Shown here: piece by piece, positions 1-64,000 of the stretch | Position numbering within the stretch: position 1 is the stretch's first letter | Layout of the letters: each line of letters begins with the position of its first letter | Source: Candidatus Hermodarchaeota archaeon | Lineage (GTDB): Archaea > Asgardarchaeota > Hermodarchaeia > Hermodarchaeales > Hermodarchaeaceae | Reading direction: 5' to 3' | Assembly: GCA_016840065.1 (NCBI GenBank) | Contig: JAEOTB010000091.1 | Coordinates: 32,001 to 96,000 of the forward strand | DNA length: 64,000 bases | Notes under the pieces: model-generated | What the model was told of the DNA's origin: nothing | The model's input: the letters and a program-made list of their open reading frames with translations, nothing else | Database searches by the model: none | Translations under genes and position numbers: made by a program

Positions 1-273
1 TCAAAGAAAGTAATTACCGATTCGGGTGGTGCTCAAAAAGAAGCGTACGCTTTTGGGATACCCTCCGTTATTCTACTTCATGTTCCAGTCTGGCAAGAAC
101 TAGTTGAAGTTGGCTGGAATCTTCCTGTGAGCAATGAACCGGATAAGATTAGACAAGCAATTTTAGAGTTCTGGCCTCGTGGTAAACGCCCACCTATTTT
201 CGGCGATGGACGAGCTGGAGACAAGATTTTACAGACACTGCACCAAGAATATGACAAGCTGCTCTCAGGATGA
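1..273 (+). CDS. wecB: UDP-N-acetylglucosamine 2-epimerase, C-terminal fragment (runs off window start)
   Basis: Own translation of frame 1: ITDSGGAQKEA...PPIFGDGRAGDKI, stop TGA at 271-273. Confidence 0.85.
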   Translation, partial: SKKVITDSGGAQKEAYAFGIPSVILLHVPVWQELVEVGWNLPVSNEPDKIRQAILEFWPRGKRPPIFGDGRAGDKILQTLHQEYDKLLSG

Positions 274-297
274 AGAAATCTTAAAGGAGTCAATAAC

Positions 298-1044
298 ATG
301 CAAGAACTCGAGGGAAAAACAGCTTTAGTGACTGGGGCTGGAAGAGCCTTAGGGCGTGAGATTGCGTTATACCTAGCCAGAAGTGGAGCGGATATAGTTG
401 TAAACTACAACACTTCCTCGGACGGCGCAGGGCAGGTCTGTACTGAAATCTCAGAAATTGGTCGCAAGTCACTGTCAGTAAAAGCTGATGTGAAGAACCC
501 AGACGCTGTTCGTGAAATGTTTCAAAGAACTAGCTCTGAATTCGGTTCTGTTGACATTCTAGTGAATAATGCAGCTATTAATATCGATTCAACTGTTAGA
601 GGGATGGATAACGAGACATGGAATGAAGTTCTTACTGTTAATGCGACAGGCACATTCTATTGTACGCGAGAGGCGATCCCCACTATGCGAACTAATGGTT
701 GGGGGCGCATCATAAATATCAGCTCTGTAGTTGGCTGCACTGGAGTTATAGGAGCAGCGAATTATGCCGCCTCGAAGGCCGCAGTTATAGGTTTCACAAA
801 ATCTGTCGCACGAGAAGTAGCACGTCACAATATCACAGCAAATGTCGTTGCGCCAGGATATATCGATATTGGCATGCTACAGAAACTGCCCAAGAAGATA
901 CAAGACAAACTTCTTCAACAAATCCCGTTAGGCCGTTTTGGACACCCGAGGGAATTGGCGGCAGCAGTTGCATTTCTTGCATCGCCGGAAGCAGCATACA
1001 TTACTGGTCAGGTTATCCACGTTAACGGCGGTTTCTATATGTAA
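298..1044 (+). CDS. fabG: SDR oxidoreductase, FabG/acetoacetyl-CoA reductase-like
   Basis: TGAGRALG, NNA, YAASK and NVVAPG motifs. Confidence 0.8.
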   Translation: MQELEGKTALVTGAGRALGREIALYLARSGADIVVNYNTSSDGAGQVCTEISEIGRKSLSVKADVKNPDAVREMFQRTSSEFGSVDILVNNAAINIDSTVRGMDNETWNEVLTVNATGTFYCTREAIPTMRTNGWGRIINISSVVGCTGVIGAANYAASKAAVIGFTKSVAREVARHNITANVVAPGYIDIGMLQKLPKKIQDKLLQQIPLGRFGHPRELAAAVAFLASPEAAYITGQVIHVNGGFYM

Positions 1045-1110
1045 TACTAGTGCGGTTAGTGAGATAGCTGGGGAACCAGTAGTAAGAACCGAACAGAAAG
1101 TGCATAACCA

Positions 1111-2631
1111 CTAACCAAACATCAGTCTAAGAAGTGGACTGGTATAGCGTGCGATTTTTGCAATTGATTCCTCCGAAAAAAATGCTTGTGCTATCTCAAG
1201 GAAGTCCCTCTTAGTTAGAATATCTAGCCGCGTATACGCAACAAGTGTAACTAAAAGAATTAGAGGAACCCCAAAGAACCACGGTAAGGGAAACAGAAAA
1301 GGTACACCGAATAGCCAGAAGATATGGAACAGGAGAAGAATAACCGTCAACCCTCCAGGAATAGCAATTGTTTTTGCATATTGCCCCCAATCGAGACCAT
1401 ATCTAAGTCTTCTAGCAGATAGGATGATAGGTATTAGCGCCAAGAAGAATCCTGAAGAATATGCGATGGCTGCGCCAGTAGATCCTAAGCCTACGATTAA
1501 AAGAGCATAAAGCACAAACCTGCTGACATTCAAAACTAGACCTAGAATGGTTACATGTATGTATTTACCAGTAGCGTAAATGTAACCTTCATATCCAACA
1601 ACGATTGGATAGACTGTTGTACCCATCATAAGAATGAAGAAGGGAATATTGGCAAGTTCATATGTTGGCCCGAGTAACGAGAAGAGGAGGGGGGAATAAA
1701 GTGCGAATACAAGGGCTACTGGAGTGGTTACAGCAAGTAAGAGCTGTATTGTCCTTGATGCCATACCTTTCTGGCCAGTATCCAAACTACTTAGAACAGG
1801 AAGCATGAGAACCCCCACGCTCAACGGTAAGGAATAGATGATTTGTGCTATCATAAAGGCGATGAAATAGAGGCCTGTTTCTGCACTACCCGTGATGCCG
1901 TAGATACCCAAAACGCCTAGAGATTGGGAAAGAATAGTTAGTGTGTATGGAATCCACGAAGGTGAACCAGACTCGAAAAGTGGTTTGATTTCAGTGCTAT
2001 GGAATTCCATTCTCGTCTTTAGTCTTCTAAACAATCTTATTGTGTGACCTAATAGAACAATGTCCAATGTAATTGAGGCTGCGAAAATTCCATACACAAG
2101 ACCGAGGAATCCCCATCCGAAAGCCATCAGCAAGAACCCAATCCCTAGTTTTGCTATTGCTGACAGGATTTGTGCAGAAGCGGATATTTCTGTTCGTAGT
2201 ATAGAGTTGAAGAGTGATACGAGGAGAACGGGCCAGAAATTAAGGGAGAAGAGCAATGCAACGAAGTACAATTCATAGGGCGCTAAAAAGAATAGAGGCG
2301 TACCAGTAAACGCCATTGAGAGAAAAACAATGGATACTGGGAGATTCAAAAGAAGGAGTATGATAAGGGATGTGTAGAAATATGATGTTAATTTCTGGTC
2401 GTCCTCTTTCCCTCGGCTAATACCGATGAATCTTCGAAGACCAACGGGTATACCGAATGAGAAGAAAGTAACTAACAGGTTCTGTAATGAGATGATAACC
2501 CCTGCGGACCCTATCATTTCGGGGAGAACTAGTCGCGCTGCAATTATCCAATAGACATAACCCAATATGCTTGATAATAAGCCTCCAATGTAAAGCCATA
2601 TACTGCCCTTGACGACTCGCCCGATACTCAA
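1111..2631 (-). CDS. Wzx-like oligosaccharide flippase
   Basis: 506 aa, 12-14 hydrophobic segments, flippase-like N-terminus, glycosylation context. Confidence 0.8.
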   Translation of the reverse strand: MSIGRVVKGSIWLYIGGLLSSILGYVYWIIAARLVLPEMIGSAGVIISLQNLLVTFFSFGIPVGLRRFIGISRGKEDDQKLTSYFYTSLIILLLLNLPVSIVFLSMAFTGTPLFFLAPYELYFVALLFSLNFWPVLLVSLFNSILRTEISASAQILSAIAKLGIGFLLMAFGWGFLGLVYGIFAASITLDIVLLGHTIRLFRRLKTRMEFHSTEIKPLFESGSPSWIPYTLTILSQSLGVLGIYGITGSAETGLYFIAFMIAQIIYSLPLSVGVLMLPVLSSLDTGQKGMASRTIQLLLAVTTPVALVFALYSPLLFSLLGPTYELANIPFFILMMGTTVYPIVVGYEGYIYATGKYIHVTILGLVLNVSRFVLYALLIVGLGSTGAAIAYSSGFFLALIPIILSARRLRYGLDWGQYAKTIAIPGGLTVILLLFHIFWLFGVPFLFPLPWFFGVPLILLVTLVAYTRLDILTKRDFLEIAQAFFSEESIAKIARYTSPLLRLMFG

Positions 2632-2720
2632 GGTTCTACACCTTCTAACAAATAAGACCCGTTTTCACCATTTATTCGAATTTTGTTTTTTGTATTGATA
2701 TGCACTTTGAAAGGAGAGTG

Positions 2721-3890
2721 TTAATCATTTGTCTGTATAGATTCAAGTTTTTCGTAAAGTTTCATGTGAAGTGCTGCAATGTTTGTCCATGTATATTTTT
2801 GGGCATATCTTTGGGCGTTATTGACGAGTCTTCTTTTTAATTCACTGCTACGGAGTAGTTCAATAAGCGCTTTTAGTAATGTAGTTGGATCATCGCTACC
2901 AAATAACAAGAAGTGCTTCTGAGGATAAACATGAGGCATACCTCTGACGGCGTTTTCAGTTGCAACTACAGGTTTTCCACTCTGGAATGAATAGATAGTC
3001 TTTACGTGAGTACCACCCAAATTCGGTAAGTGTGGGAGAACTATTGTATCTGGCAACGCGAATAAATCGCCAAGTTTTTCGACGAATCCCAATGGTCTAT
3101 ACCAATCGGTTTTAGGAAGAAGCGCTTTGCTCCCCCTGCCAGCAACAACAAAGATTAACCTCCTTCCTGTTGTTTTTTTAAATTCCTTCGAAATGGAATG
3201 GGATATTTTATACAGATACTTAGCAGCCTCAAGATTGGGCTTGAAGTCCATCGTGCCAAAGAATAGGGCTATGAACGCATCTGGCTCTAATCCGTATCTA
3301 TTCCGTAAAGCCGAATTATCAACGTCTTCTTGGATGTCAAGCTCAGGAACTCCATTTGGGATTACTACCATTCTATCGCGTGCAACTGCTCCATGAAGCT
3401 CCTCATACCAATCCTTGTATATTTGCCCAACAGTTATAGAAGCGCGGCAGAGCTTTAATAGAAGTCTTTGGATGAAAAGCTGGAATCTCCCACCAATACT
3501 TTTCCGAGGATCTTCAGTAAACCATCTGTCATGAAAGACTATTATGGACCTCTTACTAACTGGGCGAAGGAGAAGGAGCAGTACTAAGGTTCTTGTGAAG
3601 GGAAATGATACTATTTGAACTACATCGTATTTCTGGCTCAGACCACCCGCGATAAGTTTGACAATCCACCCAAAAAAACGTCGTAGTTTCAGTAGCCTGT
3701 TAGGCATATTGATTACCTGCAGGTTTGGATGTAGGTCCTTCAAGTGATGCCAGAATCCTCCTGACAATTTCACACGAGCACCCAAACCTGCTAACCCATC
3801 TGCAATCTGGATAATCCTTTCAGGTGTCCCTCTTGATCTCAACAAATAACCTGTGTAGAGTATTAGTATTTGCACGTTTGGTAGCTCCAT
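2721..3890 (-). CDS. GT4 glycosyltransferase
   Basis: VIPNGV, FFGTMDFKPN and GKPVVAT motifs. Confidence 0.85.
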   Translation of the reverse strand: MELPNVQILILYTGYLLRSRGTPERIIQIADGLAGLGARVKLSGGFWHHLKDLHPNLQVINMPNRLLKLRRFFGWIVKLIAGGLSQKYDVVQIVSFPFTRTLVLLLLLRPVSKRSIIVFHDRWFTEDPRKSIGGRFQLFIQRLLLKLCRASITVGQIYKDWYEELHGAVARDRMVVIPNGVPELDIQEDVDNSALRNRYGLEPDAFIALFFGTMDFKPNLEAAKYLYKISHSISKEFKKTTGRRLIFVVAGRGSKALLPKTDWYRPLGFVEKLGDLFALPDTIVLPHLPNLGGTHVKTIYSFQSGKPVVATENAVRGMPHVYPQKHFLLFGSDDPTTLLKALIELLRSSELKRRLVNNAQRYAQKYTWTNIAALHMKLYEKLESIQTND

Positions 3891-4028
3891 ATATCACTTT
3901 ATTTTGAATTGTTCCACAGGAATCCTTTCGAGGGTTCACACTTGGCGTTTTCCTGTTTTTCGGTTAGACTATGTAGCCAATACTTGATTTAATAAAACTT
4001 CACGTCAAGCCGATATTCATCAATTCAT

Positions 4029-7000
4029 TTAGTGTGTAGAACGGAACCTGAGTAGTAAGTTTTGGAGCCGCTTTGTTCCCTGATTGGACTTCCACCAATG
4101 GACGAAAAGGAATGTCAAAAGGACCCCTAGAAGCGGTATAGAGAGCATTATGTTTATCGACTCCGTATTTTGAACTAGGAGAAGTTCATTGAATACCAAT
4201 CGATGATTATCTATTATTACTATACGAGCTTGAGATAAGTACGGCCAATATTGACCACTTGCGTTAAATTGAAAATTAAATTCAAGATTGTTTTGTCCTG
4301 GAACAATTGACATCACGTAAACTTTAGTGAAGCGGTCAGTACTGATTAGAATCGTGATATTCTTTGAATTGGAGGCTGAAAGACCCAAATCTATAGTGAC
4401 ACTTCGATCTTCTTGGATACCAATCTGTGAACTGTGAACAGTAATGTTTTCTCCAGCGCTTGACGTGGTATTCCTTAGTTGAAAGAGATTAGCCTGTCCT
4501 TGAGGAAGAGGTATAGTGTGAATTCGTGGCGCGTAATTTGCGGTAGCATCAATAAAGGCTGTTTGGTTCACATAATTTTCCGCGATTAGAAGATTATCAA
4601 TGCATCCATTAAAGAAACAACAATCAGAGGCATCTACTCCGATCTCCAAGTCAAAGGGAGAAACACGGATAGCTCCATTAGCCAATTTAGCAGCCACCAA
4701 GAAACCATCCACATACAACTCCATTTTCTGCCCCGTATATGTAAACAAGAAATGGTGCCAAGAGCTGACATAGGGTTCTATTGGATACAAAATTTCACCA
4801 ACGCCACCTAGAGAGAATCGTATTTGATTATCCCAAACAAAGACCTCATAGGAACCATCTGCTGATGCATTTCCCTTTGCGATAACTGAGCCATTGGTAA
4901 AGAAATCAGTTTCCTCGATTTTAGCGAAGAATCCGATTGTGATTTCATTTTGGATATTAAGACTTTCACTGGCTCTGACAGTCACGTATTGTGTTCGGCC
5001 ATCAAATTCAAGCGCATATCCTTGATATCCCGTAGTGAGTGTGGCTCCGTAATTATCGCCGTTGTTCCCGTACCCACTTGAGTCTGGTACAACTGTTTCA
5101 TTGGCATCGTCGAATGTCATTACCAAGACACGAGTAGACAAACTCGACAGCTTCGAAATGTTAAGTGGACTTGGTGTTAGAATGTCTGCATATGTGAAAG
5201 GCCTGATGTAAGCGTTTGCGTATTCATACCAAGTGGTTTTATCATTATCACTAATGAGAAACAACGTATCAGCAGGAGCAGTTTCAAGTATTTCATCAAG
5301 ATCATTTAGAGTATCAGGAGGAGGAAGCATCAATCCCTTTTGGATAAGGTCACTGCTAATGTAGGGCCTCATATAGATGTAATTATTCGTAAATACGAGG
5401 TTGCTTTTGTCAGAATAGCCATCAAGAGCGCTGCTCATCGTAATAAAGCCGTAATCCTCATATAACGTAGAATACCTGATGTAGACTGAATGGTAGTAGA
5501 TTCCATTCACCAAAATCAAAATAACCATGGCAATAGAGAAGAATTTCTTTGGACTTGTGTGCCATTTCACCGATTTGCCTAAACTTATTCGGAAGCTAGT
5601 ATAGTTCTTCCTTTTAGTATGAACAAGTGAAGCTAGTAATGTCGTTAAGGCAGCTAGCTGAAGCGTGGTTACTATAATTGTCCAGAGCCGGAACTCAAAC
5701 CCAAAATCAATCCATACACCTCCAATGGTGACTATGGTCAAAAAAAGGTTGATTAAGAATAGAAGTAAGGCACCTAAAAATACTGGTAAAAGATTCCTCT
5801 CTAAGGGGTTATTTATTATATTGGACATTATGAGCAGGGTAAGCGGTATCATGAGAGGTACAATCCAGAGTGAAAGCCTACCGACATCAGAAATATAAGA
5901 TGAGCCAAGGGCGTTGAAGTAGAAAAGACCTAATGAAAGTAATATTAACCAAGCAAGCAGGGATTGGTGAAATTCTTTCCGTAAACCTGGTGAGAGAAGG
6001 AGGAGTAGTGGTAGCGCCACAATAACAGCTGACACCAAGAAGTTAGAAGCTTCAGGACTGAGAAGGCAATAGAAGTAATCAAGACTGCTAGTTATCCCAT
6101 GTGAGAATACTGTAACTGCACCAGGATTCCAGGGAGGGGCGAGGAACCAACCGAGAATCTGTTCTACTGGGCTTACAAACAGGAATCCCCCGAAGAGAGA
6201 CCCCAGATATTCATTTTGTAAAAACCAGACAGAGATAACATAGGGAATATCAAGACAGAATTCGTAAAGAAGAACAGGAAGCACTAAAAGAGCAAGCAGG
6301 ATTTTATAGCGTGTTTCAGTTTTATAGAGTCGGTAGCGAAGTAGAATATAAACAGAGAGTACCCACATAACAACGAGAACTAGTATGTTAAGCTTGATCA
6401 AGCTCAATGCAGCAAGACCCATTGCAGAATATACTAGATTTGAAACTGAGATAGATACAGAACCCTCAGTTCTAGCAAATGAGCGCGAAAAGAATAGGAC
6501 TGCAAATACCGCGTAAAATGCAAGGGCAAGATCGTTCAAAGAAAGAGCAGAGAAATAAAACATACGAGGAGTAAGGGTAACAATGACAAAGACTGTAATG
6601 CGCATCCATCTTTCCTTTACGATGAGAGATGAGGTCAATGCAGTCATAATAAGAAAGCTCGCTCCGATAAGGCCAGCTTGGTATCCTGCCACCCCAGTTG
6701 AACAAATAAAAGAACATAGAAGATAAGTCCAGAAATATCTTCCTTGAAGCAGAGCGATCAACTCAGCTCTATCCGGCCTAATACCCACCGGAGAGATTAC
6801 GCCATCAATAATTCCCGACAGCGCAGTTGAAATATAACTCGTCTCATCTGGAGCAAAGAAGCGGGGAAAAATATTGATAAACAAAAGTACGAAGAGATAG
6901 GTTGCAAAAACAAGACAGGTAAATAGGAAACCTGATTTGCTAAGCTTTGGTTCTCTTTTTCTGACTACTGAAATAATTGTAGCAATTAATACAAGACTGA

Positions 7001-7316
7001 AGTTAGTCAATGAATAAGTTAAGGGTATGAAGGGGATGTTTAGAAGAAGAAAGCTCGAGGTTGTAAAAACAAGTAATAATGTAGAAACGAAGAAGCCCTT
7101 TATGACCAATTCTGCAAGGCTAGTGTCTGGATTACTACCAAGTGCTATAAGAAGCATTAGACCTGGGATAATGAACAAGCATGGAAACACGAGTATAATT
7201 TTGATTAGTGGAATTGGTTCCGCTATTGAAAGGACAAGATAGATTAGTTCTAGGAGGATTACAAAGACGAAGAGGCTCTGATTTTTCAGAGTTGTAATAG
7301 TTTCATTTGTAGTCAT
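4029..7316 (-). CDS. Large polytopic membrane protein (GT-C-like) with C-terminal LamG/concanavalin-A-like domain
   Basis: Many TM helices with PDETSY loop; DSSGYGNNG, ALEFDG, WHHFLFTY, LYVDG and FNGCIDNL LamG signatures; C-terminal TM. Confidence 0.7.
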   Translation of the reverse strand: MTTNETITTLKNQSLFVFVILLELIYLVLSIAEPIPLIKIILVFPCLFIIPGLMLLIALGSNPDTSLAELVIKGFFVSTLLLVFTTSSFLLLNIPFIPLTYSLTNFSLVLIATIISVVRKREPKLSKSGFLFTCLVFATYLFVLLFINIFPRFFAPDETSYISTALSGIIDGVISPVGIRPDRAELIALLQGRYFWTYLLCSFICSTGVAGYQAGLIGASFLIMTALTSSLIVKERWMRITVFVIVTLTPRMFYFSALSLNDLALAFYAVFAVLFFSRSFARTEGSVSISVSNLVYSAMGLAALSLIKLNILVLVVMWVLSVYILLRYRLYKTETRYKILLALLVLPVLLYEFCLDIPYVISVWFLQNEYLGSLFGGFLFVSPVEQILGWFLAPPWNPGAVTVFSHGITSSLDYFYCLLSPEASNFLVSAVIVALPLLLLLSPGLRKEFHQSLLAWLILLSLGLFYFNALGSSYISDVGRLSLWIVPLMIPLTLLIMSNIINNPLERNLLPVFLGALLLFLINLFLTIVTIGGVWIDFGFEFRLWTIIVTTLQLAALTTLLASLVHTKRKNYTSFRISLGKSVKWHTSPKKFFSIAMVILILVNGIYYHSVYIRYSTLYEDYGFITMSSALDGYSDKSNLVFTNNYIYMRPYISSDLIQKGLMLPPPDTLNDLDEILETAPADTLFLISDNDKTTWYEYANAYIRPFTYADILTPSPLNISKLSSLSTRVLVMTFDDANETVVPDSSGYGNNGDNYGATLTTGYQGYALEFDGRTQYVTVRASESLNIQNEITIGFFAKIEETDFFTNGSVIAKGNASADGSYEVFVWDNQIRFSLGGVGEILYPIEPYVSSWHHFLFTYTGQKMELYVDGFLVAAKLANGAIRVSPFDLEIGVDASDCCFFNGCIDNLLIAENYVNQTAFIDATANYAPRIHTIPLPQGQANLFQLRNTTSSAGENITVHSSQIGIQEDRSVTIDLGLSASNSKNITILISTDRFTKVYVMSIVPGQNNLEFNFQFNASGQYWPYLSQARIVIIDNHRLVFNELLLVQNTESINIMLSIPLLGVLLTFLFVHWWKSNQGTKRLQNLLLRFRSTH

Positions 7317-7492
7317 CTAATCCTCCCTCGAAATCTCATCTGTTATTTAGATTGGAGCATGTTCTTGGTGTAAATTTGATGTAGGTTTCTAGGATGATGT
7401 TCAAACGTGAACCTTTGTTTAACGATTTCTCTATTCGCTTCACCCAATTTGTGTCTATTGTATCGAGCTGGTAAATCAGCATAAGAAACATC

Positions 7493-8311
7493 TCAAGATT
7501 GTAGAATAGAGGTGTGATGTGCTTCTAATATCAGACACTTATCGTATAGGTTCAGCGTTCGCCCTATGATGTACCCGTGGTTACTCAGCCATTTATGAAT
7601 TTCAAATTCTTTTACAACAGACAAATGAATTTCTATGACAAGACGCTTCACTTTGGTGTATTGCCTCTCTAACCCTTGCAGAACCTCAGTTTCCATCCCT
7701 TCAACATCGATTTTAACTAAATCAACAACTTTGGGCTCTGACAATACATCGTCTAAAGGAACCACTGAAACCGTCGCACTTTCCAATGCGTCAACCAAGA
7801 ACTGATCTTTTAGAGAACTATCACCTCTACTCAAACTTCCAAAATGAAGTACACCTCTACCGCTCTTATCCCCTACTGCTACATCATGGGAGCTGACTCT
7901 TTCTCCGAGTTTGTTTAACCGAATGTTCTTAACAAGAAAGTGATAATTATCAGGATTGGGTTCAAATGCAAGAATTCTCGCTTTGACAGCCTGTTTAGAC
8001 ATTTGAAGAGTAAACAAACCGATGTGCGCTCCAACATCAAGTATGTATTTGAACTGTTCTGCTTGTGCTACGTTGTATATTTCTTTGTGATAAATCTCGG
8101 AGATAATCGTCATGATTCTGAAATCATCTAGTGGATATGCCAAGCGATTTCCATCAGGTAGCGCACCAATTAATCCTCTACCTTTAAACAGCGACCGAAA
8201 CGCTGATGTTACAAGTTTGTGACCGAAAAACAGAGCGAGAAAATTAATACTCAAGTCCCTCAATCTGAGAGGGAGTCGGAGTGTTAGCCAATATTTCAAC
8301 CTTCTAAGCAT
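7493..8311 (-). CDS. FkbM-family methyltransferase
   Basis: LDVGAHIG, AFEP and KIDVEG motifs. Confidence 0.9.
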   Translation of the reverse strand: MLRRLKYWLTLRLPLRLRDLSINFLALFFGHKLVTSAFRSLFKGRGLIGALPDGNRLAYPLDDFRIMTIISEIYHKEIYNVAQAEQFKYILDVGAHIGLFTLQMSKQAVKARILAFEPNPDNYHFLVKNIRLNKLGERVSSHDVAVGDKSGRGVLHFGSLSRGDSSLKDQFLVDALESATVSVVPLDDVLSEPKVVDLVKIDVEGMETEVLQGLERQYTKVKRLVIEIHLSVVKEFEIHKWLSNHGYIIGRTLNLYDKCLILEAHHTSILQS

Positions 8312-8321
8312 TTTTCCTCAC

Positions 8322-9437
8322 TTACAAGGTTTCCAGTACAAGATTGTAAATTTGTAGCAGGCGTTGAAAATGACGTTCACTAGAAAACCTTTGGGTCACG
8401 ATTTCCTTGTTCGCTGCGCCCATCTTCTCCCTTCTACTCGAATCTTCTGCTAGAAAAATCATCTTGTCATAGATTGCATCTGAACCTTTCTGTGATAAGG
8501 GATTGAACAGACAGCTTGTGTCTTGTAATGTCTCTGGAATTCCACCAATATCTGACGCAATTGAAGGGAGCCCGCAGCTCATTGCTTCTAGAAGAGACCA
8601 AGGATGAGCTTCGCTCAATGAGGGTAAAATGAACGCATCAGCCATACTATAAATTTCTGGCATTTTGCTGTGCGGTTGATAACCAATGAATTCCACATGA
8701 CTTTTTATCTTCAGCAAACGTGTTAAGGTTAGAAGCCTCGTCTTTAGGGGACCTTCCCCACATATGACCAGCTTGGCATTACCCATAGCTTGATATGATT
8801 TTACGAATTTACTGAAAGCCTTGAGGAGATTTTCGTGATTTTTTACAGGTGATAGACTCGCAACGTTAAGGAAGATTAAGTCGTTTTTTGATCTAATCCT
8901 TTTCAACCTTACATCCTTCACTTCTTGTTTGCTAAAAAAGCTGACATCTATTCCATTATAAAGAGTGCTTATTTTTTGTGGAGAAACACCAGATGCAGCA
9001 AGTTCTTTCCGAGCCCTTTCACATACAGAGATAATATGGGATGCGGTCTCCCAAGTCTTCCGTGTTGTAATTCTTCCTAGAAGGTTTCGTCTGAGCCCAT
9101 AGCCGACACTAGGCACCGAGAATACATCAACACCGTGTGTATGAACTAGGAGGGGTTTGTTATGTATTCTCTTTGTTAGAGCATACCAGAAACCTAGAGG
9201 AAACGAGAATTGTATATGAAGAATGTCATAATGAACTAACCTTCTCAACAACAGAGATGCGCCTAATAACCGTCCTAAGGGGACCTTGCCTTCGAGTTTT
9301 TTTCGTGAAGCTTTCACGAGAAAAGTATCTACATTAACACCAAATTTCGCCACTCCTTTCTTCAATGAATCTAAGTACTGTGTTTTAGCACATAATGTTG
9401 GAATATCAGTAACCACAGCGATTTTCATTGTAAACAC
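8322..9437 (-). CDS. GT4 glycosyltransferase
   Basis: HTHG, LYNGID and EAHPWSLLEAMSCG (Ex7E) motifs. Confidence 0.9.
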   Translation of the reverse strand: MFTMKIAVVTDIPTLCAKTQYLDSLKKGVAKFGVNVDTFLVKASRKKLEGKVPLGRLLGASLLLRRLVHYDILHIQFSFPLGFWYALTKRIHNKPLLVHTHGVDVFSVPSVGYGLRRNLLGRITTRKTWETASHIISVCERARKELAASGVSPQKISTLYNGIDVSFFSKQEVKDVRLKRIRSKNDLIFLNVASLSPVKNHENLLKAFSKFVKSYQAMGNAKLVICGEGPLKTRLLTLTRLLKIKSHVEFIGYQPHSKMPEIYSMADAFILPSLSEAHPWSLLEAMSCGLPSIASDIGGIPETLQDTSCLFNPLSQKGSDAIYDKMIFLAEDSSRREKMGAANKEIVTQRFSSERHFQRLLQIYNLVLETL

Positions 9438-9449
9438 TCATCAAACATA

Positions 9450-10661
9450 TCAGCGCAATACTCTTAGGATTCTCTCAACTTGAGCATTTATGTCATATTC
9501 CTGGGCAGCTTCAAATGCCTGTCGTGATAACTCACGGAGAAGATGCTCATCCTTGGCTAGCTGAAATATTGCATTGACCATAGCTTCCTCATCACCAGGC
9601 TGTACTAAGAAGACCCCCTTTCCTTCCATTTGTCGAAAGCCCCTTACTGCCGTTGCTATAACTGGTTTCCCAGCAACAAGGGCTTCAACTAGTTTCATAG
9701 GTGTATGAATCAATCCTTCCATTTGCGGACGTGGTATCACAACAACTCTGAACAGTTTGAACATATCCTCAAAGAGACATTCTCTTTTTACTGCACCACA
9801 AAAGATAACATTCCGACCAAGTTCCAGATTTTCTGATAGCTGTTCGAGTTCTTCCTTTAGAGGTCCATCACCTATAATGTATAATTTTACATCTTTCTCT
9901 TTCTTGACTACTTTGGCGAAGCTTTTGATCAGGAAGGGAAGGCCTTGCCATTTGGCTAGTATTCCGAAGTAACCGAATGTTCCTGAAGGTATTTTCTCCA
10001 GCTTTGAAAGTGGAATACTAGACGTGTCTACTGCGATTCTTGTTAAGATGATTTTGTCTCGTGGAAAACCTGTTTTTATGAGCTTTTGCAGATGGGCTTC
10101 ACCCATAACCTTTAGAAAACTGTAGACCTGAAGGTTTTCAAAGAGCTGTAGGATGCCCAAGATTTTTGGTGGAAAGAACATAGTGGCTTCAGGGGAGGTT
10201 GACAGAACCTCACCATCCGCAACGCTTCTAATTCCTAGTATCTTCATTATTGGTGCTAAAGGGAGGGTTGGAATTGAATGCCTTATCATGCAAAGTCGTG
10301 TATTGTTTCTTATGAAAGCATAAACTACTGTGAAGATTTCTACAAGGTAGAAGGCTAGTAAACGCAATATTGTAGTCAATGTGATTCCCGTACTGACTAT
10401 CTCTGGTAATCTTGGTGGATAGAGAGGGATTCTTGTCACTTTGATTCCCTTTTCCCTCATTTCGTCGTCGAATTGTTTTCCGTCTTTGTTCAGGGGACAA
10501 ACTAGAATTACTCGCATGCCTTTGCGCCTAAAGGCGTTAACTAATTCGAGGTAGTTGGAGGTGTCACCAGTTGTTCCAGGGAAATTTGATGGTGAAATAA
10601 CAACAATAGCCCCTCGTTTTCCGTTCATCCCAAGACCACCTACCTTTCTTACCATATTCAA
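9450..10661 (-). CDS. GT4 glycosyltransferase
   Basis: IIGDG and PMKLVEALVAGKPVIAT motifs. Confidence 0.85.
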   Translation of the reverse strand: MNMVRKVGGLGMNGKRGAIVVISPSNFPGTTGDTSNYLELVNAFRRKGMRVILVCPLNKDGKQFDDEMREKGIKVTRIPLYPPRLPEIVSTGITLTTILRLLAFYLVEIFTVVYAFIRNNTRLCMIRHSIPTLPLAPIMKILGIRSVADGEVLSTSPEATMFFPPKILGILQLFENLQVYSFLKVMGEAHLQKLIKTGFPRDKIILTRIAVDTSSIPLSKLEKIPSGTFGYFGILAKWQGLPFLIKSFAKVVKKEKDVKLYIIGDGPLKEELEQLSENLELGRNVIFCGAVKRECLFEDMFKLFRVVVIPRPQMEGLIHTPMKLVEALVAGKPVIATAVRGFRQMEGKGVFLVQPGDEEAMVNAIFQLAKDEHLLRELSRQAFEAAQEYDINAQVERILRVLR

Positions 10662-10680
10662 TAAGGGATTGAAAATTACA

Positions 10681-11436
10681 CTAGGACCTCTGAAATACAG
10701 AAGCCGCTGATTTGAAGTAGATTTGTCTAACAGCTTCTTTTGGAAAGCGACACACTTTGATGGCGTACATTGAAACGTCTATGTCGAAGAAAGGAGCGTC
10801 TGTACCGAACAGGATGTGATCTGCACCGACAGTTTGGACTCCTTTCTTTAGTAATAGGGGGTTCAAACATCCAGATGTATCAAGGAAAATATTTTCTTTC
10901 TCCCTTTTTTCATCCAAGAGTTTTAGTGCTGCAAGAACAAGATCATTAGCTAGACCGCCCATATGAGCGCATACAAACTTGATTTCAGGATACTGCTCGT
11001 TGATTCTCAGGACATATTTTATCCTACTTAATTCGCCACGGCCGCAGTGAATCAGTAATGGTTTTTTGTACTTGGCAGCTAAATCCAAAATCTGAACCGC
11101 TTGGTCGATTCTTTCTTGGTTAATACTCGGATGGAACTTGATACCAAACACATCATCACTGGCAACCATTTCCTCTTCAAACTGATTTGAGTGAAACCAG
11201 ACAAGTGGCCATAGTTTTTCTTTTCCCTCAAACTTCTGAATAGCCGATAAGAAGGCATGGTTTGTATCTACAGCATCCATACCTGATTGAAGTAGTACCA
11301 TGACTACCATCCTATCCACGATTCGTTGGTCAAGTCTTGATTTAATGTGACTGAAATCAAATGTGAATTCAGGCCCGATAGGGTTATTCTTGGGTAGAAA
11401 GTGTACATGAGCATCAATTATCCTCATATTAATCAA
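10681..11436 (-). CDS. Amidohydrolase-family metal-dependent hydrolase
   Basis: IDAHVH, GIKFHP, AHMGG and LFGTDAP motifs. Confidence 0.85.
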   Translation of the reverse strand: MINMRIIDAHVHFLPKNNPIGPEFTFDFSHIKSRLDQRIVDRMVVMVLLQSGMDAVDTNHAFLSAIQKFEGKEKLWPLVWFHSNQFEEEMVASDDVFGIKFHPSINQERIDQAVQILDLAAKYKKPLLIHCGRGELSRIKYVLRINEQYPEIKFVCAHMGGLANDLVLAALKLLDEKREKENIFLDTSGCLNPLLLKKGVQTVGADHILFGTDAPFFDIDVSMYAIKVCRFPKEAVRQIYFKSAASVFQRS

Positions 11437-11987
11437 ATCCTTAGACGTTCGTCTTCGGGGACTTCACCGACAACTCGTGCAGGACTACCTATCACAATCT
11501 TGTAATCAGGAACATCACGTGTAACAAGAGCGCCTGCCCCTACTAGAGCTTCCTTCCCGATTGTGACACCAGGAAGAATTATTACTCCACCAGCAATCCT
11601 CGCACCGAACTTGATTAAGGGTGCATCTCTTTTCACTTCATAATCCCTTCCATGACTTATCTTTCGGGTGTTCAAAGTAGTAACATGAACCGCCATGAAG
11701 ACATGATCCTCAATTACTAGACCACTGGTGAGATGGCATTGCCCATAGATGCTGACATGATCACCGATACTAACCTCATTCTCAACAGCGCAAAGATTTC
11801 CCACAGTTGTGTTCTTTCCAATTACAGTCTTCTCACGTATAGTAGTGAAGCTACAAATGATACTATTATCACCAATCTCAACATCAGGGTAAATCAAAGC
11901 GAACGGCCGGACTGTAACGTTCTTACCCAGCTTAACTGGTCCTAAGAAAATACCACCACTAGTTTGAGTAACCTCCCGAGGCAACAT
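11433..11987 (-). CDS. Hexapeptide-repeat sugar N-acyltransferase (WbpD-like)
   Basis: Left-handed beta-helix repeats; GAGALVTRDV, GSPAR. Confidence 0.85.
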   Translation of the reverse strand: MLPREVTQTSGGIFLGPVKLGKNVTVRPFALIYPDVEIGDNSIICSFTTIREKTVIGKNTTVGNLCAVENEVSIGDHVSIYGQCHLTSGLVIEDHVFMAVHVTTLNTRKISHGRDYEVKRDAPLIKFGARIAGGVIILPGVTIGKEALVGAGALVTRDVPDYKIVIGSPARVVGEVPEDERLRI

Positions 11988-12123
11988 AACCTACTGTCTT
12001 ACAGAGCCCCCTTTTTAGATTTAGGCTTCTCAAAGAGACTAACAGAATAATCTCAACAATCAAGCTGTTAATTAGTTCCAGAATGTTTTTCAACTTGTTA
12101 CGGGGCATTGTTTCCACTGGCTT

Positions 12124-12972
12124 GTGCAAAAATTGATACGGAACGCATTAACCGTTGACCTTGAGGACTGGTTTCACCCCGAATACATTGCTAGTGAAGT
12201 GAACCCAGAACACGCCATTCCGATGATTGAGCAGTCATATGAGAAAACATTGAATCTTCTTAATGAGCTACAAATCAGATCAACATTCTTTGTTAATGGA
12301 CAAATAGCTGAGCGTTACCCGTATATTATTCGTGAAATCGAGAAACAGGGTCATGAAATCGCCTCGCATGGATATACGCATACACCGCTTTGGAGGATGT
12401 CACCAGAAACTTTCGCTAAGGAAGTATCAAAATCAAATACAGCAATTAAGAAGGCTATTAGCAAACATCCAATAGGATTTCGCGCTCCTAGCTTCTCCTT
12501 ATCAAACAAAACGAGCTGGGCATTAAAGATTCTGAAGAAAGCTGGTTACCTTTATGACTCTAGTGTTTTTCCTGTGAGAACCCCTCTTTATGGTGTCAAA
12601 GGAGCTCCATTACGACCATATCGACCATCACTAGTAAACATTGCTGAAGAACAAGAAGATGAACAGATTATAGAGTTTCCACCGTTAGCCATCTCTTTTC
12701 TTGGAATTCGGGTGCCTACACCAGGAGGTTTCTATTTCAGGATTACTCCAGCATCACTCGTCAGACACGCAATTGCCAAAGTAAACCGTCATGGCTACCC
12801 CGCTATGCTCTACTTTCACCCTTGGGAATTAATGGAGGAAACACCACGGATTCGGCTTTCTCTCTTCCGCCGCTTTGTATCCTATGTCAAGTTGTCTCGT
12901 ACTGAGAAGCAAATACGTTCGATAGCTCGTGTATTCAGATTTGCACCAGTTAGGGAAATACTTGAGCTCTAA
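12124..12972 (+). CDS. Polysaccharide deacetylase (DUF3473-type)
   Basis: TVDLEDW, HEIASHGYTH, GFRAPSFS, YDSS and YFHPWE motifs. Confidence 0.9.
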   Translation: MQKLIRNALTVDLEDWFHPEYIASEVNPEHAIPMIEQSYEKTLNLLNELQIRSTFFVNGQIAERYPYIIREIEKQGHEIASHGYTHTPLWRMSPETFAKEVSKSNTAIKKAISKHPIGFRAPSFSLSNKTSWALKILKKAGYLYDSSVFPVRTPLYGVKGAPLRPYRPSLVNIAEEQEDEQIIEFPPLAISFLGIRVPTPGGFYFRITPASLVRHAIAKVNRHGYPAMLYFHPWELMEETPRIRLSLFRRFVSYVKLSRTEKQIRSIARVFRFAPVREILEL

Positions 12973-12974
12973 TT

Positions 12975-14063
12975 TCAAATCGTATCAAGATCTGCCCAAG
13001 TTAGAAACCATCTCATCTTAGCGGATACTGTCTTTCTATCAAACTGACCTGTGTTCAAATGAACGATGAAATAATACTTTTCTGGGCTTGTGAGGAATCC
13101 TAGAGCTTTGAGATCTCGTTGGTATTCTTTGCTCTGTATCATGCAACCCACAAGATCCACGGAACGCTGTTTGAAATATTCTACTGCTTTCTTGAAGAGG
13201 ACGCGACGAGTATAACCGTCGTTCCGTTGAGTTAACACATCAACGATTAGACCGAAATCGAGTTCCATCCTCCGCATTTCTCGTAGGACCATGTATCCGA
13301 CAATTCGCGATTTCCTCATAGCGATTAAGATGTGATAAGCGCGTCCAGGTACACTACTGAATCTGTAATCAAGATAACGACGGTCTCGAACACCTATTAT
13401 TCCATAATCTTGTGAAACTTCATTCCAGAATTCAGTGATTTCTTTAGAAAAAGAAGTAGCAGACTTGAAGTCTATTTCGTTTGACGAAAGCCTAGCTCTG
13501 ATTGATTGTACGCGGTCATATAGATGAGTAATTAGACGCCCAATTTTTGATAATTTCGGGTTTTTCAGGAAGCTTTGAATTATGGCTCCGAAATTTATTG
13601 GTCTGATAAGAACAGGGATTGTGAAGCCGACAAACCATCCCACCTTGAAGTGTCCAGGTAGAACGATACTTGCCGTTGATCCCTCCATTGGAAATCCAGT
13701 GCAGAACGGTATTCCTTCATTCCCAGCACCCTCTAGAGCTGCTCTACCAAGGCGAGTGAACATTCCTTGATACCTGTACTCTGAATGTGTCATGACATCG
13801 ACAACCAATCCCAATATGTGCTCTGTGCCATTGACTGTAAATCTTTCAGGCAAAATGGCGTAATGCCCAACAATTTTACCATGGTCGTCGGCGACCCAAA
13901 TTTTCGAATCTCCAATTGGATTCTGCCTAAACTCCCAATTCCAGAATTCTGTTAGATTTTTTTCTGGTAATAACTCCTTCCCAAAGGCATTTCTTGCCAA
14001 AGCTAGAATCCCAGCTTCATCGCCCCTCTTGTATTTTCTAATTTTCCACGAAACGTCAGGCAT
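12975..14063 (-). CDS. GNAT-family acyltransferase (two-domain)
   Basis: DVMTHSEYRYQGMF acyl-CoA-binding motif A. Confidence 0.75.
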   Translation of the reverse strand: MPDVSWKIRKYKRGDEAGILALARNAFGKELLPEKNLTEFWNWEFRQNPIGDSKIWVADDHGKIVGHYAILPERFTVNGTEHILGLVVDVMTHSEYRYQGMFTRLGRAALEGAGNEGIPFCTGFPMEGSTASIVLPGHFKVGWFVGFTIPVLIRPINFGAIIQSFLKNPKLSKIGRLITHLYDRVQSIRARLSSNEIDFKSATSFSKEITEFWNEVSQDYGIIGVRDRRYLDYRFSSVPGRAYHILIAMRKSRIVGYMVLREMRRMELDFGLIVDVLTQRNDGYTRRVLFKKAVEYFKQRSVDLVGCMIQSKEYQRDLKALGFLTSPEKYYFIVHLNTGQFDRKTVSAKMRWFLTWADLDTI

Positions 14064-14143
14064 TGTATTCGTCTATAATACTGGTGTTATGGATAAGTCT
14101 TGTAGTATGGATAAAAGTCACTGTAGAACTTGTTGGAGGTCAC

Positions 14144-15304
14144 TTACTGCGACAGTACCTTCCTATAAAGCGAAAGGATTTTGCCACTAACTATTGGCCA
14201 AGTGAAATGGGACTGTGCTGTTCTTCGCCCCGCTTCACCTAGCCTCCTTAGGAAGCCTGGGTTGTCTTTCGAATATTGTATGGCCTGTGCTAGATCTGTT
14301 GCCGTGCGGGTTTTAACTAGCAAGTCCTTTCCTTGAGGCAGATAGTGCCTGATGATTTCTTTGTGAGTAGGAATATCACTCAGAATAACTGGTTTACCAA
14401 ACATCCAAGCTTCTGGCAGGACTGTTGGGAACCCTTCGTGAAGAGAAGGAAGGACAACAACATCACATGCTGCATAGTATTTGAAGAGGTCCTCACGTCC
14501 AACCTTTCCTAGAAACCGTACTCTCCCTGATAGATTTGATGGAACTGAATTCATCAGTTCTTCTTTCTGAACACCATCTCCTGCAATCAACAGCACACAA
14601 TTTGAATCACTGATATGGCGCATACTCTCAATCAAATATCTGACACCCTTTTGCCAGCGCAGAACACCTACAAAAAGCAAAACGAATTGGCTATCTAATC
14701 CTAGGAGCTCTCTGACCCTTACCTTATCAAAACGACGCACCAAACGTTGAGAAATATTGGTTGCATTTGGAATAACGAAAATTCGGTTAGCAATTTCTGA
14801 ACCAGCAAACTTGATGAGTAAAGATTGTTCATTTTGTGTCAATGCGATTATCGCGTCAGCTCTACAGAGAGCAAAGCGCGCTCCTGCATTAGCTAGCTTC
14901 AGTAGGGGAAGCATTTTACTAGATACATAATCAGCAGTTGCAAAGCCATGAGAAGTAATAACGAGTGGTCTCTTTGTTAGAAACTTCCGAACAACAGAGC
15001 TGTAGAAAGTCGCTGCTAGTTGTGGTGGGTGAGCGTGTAACAAGTCGAATGTGGCATTCATCTTCAATTGCTTTAGGAATAGCGAAGGCGATAGGGGATT
15101 TCCTCCGATATTGGGAAATCCAGGTGCTAATGTTGTCTTAACTCCTGAAAACGAGCCCTGAAATGTTCTCATCCTATCCCAAGTTGAGAGGACCTCAACG
15201 TCAACCCCTTGTTTCTGTAACTCCTTTGACAGATATAGTGTATAGAATTGGACGCCTCCAATCCGTGGCAAGAAAACATGCGGCACCTGTAAAACTCGCA
15301 TCAC
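14144..15304 (-). CDS. GT4 glycosyltransferase
   Basis: PRIGGV, SHG and EGFPTVLPEA motifs. Confidence 0.9.
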   Translation of the reverse strand: MMRVLQVPHVFLPRIGGVQFYTLYLSKELQKQGVDVEVLSTWDRMRTFQGSFSGVKTTLAPGFPNIGGNPLSPSLFLKQLKMNATFDLLHAHPPQLAATFYSSVVRKFLTKRPLVITSHGFATADYVSSKMLPLLKLANAGARFALCRADAIIALTQNEQSLLIKFAGSEIANRIFVIPNATNISQRLVRRFDKVRVRELLGLDSQFVLLFVGVLRWQKGVRYLIESMRHISDSNCVLLIAGDGVQKEELMNSVPSNLSGRVRFLGKVGREDLFKYYAACDVVVLPSLHEGFPTVLPEAWMFGKPVILSDIPTHKEIIRHYLPQGKDLLVKTRTATDLAQAIQYSKDNPGFLRRLGEAGRRTAQSHFTWPIVSGKILSLYRKVLSQ

Positions 15305-15325
15305 ACTTACTCTCCAAACAAGAAA

Positions 15326-17041
15326 TTATGTAACGAGCCAATAGACGCAAGCTCCAAAGCGTGTATACACTTTAGCGACTGATTTGGCGGCGTCAAGAGG
15401 GTCGGAACACTCCAAGGAATACAACTGCTCTGGATAATCACGAAGGAAGTAAGTTTCCATCATTTCGCTCGTTAGGAGAAATACCGAATGATTTTGAGTT
15501 CTAGAATCCTCTCGGATCAGTAGAGGATTAGAAAGATATGTTTCTTGAAGAGGAAGGAAGAGAAACCTATTACTGTCGGCTGGGAACATACCTTGCATCA
15601 TTATCATCAAACGAGTATCAGTAACCACAAATGATTGAGTGTCTGTCATATCTCGGAGCCATAACCCTCCTCCAATTTCAGATTGGTTCATCCCCTCTGG
15701 ATACCATCCCCCTACAGGCTGATATAGGTTATAGATTCCACCAATAGAGAATGTTAGAAGCAAGAGTGTCATAGTAGAGAGGACAAATAGGTTCTGAGAA
15801 CGCCCCCATTTTTGTTGTGTCTCAACTAGTTTGTACAATGCAACAACAGACATGATAGTAACCGGGATAAGTAAAAAGGCGAAATGTCGGTGACCAATGA
15901 AAACCCAGATACTAGAGCGACCAAGAGAAGCATCGATGAGCGTGAGTAAGCCTGTAATCCCGAATGACGCTCCGATGACCAGAAAAGAGAAGGCGACGAG
16001 AAGTCCAGAGATATTCGACTTGCCAATATCCCAAGGCATTGTTCGTAATACCGAAATCGAAAGGGTGAGAAGACACGAAAGGAGACCAAACTTGAAGATA
16101 ATCCAGAGTACGGGGCGATCATACGGATAGAGAAATATCGTGGAGAAGAAGAAACCTATACCTGCGATACAGCCCAAAGTGAAAAATAGTTTTCCAGCCC
16201 AATTTCTTCTAAATAGTTTCAGGACTCGCCATGCCCAATCCCTCGTGACGTATAAAACAGAAACTGAGGTTGCTAAAACTACTAGACTAAGCAGAATAAT
16301 CGGAAAATAGGCTAGGAACTGAGAGTTAGCTGTTGGATTCACTAGTAATAGTAGAGCAAGTGGCACTGCGATTAAAAATACCGAAAGAGGAATGCCTATC
16401 CTATTTATCGACGAATCCTGACTCAAAACTGACCCGACTAAGAGAGCTAAAACAAAAAGAACTGCGAAGTATGTTGTTAAATGATGAATTAGTGGAAGAC
16501 TGCAAACAGCTACTAGGAGAATTATTAACCATTCCTTGCGGGCTCCAGTCCGTTTCACAATAGATAATGCAGCCAAGAAGGTTAGACTTAGAAACACCAT
16601 TGCTAGATGTTGGGGGATCACCGAGTTTGTTTGAGCTGCTACATCAACATCAAGGGAGAAAATGAACATTGCAATGACGCTTGGCCATCCTTTGCCAAGG
16701 AGGTTTCTGAAAAAAGCGAAGAAAGCAGTAAACCCAGCAAGGACAAGTATTGCTACATACAACCTAAATGTATCAATTAGTGGTAAGCCGAGGAAGATGT
16801 GTATGAGGTAAGCTAATGTGTGGAGGAACGGCATGTACAGATTCGAGTAGTACTCACCATAGAAGGGAATACGGTTATTGGTTATGATTACTTCCGTGGC
16901 ACCCATATGAATCCATGAATCATAGCTGTATGAGCCAGGGAAGAGGAGTAACGGGATGATGCGGGGAATTACCCATATCGCGAAGACGCTAGCAATTGCC
17001 AAGCGGTACATCCCGAGTTTCATAGAACCAGATATCGACAT
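15326..17041 (-). CDS. Polytopic membrane protein, GT-C-like
   Basis: YDSWIH loop after first TM, HHLT motif, many TM segments, soluble C-terminal domain. Confidence 0.55.
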   Translation of the reverse strand: MSISGSMKLGMYRLAIASVFAIWVIPRIIPLLLFPGSYSYDSWIHMGATEVIITNNRIPFYGEYYSNLYMPFLHTLAYLIHIFLGLPLIDTFRLYVAILVLAGFTAFFAFFRNLLGKGWPSVIAMFIFSLDVDVAAQTNSVIPQHLAMVFLSLTFLAALSIVKRTGARKEWLIILLVAVCSLPLIHHLTTYFAVLFVLALLVGSVLSQDSSINRIGIPLSVFLIAVPLALLLLVNPTANSQFLAYFPIILLSLVVLATSVSVLYVTRDWAWRVLKLFRRNWAGKLFFTLGCIAGIGFFFSTIFLYPYDRPVLWIIFKFGLLSCLLTLSISVLRTMPWDIGKSNISGLLVAFSFLVIGASFGITGLLTLIDASLGRSSIWVFIGHRHFAFLLIPVTIMSVVALYKLVETQQKWGRSQNLFVLSTMTLLLLTFSIGGIYNLYQPVGGWYPEGMNQSEIGGGLWLRDMTDTQSFVVTDTRLMIMMQGMFPADSNRFLFLPLQETYLSNPLLIREDSRTQNHSVFLLTSEMMETYFLRDYPEQLYSLECSDPLDAAKSVAKVYTRFGACVYWLVT

Positions 17042-17142
17042 TGACCTTAAAGGCTTGACGATTAAAGAATAATGAGAGTACCGCAGCAGTAAATGAAACA
17101 GCCTTAAGGAGCAAGGTTACTCGATTTGCTTGGTGGTTTGAA

Positions 17143-18480
17143 TTGAGTGCATGGCAGGTAATGGTGTTTATTGGAACTCGTCCCGAGATTGTCAAAATGG
17201 CGCCAGTTATCAAGGCATTGGAGACTGACAATCGATTCCAACTAGTTATTGTTGATTCAGGTCAACATTACGACGAACAGCTTAGTTCTGTCTTCTTTGA
17301 AACTTTTCACCTTCCACGAGCTCAATATAGTTTGGACGTGGGGTCGGGAACTCATGCAAGCCAAACAGGAAAGATAATGATAGCTGCAGAGAAAATCATC
17401 ACGGAAACCAAGCCTGATATTATTTTAGTCCAAGGAGATACAAACACTGTTTTGGCAACTGCATTAGCAGCCGTAAAAGCTCAAATTCCATTTGGACACG
17501 TTGAAGCAGGGCTCAGAAGCTTTGATCGAACTATGCCAGAGGAGATTAATCGTATTGTTGCTGATCAATGTTCTGAACTTCATTTCGCTCCAACGCCACT
17601 AGCAGCAAACAATCTTCTTTTCGAAGGATTTGATCCTAGGACGATTCATATTACTGGCAATACTAACATCGATGCGATTCTTCAGTTCAAAGAAATCAGT
17701 TCGAGACAATCAAAAATAATTGACAGGCTAGATTTAGAAGGGACACCGTTTGCAGTCGTCACTATTCACCGCCCTGCAACTGTGGATTATGAAGATGCAT
17801 TAACCTCAACTGTATCTGCATTCCTTAACCTCACTGAATTAAGACTGGTTCTTCCTGTACACCCACGAACCCGAAAAGCGTTAGAACGATTTGGTTTATT
17901 TGAACAACTGGAATCTGCTTCTCATATAATCCTCACTGAACCTCTCGGGTTCATTGATTTCCTTCGCTTGATGTCCGAGGCACGGATTATACTGACTGAT
18001 TCAGGTGGTATACAAGAAGAAGCCTTCACCCTTGGCAAGCCCTGTATTACTTTGCGTGTAAATACAGAGCGACCAGAAAGTCTTCATCTTGGAGCTAACT
18101 TCCTTGTTGGTCGCTCAACGGATCGCATCGTGGAAGTTACTCGTAGTGTTTTAGCAGATTCGACACTAAGCGATCGCATCAACCGTCTCCCTAATCCTTT
18201 TGGGGATGGAAACGCTAGCGAACGAATAGTGAAAGGTGTTGTCCGATTCTGTAGGGAAGGCCGCGCTTTTGTAAAGCCTCATTTATTTGAAACAGGTATG
18301 CGTAATCGAACACTACAGCACGTAAGCAGGGAGTTACAGGGGATGACCATCCTTGAAGCTGAACAGAAAATAGGCGGTAAGATTATGTTGCTCTTCGACG
18401 AGAGTGGTTGTGCAGTTTTTCCAGAAACTGCTAGAAAATTGGCTCTTGGACAACATTTCATTTTAGCTATAGAGAAATAG
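17143..18480 (+). CDS. wecB: UDP-GlcNAc 2-epimerase with C-terminal TrkA_C-like extension
   Basis: GTRPE, GQHY, QGDT, HVEAGLRS, TDSGGIQEEA and NPFGDG motifs, then about 75 extra aa. Confidence 0.9.
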   Translation: MSAWQVMVFIGTRPEIVKMAPVIKALETDNRFQLVIVDSGQHYDEQLSSVFFETFHLPRAQYSLDVGSGTHASQTGKIMIAAEKIITETKPDIILVQGDTNTVLATALAAVKAQIPFGHVEAGLRSFDRTMPEEINRIVADQCSELHFAPTPLAANNLLFEGFDPRTIHITGNTNIDAILQFKEISSRQSKIIDRLDLEGTPFAVVTIHRPATVDYEDALTSTVSAFLNLTELRLVLPVHPRTRKALERFGLFEQLESASHIILTEPLGFIDFLRLMSEARIILTDSGGIQEEAFTLGKPCITLRVNTERPESLHLGANFLVGRSTDRIVEVTRSVLADSTLSDRINRLPNPFGDGNASERIVKGVVRFCREGRAFVKPHLFETGMRNRTLQHVSRELQGMTILEAEQKIGGKIMLLFDESGCAVFPETARKLALGQHFILAIEK

Positions 18481-18635
18481 GTGTAATGAGATAAGAGTTG
18501 TATTCATCGCAAGACACCCTATGTACTCTTCATTAAGGAGGAATAAGTAGTGTTGTGTGAGAGTGAATGCTCTCAGATGGACGATGGCTTCGCCACAATA
18601 CGTTCATTCGTCTATATTCAGTCCTCTACAAATGT

Positions 18636-19166
18636 TTACACACAACCTTGGCTTTTCATGTAATCAAGGATTTTTTGCGCACATTCTTGTGGTGTCTCTT
18701 GCTCAGTATCCACCACAACTTCAGGATTTAATGGATCTTCATAGGGGTCATCAATACCAGTACATTGTTTAACTTCCCCAGCCAGAGCTCGTTTGTATAG
18801 ACCCTTAGGGTCTCGACGTATACACTCTTCGATAGAGGCCTTGACGAAGACTTCGATGAATCGGTCGAGTTGAGACCGTGCATAAGCTCGTGTTACCCTG
18901 TATGGAGAGATAAGACTAACAACTACATTGACACCATTTCGCATCAGCAATTTACTTAGATATATTACACGGCGGTTATGCAGGTTGCGCTCCTCAGCGC
19001 TGAAACCTAGTTTGGGACTTAACTCCTGGCGCACCTCGTCGCCGTCAAGTACTTCGATTTTTTCTCTTCTCTTGCGAAGCTCTGTTTCTATGAGCCGAGC
19101 GATGGTTGTTTTCCCACAACCAGGAAGTCCTGTTAGCCAAACTACACAGCCTAGTCCCATTTTCAT
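18636..19166 (-). CDS. cysC: Adenylyl-sulfate kinase
   Basis: WLTGLPGCGKTT, LDGD, RDPKGLY and TGIDDPYE motifs. Confidence 0.95.
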   Translation of the reverse strand: MKMGLGCVVWLTGLPGCGKTTIARLIETELRKRREKIEVLDGDEVRQELSPKLGFSAEERNLHNRRVIYLSKLLMRNGVNVVVSLISPYRVTRAYARSQLDRFIEVFVKASIEECIRRDPKGLYKRALAGEVKQCTGIDDPYEDPLNPEVVVDTEQETPQECAQKILDYMKSQGCV

Positions 19167-20548
19167 TTCACCTTGATGATTTTTCCTTCCATGCCTTTTG
19201 GCACTTTCAGACCCATAGCATGCAGGATAGTTGGTGCTACATCATAGAGCGTTATATTCTGAATTATACCTCCTACCTTATGTTTAGGGTCCCAGAGAAT
19301 GAATATACCATCCCAGTCATGCACTGCATCATCGGGTCCTGTGTCATTCTCTGAGAGATGGAGGCAGTTGTGTCCGAGTGTGCCAGTTGAGCGATAAGAT
19401 AGGTCATCGAAATAAACCATTAAATCAGGAGGATTCCCCTTTACAACTCCTCCATATAACTCGGCAGGTATGTAAACTTTAGTATCCAGAGCCTCTCCAT
19501 TAACCCCTCGAATTTGTCGCAGTTTCTCCGATACCTCGCTGCGGATTCTCTCGAAATCCTTCGAATCTATAACACCTGTTTCTTCGCGCCCTTTCACATT
19601 GAAAAAAACGCGTGCGTAATACCCACCCCAACCCCATGCAGTGGTATTCTCCCAGTCAATGTCAGCCTCATCGAGACGTACCTGTTTTATGGGGTGTGCC
19701 TTAAGTTTGAGGTATCCTTCTCGCACAAGCCACTCGTTGATACAGATAACACCTTTCATAGGCTTGGCACCATGATCTGATACAACAATGACTACCGTGT
19801 CATCATCAATAATCTCCAAAAGCTCACCAATCTTGCCATCAAGATACTGATAATAATCTGAAAATAGGGATTCATACTTGCTGCCAGGCTCGTGAAGATG
19901 GTGCGTTTTATCGTAATATTTCCAAAAACCATGATGAAGCCTATCAGGACCCATCTCAACAAACATGAAAAAGTCCCAAGGCTTACTCTTCATGAGATAC
20001 GAGACTACTTTGAACCGGTTTTCGGTCAGAGCGTACAAATCCTTTAGTAAACGATCCTTGTCATCTGTACGAAACCCCTTTACATCCAGCAAATACCCGC
20101 CCAATTTGTCTATCTCTTCCTTTAAACTAGGGGGTGATGTATATTGACTTTTTATAGAAGGAGCAAGAAAACCTGAAATTGATAAACCTGTTACACATGG
20201 CGGCGGGTAGGAGGGAGGAACACCCACAATGCAGACATACTTGCCTCTCTTTGAGAGGATATCCCAAACCGCAAGCTCTTTGACATCATATGAGGTAGCG
20301 ATGTTGAACTCTGTATAGGAATTGCCACTTCGATGTCGGAAGCCGTAGATACCTAGCTGACCAGGAGACTGCCCAGTACTCATTACAACCCAGGCCGGAC
20401 ATGTGATTGGAGGATTTGAACTACGCATCCGTCCATAGATTCCTTCTTCACGCAGCCTCGTAAGATTCGGCATCACATTGGCTAGTTGGTCGAAGACCAA
20501 TTCTGGAGCTGCACAGTCCAAACCAATCACTAATACTTTACGAGGCAC
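19163..20548 (-). CDS. Alkaline-phosphatase-superfamily enzyme (type I phosphodiesterase/nucleotide pyrophosphatase-like)
   Basis: GLD, PPITCPAW (Thr nucleophile), DRLHH, SDHG and DAVH metal ligands. Confidence 0.85.
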   Translation of the reverse strand: MPRKVLVIGLDCAAPELVFDQLANVMPNLTRLREEGIYGRMRSSNPPITCPAWVVMSTGQSPGQLGIYGFRHRSGNSYTEFNIATSYDVKELAVWDILSKRGKYVCIVGVPPSYPPPCVTGLSISGFLAPSIKSQYTSPPSLKEEIDKLGGYLLDVKGFRTDDKDRLLKDLYALTENRFKVVSYLMKSKPWDFFMFVEMGPDRLHHGFWKYYDKTHHLHEPGSKYESLFSDYYQYLDGKIGELLEIIDDDTVVIVVSDHGAKPMKGVICINEWLVREGYLKLKAHPIKQVRLDEADIDWENTTAWGWGGYYARVFFNVKGREETGVIDSKDFERIRSEVSEKLRQIRGVNGEALDTKVYIPAELYGGVVKGNPPDLMVYFDDLSYRSTGTLGHNCLHLSENDTGPDDAVHDWDGIFILWDPKHKVGGIIQNITLYDVAPTILHAMGLKVPKGMEGKIIKVK

Positions 20549-20563
20549 TGCAACTTCACCAAA

Positions 20564-21703
20564 TCATGAAACGAAAGGCTCAGGGTGACTTGCAATCATT
20601 TCTGCAACCTCCCGTCTCATAAGAGACTCAGGTGGATTTCGACCTTCTTGGAAATATCTGCGAATCTCCGTTCCACTGAAATCAATATGATTACTTTTGG
20701 GATGAGGGCAAGTCTTCTCGTTAGCGATACTCCTACATTTTGTACAATAGAAGAATGATTTGAAGAGTAGCGGGATAATCTCAAGATCGGGAAACTTATC
20801 GAAGATTTCCTGTGCTGCAAGGGGATGATAGAATTTTCCAACACCCGCATGATCCCTTCCCACAATGAAATGAGTGCACCCAAAATTTTTACGCATTATA
20901 GCGTGATGAATGGCTTCACGGGGTCCAGCGTAATACATTGGTGAGCGGAGAATACTGAGGACACAATTTTCTCGGAGGAAATATGTTTTCATTAAAGTGC
21001 GGTATGCATCAAGGATAACTTCATCGCGGAAATCACCTTGTTTCTTTGGTCCTATTAGAGGGTTGATAAAAATCCCGTCAACAAAGGTTAATGCTGTTTT
21101 TTTAACATATTCATGACCGAGATGTGGTGGATTTCTAGTTTGAAATGCTACTATTGTCCTCCACCTTTTTGTTTTAAACAAAATCCTAGTATCTAATGGA
21201 TACAGCGTTACTTCTTCGAAATTCAAAGGCGGGGAGGAGATTACAGAGAGTTTCCCACCTAGTAGGGTCTTCTCCATGGTATGAGTCCTAGCTACACCAG
21301 GGTGCTCCGAGTCCTGTGTGCCAAACACTTGCTGAGAGAAATACCTTTTGTCAAGCGTGAATTTGTCTTCAACAAGTAGAACAGCAACTGGAGCACCATC
21401 TAGACACAGAACTACTTCGTCGTCAACCGAGAAATCGTTATCTTGATTGACATCGAATACGATCGGTATGGTCCACGGAACATCAGAGAGCAAACGCATG
21501 TCGTCTAACACATTGTTGGTCTCGTCTTCTGTCATGAACCCAGTTAAAGGGCTGAGAACGCCATGCCCGATATTCTGAACTATATCAGTCAATGTTGAGG
21601 ATATGTCAATGGTCTGATATTCGCTGATTTGTACCTTCAGTTTGTCAGAATCTTTGTCGGATAGCAACCGAGAAACAAGGTGACCGCCATGTGCTTGGTT
21701 CAT
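20564..21703 (-). CDS. sat: Sulfate adenylyltransferase
   Basis: AFQTRNPPHLGH, AGPREAIHHA and GRDHAG motifs. Confidence 0.95.
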   Translation of the reverse strand: MNQAHGGHLVSRLLSDKDSDKLKVQISEYQTIDISSTLTDIVQNIGHGVLSPLTGFMTEDETNNVLDDMRLLSDVPWTIPIVFDVNQDNDFSVDDEVVLCLDGAPVAVLLVEDKFTLDKRYFSQQVFGTQDSEHPGVARTHTMEKTLLGGKLSVISSPPLNFEEVTLYPLDTRILFKTKRWRTIVAFQTRNPPHLGHEYVKKTALTFVDGIFINPLIGPKKQGDFRDEVILDAYRTLMKTYFLRENCVLSILRSPMYYAGPREAIHHAIMRKNFGCTHFIVGRDHAGVGKFYHPLAAQEIFDKFPDLEIIPLLFKSFFYCTKCRSIANEKTCPHPKSNHIDFSGTEIRRYFQEGRNPPESLMRREVAEMIASHPEPFVS

Positions 21704-21716
21704 TCTCTTCCCCCAA

Positions 21717-21950
21717 TCAATCCAAATATCCTAGGGCCCGAAGGCGCGCTTTAATGCGTTTTTCATCTTCGGAAGAGAAGGCCTTTTCAGTAGATTGCTG
21801 GGATTCTTCTGCGAAGATTTCTCGAAGAACATAAGTAACGTAATCGGAAACAGAGGAGAAGCCTGTGTCTTCGATACGCGCTTTGATTTTTCCAAAAAGG
21901 GTCTTTGGGATAGAGACGGTCGTGTATTTGCGTTTGGATTTAGGACTCAT
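21717..21950 (-). CDS. CopG/ribbon-helix-helix regulator with C-terminal RLRALGY tail
   Basis: YTTVSIP strand plus two helices (SVSDYVTYVLRE); ends EDEKRIKARLRALGYLD. Confidence 0.85.
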   Translation of the reverse strand: MSPKSKRKYTTVSIPKTLFGKIKARIEDTGFSSVSDYVTYVLREIFAEESQQSTEKAFSSEDEKRIKARLRALGYLD

Positions 21951-21986
21951 TGACTTGTTCTCCTTTTAATTTTGATAGATGGTTAT

Positions 21987-22022
21987 TAATGCCAGGGCAT
22001 TAAATTTAATGTTATGACATTA
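21987..22022. promoter_or_regulatory. Twin palindromic operator candidate TAATG-N6-CATTA x2 over the promoter of the RHH-sat operon
   Basis: TAATGCCAGGGCATTA (21987-22002), AATT, TAATGTTATGACATTA (22007-22022); begins 37 bp upstream of the RHH start. Confidence 0.7.
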
Positions 22023-22125
22023 CACTCTTTCAAATGAGTTCTGCTTCCATCAACGATTATACTAACCAGAAAAAGTCTATCAACCACTGTTCTGGTTGAT
22101 TTTGGAGATAAAACATGAAGGCGAT

Positions 22126-22923
22126 TTAGAACCAGGAGAATAGAGCTATTGCCTTAATGAGAGTTAATGCTCCTAGAAAGATTGTGGCTACACCGATTAT
22201 CCTAGACTGTTGTCTTCCTTCGGTACGCTTGACAAAATAACTACCTAGAGGTGCAGCGATAACTGCACCCCCAAAAAGGAAAATTGTATAGAAAATAAAA
22301 TAAACATCGAAAATCAATCGACCTAGTAAAATGTATAATGTCACGGCAGTTATACTCACTACTGCTTTAGAGACTGTTGTACAGCCAATCGATTGTGAAG
22401 CTTCTCTTCCTGAGAGAATCTGGCCCCCCGCCACTAGTGGAGTGTAACCCCCACCAGTCAAACCCTTATTAATGGCAGCAACCCCGCCAAGAACAACGAT
22501 TTTTCTCCACGAGAAGGCTATTTTGAATTCAACAATAACTAGTATACCCAGCAATAGAACTGTAAGCCCAACATAGGCTTGGATAAGAATAGGAGTAATA
22601 CTAACAAGCGTGTAGAATAATAGAATAGCAGTTACTGCCCCTATCATCCCTGAGATAGAAAGCGCAATCACCATTTTTGAATCGTCGGAGAAGGAGAAAT
22701 TTACATTGCCATGAACTTGAAAGGCAATGGCAGTAGCAATTGATGCACCAATTGAGGAAAATAGAATTGCTGGCACCACTTCTATTACTGGTAAGTTAAG
22801 TAGAATTAATACAGGGGTCAAGAATGTGCCATATCCAAATCCAAATACGGCATCAAGAAATTCAGCTACAAACCCGAGAATGAATAGTAACAGTAGTAGA
22901 TTAAGACCTCCGTCCATTACCAT
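22126..22923 (-). CDS. TauE/SafE-family (TSUP) permease
   Basis: FLDAVFGFGYGTFLTP and GLTGGGYTP repeats, about 8 TM. Confidence 0.85.
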   Translation of the reverse strand: MVMDGGLNLLLLLFILGFVAEFLDAVFGFGYGTFLTPVLILLNLPVIEVVPAILFSSIGASIATAIAFQVHGNVNFSFSDDSKMVIALSISGMIGAVTAILLFYTLVSITPILIQAYVGLTVLLLGILVIVEFKIAFSWRKIVVLGGVAAINKGLTGGGYTPLVAGGQILSGREASQSIGCTTVSKAVVSITAVTLYILLGRLIFDVYFIFYTIFLFGGAVIAAPLGSYFVKRTEGRQQSRIIGVATIFLGALTLIKAIALFSWF

Positions 22924-22973
22924 CCACCTATAGCTATCTGCTAAGTTTTGATTGATGGATTTTTGAATGCAGA

Positions 22974-24905
22974 CTAAACTAATCGTATAGTTTCGAAGTT
23001 TTGAAGGGCGCGAGTTTCAACCCGACGCCTTTGAGCTAAATCTCTATGAAGATGACTGGACAAGTTAATACATTTGGTAGCCTCACCGTGGCATGTGAGG
23101 ACTCGTTCAGGCTTTGGTTGAATACGGCGAGCGTACTCAACGAGTTGACGTCGATCACTATGGCCACTAAACCCTTCAACCGTATGGATTTGCAAATCCA
23201 CATTTATGACTCCACTATGACGTCCACTATTGACCAAGGGGAGTTGGCGTCTTCCTTTTTGTATTCGACGACCTAAAGTTCCTTCAACTTGGTAGCTTAC
23301 AAAGATAATTGAGTTACGAGCATCGCCTGCAAGCTCTTTGAAGTATTCAACGGAAGGGCCGCCAGTCAGCATACCACTTGTTGCAAGGATAATACAGGGA
23401 CCTCCCTCTATTATCTCCGTGCGCGCATCATGACCATCAACTTGAGTAAAGTACTCGGCTGTAAATGGATTCTGGCCTTGGTGGAAGATTTTATCTCGGA
23501 GTTCACGAGCGAGATACTCCGGATGAGCTGTGTGAATAGCTGTAGCTTCAGAAATCATGCCATCAACGAATACTGGTGCTTCCATGAGCGTTTTACGGCG
23601 CATGTGTTCGTCTATGACTACTAGAAGTTCTTGGGCACGACCCACTGCGAGAACTGGAACAAGAACCTTGCCACCCACTTTCAATGTCCGATTGATGTAA
23701 TCGACCAGTACTCTTTCAGAATTCTTACGAGAAGGCATGATGTCACTTGGAGCACCATAAGTCGACTCCATTATCAGAGTTTCAAGGCGTGGAAACTTAT
23801 CGATAGCAGGTTCAAGAAGGCGACTCTTTGCATACTTGAAATCGCCTGTAAACGCAAGGTTGTATTGACCATCACCGAAATGGAGATGAACTATACTCGA
23901 CCCAAGAATATGACCCGCGTTATGGAGTGTAAGGCGAACATCAGGTGCGATATCGGTAACTTCGCCATAATTTAAGGGAATTGTGTGCATGATGAGTTTG
24001 CGAATATCCTTGAGTCCATATGGAGCAACTTTACCTTCCCTATGAGCGACTTCAAGGTAATCAATCTGCAACATCGTCATTAGGTTCTGAGTAGGTGCCG
24101 TGCAATAGACAGGGCCTTCAAATCCATATTTATACAGGAATGGAGCGAACCCACAATGATCCAGGTGGGCGTGGGTAATAACAAGTGCATCGAGGCTAGA
24201 AAGGTCAAGTTCAGGGAGGTCTAGGCGCGGGAACGCATGTTCTGTGGTACCTACGTTGACGCCGCAGTCAACCATTATTGTAGATTCAGGAGTTTGAAAG
24301 AGTTGACACATACGTCCAACTTCGCGGAAGCCACCAAGAGTTGTTAGACGAATCCATCCATTGCGGATGTGGATAGGGCGATGAATCCTGCGACCAATTT
24401 GGCGGAGTATAGTTTTTCGCTCCTCACTTGAGGATTGGATGGCGTGACGAATTTTCAGTATTGTGCTGGAACTTAGCGGTGGTGTACGAATGACAGTGGG
24501 TCTCCACAATGTCTGTAAACGAATTTGTTCTAGTGTACTACCAGTTCTACCAATTACTAATCCTGGTTTCCTTGCTTCGATTATGACTTCCCCAATTGTG
24601 TCATTGAATGCAATGCCAGTAATTTCGGCTTCTTTGGGCACGATTTCACGTATGATGGTTTCAGTTTGCTCGTGGGTCTTTCGGATGATTGGGTCGGATC
24701 GTATTACTAGTCTTTTCCGGAGTTGCTTAGCTAGTGTCTTGATTACTGTTTGCTCACCTAGCGCCTTGGGGTTTCTAGCATAAATTGCGATTTCTGGACC
24801 TTCAAACTCGATACTTGTAACACCTGCGGTTGCAGGGAGTCGCGATAGGAGGTCCTGACGGATTTTTTCTAACGAATCTTCAATTGCCATGTGATTACCT
24901 CGCAC
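22974..24905 (-). CDS. fttA: aCPSF1 (FttA) beta-CASP ribonuclease with KH domains
   Basis: IEFEGPEI, KPGLVIG, HAHLDH and FSGHSD motifs. Confidence 0.95.
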   Translation of the reverse strand: MRGNHMAIEDSLEKIRQDLLSRLPATAGVTSIEFEGPEIAIYARNPKALGEQTVIKTLAKQLRKRLVIRSDPIIRKTHEQTETIIREIVPKEAEITGIAFNDTIGEVIIEARKPGLVIGRTGSTLEQIRLQTLWRPTVIRTPPLSSSTILKIRHAIQSSSEERKTILRQIGRRIHRPIHIRNGWIRLTTLGGFREVGRMCQLFQTPESTIMVDCGVNVGTTEHAFPRLDLPELDLSSLDALVITHAHLDHCGFAPFLYKYGFEGPVYCTAPTQNLMTMLQIDYLEVAHREGKVAPYGLKDIRKLIMHTIPLNYGEVTDIAPDVRLTLHNAGHILGSSIVHLHFGDGQYNLAFTGDFKYAKSRLLEPAIDKFPRLETLIMESTYGAPSDIMPSRKNSERVLVDYINRTLKVGGKVLVPVLAVGRAQELLVVIDEHMRRKTLMEAPVFVDGMISEATAIHTAHPEYLARELRDKIFHQGQNPFTAEYFTQVDGHDARTEIIEGGPCIILATSGMLTGGPSVEYFKELAGDARNSIIFVSYQVEGTLGRRIQKGRRQLPLVNSGRHSGVINVDLQIHTVEGFSGHSDRRQLVEYARRIQPKPERVLTCHGEATKCINLSSHLHRDLAQRRRVETRALQNFETIRLV

Positions 24906-25217
24906 CGAGAAGAAATGAGTTACCTAAACTGATAGCAGTATGAGCATCGTAGAGAAACATGGGTAACCCTTCTACTTGTTAAGGTGTTTCCTCAAAGACT
25001 ATTAGGGAACTCAAATGTCATGGATAGAACATATCGGAGTTAAGAGGAAAATTTTGAGGATTCAGAGAAACAACACTGAACCCCTGTACCTAGTTGAAGA
25101 GGAAAAGGTCAATTATATTTAAGTCTTTTCAGCTGTTATTCAACTCAAGAAAGCAGATACCAAGAGAAATAGGATTATTCAACCAATCTTCCTGAAATCG
25201 TCTTTTTAGAAAGAAGA

Positions 25218-25682
25218 GTGATAACGAAGGTGAAAGTGTTGGCAATAATTACACTAACAGGAAAGCATGTAGCCCGGGTTGGAAATAGTTTTGTATTTTC
25301 AGGACAAACAGGAGAGTGCGAGGGATGTGTACTTAGAAAGGTTTGTTGCGGTAAATTAGAAACTGATCGTGTGTATATCATCATAAATGTACGAGATAAG
25401 ATTCATGATTGCCCACTTCACGAGGAGGGAGTGCAGTTGGTGGAGGTAGAAGAAGCTTCAGTGAAAGTAGCATTATTATCTCAGCAACTCTTTGAAGGGG
25501 CGATTTTCACTTTTCAACCTATTGCGTGTGACCAATGGAGCTGTGCAAATATCGATTCATGTAATCCAGTTGGGCTAATTGAGGGTGATCGGGTTCAAAT
25601 TGTGGATGTTATCCAGAAGTCAGGATTGGAATGTTCTCTCAATAAGAAACTGGGACACGCGCTTGTCCGTAGAGTGCTATAG
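25218..25682 (+). CDS. UPF0179-family protein (likely start TTG 25239)
   Basis: ITL.G, CxxC, HDCPLHEEGV pattern. Confidence 0.75.
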   Translation: MITKVKVLAIITLTGKHVARVGNSFVFSGQTGECEGCVLRKVCCGKLETDRVYIIINVRDKIHDCPLHEEGVQLVEVEEASVKVALLSQQLFEGAIFTFQPIACDQWSCANIDSCNPVGLIEGDRVQIVDVIQKSGLECSLNKKLGHALVRRVL

Positions 25683-25691
25683 GATAGCAAT

Positions 25692-26492
25692 TCAAGTCTC
25701 AGACTTTGGTAGACCTACAGGCCATTCTTCTATGAAAAGGACTTTCGAATACTTGTCTTTCATATAGGTATCAATATCGTGTGTGACTCCTAGTTTCTGA
25801 ATCTGTAATGACTTGTTTAGCAATAAATGAAGATCTGCTGAAATTGTTATTGTCACATTAGAAGCACGTGTTGCCACAGTGATACTCTTTGGGTCAACTC
25901 CGAAGAAGCGGCGATGGACTAGGGCTTGAACTTTTTCTACTGTTTTTGTATACCTCTGGACGAGTGTGACTTCGTATCTTACAGTACGTCCAGCCAATAC
26001 GTGATTGAAATCTACAGTCACTCGCCCCCCTCCAACACGCCGGATAATCCCAGACTGAGAGCCAAGTCGGACTCGCATACCGGGTGCAATTTTGTGCTCG
26101 CTTTTTATTTTGGCTTTGGGAAGGATTTGGACTCGCTTTGGGTCTCGCAGACCAAAGGCTTTCTCAGGTGGCAGGACTACCGGTTTAGTTTCACCGACTT
26201 TCATTCCTATCAGAGCTTCATCGAGACCAGAAGGAACCCAAGCTTGTCCTACTATTATTAAGCGCGGCTGATACATTTCTTCGTCGCTGAATACATCCTC
26301 TTGGCGCGCTATTTCCTCCTTTGTAGTATCGAAAAGCTGGTTGTCTTCCTGAGTATAACCAACTATATCAATAAGGACGAAGTCGCCTGCCACAACAGCA
26401 GCCGAAGCTGCAGCACTTTTACTCTTATGTTTACTTCGAGGTTTTGAGGATTTACTTCTAGACGAAGGCTTTTGTTCTGGCATTGTAGTCAT
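25692..26492 (-). CDS. FKBP-type peptidyl-prolyl isomerase (long archaeal type)
   Basis: FDTT, PPEKAFG and VDFNHVLAG motifs. Confidence 0.9.
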   Translation of the reverse strand: MTTMPEQKPSSRSKSSKPRSKHKSKSAAASAAVVAGDFVLIDIVGYTQEDNQLFDTTKEEIARQEDVFSDEEMYQPRLIIVGQAWVPSGLDEALIGMKVGETKPVVLPPEKAFGLRDPKRVQILPKAKIKSEHKIAPGMRVRLGSQSGIIRRVGGGRVTVDFNHVLAGRTVRYEVTLVQRYTKTVEKVQALVHRRFFGVDPKSITVATRASNVTITISADLHLLLNKSLQIQKLGVTHDIDTYMKDKYSKVLFIEEWPVGLPKSET

Positions 26493-26578
26493 CTCAAGGA
26501 TTCTATCTCGTAAACGCCTTCCGAAGCCTTATAAAATTGTCCACGTTTAATACCGAACCGAACTTCGGTGATAGCTAA

Positions 26579-27754
26579 TTGAGAATATTATTTGTGGTAG
26601 AGTCACATTCACAAAGGGCTGGAGGAGGACCTATTTACTGGGCGGAGCTTAGTAAAAGGTTGATTCAACGAGGACACAAAGTTCTAATCCTTAGCGGTAT
26701 TGAGCCAGGGGCTTCGTTTGCTTCACCGAATACAGTCGGATGCCTTTCGGTGCGACCTGACCTTAGACGACGAACACCTCGTACTTTGTTAAGTCGCTTC
26801 CTTTTTTCTCTGCGCTATATTCCTGCAGTTCGAGCTTTTGCTCACAATTGGAAGCCTGATATTATCCATACGGTTCCTCCAATCGCCTCAGAAGCCGCCT
26901 TTCGAGCAGGAGAATCAGTAGGGGCTCCGGTTGTGGCTTCAGTCCTGTCCCATGTTGAAGCTCAATGGAAAACCTTGGAGGCGCACCCCATTCGTTCTTC
27001 GCTATTTCATTGGCTTGAGCGGCGCTCCCTCCGACACTCGTTCGCCAAAATAATTTGCATCACTCAGCATTCCCGTAGAGTATTATTGTCAGATGGTATA
27101 GCGCCAGAACGTGTAGTGTATGTTCCTCACGCTGTAGATACGGACAAGTTCAATCCTAATGTTCAGCCCGAATTCCGTGAACAGCTAAGACTTGGCTCCA
27201 AAGAGTTTGTACTTGGATACGCAGGCACGCTAACGAAAGACAAAGGGATCGAACAATTAATCCATAGTCTTTCTCTACTCAAACATCACAGGAATCTCCA
27301 TCTTGTCCTAGCGGGAGTGGGTGAAGACCGGCTATTCTTTGAGAAGTTGACGATTAGTCTTGGATTGACGAATGTTAAGTTTCTTGGACGAATCAGTCAC
27401 AATGTTATGCCAGCTTTTATGAAATCGCTTGATTTGTTTGTTGTTCCTTCCTTTACTGAAACGTTACCAACAACCGTTTTAGAGGCCTTATCAACAGGAA
27501 CACCCGTTATGGCCTCGGCTGTTGGCGGTGTTGCAGACTTTCTTCAGAATAAACTAGGAATCCTCATACACAACCCCAACGAAAAAGTGATAGCGGTAAC
27601 TATTGAGAAATGGATAGAGCGACGTTCTGAACTTAGAGAGATGGGAAATCTGGGGCGGAGTTACGTGTTAGAAAACCACTCTTGGCAGAAAACTAGTATT
27701 CAAACTGAAGAAGTATATAGACAGTGCCTTGAAGAAACTAGGAGCGCTTTGTAG
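26579..27754 (+). CDS. GT4 glycosyltransferase
   Basis: ETLPTTVLEALSTGTPV motif. Confidence 0.88.
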   Translation: MRILFVVESHSQRAGGGPIYWAELSKRLIQRGHKVLILSGIEPGASFASPNTVGCLSVRPDLRRRTPRTLLSRFLFSLRYIPAVRAFAHNWKPDIIHTVPPIASEAAFRAGESVGAPVVASVLSHVEAQWKTLEAHPIRSSLFHWLERRSLRHSFAKIICITQHSRRVLLSDGIAPERVVYVPHAVDTDKFNPNVQPEFREQLRLGSKEFVLGYAGTLTKDKGIEQLIHSLSLLKHHRNLHLVLAGVGEDRLFFEKLTISLGLTNVKFLGRISHNVMPAFMKSLDLFVVPSFTETLPTTVLEALSTGTPVMASAVGGVADFLQNKLGILIHNPNEKVIAVTIEKWIERRSELREMGNLGRSYVLENHSWQKTSIQTEEVYRQCLEETRSAL

Positions 27755-27769
27755 CCAGTAGAAACAAAT

Positions 27770-28951
27770 TTACTCAAGCATTCCGAAATAGAGTTTTTCT
27801 AGCTGTCGGGTTGTTGGTTCTCGAGTGAATTTTCTTACTACACGTTCTCTTCCTGCCTTGCCTATTTTTGAACATAACGCGTGATTATCAAGTAGCTTTG
27901 AGATCTTCTCAGCTAATGCGACTGGATTGTTGGGCGGTACTAGATATCCAGTTTTACCATGATCAACAACGTAAGGAACGCCTCCAACATTAGTAGAGAT
28001 AACAGGTTTTCCGCGAGCCATCGCCTCTAACAGAACTATGCCAAAAGCTTCAGATCTTGAGCGAGAAGGAAGTACGAACAGATCGCAGGCTGAATACATA
28101 TCACGTAAAACTTCACGAGAAACCCTACCAAGAAAACGAGTTGAATCCGCAACACCTAATTGTTTACTCATTCTTAGAAGATGGGGATGTTCCGGCCCAG
28201 ACCCTATCAAAACCAGCAGTGCTGACTGGTGTCGCTTCCTCACTCGACGAAACGCGTGTAGAAGCGTATGAAGACCTTTGTAAGGAACGAGTCTTCCAAC
28301 AAACAGAATTAGCTGAGAATCAGATGAAAAACCAAATTTCTTTCTCAAAGCAGAGGTATCACCTAGAGGTTCTAAGAAGAAAGGATCAACAACGGCAGGA
28401 ATTACTGAGGTTTTTTCCTTGTATCTCTGGAGAAAGTTTGAGGTTTCAAGATATAGAGGAGAGGTCACAATAAGGCGGCTGGCAACACCTGCTGCTAAGT
28501 GACGAGATAGCCAATAGATTTGTCCTAGCCACTTATGGAAGGAGGCGGGATTCGGCATAAGGTCGCTAAGAAGAGCGTCCGCATGATAGGTTATAGCTAA
28601 AGGAACATTGAGAAGGCGGCTGACCATAGCAGTAAGATCCACAGTCATTGGAGAATTGATGTGTGCATGAATGATGTCGCTATCATCACGTAGTAGAGCG
28701 GTGAATAGTCCAGGCATAAAAGGATAGGAGAACGGACGGGCTACAGCGCGGTACCTGTGAACTTGGATTCCCTGCCAGATTTCTTGGTGAGGAGCTCCTA
28801 GAGTACGTGAGGTGTAGACTTTGACATGATGACCAGCGTCCACCAGGCCTTTAGCTAGGTTGTATGCATATGTTTCAATACCACCGACTACTGGCGGAAA
28901 ATTATGAACAACCTGTGTGATGTAGAGCTTTCTCTTCATCGGGTGGTACAC
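27770..28951 (-). CDS. GT4 glycosyltransferase
   Basis: PVVGGIE and EAFGIVLLEAMARGKPV motifs. Confidence 0.92.
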   Translation of the reverse strand: MYHPMKRKLYITQVVHNFPPVVGGIETYAYNLAKGLVDAGHHVKVYTSRTLGAPHQEIWQGIQVHRYRAVARPFSYPFMPGLFTALLRDDSDIIHAHINSPMTVDLTAMVSRLLNVPLAITYHADALLSDLMPNPASFHKWLGQIYWLSRHLAAGVASRLIVTSPLYLETSNFLQRYKEKTSVIPAVVDPFFLEPLGDTSALRKKFGFSSDSQLILFVGRLVPYKGLHTLLHAFRRVRKRHQSALLVLIGSGPEHPHLLRMSKQLGVADSTRFLGRVSREVLRDMYSACDLFVLPSRSRSEAFGIVLLEAMARGKPVISTNVGGVPYVVDHGKTGYLVPPNNPVALAEKISKLLDNHALCSKIGKAGRERVVRKFTREPTTRQLEKLYFGMLE

Positions 28952-28981
28952 ATCATATCTTTTATTGGAAAATTATTGAGC

Positions 28982-29476
28982 CTAACTCGCTGTCACATTT
29001 AAGGGTAGGTGAACCCAGATACCCGTGTAACCTACAATAGCCGTTGTATAATCGTAGCGCCATAACTCGAATGTTAAGCGAAAGTTGATACCTAGCGTAG
29101 TCATGTTCAGTTCTGTAGAAAATAACCAACTGTCTCCGTGAAGGAGTATTCGTTCATATTCTTGAATCGTGGGCGCTGAGGATGGATTGGTGCTATTTGC
29201 CATCGTTGTGGGAGAAGCTAGTTTCACATATACATAGAAGTATTGGACAACTCCCATCTGGTTCTCAACTTCTATATAGAGAGAGACATTGCTGTTCTGT
29301 GTGATACTAGTTGGATAGCTTGTTTGTTGGTTTTCATCTAAGACGCTCAGTGTGGGCGTTAATTCTTGTGGAGGAAGTAGCCATAATGAAACGAGTAGAG
29401 TGCTTGTCGATATGACTATGGCAATCATCAGTATTGTTAGAACAGTTTGTCCATGTTTGTTCATTTGCCGCTTCAC
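28982..29476 (-). CDS. Membrane-anchored protein resembling the DUF1616 C-terminal domain
   Basis: N-terminal TM; YP, EVENQMG, RLTFELW and WVHLPLNVT pattern. Confidence 0.55.
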   Translation of the reverse strand: MKRQMNKHGQTVLTILMIAIVISTSTLLVSLWLLPPQELTPTLSVLDENQQTSYPTSITQNSNVSLYIEVENQMGVVQYFYVYVKLASPTTMANSTNPSSAPTIQEYERILLHGDSWLFSTELNMTTLGINFRLTFELWRYDYTTAIVGYTGIWVHLPLNVTAS

Positions 29477-29982
29477 TCCTCTTTTGGAAGGCGAATTTTC
29501 ATTCTTAGGATTTCTCTTGTTTGCTGCCGTCTATGTTTTTTCCACCGCGTTATAAGCATATATGTAATGATTACTGCTGTTACGACTACAACACAAACAA
29601 GGAGTATCTGTGTGGCAGAGTTTGTAAGCGCAATTGCTAAACGTCTTTGCGCTTCATCAATAACACCTTCAGCAGTGTTCTGTGCACTTTCTGCAAGTTG
29701 GATAGCTGTAGTGAATTCTGATGCGTTAAAGGCAGCACGGGCCAAGTTAAGATTATTAATTGCCGTGTTTAGAGCCGATGCTAGATCTGTGATGTCGGCG
29801 CCCGCTAAATCTGTTTGTGTGATTTGGTTAAAAGCTTCATAGATTGTTGTTTGCGCTGTGTCAATAGCTTGTTGTGCCTCGTTCTGAAAATCGGATTGTT
29901 TTAACGCTAAGGCTAGCCCATTTGAAAGGCCAATAATGCTCAAGCACAAGATAAGCACTAGGTAGGTTTTGCAGCGAGGCAT
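29473..29982 (-). CDS. Hypothetical protein: signal peptide, Ala-rich helical bundle, C-terminal TM
   Basis: ORF track; overlaps downstream gene by 4 nt. Confidence 0.6.
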   Translation of the reverse strand: MPRCKTYLVLILCLSIIGLSNGLALALKQSDFQNEAQQAIDTAQTTIYEAFNQITQTDLAGADITDLASALNTAINNLNLARAAFNASEFTTAIQLAESAQNTAEGVIDEAQRRLAIALTNSATQILLVCVVVVTAVIITYMLITRWKKHRRQQTREILRMKIRLPKEE

Positions 29983-30068
29983 CGGCTTTCACTTCAATTA
30001 AGATTACCCTATTAGGAGAGTAAACGTAAAAAGAGTATTGCACCAAGGGAGCAGGCAGGCTGCTTGCG

Positions 30069-30704
30069 ATGTCTCCTATAAAAGAAGATAGTCATGTACC
30101 TGAGACAGTAAGACAATTGATTCTAGACGCATTACGTTCTCGTCGTTTCAACTCTGTCCGAGAAATTGTTCGCACACTTGAAGTATCTGGAGTAAAACAG
30201 ACTGTAACTCTTAGAGTTATTAAAGACCTTGCCAGAGAGGGAGAAGTCGTTCTCAATCCCCCTAGTGCTCCTGATGATGCGGTTATGGCACCAGTTACAA
30301 GCTTGAAGCACTATTTAGGGAGCACACTATCTATAGATTTATGGCTAACATTGCTACTACTAGCCCTAGGTATAACGACTCCATTCCTGATTCCCAACCT
30401 ATTTCCTTTAGTAACTGTACGCTGGGTTTTCGCAGGCATATTCCTTGTGTTTATACCAGGGTTTGCTTTTGTACGTAGCCTCTACCCATTCGACCGTTTC
30501 ATAGACTACTGGGAACGGCTGGCCCTCTCTATTGGTCTTAGCATCGCCCTTGACGTTCTTGTTGCTTTTGCACTAAACTTCAGTCCTTGGGGAATAACGC
30601 CTTTACCAACATCTGTTGGCCTGTCCTTTGTCACAATAACAGCAATTATGATCGCCACTTACCGCCGTGTAAGAGTTCTAGTGAAACCTAAAGGAAGTGA
30701 ATAG
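30069..30704 (+). CDS. wHTH-like N-terminus plus DUF1616 membrane domain
   Basis: FIPGFAFVRSLYP, ERLALSIGLSIA and LNFSPWGI motifs. Confidence 0.7.
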   Translation: MSPIKEDSHVPETVRQLILDALRSRRFNSVREIVRTLEVSGVKQTVTLRVIKDLAREGEVVLNPPSAPDDAVMAPVTSLKHYLGSTLSIDLWLTLLLLALGITTPFLIPNLFPLVTVRWVFAGIFLVFIPGFAFVRSLYPFDRFIDYWERLALSIGLSIALDVLVAFALNFSPWGITPLPTSVGLSFVTITAIMIATYRRVRVLVKPKGSE

Positions 30705-30726
30705 AAGAACTCAGGAGCGAGTTATT

Positions 30727-31842
30727 CTATCTGAAATCAGTACCAGGATCAATCCGGGCGCCAGGAGGTACAATTGCGCCTGGATAGATAGTTGCACCAT
30801 CACCTACAAGTTGAAATTCTTCAAGACGGATTTTGTCTCCGATTTTTGCGCCTTGCCCAATTACTGTATTTCTCAATACAACGCTTTCACCGATTTCCAC
30901 GCAGTTAAAGATTACAGCATCACGAATTCTTGTACCCGCGCCAATAGTTACATTTCGACCTAGAGTGACATTTGGGCCAATCTCACAATCATTCCCTATT
31001 ATCGTGTCTTTCCCTTTCCAATAAGGCCTGAGATATCGAACATTTCTACTACTTGTGGGACCGATGTACATCCTACGCACTGGCCCATGATGAGTGGGCG
31101 GCGACTCCCGATGAGATTGATTCGTGCTAGCAGCAAGGACTTCTTTATTGGCTTCTAGATAGGAGGAGGGTGTTCCGGTATCAATCCAGAGCCCTTTGTG
31201 TTCCCAACCGTAGACGCGCCCTTTCTCGCATAGTAGTGGGAAGGTTTCTCGTTCGATAGACACCTTTCTTCCCAACGGTATATGATCAAGCACTGACTCG
31301 TCTAGCACGTAGCAGCCTGCATTGATTAAATTACTTGGTGCCGTATCAGCAGGAGGTTTCTCGATAAAAGCAAGAATCTGCCCCTCCGATGTTATATCAA
31401 CAACACCATATCTGGAAGGGTCATCAACGCGGTAGAGCGCAATAGAAGCTTGAGCTTGATGGTAGCGATGGTGAACTAGAATTTGTTGATAGTTCATATC
31501 GGATACAATATCACCGTTAAGTACGAAGAACTCGCCACTTCCACGAAGGTAATCCTCCGCTTGCCTAATTGGACCAGCTGTTCCTAGTGGTTCTTCTTCT
31601 AGTGAATAATGAATGTTAACCCCAAGCCTTTCGCCATCGCCTAAAACTTCTTTAAGTGTATCAGGACGATAGCCAACCGCTAACACAATCTCTCTGAACT
31701 CCTGTTCTGCCAATCGCCCAATCATGTATTCGATAAGGGTTGTATTCCCCAATGGGAGAAGCTGCTTTGGACGTGTATAGGTGAGTGGTCTGAGGCGAGT
31801 CCCGAATCCGCCTACGAGAATAACAGCAATCATATCTATCAA
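30727..31842 (-). CDS. NDP-sugar pyrophosphorylase (mannose-1-phosphate guanylyltransferase-like)
   Basis: GGFGTRLRPLT, PLGTAG, EKP and WIDTGTP motifs, LbH C-terminus. Confidence 0.9.
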   Translation of the reverse strand: MIDMIAVILVGGFGTRLRPLTYTRPKQLLPLGNTTLIEYMIGRLAEQEFREIVLAVGYRPDTLKEVLGDGERLGVNIHYSLEEEPLGTAGPIRQAEDYLRGSGEFFVLNGDIVSDMNYQQILVHHRYHQAQASIALYRVDDPSRYGVVDITSEGQILAFIEKPPADTAPSNLINAGCYVLDESVLDHIPLGRKVSIERETFPLLCEKGRVYGWEHKGLWIDTGTPSSYLEANKEVLAASTNQSHRESPPTHHGPVRRMYIGPTSSRNVRYLRPYWKGKDTIIGNDCEIGPNVTLGRNVTIGAGTRIRDAVIFNCVEIGESVVLRNTVIGQGAKIGDKIRLEEFQLVGDGATIYPGAIVPPGARIDPGTDFR

Positions 31843-31864
31843 CTATTTTGTGTATTGCGAGCTG

Positions 31865-33283
31865 TTAGAGATAAGTGGTTTCGCCAGATTCCCAATAGTC
31901 TCTATCACTGAAACCGAGGCGTTCCTGTTCCCATCTTAATAGACTCTGTGTGTTAGCAATTTGTGTAACAAAATCTATAATCTTCGCACTCACGTTCTCA
32001 CCGTAGAGGTTGGGTATGGCACGCATTTGCCGATTCAAGTCTTTATTTTCCACAACTTCTTGAATCACCCTGAATACAACATCCGAGGTTATTGGTGGCG
32101 CGAGAACATTCGCACCAGCAATAAGAGTTTCAGGTCTATCTGAATTGAAACGTAATGTCGCACAGGGAACATGAAGGATATTCGCTTCTTCTTGAATGCT
32201 GCCGCTATCTGTGGCTATTGCTGCACAATCTTTCATAACACGGATTACATCAGTGTAGTAGGGCCATACTTCAGAGAACACGAGAGAAGAATGTTTTTCT
32301 GCGAATCTACGTATCTTCCTCTCCAGCCCGTAGGCGCGAAGCGCGGTAAATGTCCCACCTAACGCAATCCAAAGGACCGTATACCCATTTTCAACAAGCC
32401 TTGTGACAGTATCATACAGGACTTTGAAACGGTGTTTAGAGACTATGTTTCCACGCCGATGAACGCAAAAACGAATCACTGAGCCCTCTTCTAAGATAGG
32501 ATACCTTTCATATATTCGACTCGAAGCAGCTTTCCCTAGAGCGATGCGTAATGAGTCGCTTACAGTATTACCTACAACACGAACCCTATCCGCTGGAAAA
32601 CCTTCTTCGAGAAGATTCTGCTGATTCAGCTTAACAGGTGCAAGGTGTAACCCAGAAACCGTCGCAGCTGTCCGGGTGTCGAATTGCTCTGGAAAAGGTT
32701 CAAGTGAACCTTTATGCCATAGATCACGCTGTTGGAGCCGTTCATAGAACTCCTCAACAGAAATCTTGTCTTTTACTAACTGCTCCAATTGATTGGCACT
32801 CGGTGTTAGAGTTCTCAACCCCGCCTCAACATGAACTACAGGTGTATAGTTATTATAGCAAGCTACACCACCCGCGGCTGCTGTCGATGTATCGCCATGC
32901 ACATATGGTAACAGAATTTTTTCTGGAGCTTCATGTCGTAACCTGTTCACTATGAAACCTAACCGCTCGATAATCTGGGCAATCTTCTGATAAAGCGACC
33001 CCCGAATATTTAGAATGAAATCCGGTCGAACATTGAATTCTTCATGTAAAGCGCCTGATAGGTTCCAATCATAATGCTGCCCAGTGTGACCAAGTAATGC
33101 GAATTTACCTTGACGCTGAAGCTCCAAGTACACAGGAAACTGTTTTATGAGATCAGGTTTTGTTGCGACCATCACTAGATGAACTAAACGATCTTGTGAA
33201 GCCCGAATCTCCTCAAACAGACCTGAGCGAACTTGAAGCGGCGGTGTTTCAGGCGCTTCAACACTTAACTCTTCATACGACAA
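31865..33283 (-). CDS. Divergent UDP-GlcNAc 2-epimerase-family protein
   Basis: ATKPD, TGQHYD, HGDT, HVEAGLRT and TDSGSIQEEA motifs. Confidence 0.8.
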   Translation of the reverse strand: MSYEELSVEAPETPPLQVRSGLFEEIRASQDRLVHLVMVATKPDLIKQFPVYLELQRQGKFALLGHTGQHYDWNLSGALHEEFNVRPDFILNIRGSLYQKIAQIIERLGFIVNRLRHEAPEKILLPYVHGDTSTAAAGGVACYNNYTPVVHVEAGLRTLTPSANQLEQLVKDKISVEEFYERLQQRDLWHKGSLEPFPEQFDTRTAATVSGLHLAPVKLNQQNLLEEGFPADRVRVVGNTVSDSLRIALGKAASSRIYERYPILEEGSVIRFCVHRRGNIVSKHRFKVLYDTVTRLVENGYTVLWIALGGTFTALRAYGLERKIRRFAEKHSSLVFSEVWPYYTDVIRVMKDCAAIATDSGSIQEEANILHVPCATLRFNSDRPETLIAGANVLAPPITSDVVFRVIQEVVENKDLNRQMRAIPNLYGENVSAKIIDFVTQIANTQSLLRWEQERLGFSDRDYWESGETTYL

Positions 33284-33450
33284 CTACAACACCTACAATC
33301 TTATTTATCGAGAGAGAATGAATTCCTATACAAAGCTGTATCTCAAATTCACATCGAATCCACCAAGAAATTGTAATCCGATTAACGGCAAAACTTAAGA
33401 ACAAGACTCACTAAGGCAACGCTAAATCCCCATTTGAGGGAAACGTAACA

Positions 33451-33768
33451 ATGGGCCGAGACAAAATCTATGGTTTCCTTATCCTCTTATTCGCCATCCT
33501 CTTCGCACTGTATTATACTTTCTGGGCGATGCTCTATCCATTCATGTACTATTCCATGGCTCCCGCTTCGTGGACAACACATCCATGGTATCAATGGTTC
33601 AGCTGGATTCCACTAATTTCCTATGAACCATACTTCGCAGTCGCTATTCCCCTATGGATTGCCATCGTTCTGATTCTCTTCATTATTGCTTGGATCGGTT
33701 GGACAATGTTGACCACTCCGCCTCCTATTCCTCTTGAAGAGATTGAAGAAGACGAGGAGTCTGGCTAG
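33451..33768 (+). CDS. Small two-TM protein, DPM2-like
   Basis: D..G.L....F.LYYTFW..L.PF and FAVAIP pattern; archaeal-type TTPPP.P.EEI tail. Confidence 0.6.
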   Translation: MGRDKIYGFLILLFAILFALYYTFWAMLYPFMYYSMAPASWTTHPWYQWFSWIPLISYEPYFAVAIPLWIAIVLILFIIAWIGWTMLTTPPPIPLEEIEEDEESG

Positions 33769-33797
33769 TAAGAGTAGCAAGCGAAAGATAGCAGCCA

Positions 33798-33870
33798 TCA
33801 ACTCACAAGCTGAGTTGAATCTATTGGCACACCCATTTTGGAAAAGGGGAGTGCCAATTACCCATTTTTT
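33798..33870. terminator. Two stem-loops plus T-run between convergent genes
   Basis: TCAACTCA/TGAGTTGA (33798-33818), ATTGGCAC/GTGCCAAT (33823-33858), TTTTTT at 33865-33870. Confidence 0.45.
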
Positions 33871-33989
33871 CTTATCACATTGGTTCTAGAGTTATATTCT
33901 GTCTCTTACTAACGCTCGTGCAATTACAACCTCTTCATCAGAGAAAGGAAGTATATAGGCGGATCTTAATGTATTTGGAGAATAGATGG

Positions 33990-34223
33990 CTAGGGAGTAG
34001 TGCTGTCTTCAGTAGAGAGGATTTGGCGCCAAAGGTCAAGGGTTTTCTCCGCTTCGCTGCGGTCCACTTTCTGAATTGCATACCCGGTGTGAACGAGAAC
34101 ATAGTCACCAACAACCGCGTCTGGGAGAAGGGCAAGGGATATGACACGGGTGACGCCACCAAAGTCGACTGTAGCCTTATCTTCTTCGATTGAGAGTATC
34201 CGGGCGGGAATTGCAAGGCACAT
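33990..34223 (-). CDS. hypC: [NiFe]-hydrogenase maturation chaperone HypC
   Basis: MCLAIP and GDYVLVHTGYA motifs. Confidence 0.95.
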   Translation of the reverse strand: MCLAIPARILSIEEDKATVDFGGVTRVISLALLPDAVVGDYVLVHTGYAIQKVDRSEAEKTLDLWRQILSTEDSTTP

Positions 34224-34320
34224 TTATTGTCACCTAGAATTCTAAGCGAGTAGTGTTATTGACGTGACGACGGATGCTTCTTAAGCCTTGTTACATTGCT
34301 AGAGTGGATGTGAAAGTACT

Positions 34321-35277
34321 TTGAATCCAAAAAGAGTGCAGTTGTTGGCAAAGCGTTTTGGTTATCAAGAATATATGGTTGAACGGTATTTCGCACTTTT
34401 TGGTGAAGAAACAGAGGTATTTCTAGAAGGTAATGATCAGCCTCTTCTGAAGACGATTCGATGTAATACACTAGCTATCAAACCTGAGATATTGGTGGCA
34501 CGGCTAAAGAAGAAGGGATTCACCTTAGAGGCTATCCAAGATATTGATTATGCGTTTCGTGTAATAGCAGGGAAATTCCCACTGGGAGCAACAACGGAAT
34601 ACCTTCTTGGGTATTATTTTTTGCAAAGTGTAGCATCTATGTGGGCAGTAGAGGTTCTGAACCCGCGGGATTCTAGTTTTGTAGTGGATATGTGTGCCGC
34701 TCCAGGTGGTAAAACTACCCACATCGCTCAATTGATGGGAAATTCCGGAGCGCTGCTAATAACAGATATCAGTCGAACTCGGATGCGAGGGCTCCGTTCA
34801 AATTTATCGAGGATGAGAATTGAGAACGTATTGGCAATAAGGGTAGACGCAGCACGACTACCTGAAACAGAGGTCAAAGCAGATAAGATACTGCTTGATG
34901 CCCCGTGTACTGGTGAGGGTTTAATCCCACTAGACCCAAAGAGAAAGCAGAGCAGAAGTCTAGAGGATATCAATACCATGGCATCAGTCCAGCGGAAATT
35001 AATTATTGCCGCATCCAAGTTACTCAAGGAGGGGGGAACTTTGGTCTATTCGACCTGTTCCTTTGCCCCAGAAGAAAACGAAGAAATCATTGACTATGCC
35101 TTACAACATTGTCACCTTCGCGTTGTAGATACAGGTCTGACTTTTGGTAATCCTGGTCTGACAAGACCTTTTGGTCGCGTTATGGACGATTCGCTTGTCA
35201 AAGCTCGTCGCTTTTATCCTTACAAACACAAAATGGAGGGATTCTTCATATGCAAACTGGAAAAGGTCACCGTTTAG
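34321..35277 (+). CDS. NOL1/NOP2-type RNA m5C methyltransferase
   Basis: DMCAAPGGKT, LLDAPC and YSTCS..PEENE motifs. Confidence 0.9.
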   Translation: MNPKRVQLLAKRFGYQEYMVERYFALFGEETEVFLEGNDQPLLKTIRCNTLAIKPEILVARLKKKGFTLEAIQDIDYAFRVIAGKFPLGATTEYLLGYYFLQSVASMWAVEVLNPRDSSFVVDMCAAPGGKTTHIAQLMGNSGALLITDISRTRMRGLRSNLSRMRIENVLAIRVDAARLPETEVKADKILLDAPCTGEGLIPLDPKRKQSRSLEDINTMASVQRKLIIAASKLLKEGGTLVYSTCSFAPEENEEIIDYALQHCHLRVVDTGLTFGNPGLTRPFGRVMDDSLVKARRFYPYKHKMEGFFICKLEKVTV

Positions 35278-35798
35278 TCTTTGAACCACCAACATCGACC
35301 GAGCTGAGGATAATCCTCGAAAGTTTTCAACGGTTTATGAACCCTAGTGATATCAGGTTATTACTGAAGGATAAACGCATCCTTATTGTTCGTGGACGTC
35401 GGCTGGAAGTGTATTTGGTATCGAACACTTTGTGGAACCTTTACACATCGGTAAAAGAATGGCGCCACCCTTATTTTATCGGACTGTTCTTAGGGGAGAT
35501 TCGAGGTAAGATCCTCCAACCAAGCCTTCACGTTTGTCATAGACTTTCATCAAAACCAGTAAGTGAAGCGGTCGTCGTCGTTACCCCACAAGGAGAACAG
35601 AGATTTCTCTACGGTAAAAACTTGGAAAATAATCATCTAGAGAAGCAGCCAAAAGAAGAAATTGCTAATTTGGAAGTAATTGTATTGAATCGACAAGGAG
35701 AAGGTCTTGGTTTTGGGAAATTGAAACAAGAGTCTGGAGAAAAAATAACGCTACAGAATCGCAAGGACCTAGGATGGTATCTTCGAATGGGTGGATAA
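35250..35798 (+). CDS. NIP7-like ribosome biogenesis protein (PUA domain)
   Basis: PYFIGLFLGE, EQRFLYG and DLGWYLR motifs. Confidence 0.75.
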   Translation: MQTGKGHRLVFEPPTSTELRIILESFQRFMNPSDIRLLLKDKRILIVRGRRLEVYLVSNTLWNLYTSVKEWRHPYFIGLFLGEIRGKILQPSLHVCHRLSSKPVSEAVVVVTPQGEQRFLYGKNLENNHLEKQPKEEIANLEVIVLNRQGEGLGFGKLKQESGEKITLQNRKDLGWYLRMGG

Positions 35799-35840
35799 AA
35801 ACGGGAATGAGGCGGCATCTTAGCCGCCTCGACTAGTAAC

Positions 35841-36131
35841 CTAACCGAAGAGCGCTCCAAGCCCAGTGACTTCTTCTTCCTTCGGCTTTTCTTCTTCCTT
35901 GGGTTTGGCTTCTTCTTTTGGCTTCGCTGCTGCGCTTGCAGGAGCTGCAGCCGCGACGGGGGCTGCTTTGAGAGCTTCCTCAATATCAATTCCCTTTAAG
36001 GCTGCGACTAACGCTTTCACACGACCTTCGTCGGGTTTAACGCCAGCAGCACTTAGAACCTTAGTTAGACTTGCATCGGTAATTGATTTACCAGCCTTAT
36101 GAAGTACCATTGCTGAATAGACATATTCCAT
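35841..36131 (-). CDS. rpl12: Ribosomal stalk protein P1/L12
   Basis: [11 protein letters not shown]...GLGALFG; start moved to ATG 36131 behind GGAGG. Confidence 0.95.
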
Positions 36132-36232
36132 GATTCGTTGTCCTCCATAGTTTTCCATAAAGGGACAGTTGTTTCGTTTGAGGGGCAATGCTTCCTAAAT
36201 TGCGTATTTTAACCTTTCGTCTTGTCAGACTT

Positions 36233-37177
36233 TTAATCAGGCATCGCTTCCGGGTTTTTCTCCTTGAGAGTTCTGGCAAGAACAGAAGCCTGTTGCTCTG
36301 CTCGTGCAAGCATGTCAGGCATTGCCTCATCAGTCAAGAAACCAGTAGCAAATACTAAACTTCGTGCTTCTCGATTTGCCTGTTGGAGCAATAGTGGCAG
36401 AGTTTCAGGCGTTATATAGTTAATTGCTAGTGCTACAAATCTGCCTGCCTGAGCAGCTTCCTGAAACTGAGCAATGATATCGCTTGTGCTTATTTCAAAT
36501 ACAGCCGCTGAAAGAACTGAACCGCTGTCATAGGCAGCAGACAGTTTTAGATAAATTTCATAAGGCTCAAGGCCAAGCCGTGAGAGAACAAGTGCTTGAG
36601 CTCTTGACACTGTTTCGCCTGCTTCTACAACCACATGATCCTCTGTGATCCAGATGGATCCACCTTGGACACGGGTTTTTAATCCAACCTGACCCAATTC
36701 CGAGATTAGAGGGCCAGGTGGGAAGCCAGTGTTTCCTGCGGTAATAATGATGTCTTTAGGTGAAACCGTACCAGCTTTAGCTGGAGCTTTTGCTTTGTTC
36801 TTATGCAGCATTTCATTGAGCTCGAATGGATTCGCTTTGGCAAAGGCAAATGCACAGGAGCCTTGAACAAACGGGATTAACTCAGTAAGGCCCTTTTTTG
36901 TGGTGGCTTGTTTAATTGCCCTTATCATCATCGAATTCTTTGCCATGAGAATGACGGCTTCTCCTCTGAGCGCTTTCTTAATCCTCTGAAGCTGTTTCGA
37001 GCCAATACTCTCTGTTCTGATTAGGCAAATGTACTCGTATTGCTCAATGAGTGAGACTAGGCGATTAACCTCCTCTAGTTTCATTTGAGGAACTGGTCGC
37101 CCCTGTTGGGTTCTAGGAGTATCGCCAGTGGCTACTGGACTCGCACCTGCACTCATTTTCATCACCATAATTGTCAT
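36233..37177 (-). CDS. rpl10: Ribosomal protein uL10 (P0)
   Basis: KNSMM, APAKAG and TGFPPGP motifs. Confidence 0.92.
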   Translation of the reverse strand: MTIMVMKMSAGASPVATGDTPRTQQGRPVPQMKLEEVNRLVSLIEQYEYICLIRTESIGSKQLQRIKKALRGEAVILMAKNSMMIRAIKQATTKKGLTELIPFVQGSCAFAFAKANPFELNEMLHKNKAKAPAKAGTVSPKDIIITAGNTGFPPGPLISELGQVGLKTRVQGGSIWITEDHVVVEAGETVSRAQALVLSRLGLEPYEIYLKLSAAYDSGSVLSAAVFEISTSDIIAQFQEAAQAGRFVALAINYITPETLPLLLQQANREARSLVFATGFLTDEAMPDMLARAEQQASVLARTLKEKNPEAMPD

Positions 37178-37833
37178 ATTTTAATTTCTACAGTTGGACC
37201 CATCGTGGTTTTAACAAACACGTTGCGAATGTTGTTCATTCCTTTTTCGAGATTATGTTCTAGTGCTACTATAACTGCTTGTATGTTTTCTGCAACGAGT
37301 TTGGGGTCCATTGATAGTCTTCCAACTTTTACTTGAATTACAAGATTCTTCCGCATCCGAAGCTTTACAGACGATGAGAACTCAGAAAGGAGTTTTCCGA
37401 TATCAGTATCAGGAGTTACTGGACGCGGCATTTTCCCTCTTGGACCAAGAACAGGACCTAATATTCGACCCACTAGTGGCATCAAATCTGTTTGTGCAAT
37501 GAAGAAGGCAATCTCCTCAGCTAGCGCTTTTGCTTCTTCTTTTTCTGAGCCAAGCCGCTCAATATCCTGGGCTTCAAGCACTTTATAGGCCCCTGCTTGA
37601 CGCGCATTATAAGCTAAGTTACCTGAACCGATAACACAAACTCTAGTACCCTCCTCAATGGCGTGAGGTAGAGGAGTATCGATGTTGATTTGTTTTCCTC
37701 TTTTCAAATCTATACCTTTGAGGTTGACAATGACTTCTATAGACTCCTCAAATTTCCGTTTTTTAGCCTTAGCTTTAGCCTCTGTTACTGCATCGATTAT
37801 CTTGTCAAGTTCCACCAAATCAGACGCCCCCAT
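37174..37833 (-). CDS. rpl1: Ribosomal protein uL1
   Basis: RKFEESIE, LGPRGKMP and KTTMGP motifs. Confidence 0.95.
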   Translation of the reverse strand: MGASDLVELDKIIDAVTEAKAKAKKRKFEESIEVIVNLKGIDLKRGKQINIDTPLPHAIEEGTRVCVIGSGNLAYNARQAGAYKVLEAQDIERLGSEKEEAKALAEEIAFFIAQTDLMPLVGRILGPVLGPRGKMPRPVTPDTDIGKLLSEFSSSVKLRMRKNLVIQVKVGRLSMDPKLVAENIQAVIVALEHNLEKGMNNIRNVFVKTTMGPTVEIKI

Positions 37834-38321
37834 TAATCATTTGACTGCAGCTGACTGGCGTATGTGCCCTTTTCGATTTCTTGCTGAATGATCCGAGGAT
37901 CTTCTCCTTCAACTGTAATCCCCATCGAAACGCAGGTTCCCAGTACTGACTTCACTTTATCCGCTAAAGAAGAGCCTAGCAAGTCTTTCTCCTTCGCTTT
38001 TACTACAGTAATTACCTGTTCAAACGTTATGTTGCCTGTGACCTCAGAACCTGCATTTCCTGTACCTTTTTCTGCGCCAGCCTCCTTAAGAATCAGAGCA
38101 GAGGTTGGCGGCAAGCCAATCTCTATCTCGAACTCCTTTGTATCTGTATCCACAATAATCTTAACGGGAACCCTGAGGCCTTTCAGGTCAGCTGTTAGAC
38201 GATTAATTTCTTGGACGATTTGGTACAGGTTTGCACCTGTTGGACCAAGTACTGGAGCAATTGGTGGTCCCGCGGAGGCCTTTCCGCCTTCAATAAGTGC
38301 TTCGCAGATAGTTTTTGGCAT
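37833..38321 (-). CDS. rpl11: Ribosomal protein uL11
   Basis: GGKASAGPP and GTCVSMG motifs. Confidence 0.95.
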   Translation of the reverse strand: MPKTICEALIEGGKASAGPPIAPVLGPTGANLYQIVQEINRLTADLKGLRVPVKIIVDTDTKEFEIEIGLPPTSALILKEAGAEKGTGNAGSEVTGNITFEQVITVVKAKEKDLLGSSLADKVKSVLGTCVSMGITVEGEDPRIIQQEIEKGTYASQLQSND

Positions 38322-38434
38322 TGCTGGTTCCCCTGAGTGGAGTTCAGCTTCTCAAGCTTTACGCAATTTAAAAATCTTGCCTAAGGAAAGCGACTTTTAT
38401 GATATCCACGTAGCGGCGAAATTCCTGTTAGTAC

Positions 38435-38929
38435 TTATAATTCTTCAAGATTCTCCTTCTCTCCCAGAACATCGCGTTCACTCCGTTCCACCAAGCGAAG
38501 GAAATCAGCGTGAACTTTGACTGGAATGCCTGCCGATTCAAAGAGTTCGAGAGTCACTTCGTCCTTGGATGCATCTATTCGCATAACACGAGCCCTTTCG
38601 CCCTTGAAGGGTCCACCAGTAATTTCTACAACATCACCAAGATCTAAGTCTTCTGTTGGTGGACGCGGTAATAGAATATGCTCAATTTCCTTGAGTAACA
38701 GGTTTCCCTTGATAATGCCTTTGATATGAGGAATTCCAGCAATTGCTAGTTCTACATCTCGAGAGCTAGGTGCTTCTATGAAGATGTACCCTTTCAGTGG
38801 TTCAGGCACAAGAATCGCTTTCAAATCTACTTGACGCTTTGTAACACGACCAGATATGACATGCGCTATCCCTTTCTCTTGACCAATTGTAGTTCGTACA
38901 ATGTATATGTTTGTCTCTTCAGCTGCCAT
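38435..38929 (-). CDS. spt5: Transcription elongation factor Spt5/NusG
   Basis: TTIGQE, KGYIFIEA and KOW motif GPFKGE. Confidence 0.95.
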   Translation of the reverse strand: MAAEETNIYIVRTTIGQEKGIAHVISGRVTKRQVDLKAILVPEPLKGYIFIEAPSSRDVELAIAGIPHIKGIIKGNLLLKEIEHILLPRPPTEDLDLGDVVEITGGPFKGERARVMRIDASKDEVTLELFESAGIPVKVHADFLRLVERSERDVLGEKENLEEL

Positions 38930-38979
38930 GAAAGGTCACATCCTGTTTAATTAGAGAAGACACTTTCTTTGAATCGTAA

Positions 38980-39183
38980 CTAAGATGTAGGTCCGAATGC
39001 GGGCATGGACGTTACCATCAGGAAGACCATCTTGATGATGTAGCCAACGAATCCGATAGCGAAGAGTCCAAGGAGACTGATTCGCAGTTGTAACCAAATC
39101 TCGGTCCGAGTGGGTCTTTTAGCAAGTCGAGCGATACGTTTGGTATTTTCCCAAAATGTTGAAGCGTCAACCATGTCGTTCAC
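38980..39183 (-). CDS. secE: Protein translocase subunit SecE/Sec61-gamma
   Basis: LAKRPTRTE and IGFVGYII motifs; position before spt5. Confidence 0.9.
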   Translation of the reverse strand: MNDMVDASTFWENTKRIARLAKRPTRTEIWLQLRISLLGLFAIGFVGYIIKMVFLMVTSMPAFGPTS

Positions 39184-39265
39184 CTATAGCTAACTAGGGC
39201 TTTGGGATTTGTCACTACACGTGTTCTTAATAAGTCTTTTCGGCGTGACGAAGTTGAAGGGATGA

Positions 39266-40120
39266 TTATTCCATGAAGTCTTCAATAGGAGCGCGAAGTA
39301 AATCTCGTACTCGATGGGCTTTGATATTCAGTCCTTCTAGAATTTTCACTAATCGGCTTCGTTGTGACCCCTGAATCCCCTTCCAATCAAGTGCAGCCAA
39401 AGATACGCGACCATGTGTTCTCTCGATTGCTTGGCTGATTAGAGATTCAGAAATCAGGTCCAAATGATATTTCGGCATCAGATGGGATGGTGCAAATCCG
39501 GTTTCAATGCTTAGGCGGGTGAATGCGGGACAGTAATGCGGCCCTCCGAAGCCAAGAAATGCAGGAGCTGATTTCTGCAGATTTTCTGCCACCGCCATAA
39601 TAGCACGGGCGACAGCTTTGGCTGCTGCTTCATTTCGCCAATCATGTTCAGCACTACCTATTTCTACAAAAAGCGTTGGGATCTTCTCAATCCAAGGTCC
39701 GTGATGCGTCGCCTCAAGTCCGCAAGCCCACATATCAAGCTTCAATCGGTTTCGTTCAGCGAGTAAGGTCTGGTGAGCTACCTTAACGGCAGAGGGATGG
39801 GCTACACATAATTTTGAAGGTTTGCCACCAAGCTCAGCAGCTGACCAATTGCCAGGAGTATGGACCAGTAAGGCTGGTTTGAAAGACGCGGATTTGTGAC
39901 GTGACGCGAAGATGAAGATGTCAGCTGACAGACGTTGGTCTAGTCGGTCTGCATAGATACTATCGGACTTGATAGTTACTATGGACAGATTGTTCAACTG
40001 ATATATTGGTACACCATCATGAGTCTCCTCTTTCTCACTGAAAGGATACAGCGCAAGTAGTTGTTGTTTGATATTCTGAGCTGCGATATCTTGAACTGAG
40101 CAAAGACAGACGGCGGACAA
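39266..40120 (-). CDS. dtdA: D-aminoacyl-tRNA deacylase (DTD2)
   Basis: SRHKS, HTPGN, EATHHGP, FVEIGS and GGPHY motifs. Confidence 0.92.
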   Translation of the reverse strand: MSAVCLCSVQDIAAQNIKQQLLALYPFSEKEETHDGVPIYQLNNLSIVTIKSDSIYADRLDQRLSADIFIFASRHKSASFKPALLVHTPGNWSAAELGGKPSKLCVAHPSAVKVAHQTLLAERNRLKLDMWACGLEATHHGPWIEKIPTLFVEIGSAEHDWRNEAAAKAVARAIMAVAENLQKSAPAFLGFGGPHYCPAFTRLSIETGFAPSHLMPKYHLDLISESLISQAIERTHGRVSLAALDWKGIQGSQRSRLVKILEGLNIKAHRVRDLLRAPIEDFME

Positions 40121-40144
40121 GGTTATCGTCCTCGCCTATGAGTG

Positions 40145-41083
40145 TTACATTAGAAGAGCCAAGGCTGCCTTCTCGGTGTGTAGACGGTTCTCCGCTTGGT
40201 CCCAAACCACACTGTGAGGACCCTCGATGACCTCATCTGTGATTTCCTCGTCTCGGTGTGCGGGGAGGCAGTGCAGTACAATAGCGTGCGGAGCTGCAAG
40301 TTTGAGTAATTCCGCGTTAACCTGATAGTCGGGAATAAACGCCTCAAGTCTTTTCGCTTTTTCTTCTTCTTGTCCCATTGATATAAAGACATCAGTATAA
40401 AGGATGTCCGCATCCTTTACAGCCTCTTTCGCATCTTGTGTCACATCGACTTTTGCCAAAGCTTCTTTTGCTCGTTCTTGTGCAACCCTGGTTATCCCTG
40501 GGTCTGGCTGATAGCTATCTGGACATGCCACAACAACCTCCAAACCCATCGTAGCGGCGCCAACCATCAGTGAATGGCAAACATTGTTCCCATCACCAAT
40601 ATAGGCAAGTTTCAGCCCTTCAAGCTCGTTTAACTTCTCTCTAATTGTCAGCAAATCAGCTAGGATTTGACATGGATGGAACTTGGGAGTGAGAGCGTTT
40701 ATCACAGGAATAGTACTGTTCTTTGCTAGTTCCACGACATTACCGTGGCTTCTTGCACGAATAACAATCCCGTGAAGATAACGGCTTAATACACGGGCAG
40801 TATCAGCTATGGGTTCACCACGGCTGAGTTGTAGTTCTTGAGAACTTAGAAAGAGTGGATAACCTCCTAGTTCATGAATTGCGACCTCGAAACTAACTCT
40901 GGTTCGCGTGGAGGGTTTTTCAAAGATCATCCCTATGGACTTGCCCGAGAGACTTGTACCGACTTCATTTCTATATCGTTGACGTTTAAGTTCAGCAGCA
41001 GTATCTAACATCAACTTGATTTGCTCACGTGAGAAATCTGCCAGACTTAGAAGATGGTTTCCCTTTAGACTCATCAGCACCAC
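40145..41083 (-). CDS. argF: Ornithine carbamoyltransferase
   Basis: STRT, HPCQ, SMG and HCLP motifs. Confidence 0.95.
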   Translation of the reverse strand: MVLMSLKGNHLLSLADFSREQIKLMLDTAAELKRQRYRNEVGTSLSGKSIGMIFEKPSTRTRVSFEVAIHELGGYPLFLSSQELQLSRGEPIADTARVLSRYLHGIVIRARSHGNVVELAKNSTIPVINALTPKFHPCQILADLLTIREKLNELEGLKLAYIGDGNNVCHSLMVGAATMGLEVVVACPDSYQPDPGITRVAQERAKEALAKVDVTQDAKEAVKDADILYTDVFISMGQEEEKAKRLEAFIPDYQVNAELLKLAAPHAIVLHCLPAHRDEEITDEVIEGPHSVVWDQAENRLHTEKAALALLM

Positions 41084-41155
41084 ATTCTATACTTCTGTGA
41101 AACCTGCAATCATTGGATGTATTTAGCCTTTCTCTATTTTGCTGAAAGATACTAT

Positions 41156-42067
41156 CTAGTCTAATGGCACTATTTTTTCAGTGAACCATTCGGGTCGAAA
41201 CTCCTCAAGATCAGAGTATTCCTGACCCACACCCACGAAGATTATTGGTTTTCCCGTCGCTAGTGCAATGGAAAGAGCCGCACCACCCTTGGTATCAGCA
41301 TCGACTTTTGTAAGAATTGCGGCGTCGATTCCGATTTTCTCGTTGAATGTCCTGGCTTGAGATATAACATCGTTTCCAGCAAGGGCATCTCCTACAAAGA
41401 TAACTAAATCTGGTTCCGCGACGCGGTGAATCTTCTCTAGCTCCGCCATGAGGTTCTTGTCAGTTTGCATACGTCCTGCAGTGTCAATGAAAACCACGTT
41501 AATCCCGCGTGCTCTTGCGTGATTTATTGCATCAAATGCAACCGATGCAGGGTCTGAACCGTAGGGACGGCTGAGTACCCGAACTTTTAGGCGCTCGCCA
41601 TGGGTGTGCAGTTGCTCAGAACTACCTGCCCGGAATGTGTCTGCACAGGCAAGGACAACAGAGAATTTTCGCTTGAGAAGCATATGAGTTAATTTTGCGA
41701 TAGTTGTAGTTTTCCCGGTGCCGTTTACCCCTAAGAACATCAGAACTGCTGGGTTTCGCTCTTTTCTCCTCTTCTCGATTAGTTGAATGAGATTGATTGG
41801 TGTTTTGGGTGTTAATGCCTCAAGAACTGCTTCCTGGAGTGTTTCTAAAATGAATTTTCTCTTGCTTTGGAGTAATCCGATTTGTTCCCCAGCTATCTTT
41901 TCTCTTACTCTTTCACAAATGAGGTCCGCAGCTTCTAACGCTACATCATTAGATATTAGAGCAATTTGTAAATCAGAAAAGGCATCATCGATGTTACTCT
42001 CGGTAACTGATTTATGAGTGACACGTTGGACGAAGCCATCTACGGCCTTTCGAAGTTTATCAAACAA
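41156..42067 (-). CDS. ftsY: SRP receptor FtsY (NG-only)
   Basis: GVNGTGKTT, DTFRAG, DTAGR and TKVD motifs. Confidence 0.95.
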   Translation of the reverse strand: MFDKLRKAVDGFVQRVTHKSVTESNIDDAFSDLQIALISNDVALEAADLICERVREKIAGEQIGLLQSKRKFILETLQEAVLEALTPKTPINLIQLIEKRRKERNPAVLMFLGVNGTGKTTTIAKLTHMLLKRKFSVVLACADTFRAGSSEQLHTHGERLKVRVLSRPYGSDPASVAFDAINHARARGINVVFIDTAGRMQTDKNLMAELEKIHRVAEPDLVIFVGDALAGNDVISQARTFNEKIGIDAAILTKVDADTKGGAALSIALATGKPIIFVGVGQEYSDLEEFRPEWFTEKIVPLD

Positions 42068-42090
42068 TGTTTTGCCCTCAAGGAAGTGTC

Positions 42091-42516
42091 TTATCGTTGT
42101 ACAAGCTGTGAGATTTGTTTCCGCATTGCTTCAAGTTGTGCATATGCTTTACGTAGGTGTTCTTGTTGGCGCCTTGATATATCTAACAACTGTTCTTGTT
42201 GTTTTTCGAAGCCAGCAAGAGCCTCCTCGAGGGACTTCTCTGCAGCAAAACCTGCTCCAAGAGCGACAATCACATGAGATGCATTTGCGAGGTTTACACG
42301 GAGATGAACCCCAGAGCCAATGCTGACTAGAATTTCATCACCGGGTTCGTGGTTTTTAAGTTCGGAAACAGCTTTTGCCGTTTCAGCGAGACGCGATTCT
42401 TGAGCTTGGAACATCTGGAGATTTGATTGACCACGAGCAATCTCCTCTTCCATTATTTGGATATTCTGAACGAGTTGGCGTGCATATTGTTCTCTCTGTT
42501 GCTGTTCTTCAGACAT
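42091..42516 (-). CDS. pfdA: Prefoldin alpha subunit
   Basis: Coiled coils flanking the ILVSIGSG and VALGAG hairpins. Confidence 0.9.
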   Translation of the reverse strand: MSEEQQQREQYARQLVQNIQIMEEEIARGQSNLQMFQAQESRLAETAKAVSELKNHEPGDEILVSIGSGVHLRVNLANASHVIVALGAGFAAEKSLEEALAGFEKQQEQLLDISRRQQEHLRKAYAQLEAMRKQISQLVQR

Positions 42517-42561
42517 TGGTTAATATCCCCTAATCCGTATTAGCTGCGGGTTTGTTCTAAA

Positions 42562-42795
42562 CTAATCGATTCCAGCAAGTCGTCTGACAATCAGTGTTTT
42601 CGCTTCAGTGGGAGGTATTTCTGTCACTTGATCAATTGTTATTTTTTGTCGCTTCACTCGATGAAAACTCCCGACTTCTGTGTAGACCTGTTCGCAAGCG
42701 TGTTCCTCGGTAATTGCACGGATTTCTCGACTAAATCTAAATTGCTTGTTACGCCGGATGTATGTGCCCTGGATGCGAAATACTTTCACTGACAT
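42562..42795 (-). CDS. rpl18a: Ribosomal protein eL20 (L18a/LX)
   Basis: KVFRIQG and GSFHRVKR motifs; conserved operon position. Confidence 0.9.
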   Translation of the reverse strand: MSVKVFRIQGTYIRRNKQFRFSREIRAITEEHACEQVYTEVGSFHRVKRQKITIDQVTEIPPTEAKTLIVRRLAGID

Positions 42796-42915
42796 AATGC
42801 TGACCTCATTTCAATATGCAGCTACTCAACCGAATGGGTGACCATATTTTAAAGATTGCCCAAACACTCCTATCCTTCAAGAAGCATCCTACTTCTAGGG
42901 AAACGGGTTTAGATA

Positions 42916-43599
42916 TTATGCAAAAAATGTTTGACTAATTGCCATTAGTTCAGGGCCTGTAGTCTCGAATCCCGCAGCTGCAGCGTGGCTAGTAGCTAGG
43001 AGGCCGATGGAAACATAGGGAACTCCACAATTAATCGTACTTACATCAGCTGGAACACCAAAAAAATCTGAGAGGTGTTCCAATTCTGGACTGGAAATAC
43101 CTGTATGAGCTAGCAGCCCCCTATTTGTTACAGTACAATAGGAGCCTACGAGGTTGGACCCTGCAACTGTGCCCGCCTCGACCTCAACATCTAGAGCATC
43201 TTGGATGGCTTGGACTTCTTCTCTAGTGAATTCGCTACTCACGAGGGCAGCTTTATCATTGACAAGAACCAAGTTCCCAAGCGCTGTTAGACGCGATTTC
43301 AGAGAGACTATTGAACCCTCTATCGACGAACTTAGTGCTTTAATCTCTTCATCTAGCGTAAAGTGCGGCACTAGTAGACCATTCACGTTCCCAGCGGATA
43401 ATATACCTACTAGAGAACTGTCACCAAGAGTCGTAATGATTGGCGGCATCTCGAAGAGGTCTTCTAATGCGCGTTGGGTTGGTTCGCGGTTCGATGCTAG
43501 GAGTAGCCAGTAATCAGTAACACGACAGAAAGCACCAATATTTGAACTGCCACTGAAATTGAGCCGCCGAACCTTCCCTTGCATAGAAACAAGCCACAC
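42916..43599 (-). CDS. eif6: Translation initiation factor 6 (aIF6)
   Basis: NIGAF, ALGNLVLVND and TTGPEL motifs. Confidence 0.93.
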   Translation of the reverse strand: MWLVSMQGKVRRLNFSGSSNIGAFCRVTDYWLLLASNREPTQRALEDLFEMPPIITTLGDSSLVGILSAGNVNGLLVPHFTLDEEIKALSSSIEGSIVSLKSRLTALGNLVLVNDKAALVSSEFTREEVQAIQDALDVEVEAGTVAGSNLVGSYCTVTNRGLLAHTGISSPELEHLSDFFGVPADVSTINCGVPYVSIGLLATSHAAAAGFETTGPELMAISQTFFA

Positions 43600-43632
43600 A
43601 TTGAAAATAGAGTAGAAAGATATCCGCTTCTA

Positions 43633-43956
43633 CTATTGTCCTTCTACCAGATAGACTCGGACTATTCCTTCTTTATCTTTGGTTGTTCTAACCCGAACCC
43701 GCCGCGGAGGTTTTTGAATCCCCCGCGCCCACAAATATTCATTAAGCGCTGGATCAATAATCAAATCCTCTTCCCCTTCTTCGGGCTTCATATGCCGAAT
43801 AATAAAAGCACGCACCATATTAACCGCTCGTTTCGCACGCCTAGTACGCACCGTATCATAGACTTTACCAAGAGGAATAGTGTAAAGCCTCTCAACAACT
43901 ACATCATCAACTACTTCAGGAACAGCCGAACCTGTTAACCCTTCTTCACTTGACAT
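43633..43956 (-). CDS. rpl31e: Ribosomal protein eL31
   Basis: ERLYTIPL, RAKRA and WARGIQKPP motifs. Confidence 0.95.
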   Translation of the reverse strand: MSSEEGLTGSAVPEVVDDVVVERLYTIPLGKVYDTVRTRRAKRAVNMVRAFIIRHMKPEEGEEDLIIDPALNEYLWARGIQKPPRRVRVRTTKDKEGIVRVYLVEGQ

Positions 43957-43970
43957 ACTCGAATTAACTC

Positions 43971-44126
43971 CTATGGCTTAAGTTTTGAACGCCGCCACTG
44001 CCGACGCTTAGGATGATTGCGAACCTTACCCGCTGTTTTTACCATAATCCACGTTGGCACACTGACATTCGATTTTAGTGCTCGTGCTAGACGGAGTTTC
44101 TTGCCGAGAGGTTTGTTTCGTGCCAT
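43971..44126 (-). CDS. rpl39e: Ribosomal protein eL39 (51 aa, not in ORF track)
   Basis: Own translation: [51 protein letters not shown]. Confidence 0.95.
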
Positions 44127-44179
44127 TTCTCTTCACATCTATTTGGGACGTCTTTTGGTTATCTTTCTTGTGATTTTTT

Positions 44180-44515
44180 CTAGTGCTTGAATTGGATTTT
44201 CGGCTCTCGTTGGCGTGCGCGTACTTGGGCGAGCATTTGTTTTAGTTGTCTGTCTGATAGGGGAATGGAGGGTAGCCGTTTCATTTGTGCTAGACGAATC
44301 AGTTCGTTTTCTATCTGTTCGGCAAAAGCTGGCTTGACCATCCTGAGGTTTACCAGTCTTGCTCGGGCTTCTGGTGTTAGAATCTGGCGTAGAACTGCGT
44401 CTTTTTGCCTTCGAAACTCTTCATGCTGGGCGGCAGCTTGCTGCTCTTCGGCAGCAGCACGTTGGAGTTCAGCCATCTTTCGCCGCCGAATTTGTTCCAT
44501 TTCTTCGTCGCTCAG
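44180..44515 (-). CDS. PDCD5-family DNA-binding protein (probable CTG start at 44515; first ATG 44500)
   Basis: IRRRKMAELQ and ILTPEARARL..L..VKP motifs. Confidence 0.88.
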   Translation of the reverse strand: MSDEEMEQIRRRKMAELQRAAAEEQQAAAQHEEFRRQKDAVLRQILTPEARARLVNLRMVKPAFAEQIENELIRLAQMKRLPSIPLSDRQLKQMLAQVRARQREPKIQFKH

Positions 44516-44537
44516 ATTTTTACCCTCCCATTAACTT

Positions 44538-44966
44538 TCAACTTGCATCCTGCGTTAGGGTCATATGTGCTAATCGGTCAAGGAAGGACCGCCCCTTGCT
44601 GGACAACACTCGCCCTACACCTTTCTCTAGGGTTACCAAGCCAGCCTTTTCTAACTGTTGAAGGGCCTTTCTGATAATTGAGCCGCTACCCCGAGCAAAA
44701 TGGTTGGGGCGTGTTCCCCGCCTATTTTTACCGCCGTATGCTGTGCGCAGACGTGAAACACCGGTTTTCCCCTTTACGTAAAGGCGGCGGAGAATCGCTG
44801 CGCACCGGATATACCACCAATCAGGATCGGTTGGAGGTCGCTCTTTGTGGGCACCTGTCTTAACGTAACCCGCCCATTTAGGCGGCTTTACCTCTTTCGC
44901 TTTTTTCAGTTCCTCTGCAATACGAGGGATTAGCACTTCTGCAGCAATATCATAGACCGTTGACAT
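44538..44966 (-). CDS. rps19e: Ribosomal protein eS19
   Basis: VKTGAHKE, WWYIR and RKALQQLE motifs. Confidence 0.95.
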   Translation of the reverse strand: MSTVYDIAAEVLIPRIAEELKKAKEVKPPKWAGYVKTGAHKERPPTDPDWWYIRCAAILRRLYVKGKTGVSRLRTAYGGKNRRGTRPNHFARGSGSIIRKALQQLEKAGLVTLEKGVGRVLSSKGRSFLDRLAHMTLTQDAS

Positions 44967-45064
44967 CGTAAAGACCCCACTGTTGCATGGAATGCAAACT
45001 CACTGACAGGTCGGCTCACGGTAGTCGGAGAGCCCTATAAAATTCTTTCGAGGTCTGCAGTAAA

Positions 45065-45346
45065 TCAAACGGCTTTTCGTGATAAAACAACAACCAAGCC
45101 TCGTCGTCCGCAGGCAACACAGGAGGTTCGTTCTATTAACTCGGCTATTATCTTGTTCAATGTACCTCCCGATAAGGCTGATGGTAGTACTCGCACCTTA
45201 ATCAGTTCTTTACCCTTAAGCTGGCGCTTTACCTCTGCCACAACCCGTTCACTCACTCCAGCCTTCCCGATCCGAACACTTGGTTTCTCTTCAGCCCAAA
45301 ACCTTGCTAATTCGCGTCTATCTTTTACCATCTCATAACCACCCAC
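45065..45346 (-). CDS. YhbY/CRM-domain RNA-binding protein
   Basis: PSVRIGKAG and ELIKVR motifs. Confidence 0.85.
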   Translation of the reverse strand: MGGYEMVKDRRELARFWAEEKPSVRIGKAGVSERVVAEVKRQLKGKELIKVRVLPSALSGGTLNKIIAELIERTSCVACGRRGLVVVLSRKAV

Positions 45347-45352
45347 TCTACA

Positions 45353-45691
45353 TCATGATTGTACTCTTCGACTCTTGCGTTTCCATACACGCTTACTCCG
45401 GTGCCCACAGGAACACGTTACAATGAGTGAACTGTTTCTACCAGCTCTGCGCAAACGTACACGGCTGTTTACACCGAACTGAAATGGTGTTGCACACCTG
45501 CGGCAGAACAGGTAACGATACTCGTGTGGTAAGCAGACCCTAGTCCGCATCACAATACGCTGCACTATTTGCACATAATGCTTCGCCAGCGTAGGTTGTG
45601 TACTCTTTACCTCCTCCGCAAGCTCAATTAACATACGAAGCCGCCTCTGAACAAGCCTGCGCCATCTTCTTGCTCCGTGGAACCGTCTCAC
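45353..45691 (-). CDS. rnp4: RNase P protein Rpp21 (component 4)
   Basis: FCRRC...SRVRL...TCSCG zinc ribbon; start set at GTG 45691 because the longer ORF overlaps tRNA-Gly. Confidence 0.85.
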   Translation of the reverse strand: MRRFHGARRWRRLVQRRLRMLIELAEEVKSTQPTLAKHYVQIVQRIVMRTRVCLPHEYRYLFCRRCATPFQFGVNSRVRLRRAGRNSSLIVTCSCGHRSKRVWKRKSRRVQS

Positions 45692-45730
45692 ATCAATCAG
45701 CCACACGATTAGAAACCAAAGAAAGGGAAA

Positions 45731-45826
45731 TGGTGCGCTGACCGGGATTCGAACCCGGGCGCCCAGCGCTCTGCTGATGACAAGCATCGATGGCAGGCTG
45801 GAATCATACCACTAGATTATCAGCGC
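45731..45826 (-). tRNA. tRNA-Gly(GCC) with 22-nt intron at canonical 37/38 (45769-45790)
   Basis: Folded by hand: anticodon arm CCAGC-CTGCCA|intron|C-GCTGG, T-loop TTCGAAT, encoded CCA. Confidence 0.92.
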
Positions 45827-45908
45827 ACGAGTGAGGGTTTACAAGTGTTGCCCATTTAAATCATTTCCCGATTACGAAATCAAGGCTGCCCCTCGCGAAT
45901 CTTTCGTG

Positions 45909-45921
45909 GAAAAGTTTTAAG
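45909..45921 (+). promoter_or_regulatory. BRE/TATA of tRNA-Gly(TCC)
   Basis: GAAAAGTTTTAAG ending 27 nt before the mature tRNA. Confidence 0.55.
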
Positions 45922-45947
45922 GCGCAAGAGGACAGGTTGCGTCCTAA

Positions 45948-46051
45948 GCGGCCGTGGTCTAGTGGTATGATTTCGGCCTTCCACGCCGATGCCCCGGGTT
46001 CGAATGCAGGACAAGTTCTGTGTCAAGCCGAAGATCCCGGCGGCCGCACCA
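45948..46051 (+). tRNA. tRNA-Gly(TCC) with 30-nt intron in the T-loop, position 59/60 (46005-46034)
   Basis: Anticodon arm TCGGC-CTTCCAC-GCCGA; removing the intron restores GGTTCGAATCCC; encoded CCA. Confidence 0.92.
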
Positions 46052-46335
46052 CTCTTTTTTCAAAATCTATTTTTTAGCTATTTCAGTCACCGCAAATGGC
46101 TGCTGGCTTCGAAGTTGTGCTGTTGGCACTTTCTTTGCCCTAACTTATTTTACTTTCAAACGGTTAATAAAATAATAATATGTATAATATTATAATATAA
46201 CAGTTAAATATTTATAATAGTAGTGAATTATATAACAATGTAAGTATGGTAAACTCGCCCTCCAGCCACAGGATTGCCCTTCGAATACTCCAATGGAAAA
46301 AGAGGGGTGAGGGGGCAAACCCCAAGGTGCAAGAA

Positions 46336-46731
46336 ATGAGTGAAAATAACCTAATATACATTGAACCTCTCGTCATCAACGACTACCAAAAATTCCGTTT
46401 CTACGCAAAAAGAGCCGAGTTGGTTACCTTCGAGACACAGTACTACAACACGCCATTCAAAGAAACAAACATCATCGAACCAGCTCAATACCTCAAAGCC
46501 CTCAAAATATGGGCCTTTGGAGTATACATAGACCAGCAGCCCTACACACTGACCCACACAATACACTTCCCCTGGATCCCCCACCTCGCCGAGGATTGGG
46601 AGACATGGATAAAGATAACCAGCAAAAGACTAACCATTCTCACAGAAGAGCTGGAAACCGATCTCCAAGCTATCCAAGGCAACCCATCTCCCCCCTCAGT
46701 TCGAGAACTCTGGGTCAAAACACTCCGCTAG
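46336..46731 (+). CDS. Hypothetical protein (about 131 aa; ORF track extends to 46246)
   Basis: AAGGTG SD-like site before ATG 46336; no recognisable motif. Confidence 0.5.
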   Translation: MSENNLIYIEPLVINDYQKFRFYAKRAELVTFETQYYNTPFKETNIIEPAQYLKALKIWAFGVYIDQQPYTLTHTIHFPWIPHLAEDWETWIKITSKRLTILTEELETDLQAIQGNPSPPSVRELWVKTLR

Positions 46732-46749
46732 ACACAAATATTCTAATGG

Positions 46750-46761
46750 GAAAAATTTAAG
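46750..46761 (+). promoter_or_regulatory. BRE/TATA of tRNA-Val
   Basis: GAAAAATTTAAG about 30 nt upstream of the tRNA. Confidence 0.55.
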
Positions 46762-46791
46762 GCACACCAACCCAGCATCAGCCTACAAATA

Positions 46792-46868
46792 GGGCCGGTA
46801 GTCTAGCTGGCTATGACGTCGCCCTGACACGGCGGAGGTCGTGCGTTCAAATCGCACCCGGCCCACCA
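46792..46868 (+). tRNA. tRNA-Val(GAC)
   Basis: Cloverleaf, anticodon loop CTGACAC, T-loop TTCAAAT, encoded CCA. Confidence 0.95.
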
Positions 46869-46975
46869 CTTTTCCGCTCCTGCAAACTCTTGACTACCAA
46901 TTCTCATCGATTCAAGTTTAGGAACTGTTGAAGGGAAAACTCTTAAATCAATGCTGAACTGAATCTTGCAAAGCT

Positions 46976-47085
46976 GCCGACGTAGCTTAGCCCGGGAGTA
47001 ACCTTGACATTGATCAACGGTTTAGCCCGATAGCGCGGGACTGAAGATCCCGTTGTCGCTGGTTCAAGTCCGGCCGTCGGCACCA
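46976..47085 (+). tRNA. tRNA-Phe(GAA) with 33-nt intron in the D-arm, about position 22/23 (46999-47031)
   Basis: Anticodon arm CGGGA-CTGAAGA-TCCCG; removing the intron restores GGGAG|AGC; encoded CCA. Confidence 0.9.
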
Positions 47086-47119
47086 CTCTTTCTATTACTG
47101 TTTTAGTAATACTGTGCTG

Positions 47120-47584
47120 CTATCGTTTGAATAGCCATTCAACTAATATTACTAGGAAAATGGCTAGGAGTGCACCACTGGTATTGGCTAATATGTATTT
47201 CACCAAATAGGATGGTTGAGTGATGGGAGTAGCGAAGAACCATAATAGGTAAACAAGACCCCAGACTGCAAGGACAAGGACAGCGGCGACAAAAAGAGTT
47301 GCAAAGCCTCTGAGAAACTGAAAACTAGGGCTTTCTGTAGGAGCTTGTGTTTGCCTGCGCTTAGGTGTACGTAAAGATGAGATGGTTTCAGCAAGAACAA
47401 CGGAGCCGGCGACTTGAGCAAGGATGACACCTAGTGGTACTAGAGTAAGAACAATCGGTGAAGCGATATGAAGAGCATTTACAGCCAGGTATGACATAAC
47501 AACTTGGACAAGCCCGAACAATCCTAGAATGACGAAAAGATAAGCAAATCCTTCAGATGTTTTCCAATAGTAAACTACTGACAT
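47120..47584 (-). CDS. Hypothetical four-TM membrane protein
   Basis: ORF track, four hydrophobic segments. Confidence 0.6.
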   Translation of the reverse strand: MSVVYYWKTSEGFAYLFVILGLFGLVQVVMSYLAVNALHIASPIVLTLVPLGVILAQVAGSVVLAETISSLRTPKRRQTQAPTESPSFQFLRGFATLFVAAVLVLAVWGLVYLLWFFATPITQPSYLVKYILANTSGALLAIFLVILVEWLFKR

Positions 47585-47671
47585 GATGAGTCCTCAGCAG
47601 ATGTAATACGCATCGCATAGGAGGAAAGGGTATTAATGTTTTTTCTGTTTCAAAGTAGAGTAAAAGGAAAA

Positions 47672-47746
<75 letters not shown>

Positions 47747-47887
47747 TTTAGAGCTTGGTTTCGTTTGTAATTTAGAGTTATAAGAATTTTGGCGGGAATA
47801 CTATAACTGTTAAATTCCTGAAAATTTATGTGCTTTGGGTGAACTGCGCTCTGTTAGTGACCCACTGGTTATGTGAGTTTTAGGGAG

Positions 47888-48073
47888 TTATACGAGTCGA
47901 GTGCGAGTGACTGTTTTTGTCTGCCACTTGTACCTTGTTATCTTTGCCGATTTTCCGAAGCCGCAGGCTGAGCATTTCTTCTTTCGGACGTGATATGAGC
48001 GTCGTCCGCAGCGGCGGCAGCGGATGTGCGTTTTCTTGTTGTGTTTGCCTCTTGATGGTGTCCCTTTGCCCAT
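47888..48073 (-). CDS. rpl37e: Ribosomal protein eL37
   Basis: KGTPS, CRRCG and CSACGF motifs. Confidence 0.96.
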
Positions 48074-48078
48074 GTCGA

Positions 48079-48339
48079 CTACTTCCCTTTAGGTTTTCTT
48101 GGTGGGGCTTTTGATGAGGGTGAGAGGAGTATGACGTTGTCACCGCGGAGAATGACTGTCCCTAGCTCTAGGGGCTCGCCGTCAGTGAGGTCTTGGGCTT
48201 GCTCTAGTATTAGGTTGAGGTGTTGATCATAACCGCGCAGTCGTCCGCGAAGTTTACGGTCACCCTTCAGCTTGACTAGAACTTGAGCGTTGAGTGACTT
48301 GCTAAGCAAATCCATTGGTCTTTGTCCGGTTTCTGCCAA
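48079..48339 (-). CDS. Sm-like protein (SmAP1)
   Basis: [12 protein letters not shown] (Sm1) and ILRGDNV (Sm2); precedes rpl37e. Confidence 0.93.
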
Positions 48340-48482
48340 GTGAAAGGCTCCTATCTGGTAATCGTCAAGGGCATCCTTTAGAGACTTTAAAAACGTTGTG
48401 TAGAAATATAGTTGAAGAGTGTGTGGGAAACATCCAAAAGTAGCCTGATTCAGAAATCAGGTAAGCCTGACGGAGCGATTAT

Positions 48483-48998
48483 ATGCGGGTAAAACATCGA
48501 CATCAGCTACGAACAAAGGAACGGCGCGCGTTACAAGAACAACTCGCAGCTACTCCAACACTGTTACATAAGGAATTAGTAGGTTCCAGTGCTGGGAAAA
48601 CATCTGTTGAACGCATTGTTCTTGAGACTAAGACAGAACTGTTCCTCATCAACGAAAGACTCTGGCTTGTTCGTACAAAGGATATGGTGTATCCCTCATT
48701 ACACGCGCTTCTTGATGGCGTTGTAACATTACCCACGGTTGTTGTGGATATAGGTGCTGTACCATATATCGTGAATGGTGCGGATGTTATGGGGCCTGGC
48801 ATTGTAGGGGCTGATGATTCGATTGCTGTAGGCGATATTGTAGTTGTTATTGATCAGAAGAATCGGACGCCTATAGCAATTGGTCAAGCAAATTTTGAAG
48901 CAGACAAGATGAAGGCAAAGTCGAAAGGGCGCGCGGTTAAAGTAATTATGTATGTTGGGGATTGGCTCTGGGACCTCATGAAAAGCCTGTCAACTTGA
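48483..48998 (+). CDS. Pre-PUA/PUA RNA-binding protein (MCT-1-like)
   Basis: VVDIGAVPYIVNGADVMGPGI and YVGD motifs. Confidence 0.88.
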   Translation: MRVKHRHQLRTKERRALQEQLAATPTLLHKELVGSSAGKTSVERIVLETKTELFLINERLWLVRTKDMVYPSLHALLDGVVTLPTVVVDIGAVPYIVNGADVMGPGIVGADDSIAVGDIVVVIDQKNRTPIAIGQANFEADKMKAKSKGRAVKVIMYVGDWLWDLMKSLST

Positions 48999-49065
48999 AA
49001 GGGCGAAGGTTTTTCAGGGAAGGCTTCGTTGTTGCCGCATTAGATTCCACTTAGAGGACAACGTC

Positions 49066-49446
49066 ATGGGATTTTTTCGAAGGAAAAGCAAGAACAAAAC
49101 CGCGTTAGAAGAGAGTGCAGAGCCTACGGTTGATGGAGGAGCACACTCACAGATGTTCGTGATGTACAAGGAACTTACGAGTCTTGCTGATGTATCATCA
49201 ATCTCTGAGGAGGTTCGGAGAGGAAATGTGGTTATCCTAGATATTGAGCCATTGACTAAGGGCGCTTCAGATTCTATGACACAACTGAAACGTGCCGTAG
49301 ACCAGTTACGTGCAATTTGTTACAGTATTGGTGGAGATATCGGGCAGCTTGGTAAACGATACATACTCCTCACGCCAACTGCTGTTAGAATTTTCCGAAA
49401 ACCTCAAGGGGTAGCCACCAGTCATCAGTCACCTAGTGATAGTTGA
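49066..49446 (+). CDS. sepF: Cell-division protein SepF
   Basis: GNVVILDI, GGDI and ILLTP motifs; amphipathic MGFFRRK N-terminus. Confidence 0.8.
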   Translation: MGFFRRKSKNKTALEESAEPTVDGGAHSQMFVMYKELTSLADVSSISEEVRRGNVVILDIEPLTKGASDSMTQLKRAVDQLRAICYSIGGDIGQLGKRYILLTPTAVRIFRKPQGVATSHQSPSDS

Positions 49447-49461
49447 ACGGGACAGAAGCAA

Positions 49462-50544
49462 ATGAAGAAGGTTTGCATCCGAGTTGAACGTAGTTTCGGT
49501 GAACAGCTACGATTACTTCTATTAGATTTAGAATTACTGGATTCCGATTACCCAATCACTCTAGAAGGTCAACACCTTATTCTACCCTTACGATTCCGAA
49601 TAGAAGATTCGGTGCTTTCTAAGCTACAACACCAAACGACGTCTCTAACCCTCGTAGAGAAGGAACTCGCACTCCAGAAGCATAGGCCAACAAACCTGAC
49701 TGAGATATTACAAGATATAGTTCCAGCAGATGTCCTACCGAAGATACCGCACTCCCTTGACATCATCGGAGATATCGCGATTGTTGAGTTAGATGAGGAG
49801 CTAACACCATTCGCGCAGGAGATTGGTAAGGGACTCCTGTTAGTACACAGAAATGTGGCTGCTGTTTATTCAAAAGCGGGAATCATATCCGGACCCCACC
49901 GAGTTCGCGCGCTAAGTCACATAGCAGGCGAAGTACGCACAAAAACTGTGCACGTTGAGTATGGAATTCGGATTGTAGTCGATGTCGCAGACACCTATTT
50001 TAGTCCACGATTATCCACAGAACACAACCGTGTTTCAGAACTTGTTCAGTCAAGTGAAAAGATTCTAGATATGTTCACAGGTGTTGGACCCTTCGCTCTA
50101 CTTGCGGCAAAAAGACAGCCAGTCACTGTTTTTGCAATCGATATAAACGAGCATGCCATAAGGTGTTTGAACAAGAGCCTTGAACTCAATAAATTAGCTG
50201 GCGAAGTAATACCAATACTAGGTGATTGTAGACCGGTAGTGCAAGAGAAACTCTGTGGAAAAGCTGACCGTATTATTATGAACCTTCCCCACGATTCTAT
50301 CATGTTTCTAGATACCGCTGCCATAGCAGCAAAACCTACTGGGGCAGTCATTCATTTCTACACAATTACTTCAGAAGAGAATCCCTTGGAGAAACAAAGG
50401 AACGAGGTATTGGCTTTGCTATCTAGTTATGGAGCAGTAAGCAACATTGTTAATACTCGTCAAGTTAGACAAACTGCACCTTATGAATCCCAAGTGGTAT
50501 TTGATATTCAAGTAGAGGGAACAGAAACAACTAGCGTTATCTGA
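49462..50544 (+). CDS. trm5: Trm5-family tRNA methyltransferase
   Basis: DIIGDIAI, YFSPRL, DMFTGVGPF and IMNLP motifs. Confidence 0.88.
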   Translation: MKKVCIRVERSFGEQLRLLLLDLELLDSDYPITLEGQHLILPLRFRIEDSVLSKLQHQTTSLTLVEKELALQKHRPTNLTEILQDIVPADVLPKIPHSLDIIGDIAIVELDEELTPFAQEIGKGLLLVHRNVAAVYSKAGIISGPHRVRALSHIAGEVRTKTVHVEYGIRIVVDVADTYFSPRLSTEHNRVSELVQSSEKILDMFTGVGPFALLAAKRQPVTVFAIDINEHAIRCLNKSLELNKLAGEVIPILGDCRPVVQEKLCGKADRIIMNLPHDSIMFLDTAAIAAKPTGAVIHFYTITSEENPLEKQRNEVLALLSSYGAVSNIVNTRQVRQTAPYESQVVFDIQVEGTETTSVI

Positions 50545-50960
50545 AGCAGTGCAGAAGGATTAATGAGTTCTTGTACTAGTTTTCTGTTTATAGAACCCGC
50601 GGCTTTATCGCATCGAATGGCTATTGTTCTGTCATCTATGTGTGTACTTGTTCGCCAAACTAGTGCAATGGGTGCTTGAAGTGTTAAATCAGGTGACCCA
50701 AAACCCTGAACTACATCCGTTACCTCACCTACCGAGAGATGTGTCACAACTCTACTTCCTGGTTGTCGTAATATCCAACCTAAGGCTGAGTCGACGTTAC
50801 GCACTGAGTGGGAGGCGCCTACACCCAATATACAATCGCCACGTGGTGACAAAAAATGCTCAGTTGTAACCTCTAAAGTAGATCGGTGAGTTGAACGTAC
50901 ATTGGGGTGACCATGAGCAGTGAAAATGAACGTATAACTATCAGGAGAGCACACAGACAA
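50508..50960 (-). CDS. DUF371-family protein
   Basis: GHPNVRSTHRSTLE and GDCILGV motifs. Confidence 0.85.
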   Translation of the reverse strand: MSVCSPDSYTFIFTAHGHPNVRSTHRSTLEVTTEHFLSPRGDCILGVGASHSVRNVDSALGWILRQPGSRVVTHLSVGEVTDVVQGFGSPDLTLQAPIALVWRTSTHIDDRTIAIRCDKAAGSINRKLVQELINPSALLQITLVVSVPST

Positions 50961-51007
50961 ATAATATACAAGACATCTATTATATCTTGATGAGTGCTTA
51001 GCGCGAC

Positions 51008-51724
51008 TTGATTAACGGTCAAAAAGGTGTTATCGTGTCAGAGCAATCAGGGGACCTCGCAACAGAAAAGGAGGCTACTTTGAAGAGGCTCCTTGCAAAT
51101 GGGTACGTTTCAAGTCCTGAAGTAATGAGAGCCTATCGCGTTGTACCCCGTGAACTTTTCATCCCAGAGCGTCTCCGAAATAAGGCATATGTTGATCACC
51201 CATTACCTATAGGCGAGAGGCAGACAATATCGGCTATTCACATGTGCTTGATTTATCTTGAGCATCTTCAGTTAGAAAAAGGACTGAAAGTACTAGAGGT
51301 TGGTGCAGGATCTGGGTACCATGCAGCCCTCTGTGCGGAGATAGTGTCACCCACCGGAGAGCCGCTTTCTGGCCATGTTTACACAATCGAAAGAAAAGCT
51401 AAACTGGTTGACTTTGCAAGAAACAACCTAGATGCATCAGGTTACAGTGATAGGGTTACGGTGATTCTTGCAGACGGAACTTTAGGTTACCCGCCTGAAG
51501 CACCTTACGACAGAATTATGGTAGCAGCCGCTGGTCCTAAGACACCCCCAGCTCTAATCAATCAACTGGCAGATGGTGGACGACTGCTAATTCCCGTGGG
51601 TCGAAGAACCTACTATCAGCAGCTTAGACTTGTCGAAAAGGACCAAGAAGGAAAAACCCATAGTAAGGGGTTGATGGGAGTAGCTTTTGTTCCACTGATT
51701 GGAAAAGAAGGATGGTCGGAATAG
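51008..51724 (+). CDS. pcm: Protein-L-isoaspartate O-methyltransferase
   Basis: QTISA, VLEVGAGSGY, APYDRI and FVPL motifs. Confidence 0.93.
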   Translation: MINGQKGVIVSEQSGDLATEKEATLKRLLANGYVSSPEVMRAYRVVPRELFIPERLRNKAYVDHPLPIGERQTISAIHMCLIYLEHLQLEKGLKVLEVGAGSGYHAALCAEIVSPTGEPLSGHVYTIERKAKLVDFARNNLDASGYSDRVTVILADGTLGYPPEAPYDRIMVAAAGPKTPPALINQLADGGRLLIPVGRRTYYQQLRLVEKDQEGKTHSKGLMGVAFVPLIGKEGWSE

Positions 51725-51726
51725 AT

Positions 51727-52917
51727 CTACTTATTCTTACGAAGCTTAGCAATGAAATAGCCAGGAAGATTGTGGACATCAGGATAGAATCGCTGTACCA
51801 AACGTCTAACCTGCGTATCACCACCTATCCCCTCTGCTCCTCGAATTATATTCTGTGGTACTAGTGTGAAACCTTTCTCAGTAAGAAGATATACGATATT
51901 CCGTTCGTTTTCCTCCCAAGATAGCGTACATGTCGAGTAGACCAAGACTCCCCCAGGGCGAAGCGTTTCAACTGCTGAATCAAGAATCATCTGCTGGTAA
52001 TTGGCGGTGCTACGAATGCGTGCTAGCGTAGTAGTGTCGAAAAGTTTGGGTCGAACACCAAGTGCCGTGCAGGGTGGGTCCACAATAACTCTGTCAGCAC
52101 TGATGTCTCGATGTTCTGAAAGAAATTTCTTCGCGCGCCCAACAAAGGGCTGAACACATTTGACTCCAAGCCGGTTCGCTTCTTCTCCAAGGCGTTCGAG
52201 ACGGCGAGTTGATCTGTCCACTGCTATGATTCGGCATTGATTTTCTACAAGTTGGGCGATGTGGGTGGTCTTGCCACCAGGAGCAGCACAGAAATCGATG
52301 ATTATCTCATTTGGTTGGGGATTGAGAATCGGTCCCACAAGAATAGCTGGATAGGATTGAGAATAAAAGAGCCCCGTTTTATATGCCTCTAAATCAACAA
52401 GACTAGGAAGGTTGTAGAAGGAATCAGTAATCTTAACTACGAGACCGCGTTTTAATTCATGCAATTCTGCACTATCAATGGAAGCAACGCCACTACCCAC
52501 AAGGTGTCCACGGGGATTAACCACAGTAACAGCGTCACCAGCACGAAATCTGTTGAACCTGCGAACCCCTGGTCGAAACAGATTACTACCCAAAAGGATG
52601 TTCTCTGAACTCGGTTTATCCGCGACAATTATTTTTTCATGACGTGGTACAGGACCCCTCTTTTGAATAGGTATTGCAACCACATCCAAGGAAGAGTCGT
52701 AGACCTGACATTCAACACCATCCTCTGCCAGTGAGGCGATAAGCTCCTTGCTAGTTGCACGCAAAGTGTTTGTCCTAAGAAAGAAAAACGCGCCGGGGTT
52801 ACATAAAGCGGCTCCCAGCGCCGAAGTACGAGGCGCTCCGAATAGATCAATGAAGTATCGCTCTAACACTGTACTAAATTGGGTAGAGGACGGAGGGTCT
52901 ACAATGTTATCATTCAA
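51727..52917 (-). CDS. NSUN6-like RNA m5C methyltransferase with PUA domain
   Basis: DFCAAPGGKT, DPPCTALG.RP and YSTCT motifs; PUA segment. Confidence 0.85.
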   Translation of the reverse strand: MNDNIVDPPSSTQFSTVLERYFIDLFGAPRTSALGAALCNPGAFFFLRTNTLRATSKELIASLAEDGVECQVYDSSLDVVAIPIQKRGPVPRHEKIIVADKPSSENILLGSNLFRPGVRRFNRFRAGDAVTVVNPRGHLVGSGVASIDSAELHELKRGLVVKITDSFYNLPSLVDLEAYKTGLFYSQSYPAILVGPILNPQPNEIIIDFCAAPGGKTTHIAQLVENQCRIIAVDRSTRRLERLGEEANRLGVKCVQPFVGRAKKFLSEHRDISADRVIVDPPCTALGVRPKLFDTTTLARIRSTANYQQMILDSAVETLRPGGVLVYSTCTLSWEENERNIVYLLTEKGFTLVPQNIIRGAEGIGGDTQVRRLVQRFYPDVHNLPGYFIAKLRKNK

Positions 52918-52973
52918 GTTCTGTAATACTCCTATGCGGAGAATATTCCACTAATGAACAGCATAACTTTTTT

Positions 52974-53879
52974 CTATAGATAGAATGTGCCGTCTGCTAC
53001 TAGCTTCACCTTTCCTGAAACCAAAACCCCTTCCATTTCTTCACCCCAAACAACTTCGGACACTAACTGACTGGGCCTTCGAATCTCATAGCCTTGTTCT
53101 ATGATGATAGGTTTTCCTTTCTCTTTCCTTGATAGGACTTTATGATGTTCTATATACGCTGCAAGGGGACCTGCCGCACTTCCAGTTGCGGGATCTTCGA
53201 CAACACCAACCTCAGGGGCGAAAAACCTTGCATGAACATCCGAATCCCTATTCACAGTTTCAGTGCAGAAGATGAGCACATTTCGTGATGGGAACCCCTC
53301 TAATCCTTCGAGAATCCCCTGAGAATCCGGTTGCGCTCTTTGAACTGCAGCCAGGGAAGTAACAGGGACTATCAGTTTGTGTGACCCAGTCGAAACATAC
53401 TGTATTGGATAATCAGTCTCAATATCTGATTTTGCTAGCCCTAGGAGTTCGGCGATAGTTTTCCTATCATCCAACTTCTGTAAAAATTCTGGACGCGGTT
53501 GTGACATTCGAACTACATCATCAGACAAGAACTCAACAGATATTGCACCTATGCCTAATTCCAATAATGCCTCTTTCATATTTGGTTCTAATAGATGCTT
53601 GTATCTTAGGACATAGGCTGTACCTAAAGTAGGATGACCGGCAAAGGGCAGCTCTCTAGCAGGTGTGAAAATCCTAACCTTAACATTACACCCCGATAGC
53701 TCAGGTAGAGAGATGAAAGTTGTTTCTGAGAAATTCATCTCCAAGGCAATGCCCTGCATGTTCTCCGTATCTAGGCTACAGTTACTCGCAGCATCCCAGA
53801 ATGTCGCAAGTTGATTTCCACCAAAAGAATACCTAGGATCTACAAAGACACTTGTTTGAATGTAAGGAAGCGCAACCAT
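52974..53879 (-). CDS. PhzF-family epimerase/isomerase
   Basis: GN, SETTF, ELPFAGHPT and EDPATGSA motifs. Confidence 0.92.
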   Translation of the reverse strand: MVALPYIQTSVFVDPRYSFGGNQLATFWDAASNCSLDTENMQGIALEMNFSETTFISLPELSGCNVKVRIFTPARELPFAGHPTLGTAYVLRYKHLLEPNMKEALLELGIGAISVEFLSDDVVRMSQPRPEFLQKLDDRKTIAELLGLAKSDIETDYPIQYVSTGSHKLIVPVTSLAAVQRAQPDSQGILEGLEGFPSRNVLIFCTETVNRDSDVHARFFAPEVGVVEDPATGSAAGPLAAYIEHHKVLSRKEKGKPIIIEQGYEIRRPSQLVSEVVWGEEMEGVLVSGKVKLVADGTFYL

Positions 53880-53980
53880 GATGAAAGGAACAGTAGAAGA
53901 GATATTTCAAACTACTTATCCATGCTTCATGACTGTCCTCAGCATTATCCGTACTAATTGGTAGAAGTTGTGTATGCATC

Positions 53981-55096
53981 TCAGAAGAAATCAGAGAGCG
54001 CCAATTGACCTTGCTTTGAAAGTAGATTGGACACCTTGACTCCAATAAGACGCAGCCACCTATCTGGAAGCCGATTCTCTTTATAGAGCTGCAAGGCGAC
54101 ACAACACAAAACCGATTCTTCATCAGTACCCACTTTCAAAGTTCTACTTCGTTGAACTGTAGAGAAATCACTATATCGAATTTTTACTGTGACCGTTCGA
54201 AAGCGGAGGGATTTTGCCTGGAGTTTCTTCCATATCCGTTTGCAGATATCATCTAATGTTCCATAGAGGGGGGCAATCGATGAGGTATCAATATCTTCCA
54301 TAAAGGTACGGTCCTTACTGATTGACTTGCGTCTTCTCGGTCCACTCCGTTTCAGTGGACGCCCATCAATACCAAAAGCTCGATTACGCAACCATTTGGC
54401 GCCCTTTACACCCATAATTGGGTACAGGTCCGTAAGAGGCATACGTTGAATCTGACCAAGAGTAGTTATTCCATATTTTCCCAACCGCTGGGCGGTCACT
54501 CGCCCGATGCCATTTACGACCCTCACATCTAGCGGAGCAAGAAACTCAGCAATCGCGACCGAATCTTGGGGAACAAGTGTAATACCCATTGGCTTGTTGA
54601 TTCCTGTTGCAATCTTGGCTACTGCCATATTTGGTGCGACACCTATCGAGCAAGGTAGCTTAGTTGTTTCTCGGATTGCTTGCTGAATCTCCTTTGCTAA
54701 AGGCTCAGGCCCTCCACATACAAGCGCCCTCCTAGTTACATCTATGTAAGCTTCGTCAATACTTGCCCGCCGCACCCGTTCATCATCGGCAAACTCTTCA
54801 AGAACTCCCATAATCTCATCCGAGGCTTCGATATAATTAGAGAAATCACCCCGCACAAATACAGCATCAGGACATAATCGATACGCCTCGGTCACAGGCA
54901 TACCAGACCGAATCCCATAATCACGTGCCTCATAGGAGGCAGCCCGCACAACCCCTCGACCCCGCCCCTCCCTAGGGTCATGCCCAACACACACTGGGAG
55001 CCCAACCAACTCTGGATTGACCCGAAACTGCTCAACCGACGCATAGAACGCGTCCATGTCCACATGCATTACCCATCGAGACATCGAAACGACCAA
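53981..55096 (-). CDS. dinB: Y-family DNA polymerase IV
   Basis: HVDMDAFYASVE, ASYEAR and SIDEAY motifs. Confidence 0.95.
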   Translation of the reverse strand: MVVSMSRWVMHVDMDAFYASVEQFRVNPELVGLPVCVGHDPREGRGRGVVRAASYEARDYGIRSGMPVTEAYRLCPDAVFVRGDFSNYIEASDEIMGVLEEFADDERVRRASIDEAYIDVTRRALVCGGPEPLAKEIQQAIRETTKLPCSIGVAPNMAVAKIATGINKPMGITLVPQDSVAIAEFLAPLDVRVVNGIGRVTAQRLGKYGITTLGQIQRMPLTDLYPIMGVKGAKWLRNRAFGIDGRPLKRSGPRRRKSISKDRTFMEDIDTSSIAPLYGTLDDICKRIWKKLQAKSLRFRTVTVKIRYSDFSTVQRSRTLKVGTDEESVLCCVALQLYKENRLPDRWLRLIGVKVSNLLSKQGQLALSDFF

Positions 55097-55281
55097 CGAA
55101 TCGTTCCTATTCTAACATCGGCTACCACAAAAGGTGGATAAATAGGGACAGAGACTACCAGCGAAGTGAGATACATAGGATTATTGAATGGTATGGCTTC
55201 AAGACACCAAGACCCGTTGCTCAAAACAAATATGCAGGGATCTACGCCTCAACTGCTACAGGAATACTGGAGAGTGATGTT

Positions 55282-55911
55282 ATGAAAGAGTTGATTTTAG
55301 TTCGCCATGGTCAATCAGAACACAATATCAAAGGCCTGACAGGGGGCTGGATTGACACACCCCTTACACCTCAAGGGCGCCGACAAGCCGCTGCTACAGC
55401 TCACAGGCTAGCGACGCTAATCCAGAATAAGTCACCTAGCTTCTATTGCAGTGACTTCATTCGCGCCAAGAAGACAGCAGACATCATTGGCGAAATACTT
55501 AGGATAACCCCGACAGCGACGGAAGAATTGCGAGAGCTCAACTGGGGTGTTGCCAAAGACATGACCCTTGATGCGGCGCGTCACCTTGAGTTACCGATGA
55601 CAGAGCCACTTATTGACTGGATCGCTTTCCCTGAAGCAGAAACACGTCGCCAACTCTACCAGCGAATCACCCAGTTCCTAGAAAAACTCGACACCAGTAA
55701 CCGTGATTGTATACTCATCGTCAGCCACGGCAATGCTATCAAAGTCATTATTCAATGGTGGCTCGAACTCACAGAGCCCCAGCAATCACTCATTGACTTC
55801 GATATCGCACCCTGCAGTATCACTCATCTCTACATCAACGATTGGGACCAAAAAACCATCGCTGAACTCAATACCACAGGACATCTCGATGCTTCATCCA
55901 ACAATGAGTAG
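55282..55911 (+). CDS. Histidine phosphatase family protein
   Basis: LVRHG and VSHG motifs. Confidence 0.92.
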   Translation: MKELILVRHGQSEHNIKGLTGGWIDTPLTPQGRRQAAATAHRLATLIQNKSPSFYCSDFIRAKKTADIIGEILRITPTATEELRELNWGVAKDMTLDAARHLELPMTEPLIDWIAFPEAETRRQLYQRITQFLEKLDTSNRDCILIVSHGNAIKVIIQWWLELTEPQQSLIDFDIAPCSITHLYINDWDQKTIAELNTTGHLDASSNNE

Positions 55912-55976
55912 CCGTTTGACATCATGAAACAATGAATTACCCATAGCAAGCCAACGGCTTACCACAAAATCGGTGA

Positions 55977-56855
55977 TCAGATATCCTCGACCTTCTCAAT
56001 AGGAACCCAGCCGAATTGTCCCCCAGTAGTTGCACACCAAATCCAACCAAGTACTTCCCTAATGAAGAACAGTCTGTCCCCAGTTGTTACATCTAGTTCT
56101 GTCGAGTTATAATTAACAAGTAACACACCTAAACCTCTTTGATTTTCAAAGAAGGGTTGAGGAACCCAGTCACTAACACCCTCTCTGCTTGTGCACCAGA
56201 ACCATCCACCTCTTTCTGAATCTTCTGCCCCCACCTCCACAACATCACCAGCTCTCACAATCAGAGCGGGAGAATGTTCGGATTTGTGTCCCTTTACAAC
56301 GCGCAGACTACGTCTACACATACCTAGTAACTGCTGACGTATAGGAAGACTACTTGGAGACGTGAAGGGCTGCACAGAAAGTTGTATGATTCGGTAATCA
56401 TGGAATTCATGAGCAGCAACCCTAAGGAGCTCGCTAGTGTTCTCGACAAGGTGCATAAGAACTACGTACTTGCCTTCTTGCCGAAGTTGACGCACTGCTG
56501 GTTCGAAATCCGAATCCCCAGTCACGACTATGTAAACATCTGCATCATAGCGCATCATATCAACTATCATCTGTGTGTCTACGATCGAACGTTTGTAACC
56601 ATTTGTTGAGACATATCGGGGTTCAAATCCTGCTCTCCGCATACGTATTTCTACTGGAGGATTAGCTTGAGCCAAATATACACGCGCTAAAGTTACTTGT
56701 CCGTATAGTCTCGCGAAGAATTGAATATAGGAATACTCTACAATTGAATAGCCAGCCTGCCTCAATGAAAGATATAGATTATCATTATCAACAAATATAG
56801 CCACTCGACGTGATTTACTACGAGTAACTGTCGATAGTGCCTTTGCTTTTTTCAT
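55977..56855 (-). CDS. NYN (LabA/DUF88) nuclease domain fused to two SH3-like domains
   Basis: IFVDNDN, VDTQM and TGDSDF (NYN); GWFWC...WVP and GWIWC...GWVP (SH3 x2); ATG overlaps upstream TAA (TAATG) behind GGAGG. Confidence 0.8.
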   Translation of the reverse strand: MKKAKALSTVTRSKSRRVAIFVDNDNLYLSLRQAGYSIVEYSYIQFFARLYGQVTLARVYLAQANPPVEIRMRRAGFEPRYVSTNGYKRSIVDTQMIVDMMRYDADVYIVVTGDSDFEPAVRQLRQEGKYVVLMHLVENTSELLRVAAHEFHDYRIIQLSVQPFTSPSSLPIRQQLLGMCRRSLRVVKGHKSEHSPALIVRAGDVVEVGAEDSERGGWFWCTSREGVSDWVPQPFFENQRGLGVLLVNYNSTELDVTTGDRLFFIREVLGWIWCATTGGQFGWVPIEKVEDI

Positions 56856-58096
56856 TAGTTTCCTCCCCTCTCGATAAGCGCCTCTAATGAACCAGTGCCA
56901 AATGCCTCCCAAGCCGCCAAAACGATTTCAGGTAGATTGAAGGAAACTACTTGACTTTTGCCACCCATCAATAACCTAAGTGAATCAATACCATAACGAA
57001 TTATTTTCCCTCGCCGTGTTAATATCGCCAAACTATTCGTTAATTCTTGAACTTCTTTGTACTCTTCCTGAGATAGAGCTACATCCAGCTGCTCTTTCAC
57101 TTTCTCAGTTTCATCCTTAAACATCCTAAGAATTTTGATTATGAAGTTCTCCCACCCCTTTTGATTTCTTTTTGCTGGAATTTCTACTCCATTGAAGAAC
57201 ACTTCTTTTGATTCTAGGAGCGCTATCTTTCCCGAAAGTAGGTTCATCTTGAACCAACTGGGCTTTTCCTCCCTAAAGGGTAGGTTGAGAATTATCAATA
57301 GTTGTTCTAACTTGTCTTGGCCAAAGACCTCATTTAATTCGTCTTGTGCAGCAATTGCTCTGTGATCCTTGTTCAAGGGCCCCCAAGCCATGAACCGGAA
57401 ATTAAATTCCAATGACAAATCCGAGTTACTTCTCACCAACTCAGCTTGTAGATGTTCGGGGTAAGTTTCGTGAAGGCATCTAATTGTGACTTCATCAGGT
57501 ATTCGTGTTTGGGCGAGGAGCTTTCGTGTTTCTTCCTCAAACCCTGCTATGCTACCCTTCCTGAGAGTAGATTCAATTATCTCTTCGATACATGCCTCCC
57601 AGAGAGTCAGTGACATCTCTGGAAAATAAGGCATCTGTAGTCTAAGCGTTTGAGCGCGGTCCTTTACGTCCTGTTTTCTCCATTCCTTTAGAGCATCTTC
57701 AACTTCTCTGAGCTTCTCGGTAGGATATTGACTGGATTCAGATGTTGAGTTTAGGTTTCTCAGAATTTGCTCTAATTCTGATGCCATGAAACTCCGTATT
57801 AGTTCAGTAAAGGTTGTTCTTTCCTCGGATGCCCGTTTTACTAACCAAAGATAGGAGGGGAATGATACTCGAAACGATTTTGTGACATACTTTGCTGAAG
57901 GCAGATAGGTCTGTGATAAGGCTCTCGCGAATTCCTTTGCTTCAACGTATCGCTCTTCAGAAATCAGTTCCTTAAGTCGCTCTTTTGCTTCGCCCCTAGA
58001 AAATACCCAAAACTTCCTTGACCCTGCTTCTACTGGTACTCCGTCCTTGAGCCAGGCGAGGAATTGGGCAGCTCTCTCAGATAATGGCTCTTGCAT
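56855..58096 (-). CDS. Hypothetical 413-aa protein with RHH-like segment and UVR-like helices
   Basis: ORF track; aa 71-107 TKSFRVS...LVKRASEERTTFTELIRSFM. Confidence 0.6.
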   Translation of the reverse strand: MQEPLSERAAQFLAWLKDGVPVEAGSRKFWVFSRGEAKERLKELISEERYVEAKEFARALSQTYLPSAKYVTKSFRVSFPSYLWLVKRASEERTTFTELIRSFMASELEQILRNLNSTSESSQYPTEKLREVEDALKEWRKQDVKDRAQTLRLQMPYFPEMSLTLWEACIEEIIESTLRKGSIAGFEEETRKLLAQTRIPDEVTIRCLHETYPEHLQAELVRSNSDLSLEFNFRFMAWGPLNKDHRAIAAQDELNEVFGQDKLEQLLIILNLPFREEKPSWFKMNLLSGKIALLESKEVFFNGVEIPAKRNQKGWENFIIKILRMFKDETEKVKEQLDVALSQEEYKEVQELTNSLAILTRRGKIIRYGIDSLRLLMGGKSQVVSFNLPEIVLAAWEAFGTGSLEALIERGGN

Positions 58097-58249
58097 ATAA
58101 CGCGCCTACAAATTGTTGTAAATATTCATTTATAAATATATGTAAATCATATATTTTATGATTGTAAATTATCTCTTAACTGTGCCCCCCTCAAAAGAAG
58201 TATATGAAAAAGCGAAAGCTTCTAACAGAACAACAAAGTAAGCTCCAGT

Positions 58250-58546
58250 ATGCCCGACCCCCCAGAGGATGTACACGATGCCATCATCCGATTCAACCGC
58301 CAATACAACCCCACAATAACGGCAAAGTTCCTCACCTTCAACGACAACGAACTCCACATCCAATTCACAGGACCCCTAAGCAGCGTTGTCGGAATCTCAG
58401 ATTATTTTGAAGACTTCATTATCGAACTCGACTCCTGCGCCCCCATTAGCCTCACTCTAAAAGACTACAAACAGGAAGGCAATATAGCCTATCACGTACG
58501 ATACAATGTGACCTACCGAAGCGGCACCTGCACTTGTGGGAAATAA
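58250..58546 (+). CDS. Small archaeal hypothetical protein
   Basis: FNR..P...AK, FTGP and DYFEDF pattern; C-terminal CTCG. Confidence 0.55.
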   Translation: MPDPPEDVHDAIIRFNRQYNPTITAKFLTFNDNELHIQFTGPLSSVVGISDYFEDFIIELDSCAPISLTLKDYKQEGNIAYHVRYNVTYRSGTCTCGK

Positions 58547-58592
58547 GTGGAATCACTGTTGAGGAGAGCGACCGAGTTAGATAGGGCGTAGT

Positions 58593-60014
58593 TTATTCAT
58601 CGAAGTTTTGATGAACCTGCACAGTTTCGCCAAGATGATTCAGGACCTCAATCCGCATCGCTATTTGTCCATTAACCGAGTGCACAGCACAACTGAGGCA
58701 CGGATCGTAGGCCCTTACGACCATCTCTATGTTAGAGTAGATGATTGGGTTCACTACGCCGTTTTTAATGAGGCGGCGAGCCATGTTCAAGACGCCTTGG
58801 TCCATACCACCGTTGTTGCCGACGGTGGAGACGATGAGGTTTACGTTGGTGAGAATGCCTTCGTCATTAGCCGTGTAGTGGTGGATGAGTGTGCCCCGCG
58901 GGGCCTCGATGACACCGACGCCTTGACCTCCACGAACTTCGAATTCCTGCATGATATTATCGGAGGTAATTTCGCTGTCGTTGAGAAGTTGGGTGCCGCG
59001 TTCGATGCTATAGAGGATTTCGACCATTCTGGCCCAATGGTAGAGGAAGGTGTGGTTCATAGTTTTACCAAATTGAGCGCGCATCTTCTCCAGTTCCTCA
59101 CGGGCTAGAGGTGTGGTAATCGAGTCAGCGACGTTGAGACGAGCAAGCGGACCAACTCGATACATTCCACCAGGCCAGCCTCGAGGTCTATAGAAGGGGA
59201 ATTTAAGATAGGAATAATCAGTAACGTGTTCTCCGATGTGTTTCAGGTAGTCTTTCACAGGAAACTCGGCAAGGCGTGTACCGTCATGGTCAACTAATCG
59301 GAGGGGACCGTTGTAGAGCTCGAGGTTCCCTTTGGTCACGAGACCCAGATAGCCTGACTGGAGTTCGTCTAGGAGTTCAACCTTTCCTAGAAGAGGCGCC
59401 ACAACTGGGAGAAGTTCCGTGGCGAGTCCATGCGCTTCTTGCATTTGTTGGAGGAGATCGCCGCGAACGTCTTCGCTGAGAGGTTTTGATATGCCTCCTG
59501 GCTGGGCAGTAACAGGATGAATAGCCCTACCGCCAACAGCTTGAATTGTATTCTGACCTATTTGGCGGAGGCGGATAACCTTCTTCACTAGTTCTGGATT
59601 CTGCTTGAGTAGTGTTACCACATGACGGGTTTCAGGACCCGTATCAGGGAGTAGAAGGTCTGGTGCTGCAAGATAGAAAAAGTGAAGCACATGACTATGC
59701 AGAATCTGACCCATATGCATGAGTTCACGCAAGAGCTTGGCAGGCCTTGGCGGGTCAAGACCGTACAAAGCATCGGCAGCGTGAGCTGAAGCAAGATGAT
59801 GGGAAACAGGACATATACCACACATACGCGTGGCTATACGCTGAGCTTCCTCGACAGGTCTTCCGGTCATGAACTTTTCAAAGCCCCGGACATCCATCAC
59901 ATGGAAGTGAGCGTCAGCGACTTCGCCTTTGGCGTCAAGTTGGATAGTGATAGCGCCGTGGCCTTCTACGCGGGAAACTGGGTGGATTTTGATTGTTTTG
60001 CCTTTTTCGGTCAT
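58593..60014 (-). CDS. mvhA: Group 3c-type [NiFe]-hydrogenase large subunit
   Basis: RVEGHG, RMCGICPVSH and DPCLSC motifs. Confidence 0.92.
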   Translation of the reverse strand: MTEKGKTIKIHPVSRVEGHGAITIQLDAKGEVADAHFHVMDVRGFEKFMTGRPVEEAQRIATRMCGICPVSHHLASAHAADALYGLDPPRPAKLLRELMHMGQILHSHVLHFFYLAAPDLLLPDTGPETRHVVTLLKQNPELVKKVIRLRQIGQNTIQAVGGRAIHPVTAQPGGISKPLSEDVRGDLLQQMQEAHGLATELLPVVAPLLGKVELLDELQSGYLGLVTKGNLELYNGPLRLVDHDGTRLAEFPVKDYLKHIGEHVTDYSYLKFPFYRPRGWPGGMYRVGPLARLNVADSITTPLAREELEKMRAQFGKTMNHTFLYHWARMVEILYSIERGTQLLNDSEITSDNIMQEFEVRGGQGVGVIEAPRGTLIHHYTANDEGILTNVNLIVSTVGNNGGMDQGVLNMARRLIKNGVVNPIIYSNIEMVVRAYDPCLSCAVHSVNGQIAMRIEVLNHLGETVQVHQNFDE

Positions 60015-60946
60015 GTTTTTGCAGCCTCCTTGGGTTTGGCTGTTGCAAGGTGAAGGGCTTTTTTGAAGGTGGAAGTAGCGAAGGTGAACCTGAGGTAAGT
60101 GCCGACGATATCGGGGATTTCCTTGGCGGTTTGGTCAGGTGGAGCTTCTTTGAAGTCTTTAGTGGTGATGGAGCCGATTGCACCAATCATCTTAGCGGCC
60201 TGGTCGTCAACAGCTTCGGTGGGACCAAAGCAGCCGCGGCAGGGTGCGAGGGCGGTTGGGCAGCGGGCCTCACAGCCACTCTGTGTTGCGGGTCCCATGC
60301 ATTGGAAGCCTTGTTCGAGGACACAGCGTTCAGGATCGATGCGTTTTGTGCCCCATCGGTAAAAGTGGGTGACGTTCTTCTCTTCTTTGTGAAGGGGGCA
60401 TTCGTCACAAACGGTTTTAGGTTCGAGTTTGAATTCTCTGCCCTCAAGTAGACACGTGACGAGTTCGGCGATGAGTTTGGGCGGTGGCGGACATCCAGGG
60501 AGTACATAGTCCACCTTGACATAATCGCTGAGAGGATGAAGTTCAGGGAGCATTGGTGGGACGACCTTGTGTGGGATGACACCATCTGGATTGACCGTGC
60601 TCTTGGTGTCGATGTAGACTTCCTGCAGGATTTCCTCTTTGGTGTGGAGGTTTGCTAGACCAGGGATCCCGCCGAATGCAGCGCAAGCTCCAAAAGCGAC
60701 AAGGACTGTGGAGCGTTCACGCATCTTTTGGAGGAGTTCCACTTGTTCTTCATTGCGTACTGCGCCTGAGACAAAACCTACGGTGACGCCTTCTTTGGGT
60801 GGTTCACGGAAATCCATTAAGACCTGAATGTACTTGAGATCGATTGCGTCAAGTACACCAACTAGTGCTTCATGGAGATCCAGAATTGCGATTTCGCATC
60901 CTGAGCAGATGCTCAATGTTTCTACTGCAAGGCTTGGTTTTGTCAT
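60011..60946 (-). CDS. mvhG: [NiFe]-hydrogenase small subunit
   Basis: CSGC, GACA, PGCPP, VCDECP and CRGCFGP motifs. Confidence 0.92.
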   Translation of the reverse strand: MTKPSLAVETLSICSGCEIAILDLHEALVGVLDAIDLKYIQVLMDFREPPKEGVTVGFVSGAVRNEEQVELLQKMRERSTVLVAFGACAAFGGIPGLANLHTKEEILQEVYIDTKSTVNPDGVIPHKVVPPMLPELHPLSDYVKVDYVLPGCPPPPKLIAELVTCLLEGREFKLEPKTVCDECPLHKEEKNVTHFYRWGTKRIDPERCVLEQGFQCMGPATQSGCEARCPTALAPCRGCFGPTEAVDDQAAKMIGAIGSITTKDFKEAPPDQTAKEIPDIVGTYLRFTFATSTFKKALHLATAKPKEAAKT

Positions 60947-60947
60947 T

Positions 60948-61373
60948 TTACTCAGGTCCTCCGTTGAAGAGCGGGTTGGGCCCTAATGTCTTTATCTCTT
61001 TTACGAATGACTTCATGGTCTCTGCGAATTTGGCGCCTTCAGCCGCTGAGACATATGCAAGACGAAGTCTTTCTGGTTCTATGTTCATCGCCTTAAGATA
61101 CTCCTTAAGGAGTGCAACACGCCTAGCCGTTTGGTAGTTGCCTGTTAAGTAATGACAATCTCCAGGATGGCAGCCCGCGATGAGGACACCGTCTGCTTTG
61201 AGTTTCAGTGCCCGTAGAACGAAGATTGGATCCACGCGGCCGCTACAGTTCACTCGAATAATCCGAGCATTGGGTGGATACTGCATGCGTGAGGTCCCTG
61301 CCATGTCTGCACCTGCGTAGGAGCACCAGCGACAAGCAAAGGCTACGATTTTCGGTTCGAAGGATTTACCCAT
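60948..61373 (-). CDS. mvhD: Hydrogenase [2Fe-2S] subunit MvhD
   Basis: CRWCSY, CSGRVD and GCHPGDCHY motifs. Confidence 0.95.
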   Translation of the reverse strand: MGKSFEPKIVAFACRWCSYAGADMAGTSRMQYPPNARIIRVNCSGRVDPIFVLRALKLKADGVLIAGCHPGDCHYLTGNYQTARRVALLKEYLKAMNIEPERLRLAYVSAAEGAKFAETMKSFVKEIKTLGPNPLFNGGPE

Positions 61374-61375
61374 GT

Positions 61376-63352
61376 TTATTTCGCCTCCTGAAAGAGGGCT
61401 TCAAGTTGAGCCAGTATCTGTTCAATCGTGAAGTGTTGAGGAGATATAGCGTTATTAGGACAGGCTGCAGCACATGTACCGCATCCTTTGCAGGCCTCTT
61501 CGGTTACTTGAGCGCTGTTATCGACGACATTGACAGCACTGTATGGACAGGAAGCTTCACAGCAACCACAACCCGCACAGAGATCCTCGTCCACAATGGC
61601 CGCATATGGTTGGAGCATTACTTTACCAGCAGCCAGCATTGCCAGAGCGCTTGCGGCTGCACCTTTGGCCTGCGCAACAGAATCAGGAATGTCTTTGGGC
61701 CCTTGAGCTGCACCGGCGATGAAAATCCCGTCTGTGTTTGTGTCAACTGGGCGTAGCTTAGGATGGGCTTCTAGGAGGAAACCGTCAGCACTCCGCTGAA
61801 TTCCTATCGCCCGAGTTACTTTCTCAGCATCACTAAACACTTCTAGACCACAGGATAATACGACCATATCTGCTTCCATTTCGATGGGCTGGGCGAGAAG
61901 TGTATCTTCTGCACGAACTACTAGTCTATCTGATTCGAAGGAGTGGCGGATTTCAGAGACACGACCCCTAACGAAACCGACCCCGTAATCCCTCGCGCTT
62001 GACTCGTAGAACTCTTCATACCCCTTACCAAAGGCACGCAAATCAATGTAAAAGATGGTAACTTCAATATCCGGGTATTTCTCCCTGATCTGGCGTGCTT
62101 GCTTAAGCGCCGCCATACAGCAAACCCTTGAGCAGTAGGGATTGTGGCGTTCACTGCGAGAACCCACACACTGTACATACGCGATGCGCTTCGGCTTCTC
62201 CATAGTGGAGGGACGGACTATTTTTCCTTCAGTGGCACCCGCAGCGCTAAGCATCCGCTCCATCTCCAAGTTAGTCATAACATCTGGGTAAAGTCCGTAA
62301 CCATACTCGAGCACACGTCGACCATCGAACAACTGGAAACCGGTGGCGACTATGATTGCACCCACTTCCAGCTCTAGAATCTCTGTTTCCATCTCGTAAT
62401 CAATCGCTTCTGCCTCACACTTCTCCTTGCACTTACCGCACGCAATCGGGGTCATACCAAGGCAGTGTTCAGTGTCGATGACGTAGGCGTTTGGTACAGC
62501 TTGAGCGAATGGGATGTAGATTGCCTTCCTCCAGCTAAGCCCAGCATTGAATTCATCCGGTACATTGACTGGGCATACTTCCACACAATCATCACAGCTA
62601 GTGCACTTGTCCTCAATCACGTAACGTGGTCTCCGCTCTACCTTCACAGTAAAATTGCCCACGTAGCCCTGCACCTCCTGAACCTCGCTACAGGTCAGAA
62701 GCTCAATGTTAGGGTGCTGACCGACTAGGCTCATTTTTGGCGTCAAAATACAACTGCTGCAGTCTAGTGTTGGGAAGGTCTTGTCGAGCTTTGCCATATG
62801 ACCGCCGATGCTGGGTTCCTTCTCGACGAGATACACTTTGTATCCTGCGTCGGCTACATCAAGGGCGGCTTGGATACCAGATATGCCAGCTCCAACCACA
62901 AGTACACTCGGATTCACTGGGGATTCTCTCTGCTCGAGAGGCTGCAACTCTGATGCACGGGCTACCGCCATCCGAACAAGATCTTTAGCTTTGTCAAGGG
63001 CGGCGGCTTCTTCGCCGCTGTGAACCCATGAGCAGTGTTCGCGGATGTTAGCCATATCGAAATAATATACGTTTACGCCCATACTTTCTAGTACCCTGCG
63101 AAAGGTTGTCTCATGTAGAGTTGGACTGCAAGCAGCGACAACGACACGATTCAACCCTGCTTCCCGGATTTTCTCACGAATGAGATCCTGACCAGGGTCT
63201 GAGCACATAAAACGATATTCCGTTGCGACAACGACATGGGGTAGTGTCTTTGTATATTCGAGCAGTTTAGGGATATCAATGACACCTGCAATGTTAGACC
63301 CACAATGACAGATGAAGACACCAATTTTAGGCTGTTTTTCTGATTCCGCCAT
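61376..63352 (-). CDS. hdrA: Heterodisulfide reductase subunit A
   Basis: CHCGSNIA, ACSP, KTFPTLDCSSC, CVGSR and CSRVCC motifs, ferredoxin motifs. Confidence 0.95.
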   Translation of the reverse strand: MAESEKQPKIGVFICHCGSNIAGVIDIPKLLEYTKTLPHVVVATEYRFMCSDPGQDLIREKIREAGLNRVVVAACSPTLHETTFRRVLESMGVNVYYFDMANIREHCSWVHSGEEAAALDKAKDLVRMAVARASELQPLEQRESPVNPSVLVVGAGISGIQAALDVADAGYKVYLVEKEPSIGGHMAKLDKTFPTLDCSSCILTPKMSLVGQHPNIELLTCSEVQEVQGYVGNFTVKVERRPRYVIEDKCTSCDDCVEVCPVNVPDEFNAGLSWRKAIYIPFAQAVPNAYVIDTEHCLGMTPIACGKCKEKCEAEAIDYEMETEILELEVGAIIVATGFQLFDGRRVLEYGYGLYPDVMTNLEMERMLSAAGATEGKIVRPSTMEKPKRIAYVQCVGSRSERHNPYCSRVCCMAALKQARQIREKYPDIEVTIFYIDLRAFGKGYEEFYESSARDYGVGFVRGRVSEIRHSFESDRLVVRAEDTLLAQPIEMEADMVVLSCGLEVFSDAEKVTRAIGIQRSADGFLLEAHPKLRPVDTNTDGIFIAGAAQGPKDIPDSVAQAKGAAASALAMLAAGKVMLQPYAAIVDEDLCAGCGCCEASCPYSAVNVVDNSAQVTEEACKGCGTCAAACPNNAISPQHFTIEQILAQLEALFQEAK

Positions 63353-63367
63353 AATGATTGCACACTC

Positions 63368-63925
63368 CTACCTTTTTTCCTGTTTTAGCGCCTCTTGCCC
63401 GAGCCTCACACCTTCGTCGAAGGCTCGACGGTTAAGTTCAACAAAACGCGGAAACGCCTTCGCAATAGCCTTCCGCATAGCATCCGCGCTAACCACCTTG
63501 GAGATGGCAGTGAACGCACCCAGCATCACTACATTGGTTACCAGCGCGTTCTTCAGTACCTCACGGGCTGTTGCTGCGGCCGGTATACGGAATATCCGCA
63601 CCTTCTGTTTAATTTCTCCCGCTTTAACTAGGTCTGAATCAATAATCGCAATACCCCCCTCCTTCAAATCCGGACTATACTTCACAAAGGCTTCAGTCGA
63701 TAAAGCCACGAGAATATCAGGAGCAAGCACCAAAGGATAGTCGATCTGCGTATCCGAAATGACAATCTCTGATTTACAGGCACTCCCCCGAGATTCCGGT
63801 CCGTACGATTGAGTCGAAACGGCTTCTTTGCCGCCATAAATCGAGGCTGCCTCACCAAGAATAACGCCACTCTTTACTATTCCTTGTCCTCCGAGGCCAC
63901 CGAGACGGATTTCAATTCGAGTCAT
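63368..63925 (-). CDS. 2-oxoacid:ferredoxin oxidoreductase gamma subunit
   Basis: GLGGQG, SYGPESRG and NVVMLGA motifs. Confidence 0.92.
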   Translation of the reverse strand: MTRIEIRLGGLGGQGIVKSGVILGEAASIYGGKEAVSTQSYGPESRGSACKSEIVISDTQIDYPLVLAPDILVALSTEAFVKYSPDLKEGGIAIIDSDLVKAGEIKQKVRIFRIPAAATAREVLKNALVTNVVMLGAFTAISKVVSADAMRKAIAKAFPRFVELNRRAFDEGVRLGQEALKQEKR

Positions 63926-63934
63926 TTTATCATA

Positions 63935-64000
63935 TCACCTCTTCTGCAAGCGGGCCTCCAGTTCGGCGAGCCGCTGAGTGAACTCGGGCTTCTCCTCATC
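63935..64000 (-). CDS. C-terminus of upstream gene, probably oxidoreductase beta subunit (partial)
   Basis: DEEKPEFTQRLAELEARLQKR then stop; assigned by position only. Confidence 0.45.
   Translation of the reverse strand, partial: DEEKPEFTQRLAELEARLQKR

Follow-up and report, generated by a model that had tools for sequence, protein, structure and literature searches.

A putative PAPS-supply cassette in a Hermodarchaeota genome with an NPP-type alkaline-phosphatase-superfamily protein between ATP sulfurylase and APS kinase

The window analyzed here, a 64,000-nt stretch of a Hermodarchaeota metagenome-assembled genome (MAG), contains five genes that are co-oriented on the minus strand at positions 18636–22923. 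ORF calls and domain scans identify these as tauE, an RHH gene, sat, a gene for an NPP-type member of the alkaline phosphatase superfamily (AlkP) and cysC, as had been described in the original prediction. The features of the region are:

22126–22923, minus strand: TauE/SafE-family (TSUP) anion permease, 265 aa (PF01925, E 5.3e-20)
21987–22022, no strand assigned: twin palindromes, probable operator (direct reading of the sequence)
21717–21950, minus strand: RHH (CopG-like) protein, 77 aa (alignment of homologues)
20564–21703, minus strand: ATP sulfurylase (Sat), 379 aa, with a PUA-like N-domain (PF01747, E 3.5e-84; PF14306, PUA_2)
19163–20548, minus strand: AlkP, NPP-type alkaline-phosphatase-superfamily protein, 461 aa, GTG start (PF01663 Phosphodiest, 165.7 bits)
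18636–19166, minus strand: APS kinase (CysC), 176 aa (PF01583, E 4e-55)
1111–18480, no strand assigned: glycan-biosynthesis locus, adjoining context (Pfam and NCBIfam scans)

Sat scores 469 bits against the NCBIfam sulfate adenylyltransferase model NF003166 (cut-off 387), and CysC scores 207.9 bits against TIGR00455 (cut-off 138.7). The tight packing noted previously is borne out by the coordinates, with gaps of 13 nt between RHH and sat and 15 nt between sat and AlkP, and a 4-nt overlap of the AlkP stop and the cysC start. The tauE and RHH genes are separated by 175 nt, including a promoter-like gap, and so tauE may have its own transcript. The description of the block as embedded among glycosyltransferases applies to one side only. 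On that side, the locus at 1111–18480 encodes a Wzx-like flippase, four GT4 proteins, an FkbM methyltransferase, WecB, a hexapeptide acyltransferase, a polysaccharide deacetylase, a GNAT protein, and 571-aa and 1095-aa proteins without family assignment, while the opposite flank begins with aCPSF1/FttA. The glycan locus is a possible user of PAPS, and TauE probably transports sulfate (or sulfite) for the module. In the closest relative locus (L006) tauE is placed after cysC, and a TauE-family gene likewise follows cysC in three others (L025, L044 and L066).

AlkP is a cytoplasmic protein with no signal peptide, and has a weak Sulfatase match beside PF01663 in the Pfam scan. Its nucleophile, Thr49, aligns by profile with that of Xac NPP, and lies within the sequence PPITCPAW (residues 46–53); the protein thus has the Thr motif that was originally reported, and not the sulfatase C/S-x-P-x-R. 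The predicted metal ligands are D11, D202, H206, D258, H259 and H410. The AF2 model (pLDDT 92.9) has its best structural matches to ENPP1, NPP3, Xac NPP and PhnA, at a TM of ∼0.6 and 15% identity. With the NPPs (Xanthomonas NPP, ENPP1/3/6) and PhnA, AlkP shares the fold, the Pfam family, the Thr nucleophile and the two-metal ligand set. It differs from them in its low sequence identity (∼15%), its cytoplasmic location, an inserted β-rich subdomain of ∼90 residues with an invariant AWGWGGYYAR motif, and its genetic wiring to Sat and CysC. In addition, the base-stacking Phe that follows the nucleophile in the TFPN motif of NPPs is Ile or Cys in the AlkP family.

The association with Sat and CysC is widespread. 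One or the other lies beside the AlkP gene in 172 of 187 archaeal and bacterial loci left after de-duplication, and on the same strand at a distance of 3 kb or less in 118 of the 123 related loci that extend far enough in both directions, which is far beyond chance. The order RHH-sat-AlkP-cysC recurs in Asgard archaea, Bathyarchaeia, Nitrososphaeria, Thermoplasmata, Archaeoglobi and Thermococci, and on the bacterial side in Chloroflexota, Aminicenantes, Eubacteriales and others, with AlkP identities of 46–84% across these loci. Sat and AlkP form a single 863-aa ORF in Anaerolineae, and AlkP-CysC fusions are also found (L020, L027 and P0041). Where an AlkP-CysC pair has no adjacent Sat, Sat is encoded elsewhere in the genome (5 of 5 genomes). 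Because the gene order is conserved in two domains and AlkP is fused to Sat or CysC, the functional tie to PAPS synthesis that had been proposed is strongly supported, as is the assignment of AlkP to the PAPS module.

A cassette of this type is already described for Thermococcales, in T. onnurineus (TON_1704-1707; Lee et al. 2009, as cited) and P. yayanosii (PYCH_17520-17570; PMC8268124). Our link to these clusters is a Thermococcus sp. MAG locus (L135) with the order RHH-Sat-DHH-AlkP-CysC, an arrangement that matches the published TON_1704-1707 and PYCH_17520-17560, and whose proteins are 67% (RHH), 50% (Sat), 51% (AlkP) and 54% (CysC) identical to those of the window. It is through this locus, rather than through the assayed sequence, that the window AlkP appears orthologous to TON_1705. 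The window and the Thermococcales cluster share copG/RHH, ATP sulfurylase, type I phosphodiesterase/NPP and APS kinase genes in the same order, and tauE is nearby in both (near the P. yayanosii cluster in PMC8268124). Unlike the Thermococcales cluster, the window has no DHH pApase gene between sat and AlkP, comes from a mesophile-like Asgard MAG, and has its cassette next to a glycan locus. The general layout is RHH, Sat, an optional DHH or PHP PAP phosphatase, NPP-type AlkP, CysC and an optional TauE. We give about even odds to the reading that this block represents the Asgard (Hermodarchaeota-like) version of a self-contained cassette for PAPS supply, one that has spread horizontally and was first reported from Thermococcales, and in which AlkP removes pyrophosphate and is coupled to the RHH protein through the tail of the latter.

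AlkP itself most likely assists by removing pyrophosphate, and is less likely to be a new sulfotransferase. Some algae and oomycetes have triple fusions of APS kinase, ATP sulfurylase and pyrophosphatase (PPase), which tie the PPase physically to sulfate activation. The Sat-AlkP and AlkP-CysC fusions would do the same if AlkP hydrolyzes PPi; the PPase of the triple fusions is, however, of the ordinary family I type and not AlkP-fold. TON_1705, the T. onnurineus AlkP member, is reported as an inorganic pyrophosphatase with a Km of 18.8 µM and a kcat of 2.1 per s in PMC4463584, PMC8268124 and PMC9653972 (table), citing Lee et al. 2009; the role of PYCH_17550 is called “speculated” in PMC8268124. 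ATP sulfurylase is limited in vitro by PPi removal (PMC10322725), and the present genome yielded no family I PPase; it encodes a membrane H+-PPase. Several points count against this role. Of the 50 cassette genomes, 22 encode a family I PPase. A fast enzyme of this family is present in T. onnurineus as well (PMC9653972), and the kcat given for TON_1705 is orders of magnitude below those of dedicated PPases. With so low a kcat, and with the fast T. onnurineus enzyme present, an AlkP-fold enzyme could be hydrolyzing PPi as a side reaction. Moreover, the long invariant peptide-binding groove of the model, with an invariant Tyr at the nucleophile, would not obviously be needed by a plain PPase. 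The M. thermolithotrophicus locus (PMC10322725) is similar in that its Sat and CysC are separate proteins accompanied by a PAP phosphatase of the DHH type, but a separate, unlinked pyrophosphatase is proposed there, and the route continues to sulfide via PAPS reductase and Fsr; NIR_SIR was not found in the genome studied here.

The 77-aa RHH protein has no Pfam match above cut-off, and was recognized from the β-α-α pattern in an alignment of 40 homologues, in which L70, L73, G74 and Y75 are invariant; a homologue is named copG in PMC8268124. After an acidic linker, it ends in an invariant tail, ...E-E-x-[IV]-K-x-R-L-R-A-L-G-Y-L-D, and the Thermococcus cassette RHH bears the same ...RLRALGYLD. 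No other ORF of this genome has the LGY tail, and the C-terminus of the window CysC lacks it; elsewhere, the tail is found on CysC (26 loci) and, in other lineages, on AlkP itself. In the predicted complex, the RHH tail docks into the catalytic groove of AlkP (ipSAE 0.70; best control 0.00), with contact agreement of at least 88% between runs and a partner pLDDT of at least 75. A value of 0.70 was attained for 58 of 80 solved complexes and, among mismatched pairs, for 2 of 110; these counts are approximate because own alignments were used. Tyr75 is placed next to Thr49, and the predicted contacts include T49, F70, R71, H206, W307-Y310 and D406. This predicted tail/active-site interaction is the new element of the present work.

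Upstream of the RHH start (37–72 bp) are twin 16-bp palindromes, TAATGY-N4-RCATTA, spaced 4 bp apart. The window has two occurrences of this pattern versus 0 expected from 100 shuffles, and the pattern is kept at the same place in Hermodarchaeota relatives (two copies in L006, one in L007), and in no further locus of the 165. The palindromes lie at the operon promoter and are the probable operator of the RHH protein. Both features recall the RHH antitoxins of type II toxin-antitoxin systems, which have an N-terminal RHH domain, a C-terminal tail in the active site of the partner, and paired palindromes as the operator ahead of their own operon. The partner here, however, is a metabolic enzyme with no known toxicity, and the same tail occurs on CysC or AlkP in other lineages; the protein would work like an antitoxin without being a member of that group. 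The papers cited here on the Thermococcales clusters describe neither the tail docking nor the operator.

The identified domains, the conserved gene order, the fusions, and the fold and catalytic residues of AlkP, together with the PPase activity given in the literature for the Thermococcus orthologue, can be accommodated in the following scheme. Sulfate would enter, probably through TauE (if transport is inward), and be converted by Sat to APS and PPi. The two-metal/Thr49 site of AlkP would hydrolyze the PPi and thereby pull forward the very unfavorable Sat reaction, and CysC would phosphorylate APS to PAPS. The RHH protein would sit on the twin palindromes at the promoter, and its conserved C-terminal tail is predicted to enter the AlkP groove, which would couple AlkP occupancy to transcription (or to enzyme activity), as an antitoxin tail does on its toxin. 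PAPS would be spent by a classical sulfotransferase elsewhere, by a further consumer acting on the neighboring glycan pathway, or by both.

Six-frame searches of the whole MAG agree with the earlier statement that the window lacks sulfotransferases and reductases: Sulfotransfer_1/3 and PAPS_reduct matches lie only outside the window, and Sulfotransfer_2, Stf0-type and NIR_SIR matches were found nowhere. One classical sulfotransferase is encoded elsewhere (C76), with a counterpart in a congener, and the sole PAPS_reduct match is a 661-aa PUA/PAPS_reduct/4Fe-4S protein without functional assignment (C36). Many other cassette genomes have no classical sulfotransferase: Sulfotransfer_1/3 is present in only 25 of 50, and a sulfotransferase-like ORF occurs in the flanks of only 3 of 233 cassette loci. 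The PAPS consumer is consequently missing in many hosts, and for this reason we retain, as an unlikely alternative, the proposal that AlkP itself consumes PAPS (or APS) as a non-classical sulfuryl transferase. Transfer would proceed via a covalent Thr49 intermediate or directly at the two-metal site, to a glycan or lipid of the neighboring pathway or to the invariant tyrosine of the LGY tail; the placement of Tyr75 against Thr49 in the model would fit such a role. Among 201 Asgard genomes, sulfotransferases are no commoner in those with AlkP (26 of 56) than in the rest (59 of 145). Both Sulfotransfer_1/3 and PAPS_reduct are absent from a closed Bathyarchaeota chromosome (CP070754.1) and a 100%-complete Asgard genome (G196) that have AlkP, and P. 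yayanosii is likewise without an identified sulfotransferase (PMC8268124). The PAP phosphatases inside cassettes imply that something turns PAPS into PAP, and divergent paralogues of AlkP are grouped with genes for flippases and PIG-L deacetylases and with glycan genes. Against this, PAPS sulfuryl transfer by an NPP-type Thr enzyme is without precedent, TON_1705, the source of the sole biochemical data for the family, is reported as a PPase, and this genus does have a classical sulfotransferase. AlkP is also as conserved as Sat and CysC (∼50% identity across domains), and a fixed small substrate therefore fits better than variable acceptors. The absences are also weakened by the incompleteness of the MAGs and, for the other genomes, by searches covering part of the sulfotransferase families.

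Somewhat more doubtful is a role for AlkP in hydrolyzing nucleotide phosphoanhydrides, with APS or PAPS (or ATP/ADP) as the substrate, to provide a safety valve or sensor; the end product and the RHH tail would compete for the active site, and the operon would thereby be under feedback control. By fold, AlkP is nearest to nucleotide pyrophosphatases (ENPP1, NPP3 and Xac NPP), the modeled docking in the catalytic groove suggests competition with ligand, the LGY tail of CysC lies next to the site of PAPS synthesis, and AlkP is fused to CysC in some loci. Hydrolysis of the operon’s own product would be wasteful, however, the base-stacking aromatic of NPPs is replaced, and the substrates reported for TON_1705 point to PPi.

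PAP recycling, also raised in the original prediction, is very improbable for AlkP, because known PAP (3'-phosphoadenosine 5'-phosphate) phosphatases of the DHH and PHP types share the same cassettes and fill the role of a CysQ analogue. PAPS use anywhere requires PAP removal, a DHH gene is missing from the window cassette, and a tblastn search of this genome for DHH-type pApase homologues found none, but a DHH pApase lies beside the AlkP gene in 44 of 187 loci, including Thermococcus, Archaeoglobi and Hadarchaeota cassettes. These DHH proteins match the solved M. thermolithotrophicus enzyme (8a8k; E 5e-40), and PMC8268124 assigns the pApase activity of T. onnurineus and P. yayanosii to the DHH protein. 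A PHP-type phosphatase follows the AlkP gene in L047, L075 and L081, and a PHP protein of the present genome is 41% identical to these.

The five genes of the cassette at 18636-22923 all lie on the minus strand, and the RHH, sat, AlkP and cysC genes are tightly packed. A co-oriented module combining Sat, CysC and an AlkP enzyme had been put forward in the original prediction, and it is borne out by the ORFs, the domain matches and the spacing (two gaps, of 13 nt and 15 nt, and an overlap of 4 nt).

Genes of the cassette, and one ORF of the adjoining glycan locus
22126-22923, minus strand: TauE/SafE-family permease, 175 nt upstream of the RHH gene
21717-21950, minus strand: 77-aa RHH protein, 13 nt gap to sat
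20564-21703, minus strand: ATP sulfurylase Sat, 15 nt gap to the AlkP gene
19163-20548, minus strand: AlkP enzyme, 461 aa, PF01663 (Phosphodiest/NPP)
18636-19166, minus strand: APS kinase CysC, 4-nt overlap with the AlkP gene
4029-7316: 1095-aa ORF of the glycan locus

Profile scans identify a glycan-biosynthesis locus to the left, at 1111-18480 (flippase, GT4, methyltransferase, acyltransferase, deacetylase and WecB), while the right flank of the module is aCPSF1. The expected glycan genes are thus present, but on the left only, so that the module lies at the edge of the locus and not inside it as had been claimed. In the WecB homologue (17143-18480; 445 aa), the epimerase domain stops near residue 364 and leaves an unassigned C-terminal extension of about 80 residues. 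A 571-aa ORF of the same locus (15326-17041) has no match in Pfam or NCBIfam. The window's own genome (G000) is an 84%-complete MAG, whose nearest named relatives are Candidatus Hermodarchaeota.

From its profile match, its predicted Thr nucleophile and two-metal Asp/His ligands, and its predicted fold, the AlkP enzyme is assigned to the NPP/Phosphodiest clade of the alkaline phosphatase superfamily. It scores 165.7 bits against PF01663 (cut-off 23) and covers positions 1-330 of the 342 in the profile, and D11, T49, D202, H206, D258, H259 and H410 are invariant in an alignment of 18 homologues. T49 and the SDHG motif both have aligned counterparts in Xac NPP, with Thr49 at the position of the nucleophile. 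The top 50 Foldseek matches of the AF2 model (pLDDT 92.9) are ENPP1/3/6, autotaxin, Xac NPP and PhnA (E down to 1e-17); those closest in structure, namely ENPP1, NPP3, ENPP6, Xanthomonas NPP and phosphonoacetate hydrolase, reach TM ~0.6 with ~15% identity. There is no signal peptide, since the protein begins directly with its first metal ligand.

The enzyme differs from the NPPs in two respects. Xac NPP has a base-stacking Phe after the nucleophile (T-F-P-N), whereas the sequence is T-C-P-A-W in the window and T-I-P-A-W in the family consensus; the missing aromatic residue speaks against a typical nucleotide diester as the substrate. In addition, the enzyme has a beta-rich insertion in which the motif AWGWGGYYAR and numerous Arg residues are invariant. 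The C/S-x-P-x-R signature of formylglycine sulfatases is absent at the nucleophile, where Thr49 is followed by C-P-A-W, exactly as had been read from the sequence, and the match to the Sulfatase profile (PF00884) is confined to residues 193-265 (28.9 bits). A sequence search of the PDB with the protein alone gave only a marginal sulfatase match. Our literature searches on COG3379 and on AlkP-superfamily sulfotransferases returned nothing relevant.

Two scans of species-representative genomes and a third seeded by a Thermococcus homologue gave 187 de-duplicated loci, in which the enzyme is 46-84% identical. Co-occurrence of this AlkP subfamily with sat and cysC, which had been proposed as a check, is evident: 172 of the 187 loci encode Sat or CysC on the strand of the AlkP gene and no more than 3 kb from it. 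Where there is room on both sides (123 loci), 118 have Sat or CysC, 77 have both, and 90 have a small RHH gene. The AlkP gene is part of a sulfate-activation module. In Anaerolineae, Sat and the enzyme form a single 863-aa ORF, and enzyme-CysC fusions occur in a Nitrosopumilaceae locus, a Desulfocucumis locus and a metagenomic protein (P0041). Hosts include Asgard archaea, Bathyarchaeia, Nitrososphaeria, Thermoplasmata, Archaeoglobi, Thermococci, Methanocaldococcus, Chloroflexota, Aminicenantes and Eubacteriales, among others. The gene is found in 56 of 201 sampled Asgard genomes, including all three of the window's genus and none of the 15 of its sister genus, a patchy distribution that fits an accessory, transferable cassette. 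Little is understood of the sulfated glycans and lipids made by archaea and by many uncultured bacteria, for which this cassette is the most widespread source of PAPS.

A cassette of this kind has been described in Thermococcales. In P. yayanosii, PYCH_17520-17560 encode a copG regulator, ATP sulfurylase, a DHH pApase, a “type I phosphodiesterase/nucleotide pyrophosphatase” and APS kinase, with tauE adjacent; the DHH pApase has been characterised and crystallised, the same cluster is present in Ferroglobus, Aciduliprofundum, Aeropyrum and Ignicoccus, and the authors identified no sulfotransferase or sulfite-reducing enzyme in P. yayanosii (PMC8268124). The T. onnurineus genes, as listed in a paper citing Lee et al. 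2009, are TON_1704 (APS kinase), TON_1705 (pyrophosphatase), TON_1706 (PAP phosphatase) and TON_1707 (ATP sulfurylase) (PMC4463584). The names of both species were absent from our three locus scans, and we used a Thermococcus MAG locus (L135) as their proxy. It has exactly the published five-gene order, and its proteins are 67% (RHH), 50% (Sat), 51% (AlkP, over the full length) and 54% (CysC) identical to those of the window. On these grounds the window is a new Asgard member of the published cassette, and its AlkP protein is, through the proxy, a probable orthologue of the Thermococcus cassette member. Gene content and order agree, with RHH-sat-AlkP-cysC and TauE upstream; unlike the Thermococcales cassette, the window has no DHH gene, but this gene is optional (44 of 187 loci).

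The best explanation for the enzyme, to which we give roughly an even chance, follows the literature: within a self-contained PAPS cassette, a pyrophosphatase of AlkP fold would drive the activation of sulfate. The Sat reaction is strongly unfavourable, which supports this reading, and removal of PPi by the AlkP enzyme would pull it forward. Fusions of kinase, sulfurylase and pyrophosphatase are known, and are paralleled here by the fusion of the enzyme to Sat and by its assembly with CysC. Removal of PPi is rate-limiting in vitro for the sulfate-activation enzymes of a methanogen (PMC10322725). Inorganic pyrophosphatase activity of a cassette AlkP member is reported for TON_1705 alone, through citing papers (PMC4463584, PMC9653972); a table in one of these gives a pH optimum of 9.5, a kcat of 2.1 per s and a Km of 18.8 uM (PMC9653972). 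The family I PPase of the same strain, Ton1914, is far faster (PMC9653972).

We found no family I PPase in the window's 84%-complete MAG, which does have a membrane H+-PPase, and a local pyrophosphatase at Sat would be sensible there. This argument is weak, because 22 of 50 cassette genomes contain a family I PPase (PF00719). We also rejected the idea that cassette hosts are marked by the lack of a soluble PPase: compared with 10 of 14 controls the trend is weak, and it is not discriminating, since T. onnurineus has both the cassette and a family I PPase. The membrane H+/Na+-pyrophosphatase gene of the MAG is split across the ends of two contigs (C64:5-1402 and C122:1-843). If the enzyme is a pyrophosphatase, the cassette would constitute a natural “PAPS factory” with driving and clean-up enzymes, useful for biocatalytic PAPS production.

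The 77-aa protein combines an RHH pattern with an acidic linker and the invariant ending ...R-L-R-A-L-G-Y-L-D. Of 154 loci, 132 have this tail, carried by the small RHH protein (121), CysC (26), the enzyme or a paralogue (2) or other proteins (4), and it occurs on CysC notably where Sat and the enzyme are fused. In the window's genome it is on the RHH protein alone, and CysC is without it. A complex prediction for the enzyme and the RHH protein gave a docking score (ipSAE) of 0.70, against 0.00 for the best of three controls. The same level was attained for 58 of 80 solved complexes and for 2 of 110 mismatched pairs, counts that are approximate because our own alignments were used. Contact agreement among three runs was at least 88%, and partner pLDDT at least 75. 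In the predicted complex, RHH residues 57-77 occupy a groove lined by family-invariant residues, and Tyr75 contacts I48, the nucleophile T49, C50, G69, F70, R71 and G309; the interface also includes the metal ligand H206 and the invariant D406 beside the metal site.

The model thus supports binding of the RHH tail to the enzyme active site, and the docking of a regulator's tail in this way is the new prediction here. An AF2 fold of one orthologue with the tail in cis (L072) shows a tail helix (pLDDT ~78) after a low-confidence linker; the output holds no contacts, and the fold is a weak second opinion that would be compatible with docking. We read the tail as a possible plug, acting as a pseudo-substrate or resembling a substrate, by which the regulator (or CysC) is tied to the active site, much as the tails of RHH antitoxins cover their toxins; it may inhibit the enzyme, sense a competing ligand or itself be modified. 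If the tail truly plugs the active site, it would couple a metabolic enzyme to transcription in a compact way. At 21987-22022, 37-72 bp upstream of the RHH start, are two 16-bp palindromes (TAATGY-N4-RCATTA); the pattern is confined to these two in the window (0 expected) and is kept in two Hermodarchaeota relatives only, which fits a candidate lineage-specific operator for the RHH protein.

That the enzyme is instead a non-classical transferase using PAPS seems unlikely to us. The idea is kept alive, with no direct support, by the PAPS consumer that is missing in many hosts. The gap is real: Sulfotransfer_1/3 domains occur in only 25 of 50 cassette genomes, and the enzyme is present, with neither a classical sulfotransferase nor a PAPS_reduct domain, in a closed chromosome of Bathyarchaeota and in an Asgard genome that is 100% complete. 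The AlkP protein itself matches none of the classical sulfotransferase profiles (PF00685, PF13469) or motifs (5'-PSB, 3'-PB). An association of the subfamily with classical sulfotransferases, raised in the original prediction, did not emerge: they are found in 26 of 56 Asgard genomes with the enzyme and 59 of 145 without it, and a sulfotransferase-like ORF lies near the cassette in only 3 of 233 loci. We therefore rejected the cassette as a supplier of classical sulfotransferases, a result that is neutral on the transferase idea.

In the window's genome, the suggested search for a classical sulfotransferase gave a single match, on another contig (C76:7350-8072, L165), where the gene is cut by the contig end and its N-terminal PAPS loop is lost. 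Its single counterpart in a congener (G083:C494:1463-1720, L246; 65% identity) makes it probable that a conventional PAPS user exists in this genome. Both fragments stop at contig ends, which suggests a region that is hard to assemble and perhaps variable. The companion search for a PAPS reductase found no sulfite reductase in the genome but did yield one PAPS_reduct protein, a 661-aa fusion of PUA, PAPS_reduct and 4Fe-4S dicluster/ferredoxin domains (C36:24504-28037; L003:826-2811, minus strand), with similar proteins of ~650 aa in other Asgard genomes. We did not accept it as a PAPS reductase, as the PUA domain suggests an RNA-modifying enzyme and the genome has no sulfite reductase; judged by its domains, it could be either an RNA-modifying enzyme or an unusual PAPS/APS reductase.

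A more specific proposal, which we regard as quite unlikely, is a new PAPS-dependent transferase whose acceptor is the invariant tail tyrosine, so that the tail of the RHH regulator, of CysC or of AlkP paralogues would come to bear sulfotyrosine (or be nucleotidylated). It would explain the cassette hosts without a classical sulfotransferase, and the modified tail could be a feedback signal, or even a carrier of aryl sulfate that supplies the AlkP paralogues in glycan clusters. A role for the enzyme as an APS/PAPS hydrolase or sensor is similarly doubtful. Very improbable is a role as the PAP phosphatase of the module, the recycling function once offered as an alternative: known families fill this slot, namely a DHH gene that in 44 loci separates sat from the AlkP gene (matching the solved M. 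thermolithotrophicus PAP phosphatase, E 5e-40) and PHP-type phosphatases after the AlkP gene in three bacterial loci, so that the enzyme must do something else; it has none of the PAP phosphatase folds (CysQ, DHH/NrnA, PHP), from which the AlkP fold differs, and the window's MAG encodes elsewhere a PHP protein 41% identical to the cassette PHP phosphatases. Interest centres on what uses PAPS in complete genomes lacking any known sulfotransferase or PAPS reductase, and on the predicted tail in the active site; both questions are now directly testable with few proteins.

Several variants of the cassette deserve mention. Replacement of Sat by the AlkP enzyme where only AlkP and CysC adjoin is ruled out, as Sat is encoded elsewhere in all five such genomes. 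In four Bathyarchaeia loci (L013, L038, L055, L057), two PhoU/TrkA_C-domain proteins replace cysC downstream of the AlkP gene, and a gene of ~600 aa lies on the opposite strand; in this variant no APS kinase gene is adjacent. The enzyme also has divergent paralogues, 24-31% identical and of 450-630 aa, which form clusters with it, with PIG-L deacetylases and with a Wzx flippase (L014, L019, L020, L031, L045, L076, L004); several of these paralogues end in a related basic amphipathic helix and not in the LGY tail, and one Nitrosomirales locus has up to three paralogues. The enzymes of two complete Methanocaldococcus genomes (sp. 16A, L175, and 28A, L177) are 85-86% identical to the Thermococcus one, far closer than host distance predicts, which points to a probable recent transfer among hyperthermophiles. 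In Aminicenantes and Eubacteriales (L033, L037, L039, L061, L067-L069, L071, L085), an SDR sugar-nucleotide epimerase/dehydratase gene and two UDP-glucose 6-dehydrogenase genes come after cysC (or after the AlkP gene) in the same orientation, neighbours that hint at a uronic-acid glycan as the sulfation target.

Follow-up and report, generated by a model that had tools for sequence, protein, structure and literature searches.

Sulfate-activation clusters and related regulatory systems

A 'sulfate assimilation' cluster with the gene order copG-sat-DHH pApase-NPP-cysC(-tauE) has been described in Pyrococcus yayanosii (PYCH_17520-17560) and Thermococcus onnurineus (TON_1704-1707) (PMC8268124; PMC4463584). 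In the description of the cluster and the sulfur-assimilation passage of these papers, copG figures merely as a putative regulator, and neither its tail nor an operator is mentioned; for TON_1705 of T. onnurineus, pyrophosphatase activity is reported (PMC4463584, citing Lee 2009). Of the species genomes searched, at least 497 contain the copG-sat-NPP-cysC cluster; the 80 that were listed are nearly all archaeal. A literature search for RHH proteins with ATP sulfurylase in archaea returned no paper, and we know of no study of the regulator of this cluster.

Small RHH repressors such as Mnt, Arc and omega act on tandem or inverted repeats over their own promoters; Mnt possesses a C-terminal oligomerisation helix, and to our knowledge the tails of these repressors are common to no enzyme family. 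Type II antitoxins of the RHH class (ParD, RelB, CcdA, TacA and KacA type) combine an N-terminal RHH dimer with a C-terminal partner-binding helix or peptide, which modulates operator binding. In PutA of E. coli, an RHH operator-binding domain is coupled to the proline-catabolic enzyme of the regulated pathway, and the state of the enzyme sets transcription. Within sulfur assimilation, the C-terminal tail of CysE enters the active site of the pathway enzyme CysK in the cysteine synthase complex and competes with substrate, while in Bacillus subtilis it is the enzyme CysK that controls the repressor CymR.

Gene layout of the operon

We analysed a stretch of 64,000 nucleotides from a Candidatus Hermodarchaeota archaeon (hereafter the window), in which a gene for a 77-aa RHH protein opens an operon whose gene content and order match the archaeal copG-sat-pApase-NPP-cysC cluster in orthologous loci. 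Its genes, with the permease next to it, are as follows.

21717..21950, minus strand: gene of the RHH (CopG-like) regulator (77 aa), which heads the operon, taken from the list of open reading frames
20564..21703, minus strand: sat, ATP sulfurylase (PF01747, E 3.5e-84; PF14306; NF003166, 469 bits)
19163..20548, minus strand: AlkP-superfamily NPP-type enzyme, tail-less, 461 aa (PF01663, E 2.8e-48)
18636..19166, minus strand: cysC, APS kinase (PF01583, E 4e-55; TIGR00455, 207.9 bits), overlapping the AlkP stop by 4 nt
22126..22923, minus strand: TauE/SafE-type anion permease (PF01925, E 5.3e-20), same strand, upstream of the RHH gene

The RHH, sat, AlkP and cysC genes follow one another directly on the same strand, separated by 13 nt and then 15 nt and, at the last junction, overlapping by 4 nt; sat (PF01747) and cysC (PF01583) flank the AlkP gene. 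The window shares with the clusters of P. yayanosii and T. onnurineus the order of a copG-like gene first, then sat, an NPP-type AlkP and cysC, with TauE nearby; it differs from them in having no DHH pApase and in the position of TauE, which lies upstream of the RHH gene, whereas it follows cysC in Ferroglobus, Thermococcus and one further relative (L008). Among the 20 loci that contain AlkP and extend for at least 5 kb downstream, 12 likewise lack the DHH gene, and a search with a Ferroglobus query found none in the window's own genome, which is only 84% complete.

The AlkP enzyme is an orthologue of TON_1705 and PYCH_17550. It has D11, T49, D202, H206, D258, H259, D406 and H410, all of them invariant or almost invariant; from knowledge of the family, we take them to be the threonine nucleophile (Thr49) and the two-metal ligand set. 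No PF00884 sulfatase was found in the genome (84% complete). The idea that AlkP has to be the sole sulfotransferase of the operon was weakened by a canonical sulfotransferase candidate elsewhere in the same genome, on contig C76.

RHH protein and its candidate operator

The 77-aa protein is most likely an autoregulatory RHH repressor of the archaeal sulfate-activation (PAPS) operon. Its N-terminal part has the arrangement expected of the fold:

21810..21929, minus strand: RHH DNA-binding core, residues 8-47 (K.TTVSIP strand plus two helices)

In the AF2 model, residues 8-15 are extended and are followed by helices 16-26 and 34-53. The exhaustive VIA search returned RHH proteins as 45 of the 50 structural neighbours listed; the core superposes on NikR and on the RHH domain of PutA (2rbf, 44 residues) with an rmsd of 1.4 Å over 44-46 residues, at Z scores of 4-5.5 that are modest for a protein so small. 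Foldseek gave no significant match. In sequence-based searches, no Pfam RHH model scored over threshold, a NikR subfamily match was weak (E 0.001; 19 bits against a cut-off of 119), and phmmer against PDB sequences returned a chance match only. We retrieved 989 homologues, which carry CopG or Arc/MetJ-type names in the databases; in 57 aligned homologues from many archaeal phyla, the core residues T10, T11, S13, I14, P15, Y40, V41, L42, R43 and E44 are invariant. The best whole-length structural neighbours (Z 4.9-5.5, identity 11-17%) are RHH type II antitoxins. This likeness is an architectural analogy only, since no toxin gene accompanies the window RHH (its neighbours are sat, AlkP, cysC and TauE) and its predicted partner is a metabolic enzyme of the operon.

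Upstream of the gene, two palindromic sites of the form TAAT[GT]-N6-[CA]ATTA were located:

22007..22022: distal operator candidate, TAATGTCATAACATTA (read on the minus strand)
21987..22002: proximal operator candidate, TAATGCCCTGGCATTA (read on the minus strand), with its centre 20 bp away from that of the distal site

The palindromes of this region were at first read as CATTAAATTTAATG and TTAATGCC-ct-GGCATTAA; comparison with relatives replaced this reading by two TAATG-N6-CATTA sites. Of 80 regions upstream of RHH homologues, 63 contain the motif (0.85 expected), and 91 of the 112 sites in 978 kb of loci fall within 130 nt upstream of an RHH gene. Eight sites occur in the window's own genome, the pair in the window being the only tandem; this tandem layout is common to the closest relatives (L006-L010), and in 40 of the 63 motif-bearing regions there is only one strict site. 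Judged by this sequence conservation, the pair at 21987-22022 is likely the RHH operator, and the AT-rich TTAAATTT between the two sites is possibly a TATA box. A dimer of RHH dimers would then bind two sites overlapping its own promoter, much as the small repressors Mnt, Arc and omega do.

C-terminal tail

In the C-terminal part of the RHH protein, an acidic linker leads into an amphipathic helix, which is closed by an LGY cap:

21720..21782, minus strand: C-terminal tail, residues 57-77, AFSSEDEKRIKARLRALGYLD (helix 60-73 plus GY cap)

Both open reading frames bore out the earlier note's starting observation, namely that the RHH protein ends in RLRALGYLD (FSSEDEKRIKARLRALGYLD) while the AlkP enzyme stops at MEGKIIKVK (VPKGMEGKIIKVK) and has no such module in cis. 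Residues F58, E63, K67 and R69-Y75 of the tail are invariant in the 57 aligned homologues, and the helix is modelled with a pLDDT of 86-88.

The repressor tail is the sequence module that is found at the C-termini of NPP-type AlkP enzymes in this family. The same note had stated that many sulfatase and phosphodiesterase-family proteins end in such a helix, and among 150 diverged AlkP relatives (family representatives at 50% identity) 25 indeed have the pattern [FY]S.E[DE]E..[VI]..RL..LGY at the C-terminus. An HMM built from these 25 cis tails and run on the 12,404 six-frame ORFs of the window's own genome had the RHH protein as its sole match (E 2.4e-7; next E 1.7), and no second protein with this tail was found in that genome (84% complete). 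In five other genomes, a tail profile matched only small RHH proteins and AlkP enzymes. A search with RHH residues 38-77 against longer proteins returned nothing at E up to 10, the query being too short for a library of 5.8 billion sequences.

LGY-like ends are also present on CysC and CysD-like proteins, which is compatible with a more general role or with a helix-capping motif. Chance likeness through a generic helix C-cap (L..LGY) was rejected by the HMM for the RHH and AlkP tails, though not for the CysC ends.

Distribution of the tail across genomes

Close homologues of the window AlkP have a length of about 460 aa throughout, and none of the 120 closest is tailed; nor is any of the 30 best orthologues in a sample from across the phylum, and a tailed RHH gene is present nearby wherever the flank is long enough. 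A second, independent AlkP subfamily (L133, L138) repeats this arrangement, a tail-less enzyme adjoining a tailed RHH-like gene, and its nearest relatives have the tail in cis. Three stand-alone tailed AlkPs have neither RHH nor sat nearby, and there are many tail-less AlkP paralogues that have no tailed neighbour.

Within one class, an AlkP of this family occurs in 31 genomes, every one of which encodes the RHH protein as well, and in none of the 26 RHH-less genomes; conversely, 22 of the 53 RHH-bearing genomes (at least 90% complete) are without an AlkP of this family at E 1e-10. The tail is equally conserved in 42 loci without AlkP (32 of which end exactly in RLRALGYLD) and in 25 loci with it, and so it must also serve another partner or the self-association of the repressor. 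As to the suggestion that the helix 'now' sits on the regulator, the module is indeed confined to the repressor in the window's own genome; it has not moved there recently, however, being ancient and without variation across at least 497 species genomes.

Predicted docking and other possible roles of the tail

The earlier note had also proposed that the tail could dock on AlkP, and co-folding of the two proteins agreed with this: the RHH tail was placed in the catalytic cleft of AlkP with an ipSAE of 0.69 (runs 0.69, 0.78, 0.69), compared with 0.37 for the best control, in which AlkP was swapped for an unrelated protein, and 0.02 for partner-replaced controls. The value of 0.37 suggests a certain stickiness of the helix. 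The runs had at least 85% of contacts in common, with a partner pLDDT of at least 64. Of 80 solved complexes in the calibration, 58 attained the mark that the pair passed, and of 110 mismatched pairs, 2 did so; these counts apply only roughly here (own alignments). By sequence, no close solved structure exists, so the pass does not reflect sequence-based memory.

The predicted interface comprises RHH residues 57-77 and AlkP residues 49-50, 69-71, 83-87, 127-134, 155-160, 307-310 and 401-406, and so takes in T49 and D406; in the model, the C-terminal GYLD extends to the region of the T49 nucleophile. The predicted groove is highly conserved within operon-type AlkP. When four AlkP groups were compared (operon type, cis-tailed, RHH-adjacent and tail-free), groove residues did not separate users of the tail from non-users. 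The tail may plausibly act as a peptide for docking, gating or sensing.

In the reading that we favour, and to which we give about an even chance, the autoregulatory repressor docks its tail in the AlkP cleft in the manner of a pseudosubstrate, close to the metal ligands and to Thr49, the nucleophile. Occupancy of the enzyme would thereby act on the availability of the repressor and vice versa, through gating of AlkP, sequestration of the repressor, or both, and the tail would in addition serve another partner or repressor self-association. Computation shows that the operator is conserved, that the tail is identical with the cis tails and how the genes are arranged; docking is a prediction, and from it we infer the regulatory consequence and its direction. 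Transcription may be controlled by the state of the enzyme or its substrate. Among known systems, CysE-CysK and CymR-CysK also belong to sulfur assimilation, but involve unrelated folds and enzymes, and the tail is there on the enzyme CysE and here on the repressor, its placement in an active site being a prediction in the window system. PutA offers a covalent fusion, whereas coupling in the window would rely on a docking peptide between separate proteins. If docking is real, this would be a clear archaeal example in which a repressor uses a peptide in the active site to sense what state an enzyme encoded in the same operon is in, a parallel to CysE-CysK and CymR-CysK of bacterial sulfur metabolism, and it would help to settle the role of the enigmatic NPP-type enzyme in PAPS synthesis and glycan sulfation. 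Three features lend themselves to testing: the operator, which is conserved, the tail peptide with its defined 21 residues and the cleft predicted to receive it.

Another explanation, which we consider unlikely, is that the tail is a self-association helix joining two RHH dimers for cooperative binding to the tandem operators, AlkP being irrelevant and the module on AlkPs serving their own oligomerisation. The 20-bp spacing of the tandem sites in the window and its relatives, the invariance of the tail with or without AlkP and the score of the helix against even an unrelated protein are all consistent with it. However, it leaves unexplained why, in the genomes searched, the module occurs outside RHH proteins only on AlkPs, and why tail-less AlkPs adjoin tailed RHH genes in two separate subfamilies; the single strict operator site of many lineages also speaks against it.

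It is rather improbable that the tail binds a pathway protein of wider occurrence, such as sat or CysD, or else CysC or the small sulfotransferase, with the AlkP cleft being one of several receptors or a false one. The closest link of the RHH gene is with the activating enzyme: sat lies directly downstream of it in 63 of 77 related loci, which bears out what the earlier note said of similar RHH proteins next to sat elsewhere among archaea, and in other loci CysD-like or CysDN genes take the place of sat. Retention of the tail in AlkP-free operons and the similar ends of CysC and CysD-like proteins point the same way. Nevertheless, sat and CysD have unrelated folds, so that a common receptor site is not obvious, and the sole co-fold run favours AlkP.

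Sulfation of Tyr75 is more doubtful still. Here the invariant tyrosine, which lies in an acidic context and whose GYLD end comes near the T49 nucleophile in the model, would be a covalent acceptor sulfated by the PAPS-using enzyme of the operon (AlkP here, a small sulfotransferase elsewhere), and would act as a PAPS sensor or as a relay of sulfate to glycan sulfation. The operon sits inside a glycan-synthesis cluster, and AlkP-fold enzymes of Halobacterium work as glycan sulfotransferases (PMC11980604). In RHH loci with at least 5 kb downstream, AlkP (20 of 62) and a small canonical sulfotransferase (31 of 62) are never found together, as if mutually exclusive at one operon slot, although this exclusivity is confounded by phylogeny. 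The orthologue TON_1705 is, however, reported as a pyrophosphatase (PMC4463584), and the genome has its canonical sulfotransferase candidate elsewhere. If true, modification of the repressor itself would give it a direct reading of the PAPS pool, or the repressor might even pass sulfate to glycan-sulfating enzymes, so that archaea would have a switch or relay based on the sulfation of a protein tyrosine.

The cis-or-trans distribution of the tail and its modelled docking at the cleft would suit a split enzyme whose active site the tail completes, as the earlier note had envisaged. That the tail supplies something which AlkP lacks for catalysis is very improbable, since the tail-less AlkP has a full, conserved set of metal ligands together with its Thr nucleophile, the orthologue TON_1705 is reported to be active alone (PMC4463584, citing Lee 2009), many tail-less paralogues have no tailed neighbour, and a long disordered linker precedes the tail in the cis forms. 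In the model of a tailed AlkP homologue, the tail helix has a pLDDT of 90 and the linker before it lies below 50.

The sulfate-activation operon and its regulator

The 77-aa ribbon-helix-helix (RHH, CopG-like) protein is encoded in a run of genes which reads, in transcription order:

22126-22923, minus strand: TauE-type permease, followed by a spacer of 175 nt
21717-21950, minus strand: RHH ORF, 77 aa
20564-21703, minus strand: sat
19163-20548, minus strand: AlkP-superfamily enzyme, NPP type
18636-19166, minus strand: cysC

The intergenic gaps from RHH to sat and from sat to AlkP are 13 and 15 nt, and AlkP and cysC overlap by 4 nt. ORF translation reproduced exactly the C-terminal ends given in the earlier note, FSSEDEKRIKARLRALGYLD for the RHH protein and VPKGMEGKIIKVK for the AlkP enzyme. 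The gene order copG-sat-DHH pApase-NPP-cysC(-tauE) is described in PMC8268124 for Pyrococcus yayanosii, Ferroglobus placidus, Aciduliprofundum, Aeropyrum and Ignicoccus, and copG is termed there a putative transcription factor; the order was confirmed here in Ferroglobus and Thermococcus. The gene at the AlkP position in Thermococcus onnurineus, TON_1705, is listed as a pyrophosphatase in PMC4463584, which cites Lee 2009. The operon has thus been described before, whereas its regulator is not known to have been studied.

The 77-aa protein is a conserved RHH regulator. At least 989 homologues (60-94% identity) are spread over many archaeal phyla, including Asgard lineages, Thermoplasmatota, Bathyarchaeia, Thermococci, Archaeoglobi, Hadarchaeota, DPANN and Korarchaeota. 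Judged from its nearest relatives, the source organism belongs with Asgard archaea of the Hermodarchaeota kind. Alignment of 57 sequences revealed two invariant blocks, a strand-helix-helix core (T10, T11, S13, I14, P15 ... Y40-E44) and a tail (F58, E63, K67, R69-Y75). None of the Pfam RHH models reached threshold with this protein. Its AlphaFold model has helices at 16-26, 34-53 and 60-73, and nearly all neighbours from an exhaustive structural search with the model were RHH proteins; among these, the RHH domain of PutA and NikR superpose with an rmsd of 1.4 Å. The best full-length structural neighbours (Z 4-5.5) were RHH antitoxins, which possess their own partner-binding C-terminal helices.

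Comparison of 80 upstream regions revealed a common 16-bp inverted repeat, TAAT[GT]-N6-[CA]ATTA, present in 63 of them, whereas shuffled sequences give 0.85 on average and never more than 4. Of the 112 sites in 978 kb of fetched loci, 91 fall in the 130 nt that precede the RHH gene. Two tandem operator candidates spaced by 20 bp (22007-22022 and 21987-22002) flank an AT-rich stretch in the window, which could be a TATA box; they form the sole tandem pair among eight sites in the whole genome. Such a pattern marks RHH as a putative autorepressor. At 22070-22100, approximately 30 nt past the TauE stop codon, there is a perfect inverted repeat of 8 bp, ATCAACCA-N6-TGGTTGAT, with a T5 run behind it. 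Transcription of TauE probably terminates here, in which case the RHH operon would have its own promoter.

A C-terminal module shared by the regulator and AlkP enzymes

According to the earlier note, many sulfatase and phosphodiesterase-family proteins continue into a linker and a terminal E..RLxxLGY helix, and this is correct for the AlkP family. Of 150 representatives (50% identity level), which share 34-51% identity with the window enzyme, 25 terminate in a linker and [FY]S.E[DE]E..[VI]..RL..LGY plus 0-2 residues. The tail is absent from all 120 closest homologues (≥54% identity, approximately 460 aa). A 22-column HMM built from the 25 enzyme tails only was run against all 12,404 ORFs of the genome that contains the window, and the RHH protein was the sole significant match (E 2.4e-7; next best 1.7), so the two tails are one module and more than a shared helix cap. 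In five other genomes, the module profile matched small RHH proteins and AlkP enzymes only. The proposal that the tail had moved onto the regulator does not describe its history, since the tail is ancient and invariant within the RHH family.

The 30 best AlkP orthologues from 300 Asgard genomes are all tail-less, with a tailed RHH gene nearby wherever the fetched flank extends far enough. Near three stand-alone tailed AlkPs, RHH, sat and cysC were not found. A second, independent case of the pattern is provided by two genomes of one Asgard genus, where a tail-less long-form AlkP, whose nearest relatives carry the tail in cis, is immediately preceded by a divergent RHH-like gene with the end KKRLE(S/N)LGYM; sat was not found near this locus. 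Among 79 genomes (≥90% complete) of the class around a Thermoplasmatales genome, RHH was present in 31/31 with an AlkP of this family and AlkP in 0/26 without RHH (Fisher p 6e-8, overstated because relatives are not independent).

Predicted binding and possible roles of the tail

When RHH residues 44-77 (44-row alignment) were co-folded with the AlkP enzyme (81 rows), ipSAE values were 0.69, 0.78 and 0.69. The two partner-replaced controls each gave 0.02, and the enzyme-replaced control gave 0.37. The runs share at least 85% of contacts, with partner pLDDT of at least 64; the calibration mark, met by 58/80 solved complexes and 2/110 mismatched pairs, is rough here since own alignments were used. 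This co-prediction supports binding of the tail to AlkP at the level of a model. The predicted interface comprises RHH residues 57-77 and AlkP residues 49-50 (Thr nucleophile), 69-71, 83-87, 127-134, 155-160, 307-310 and 401-406 (metal-ligand region). No solved structure of a close homologue was found; where a tailed homologue was modelled, its tail helix reached pLDDT 90 and the preceding linker stayed <50.

What survives, on these models, is a docking or pseudosubstrate peptide that could occupy the AlkP cleft: stand-alone enzymes would carry it in cis, while in PAPS operons the repressor would supply it in trans. That the tail is a missing part completing the active site is unlikely, because AlkP keeps its full catalytic set and an orthologue is reported to be active alone. 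An exclusive link to AlkP is disfavoured too. Conservation of the tail is no lower where AlkP is missing (RLRALGYLD end in 32/42 loci without and 12/25 with it), AlkP of this family is absent from 22/53 RHH-bearing near-complete genomes, and LGY-like ends occur on some CysC and CysD-like proteins too. Since the tail is conserved without AlkP, it must also serve another role, either self-association or binding of another partner. A more daring idea, which we regard as a long shot, is that the PAPS-using enzyme of the operon, of whatever kind, sulfates Tyr75 of RHH.

Gene content of RHH loci

The gene for the activating enzyme is the closest associate of RHH: at 63 of 77 loci sat is the next gene, and at some others a CysD-like protein or CysDN pair takes its place. 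Where at least 5 kb downstream was available (62 loci), 20 hold AlkP, 31 a small canonical sulfotransferase and none both. This sulfotransferase is short (184-194 aa in loci L006-L085, e.g. L024:10302-10856, L080:10987-11571, L047:12011-12592), and in Thermoplasmatota the slot separating DHH from cysC can be filled by either enzyme. Mutual exclusivity and the shared slot hint that AlkP may use PAPS, rather than only hydrolysing pyrophosphate. P0160, a 689-aa metagenomic AlkP homologue, is a natural fusion of tail-less AlkP (59% identical) with APS kinase, which ties AlkP functionally to the PAPS pathway.

Additional observations

In Bathyarchaeia and one Altiarchaeales genome, RHH is followed, in place of sat, by a CysD-like PAPS_reduct protein with its own end ...MMQKLRALGYM. 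A second, divergent family of small RHH-like proteins, sometimes encoded beside cysC in operons already holding the main RHH, has the same acidic linker and a ...RLRGLGYL tail. The loci are:

L013:8215-9060, L017:8065-9036, L055:8194-9036, L057:2986-3834, L081:1165-1848: CysD-like protein
L096:649-930, L097:699-944, L025:4344-4559, L072:7453-7680, L107:4054-4266: divergent RHH-like family

Many archaeal APS kinases end ...EKLKELGYI (e.g. L025:10792-11325, L034:10799-11335), and two matched the AlkP-tail HMM (E 8e-6 and 4e-4); the window cysC end, KILDYMKSQGCV, gave no match to it. At L086:904-3781, a cis-tailed AlkP has as neighbours a TRAP transporter, a GntR regulator and a beta-propeller protein that weakly matches arylsulfotransferases; sat and cysC were not found nearby. 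At L011:90-1055, the gene directly after RHH is a 219-aa ORF with weak sulfotransferase similarity, and NeuA/NeuB-type nonulosonic-acid genes come next; sat was not found after RHH on the side seen, and on the other side the contig breaks off 90 nt before RHH. AlkP-orthologue matches in four related genomes (G378-G381, class of G301, and G282) each contain one in-frame TGA, which may reflect stop-codon read-through into the next gene, or recoding.

The operon sits within a glycan-synthesis region (GT4 glycosyltransferases, flippase, methyl-/acetyltransferases, deacetylase, UDP-GlcNAc 2-epimerase). Between a GT4 gene and the epimerase lies a 571-aa multi-pass membrane protein (15326-17041, minus strand) with no Pfam match, which may act as a polymerase or resemble an oligosaccharyl-transferase in function. 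The Pfam domain of the 445-aa epimerase (17143-18480, plus strand) stops at residue 364, with approximately 80 C-terminal residues outside it. Elsewhere in the same genome, a 240-aa ORF (contig C76:7482-7889, minus strand) matched Sulfotransfer_1 (E 4.1e-10) and is a candidate PAPS consumer of the organism.
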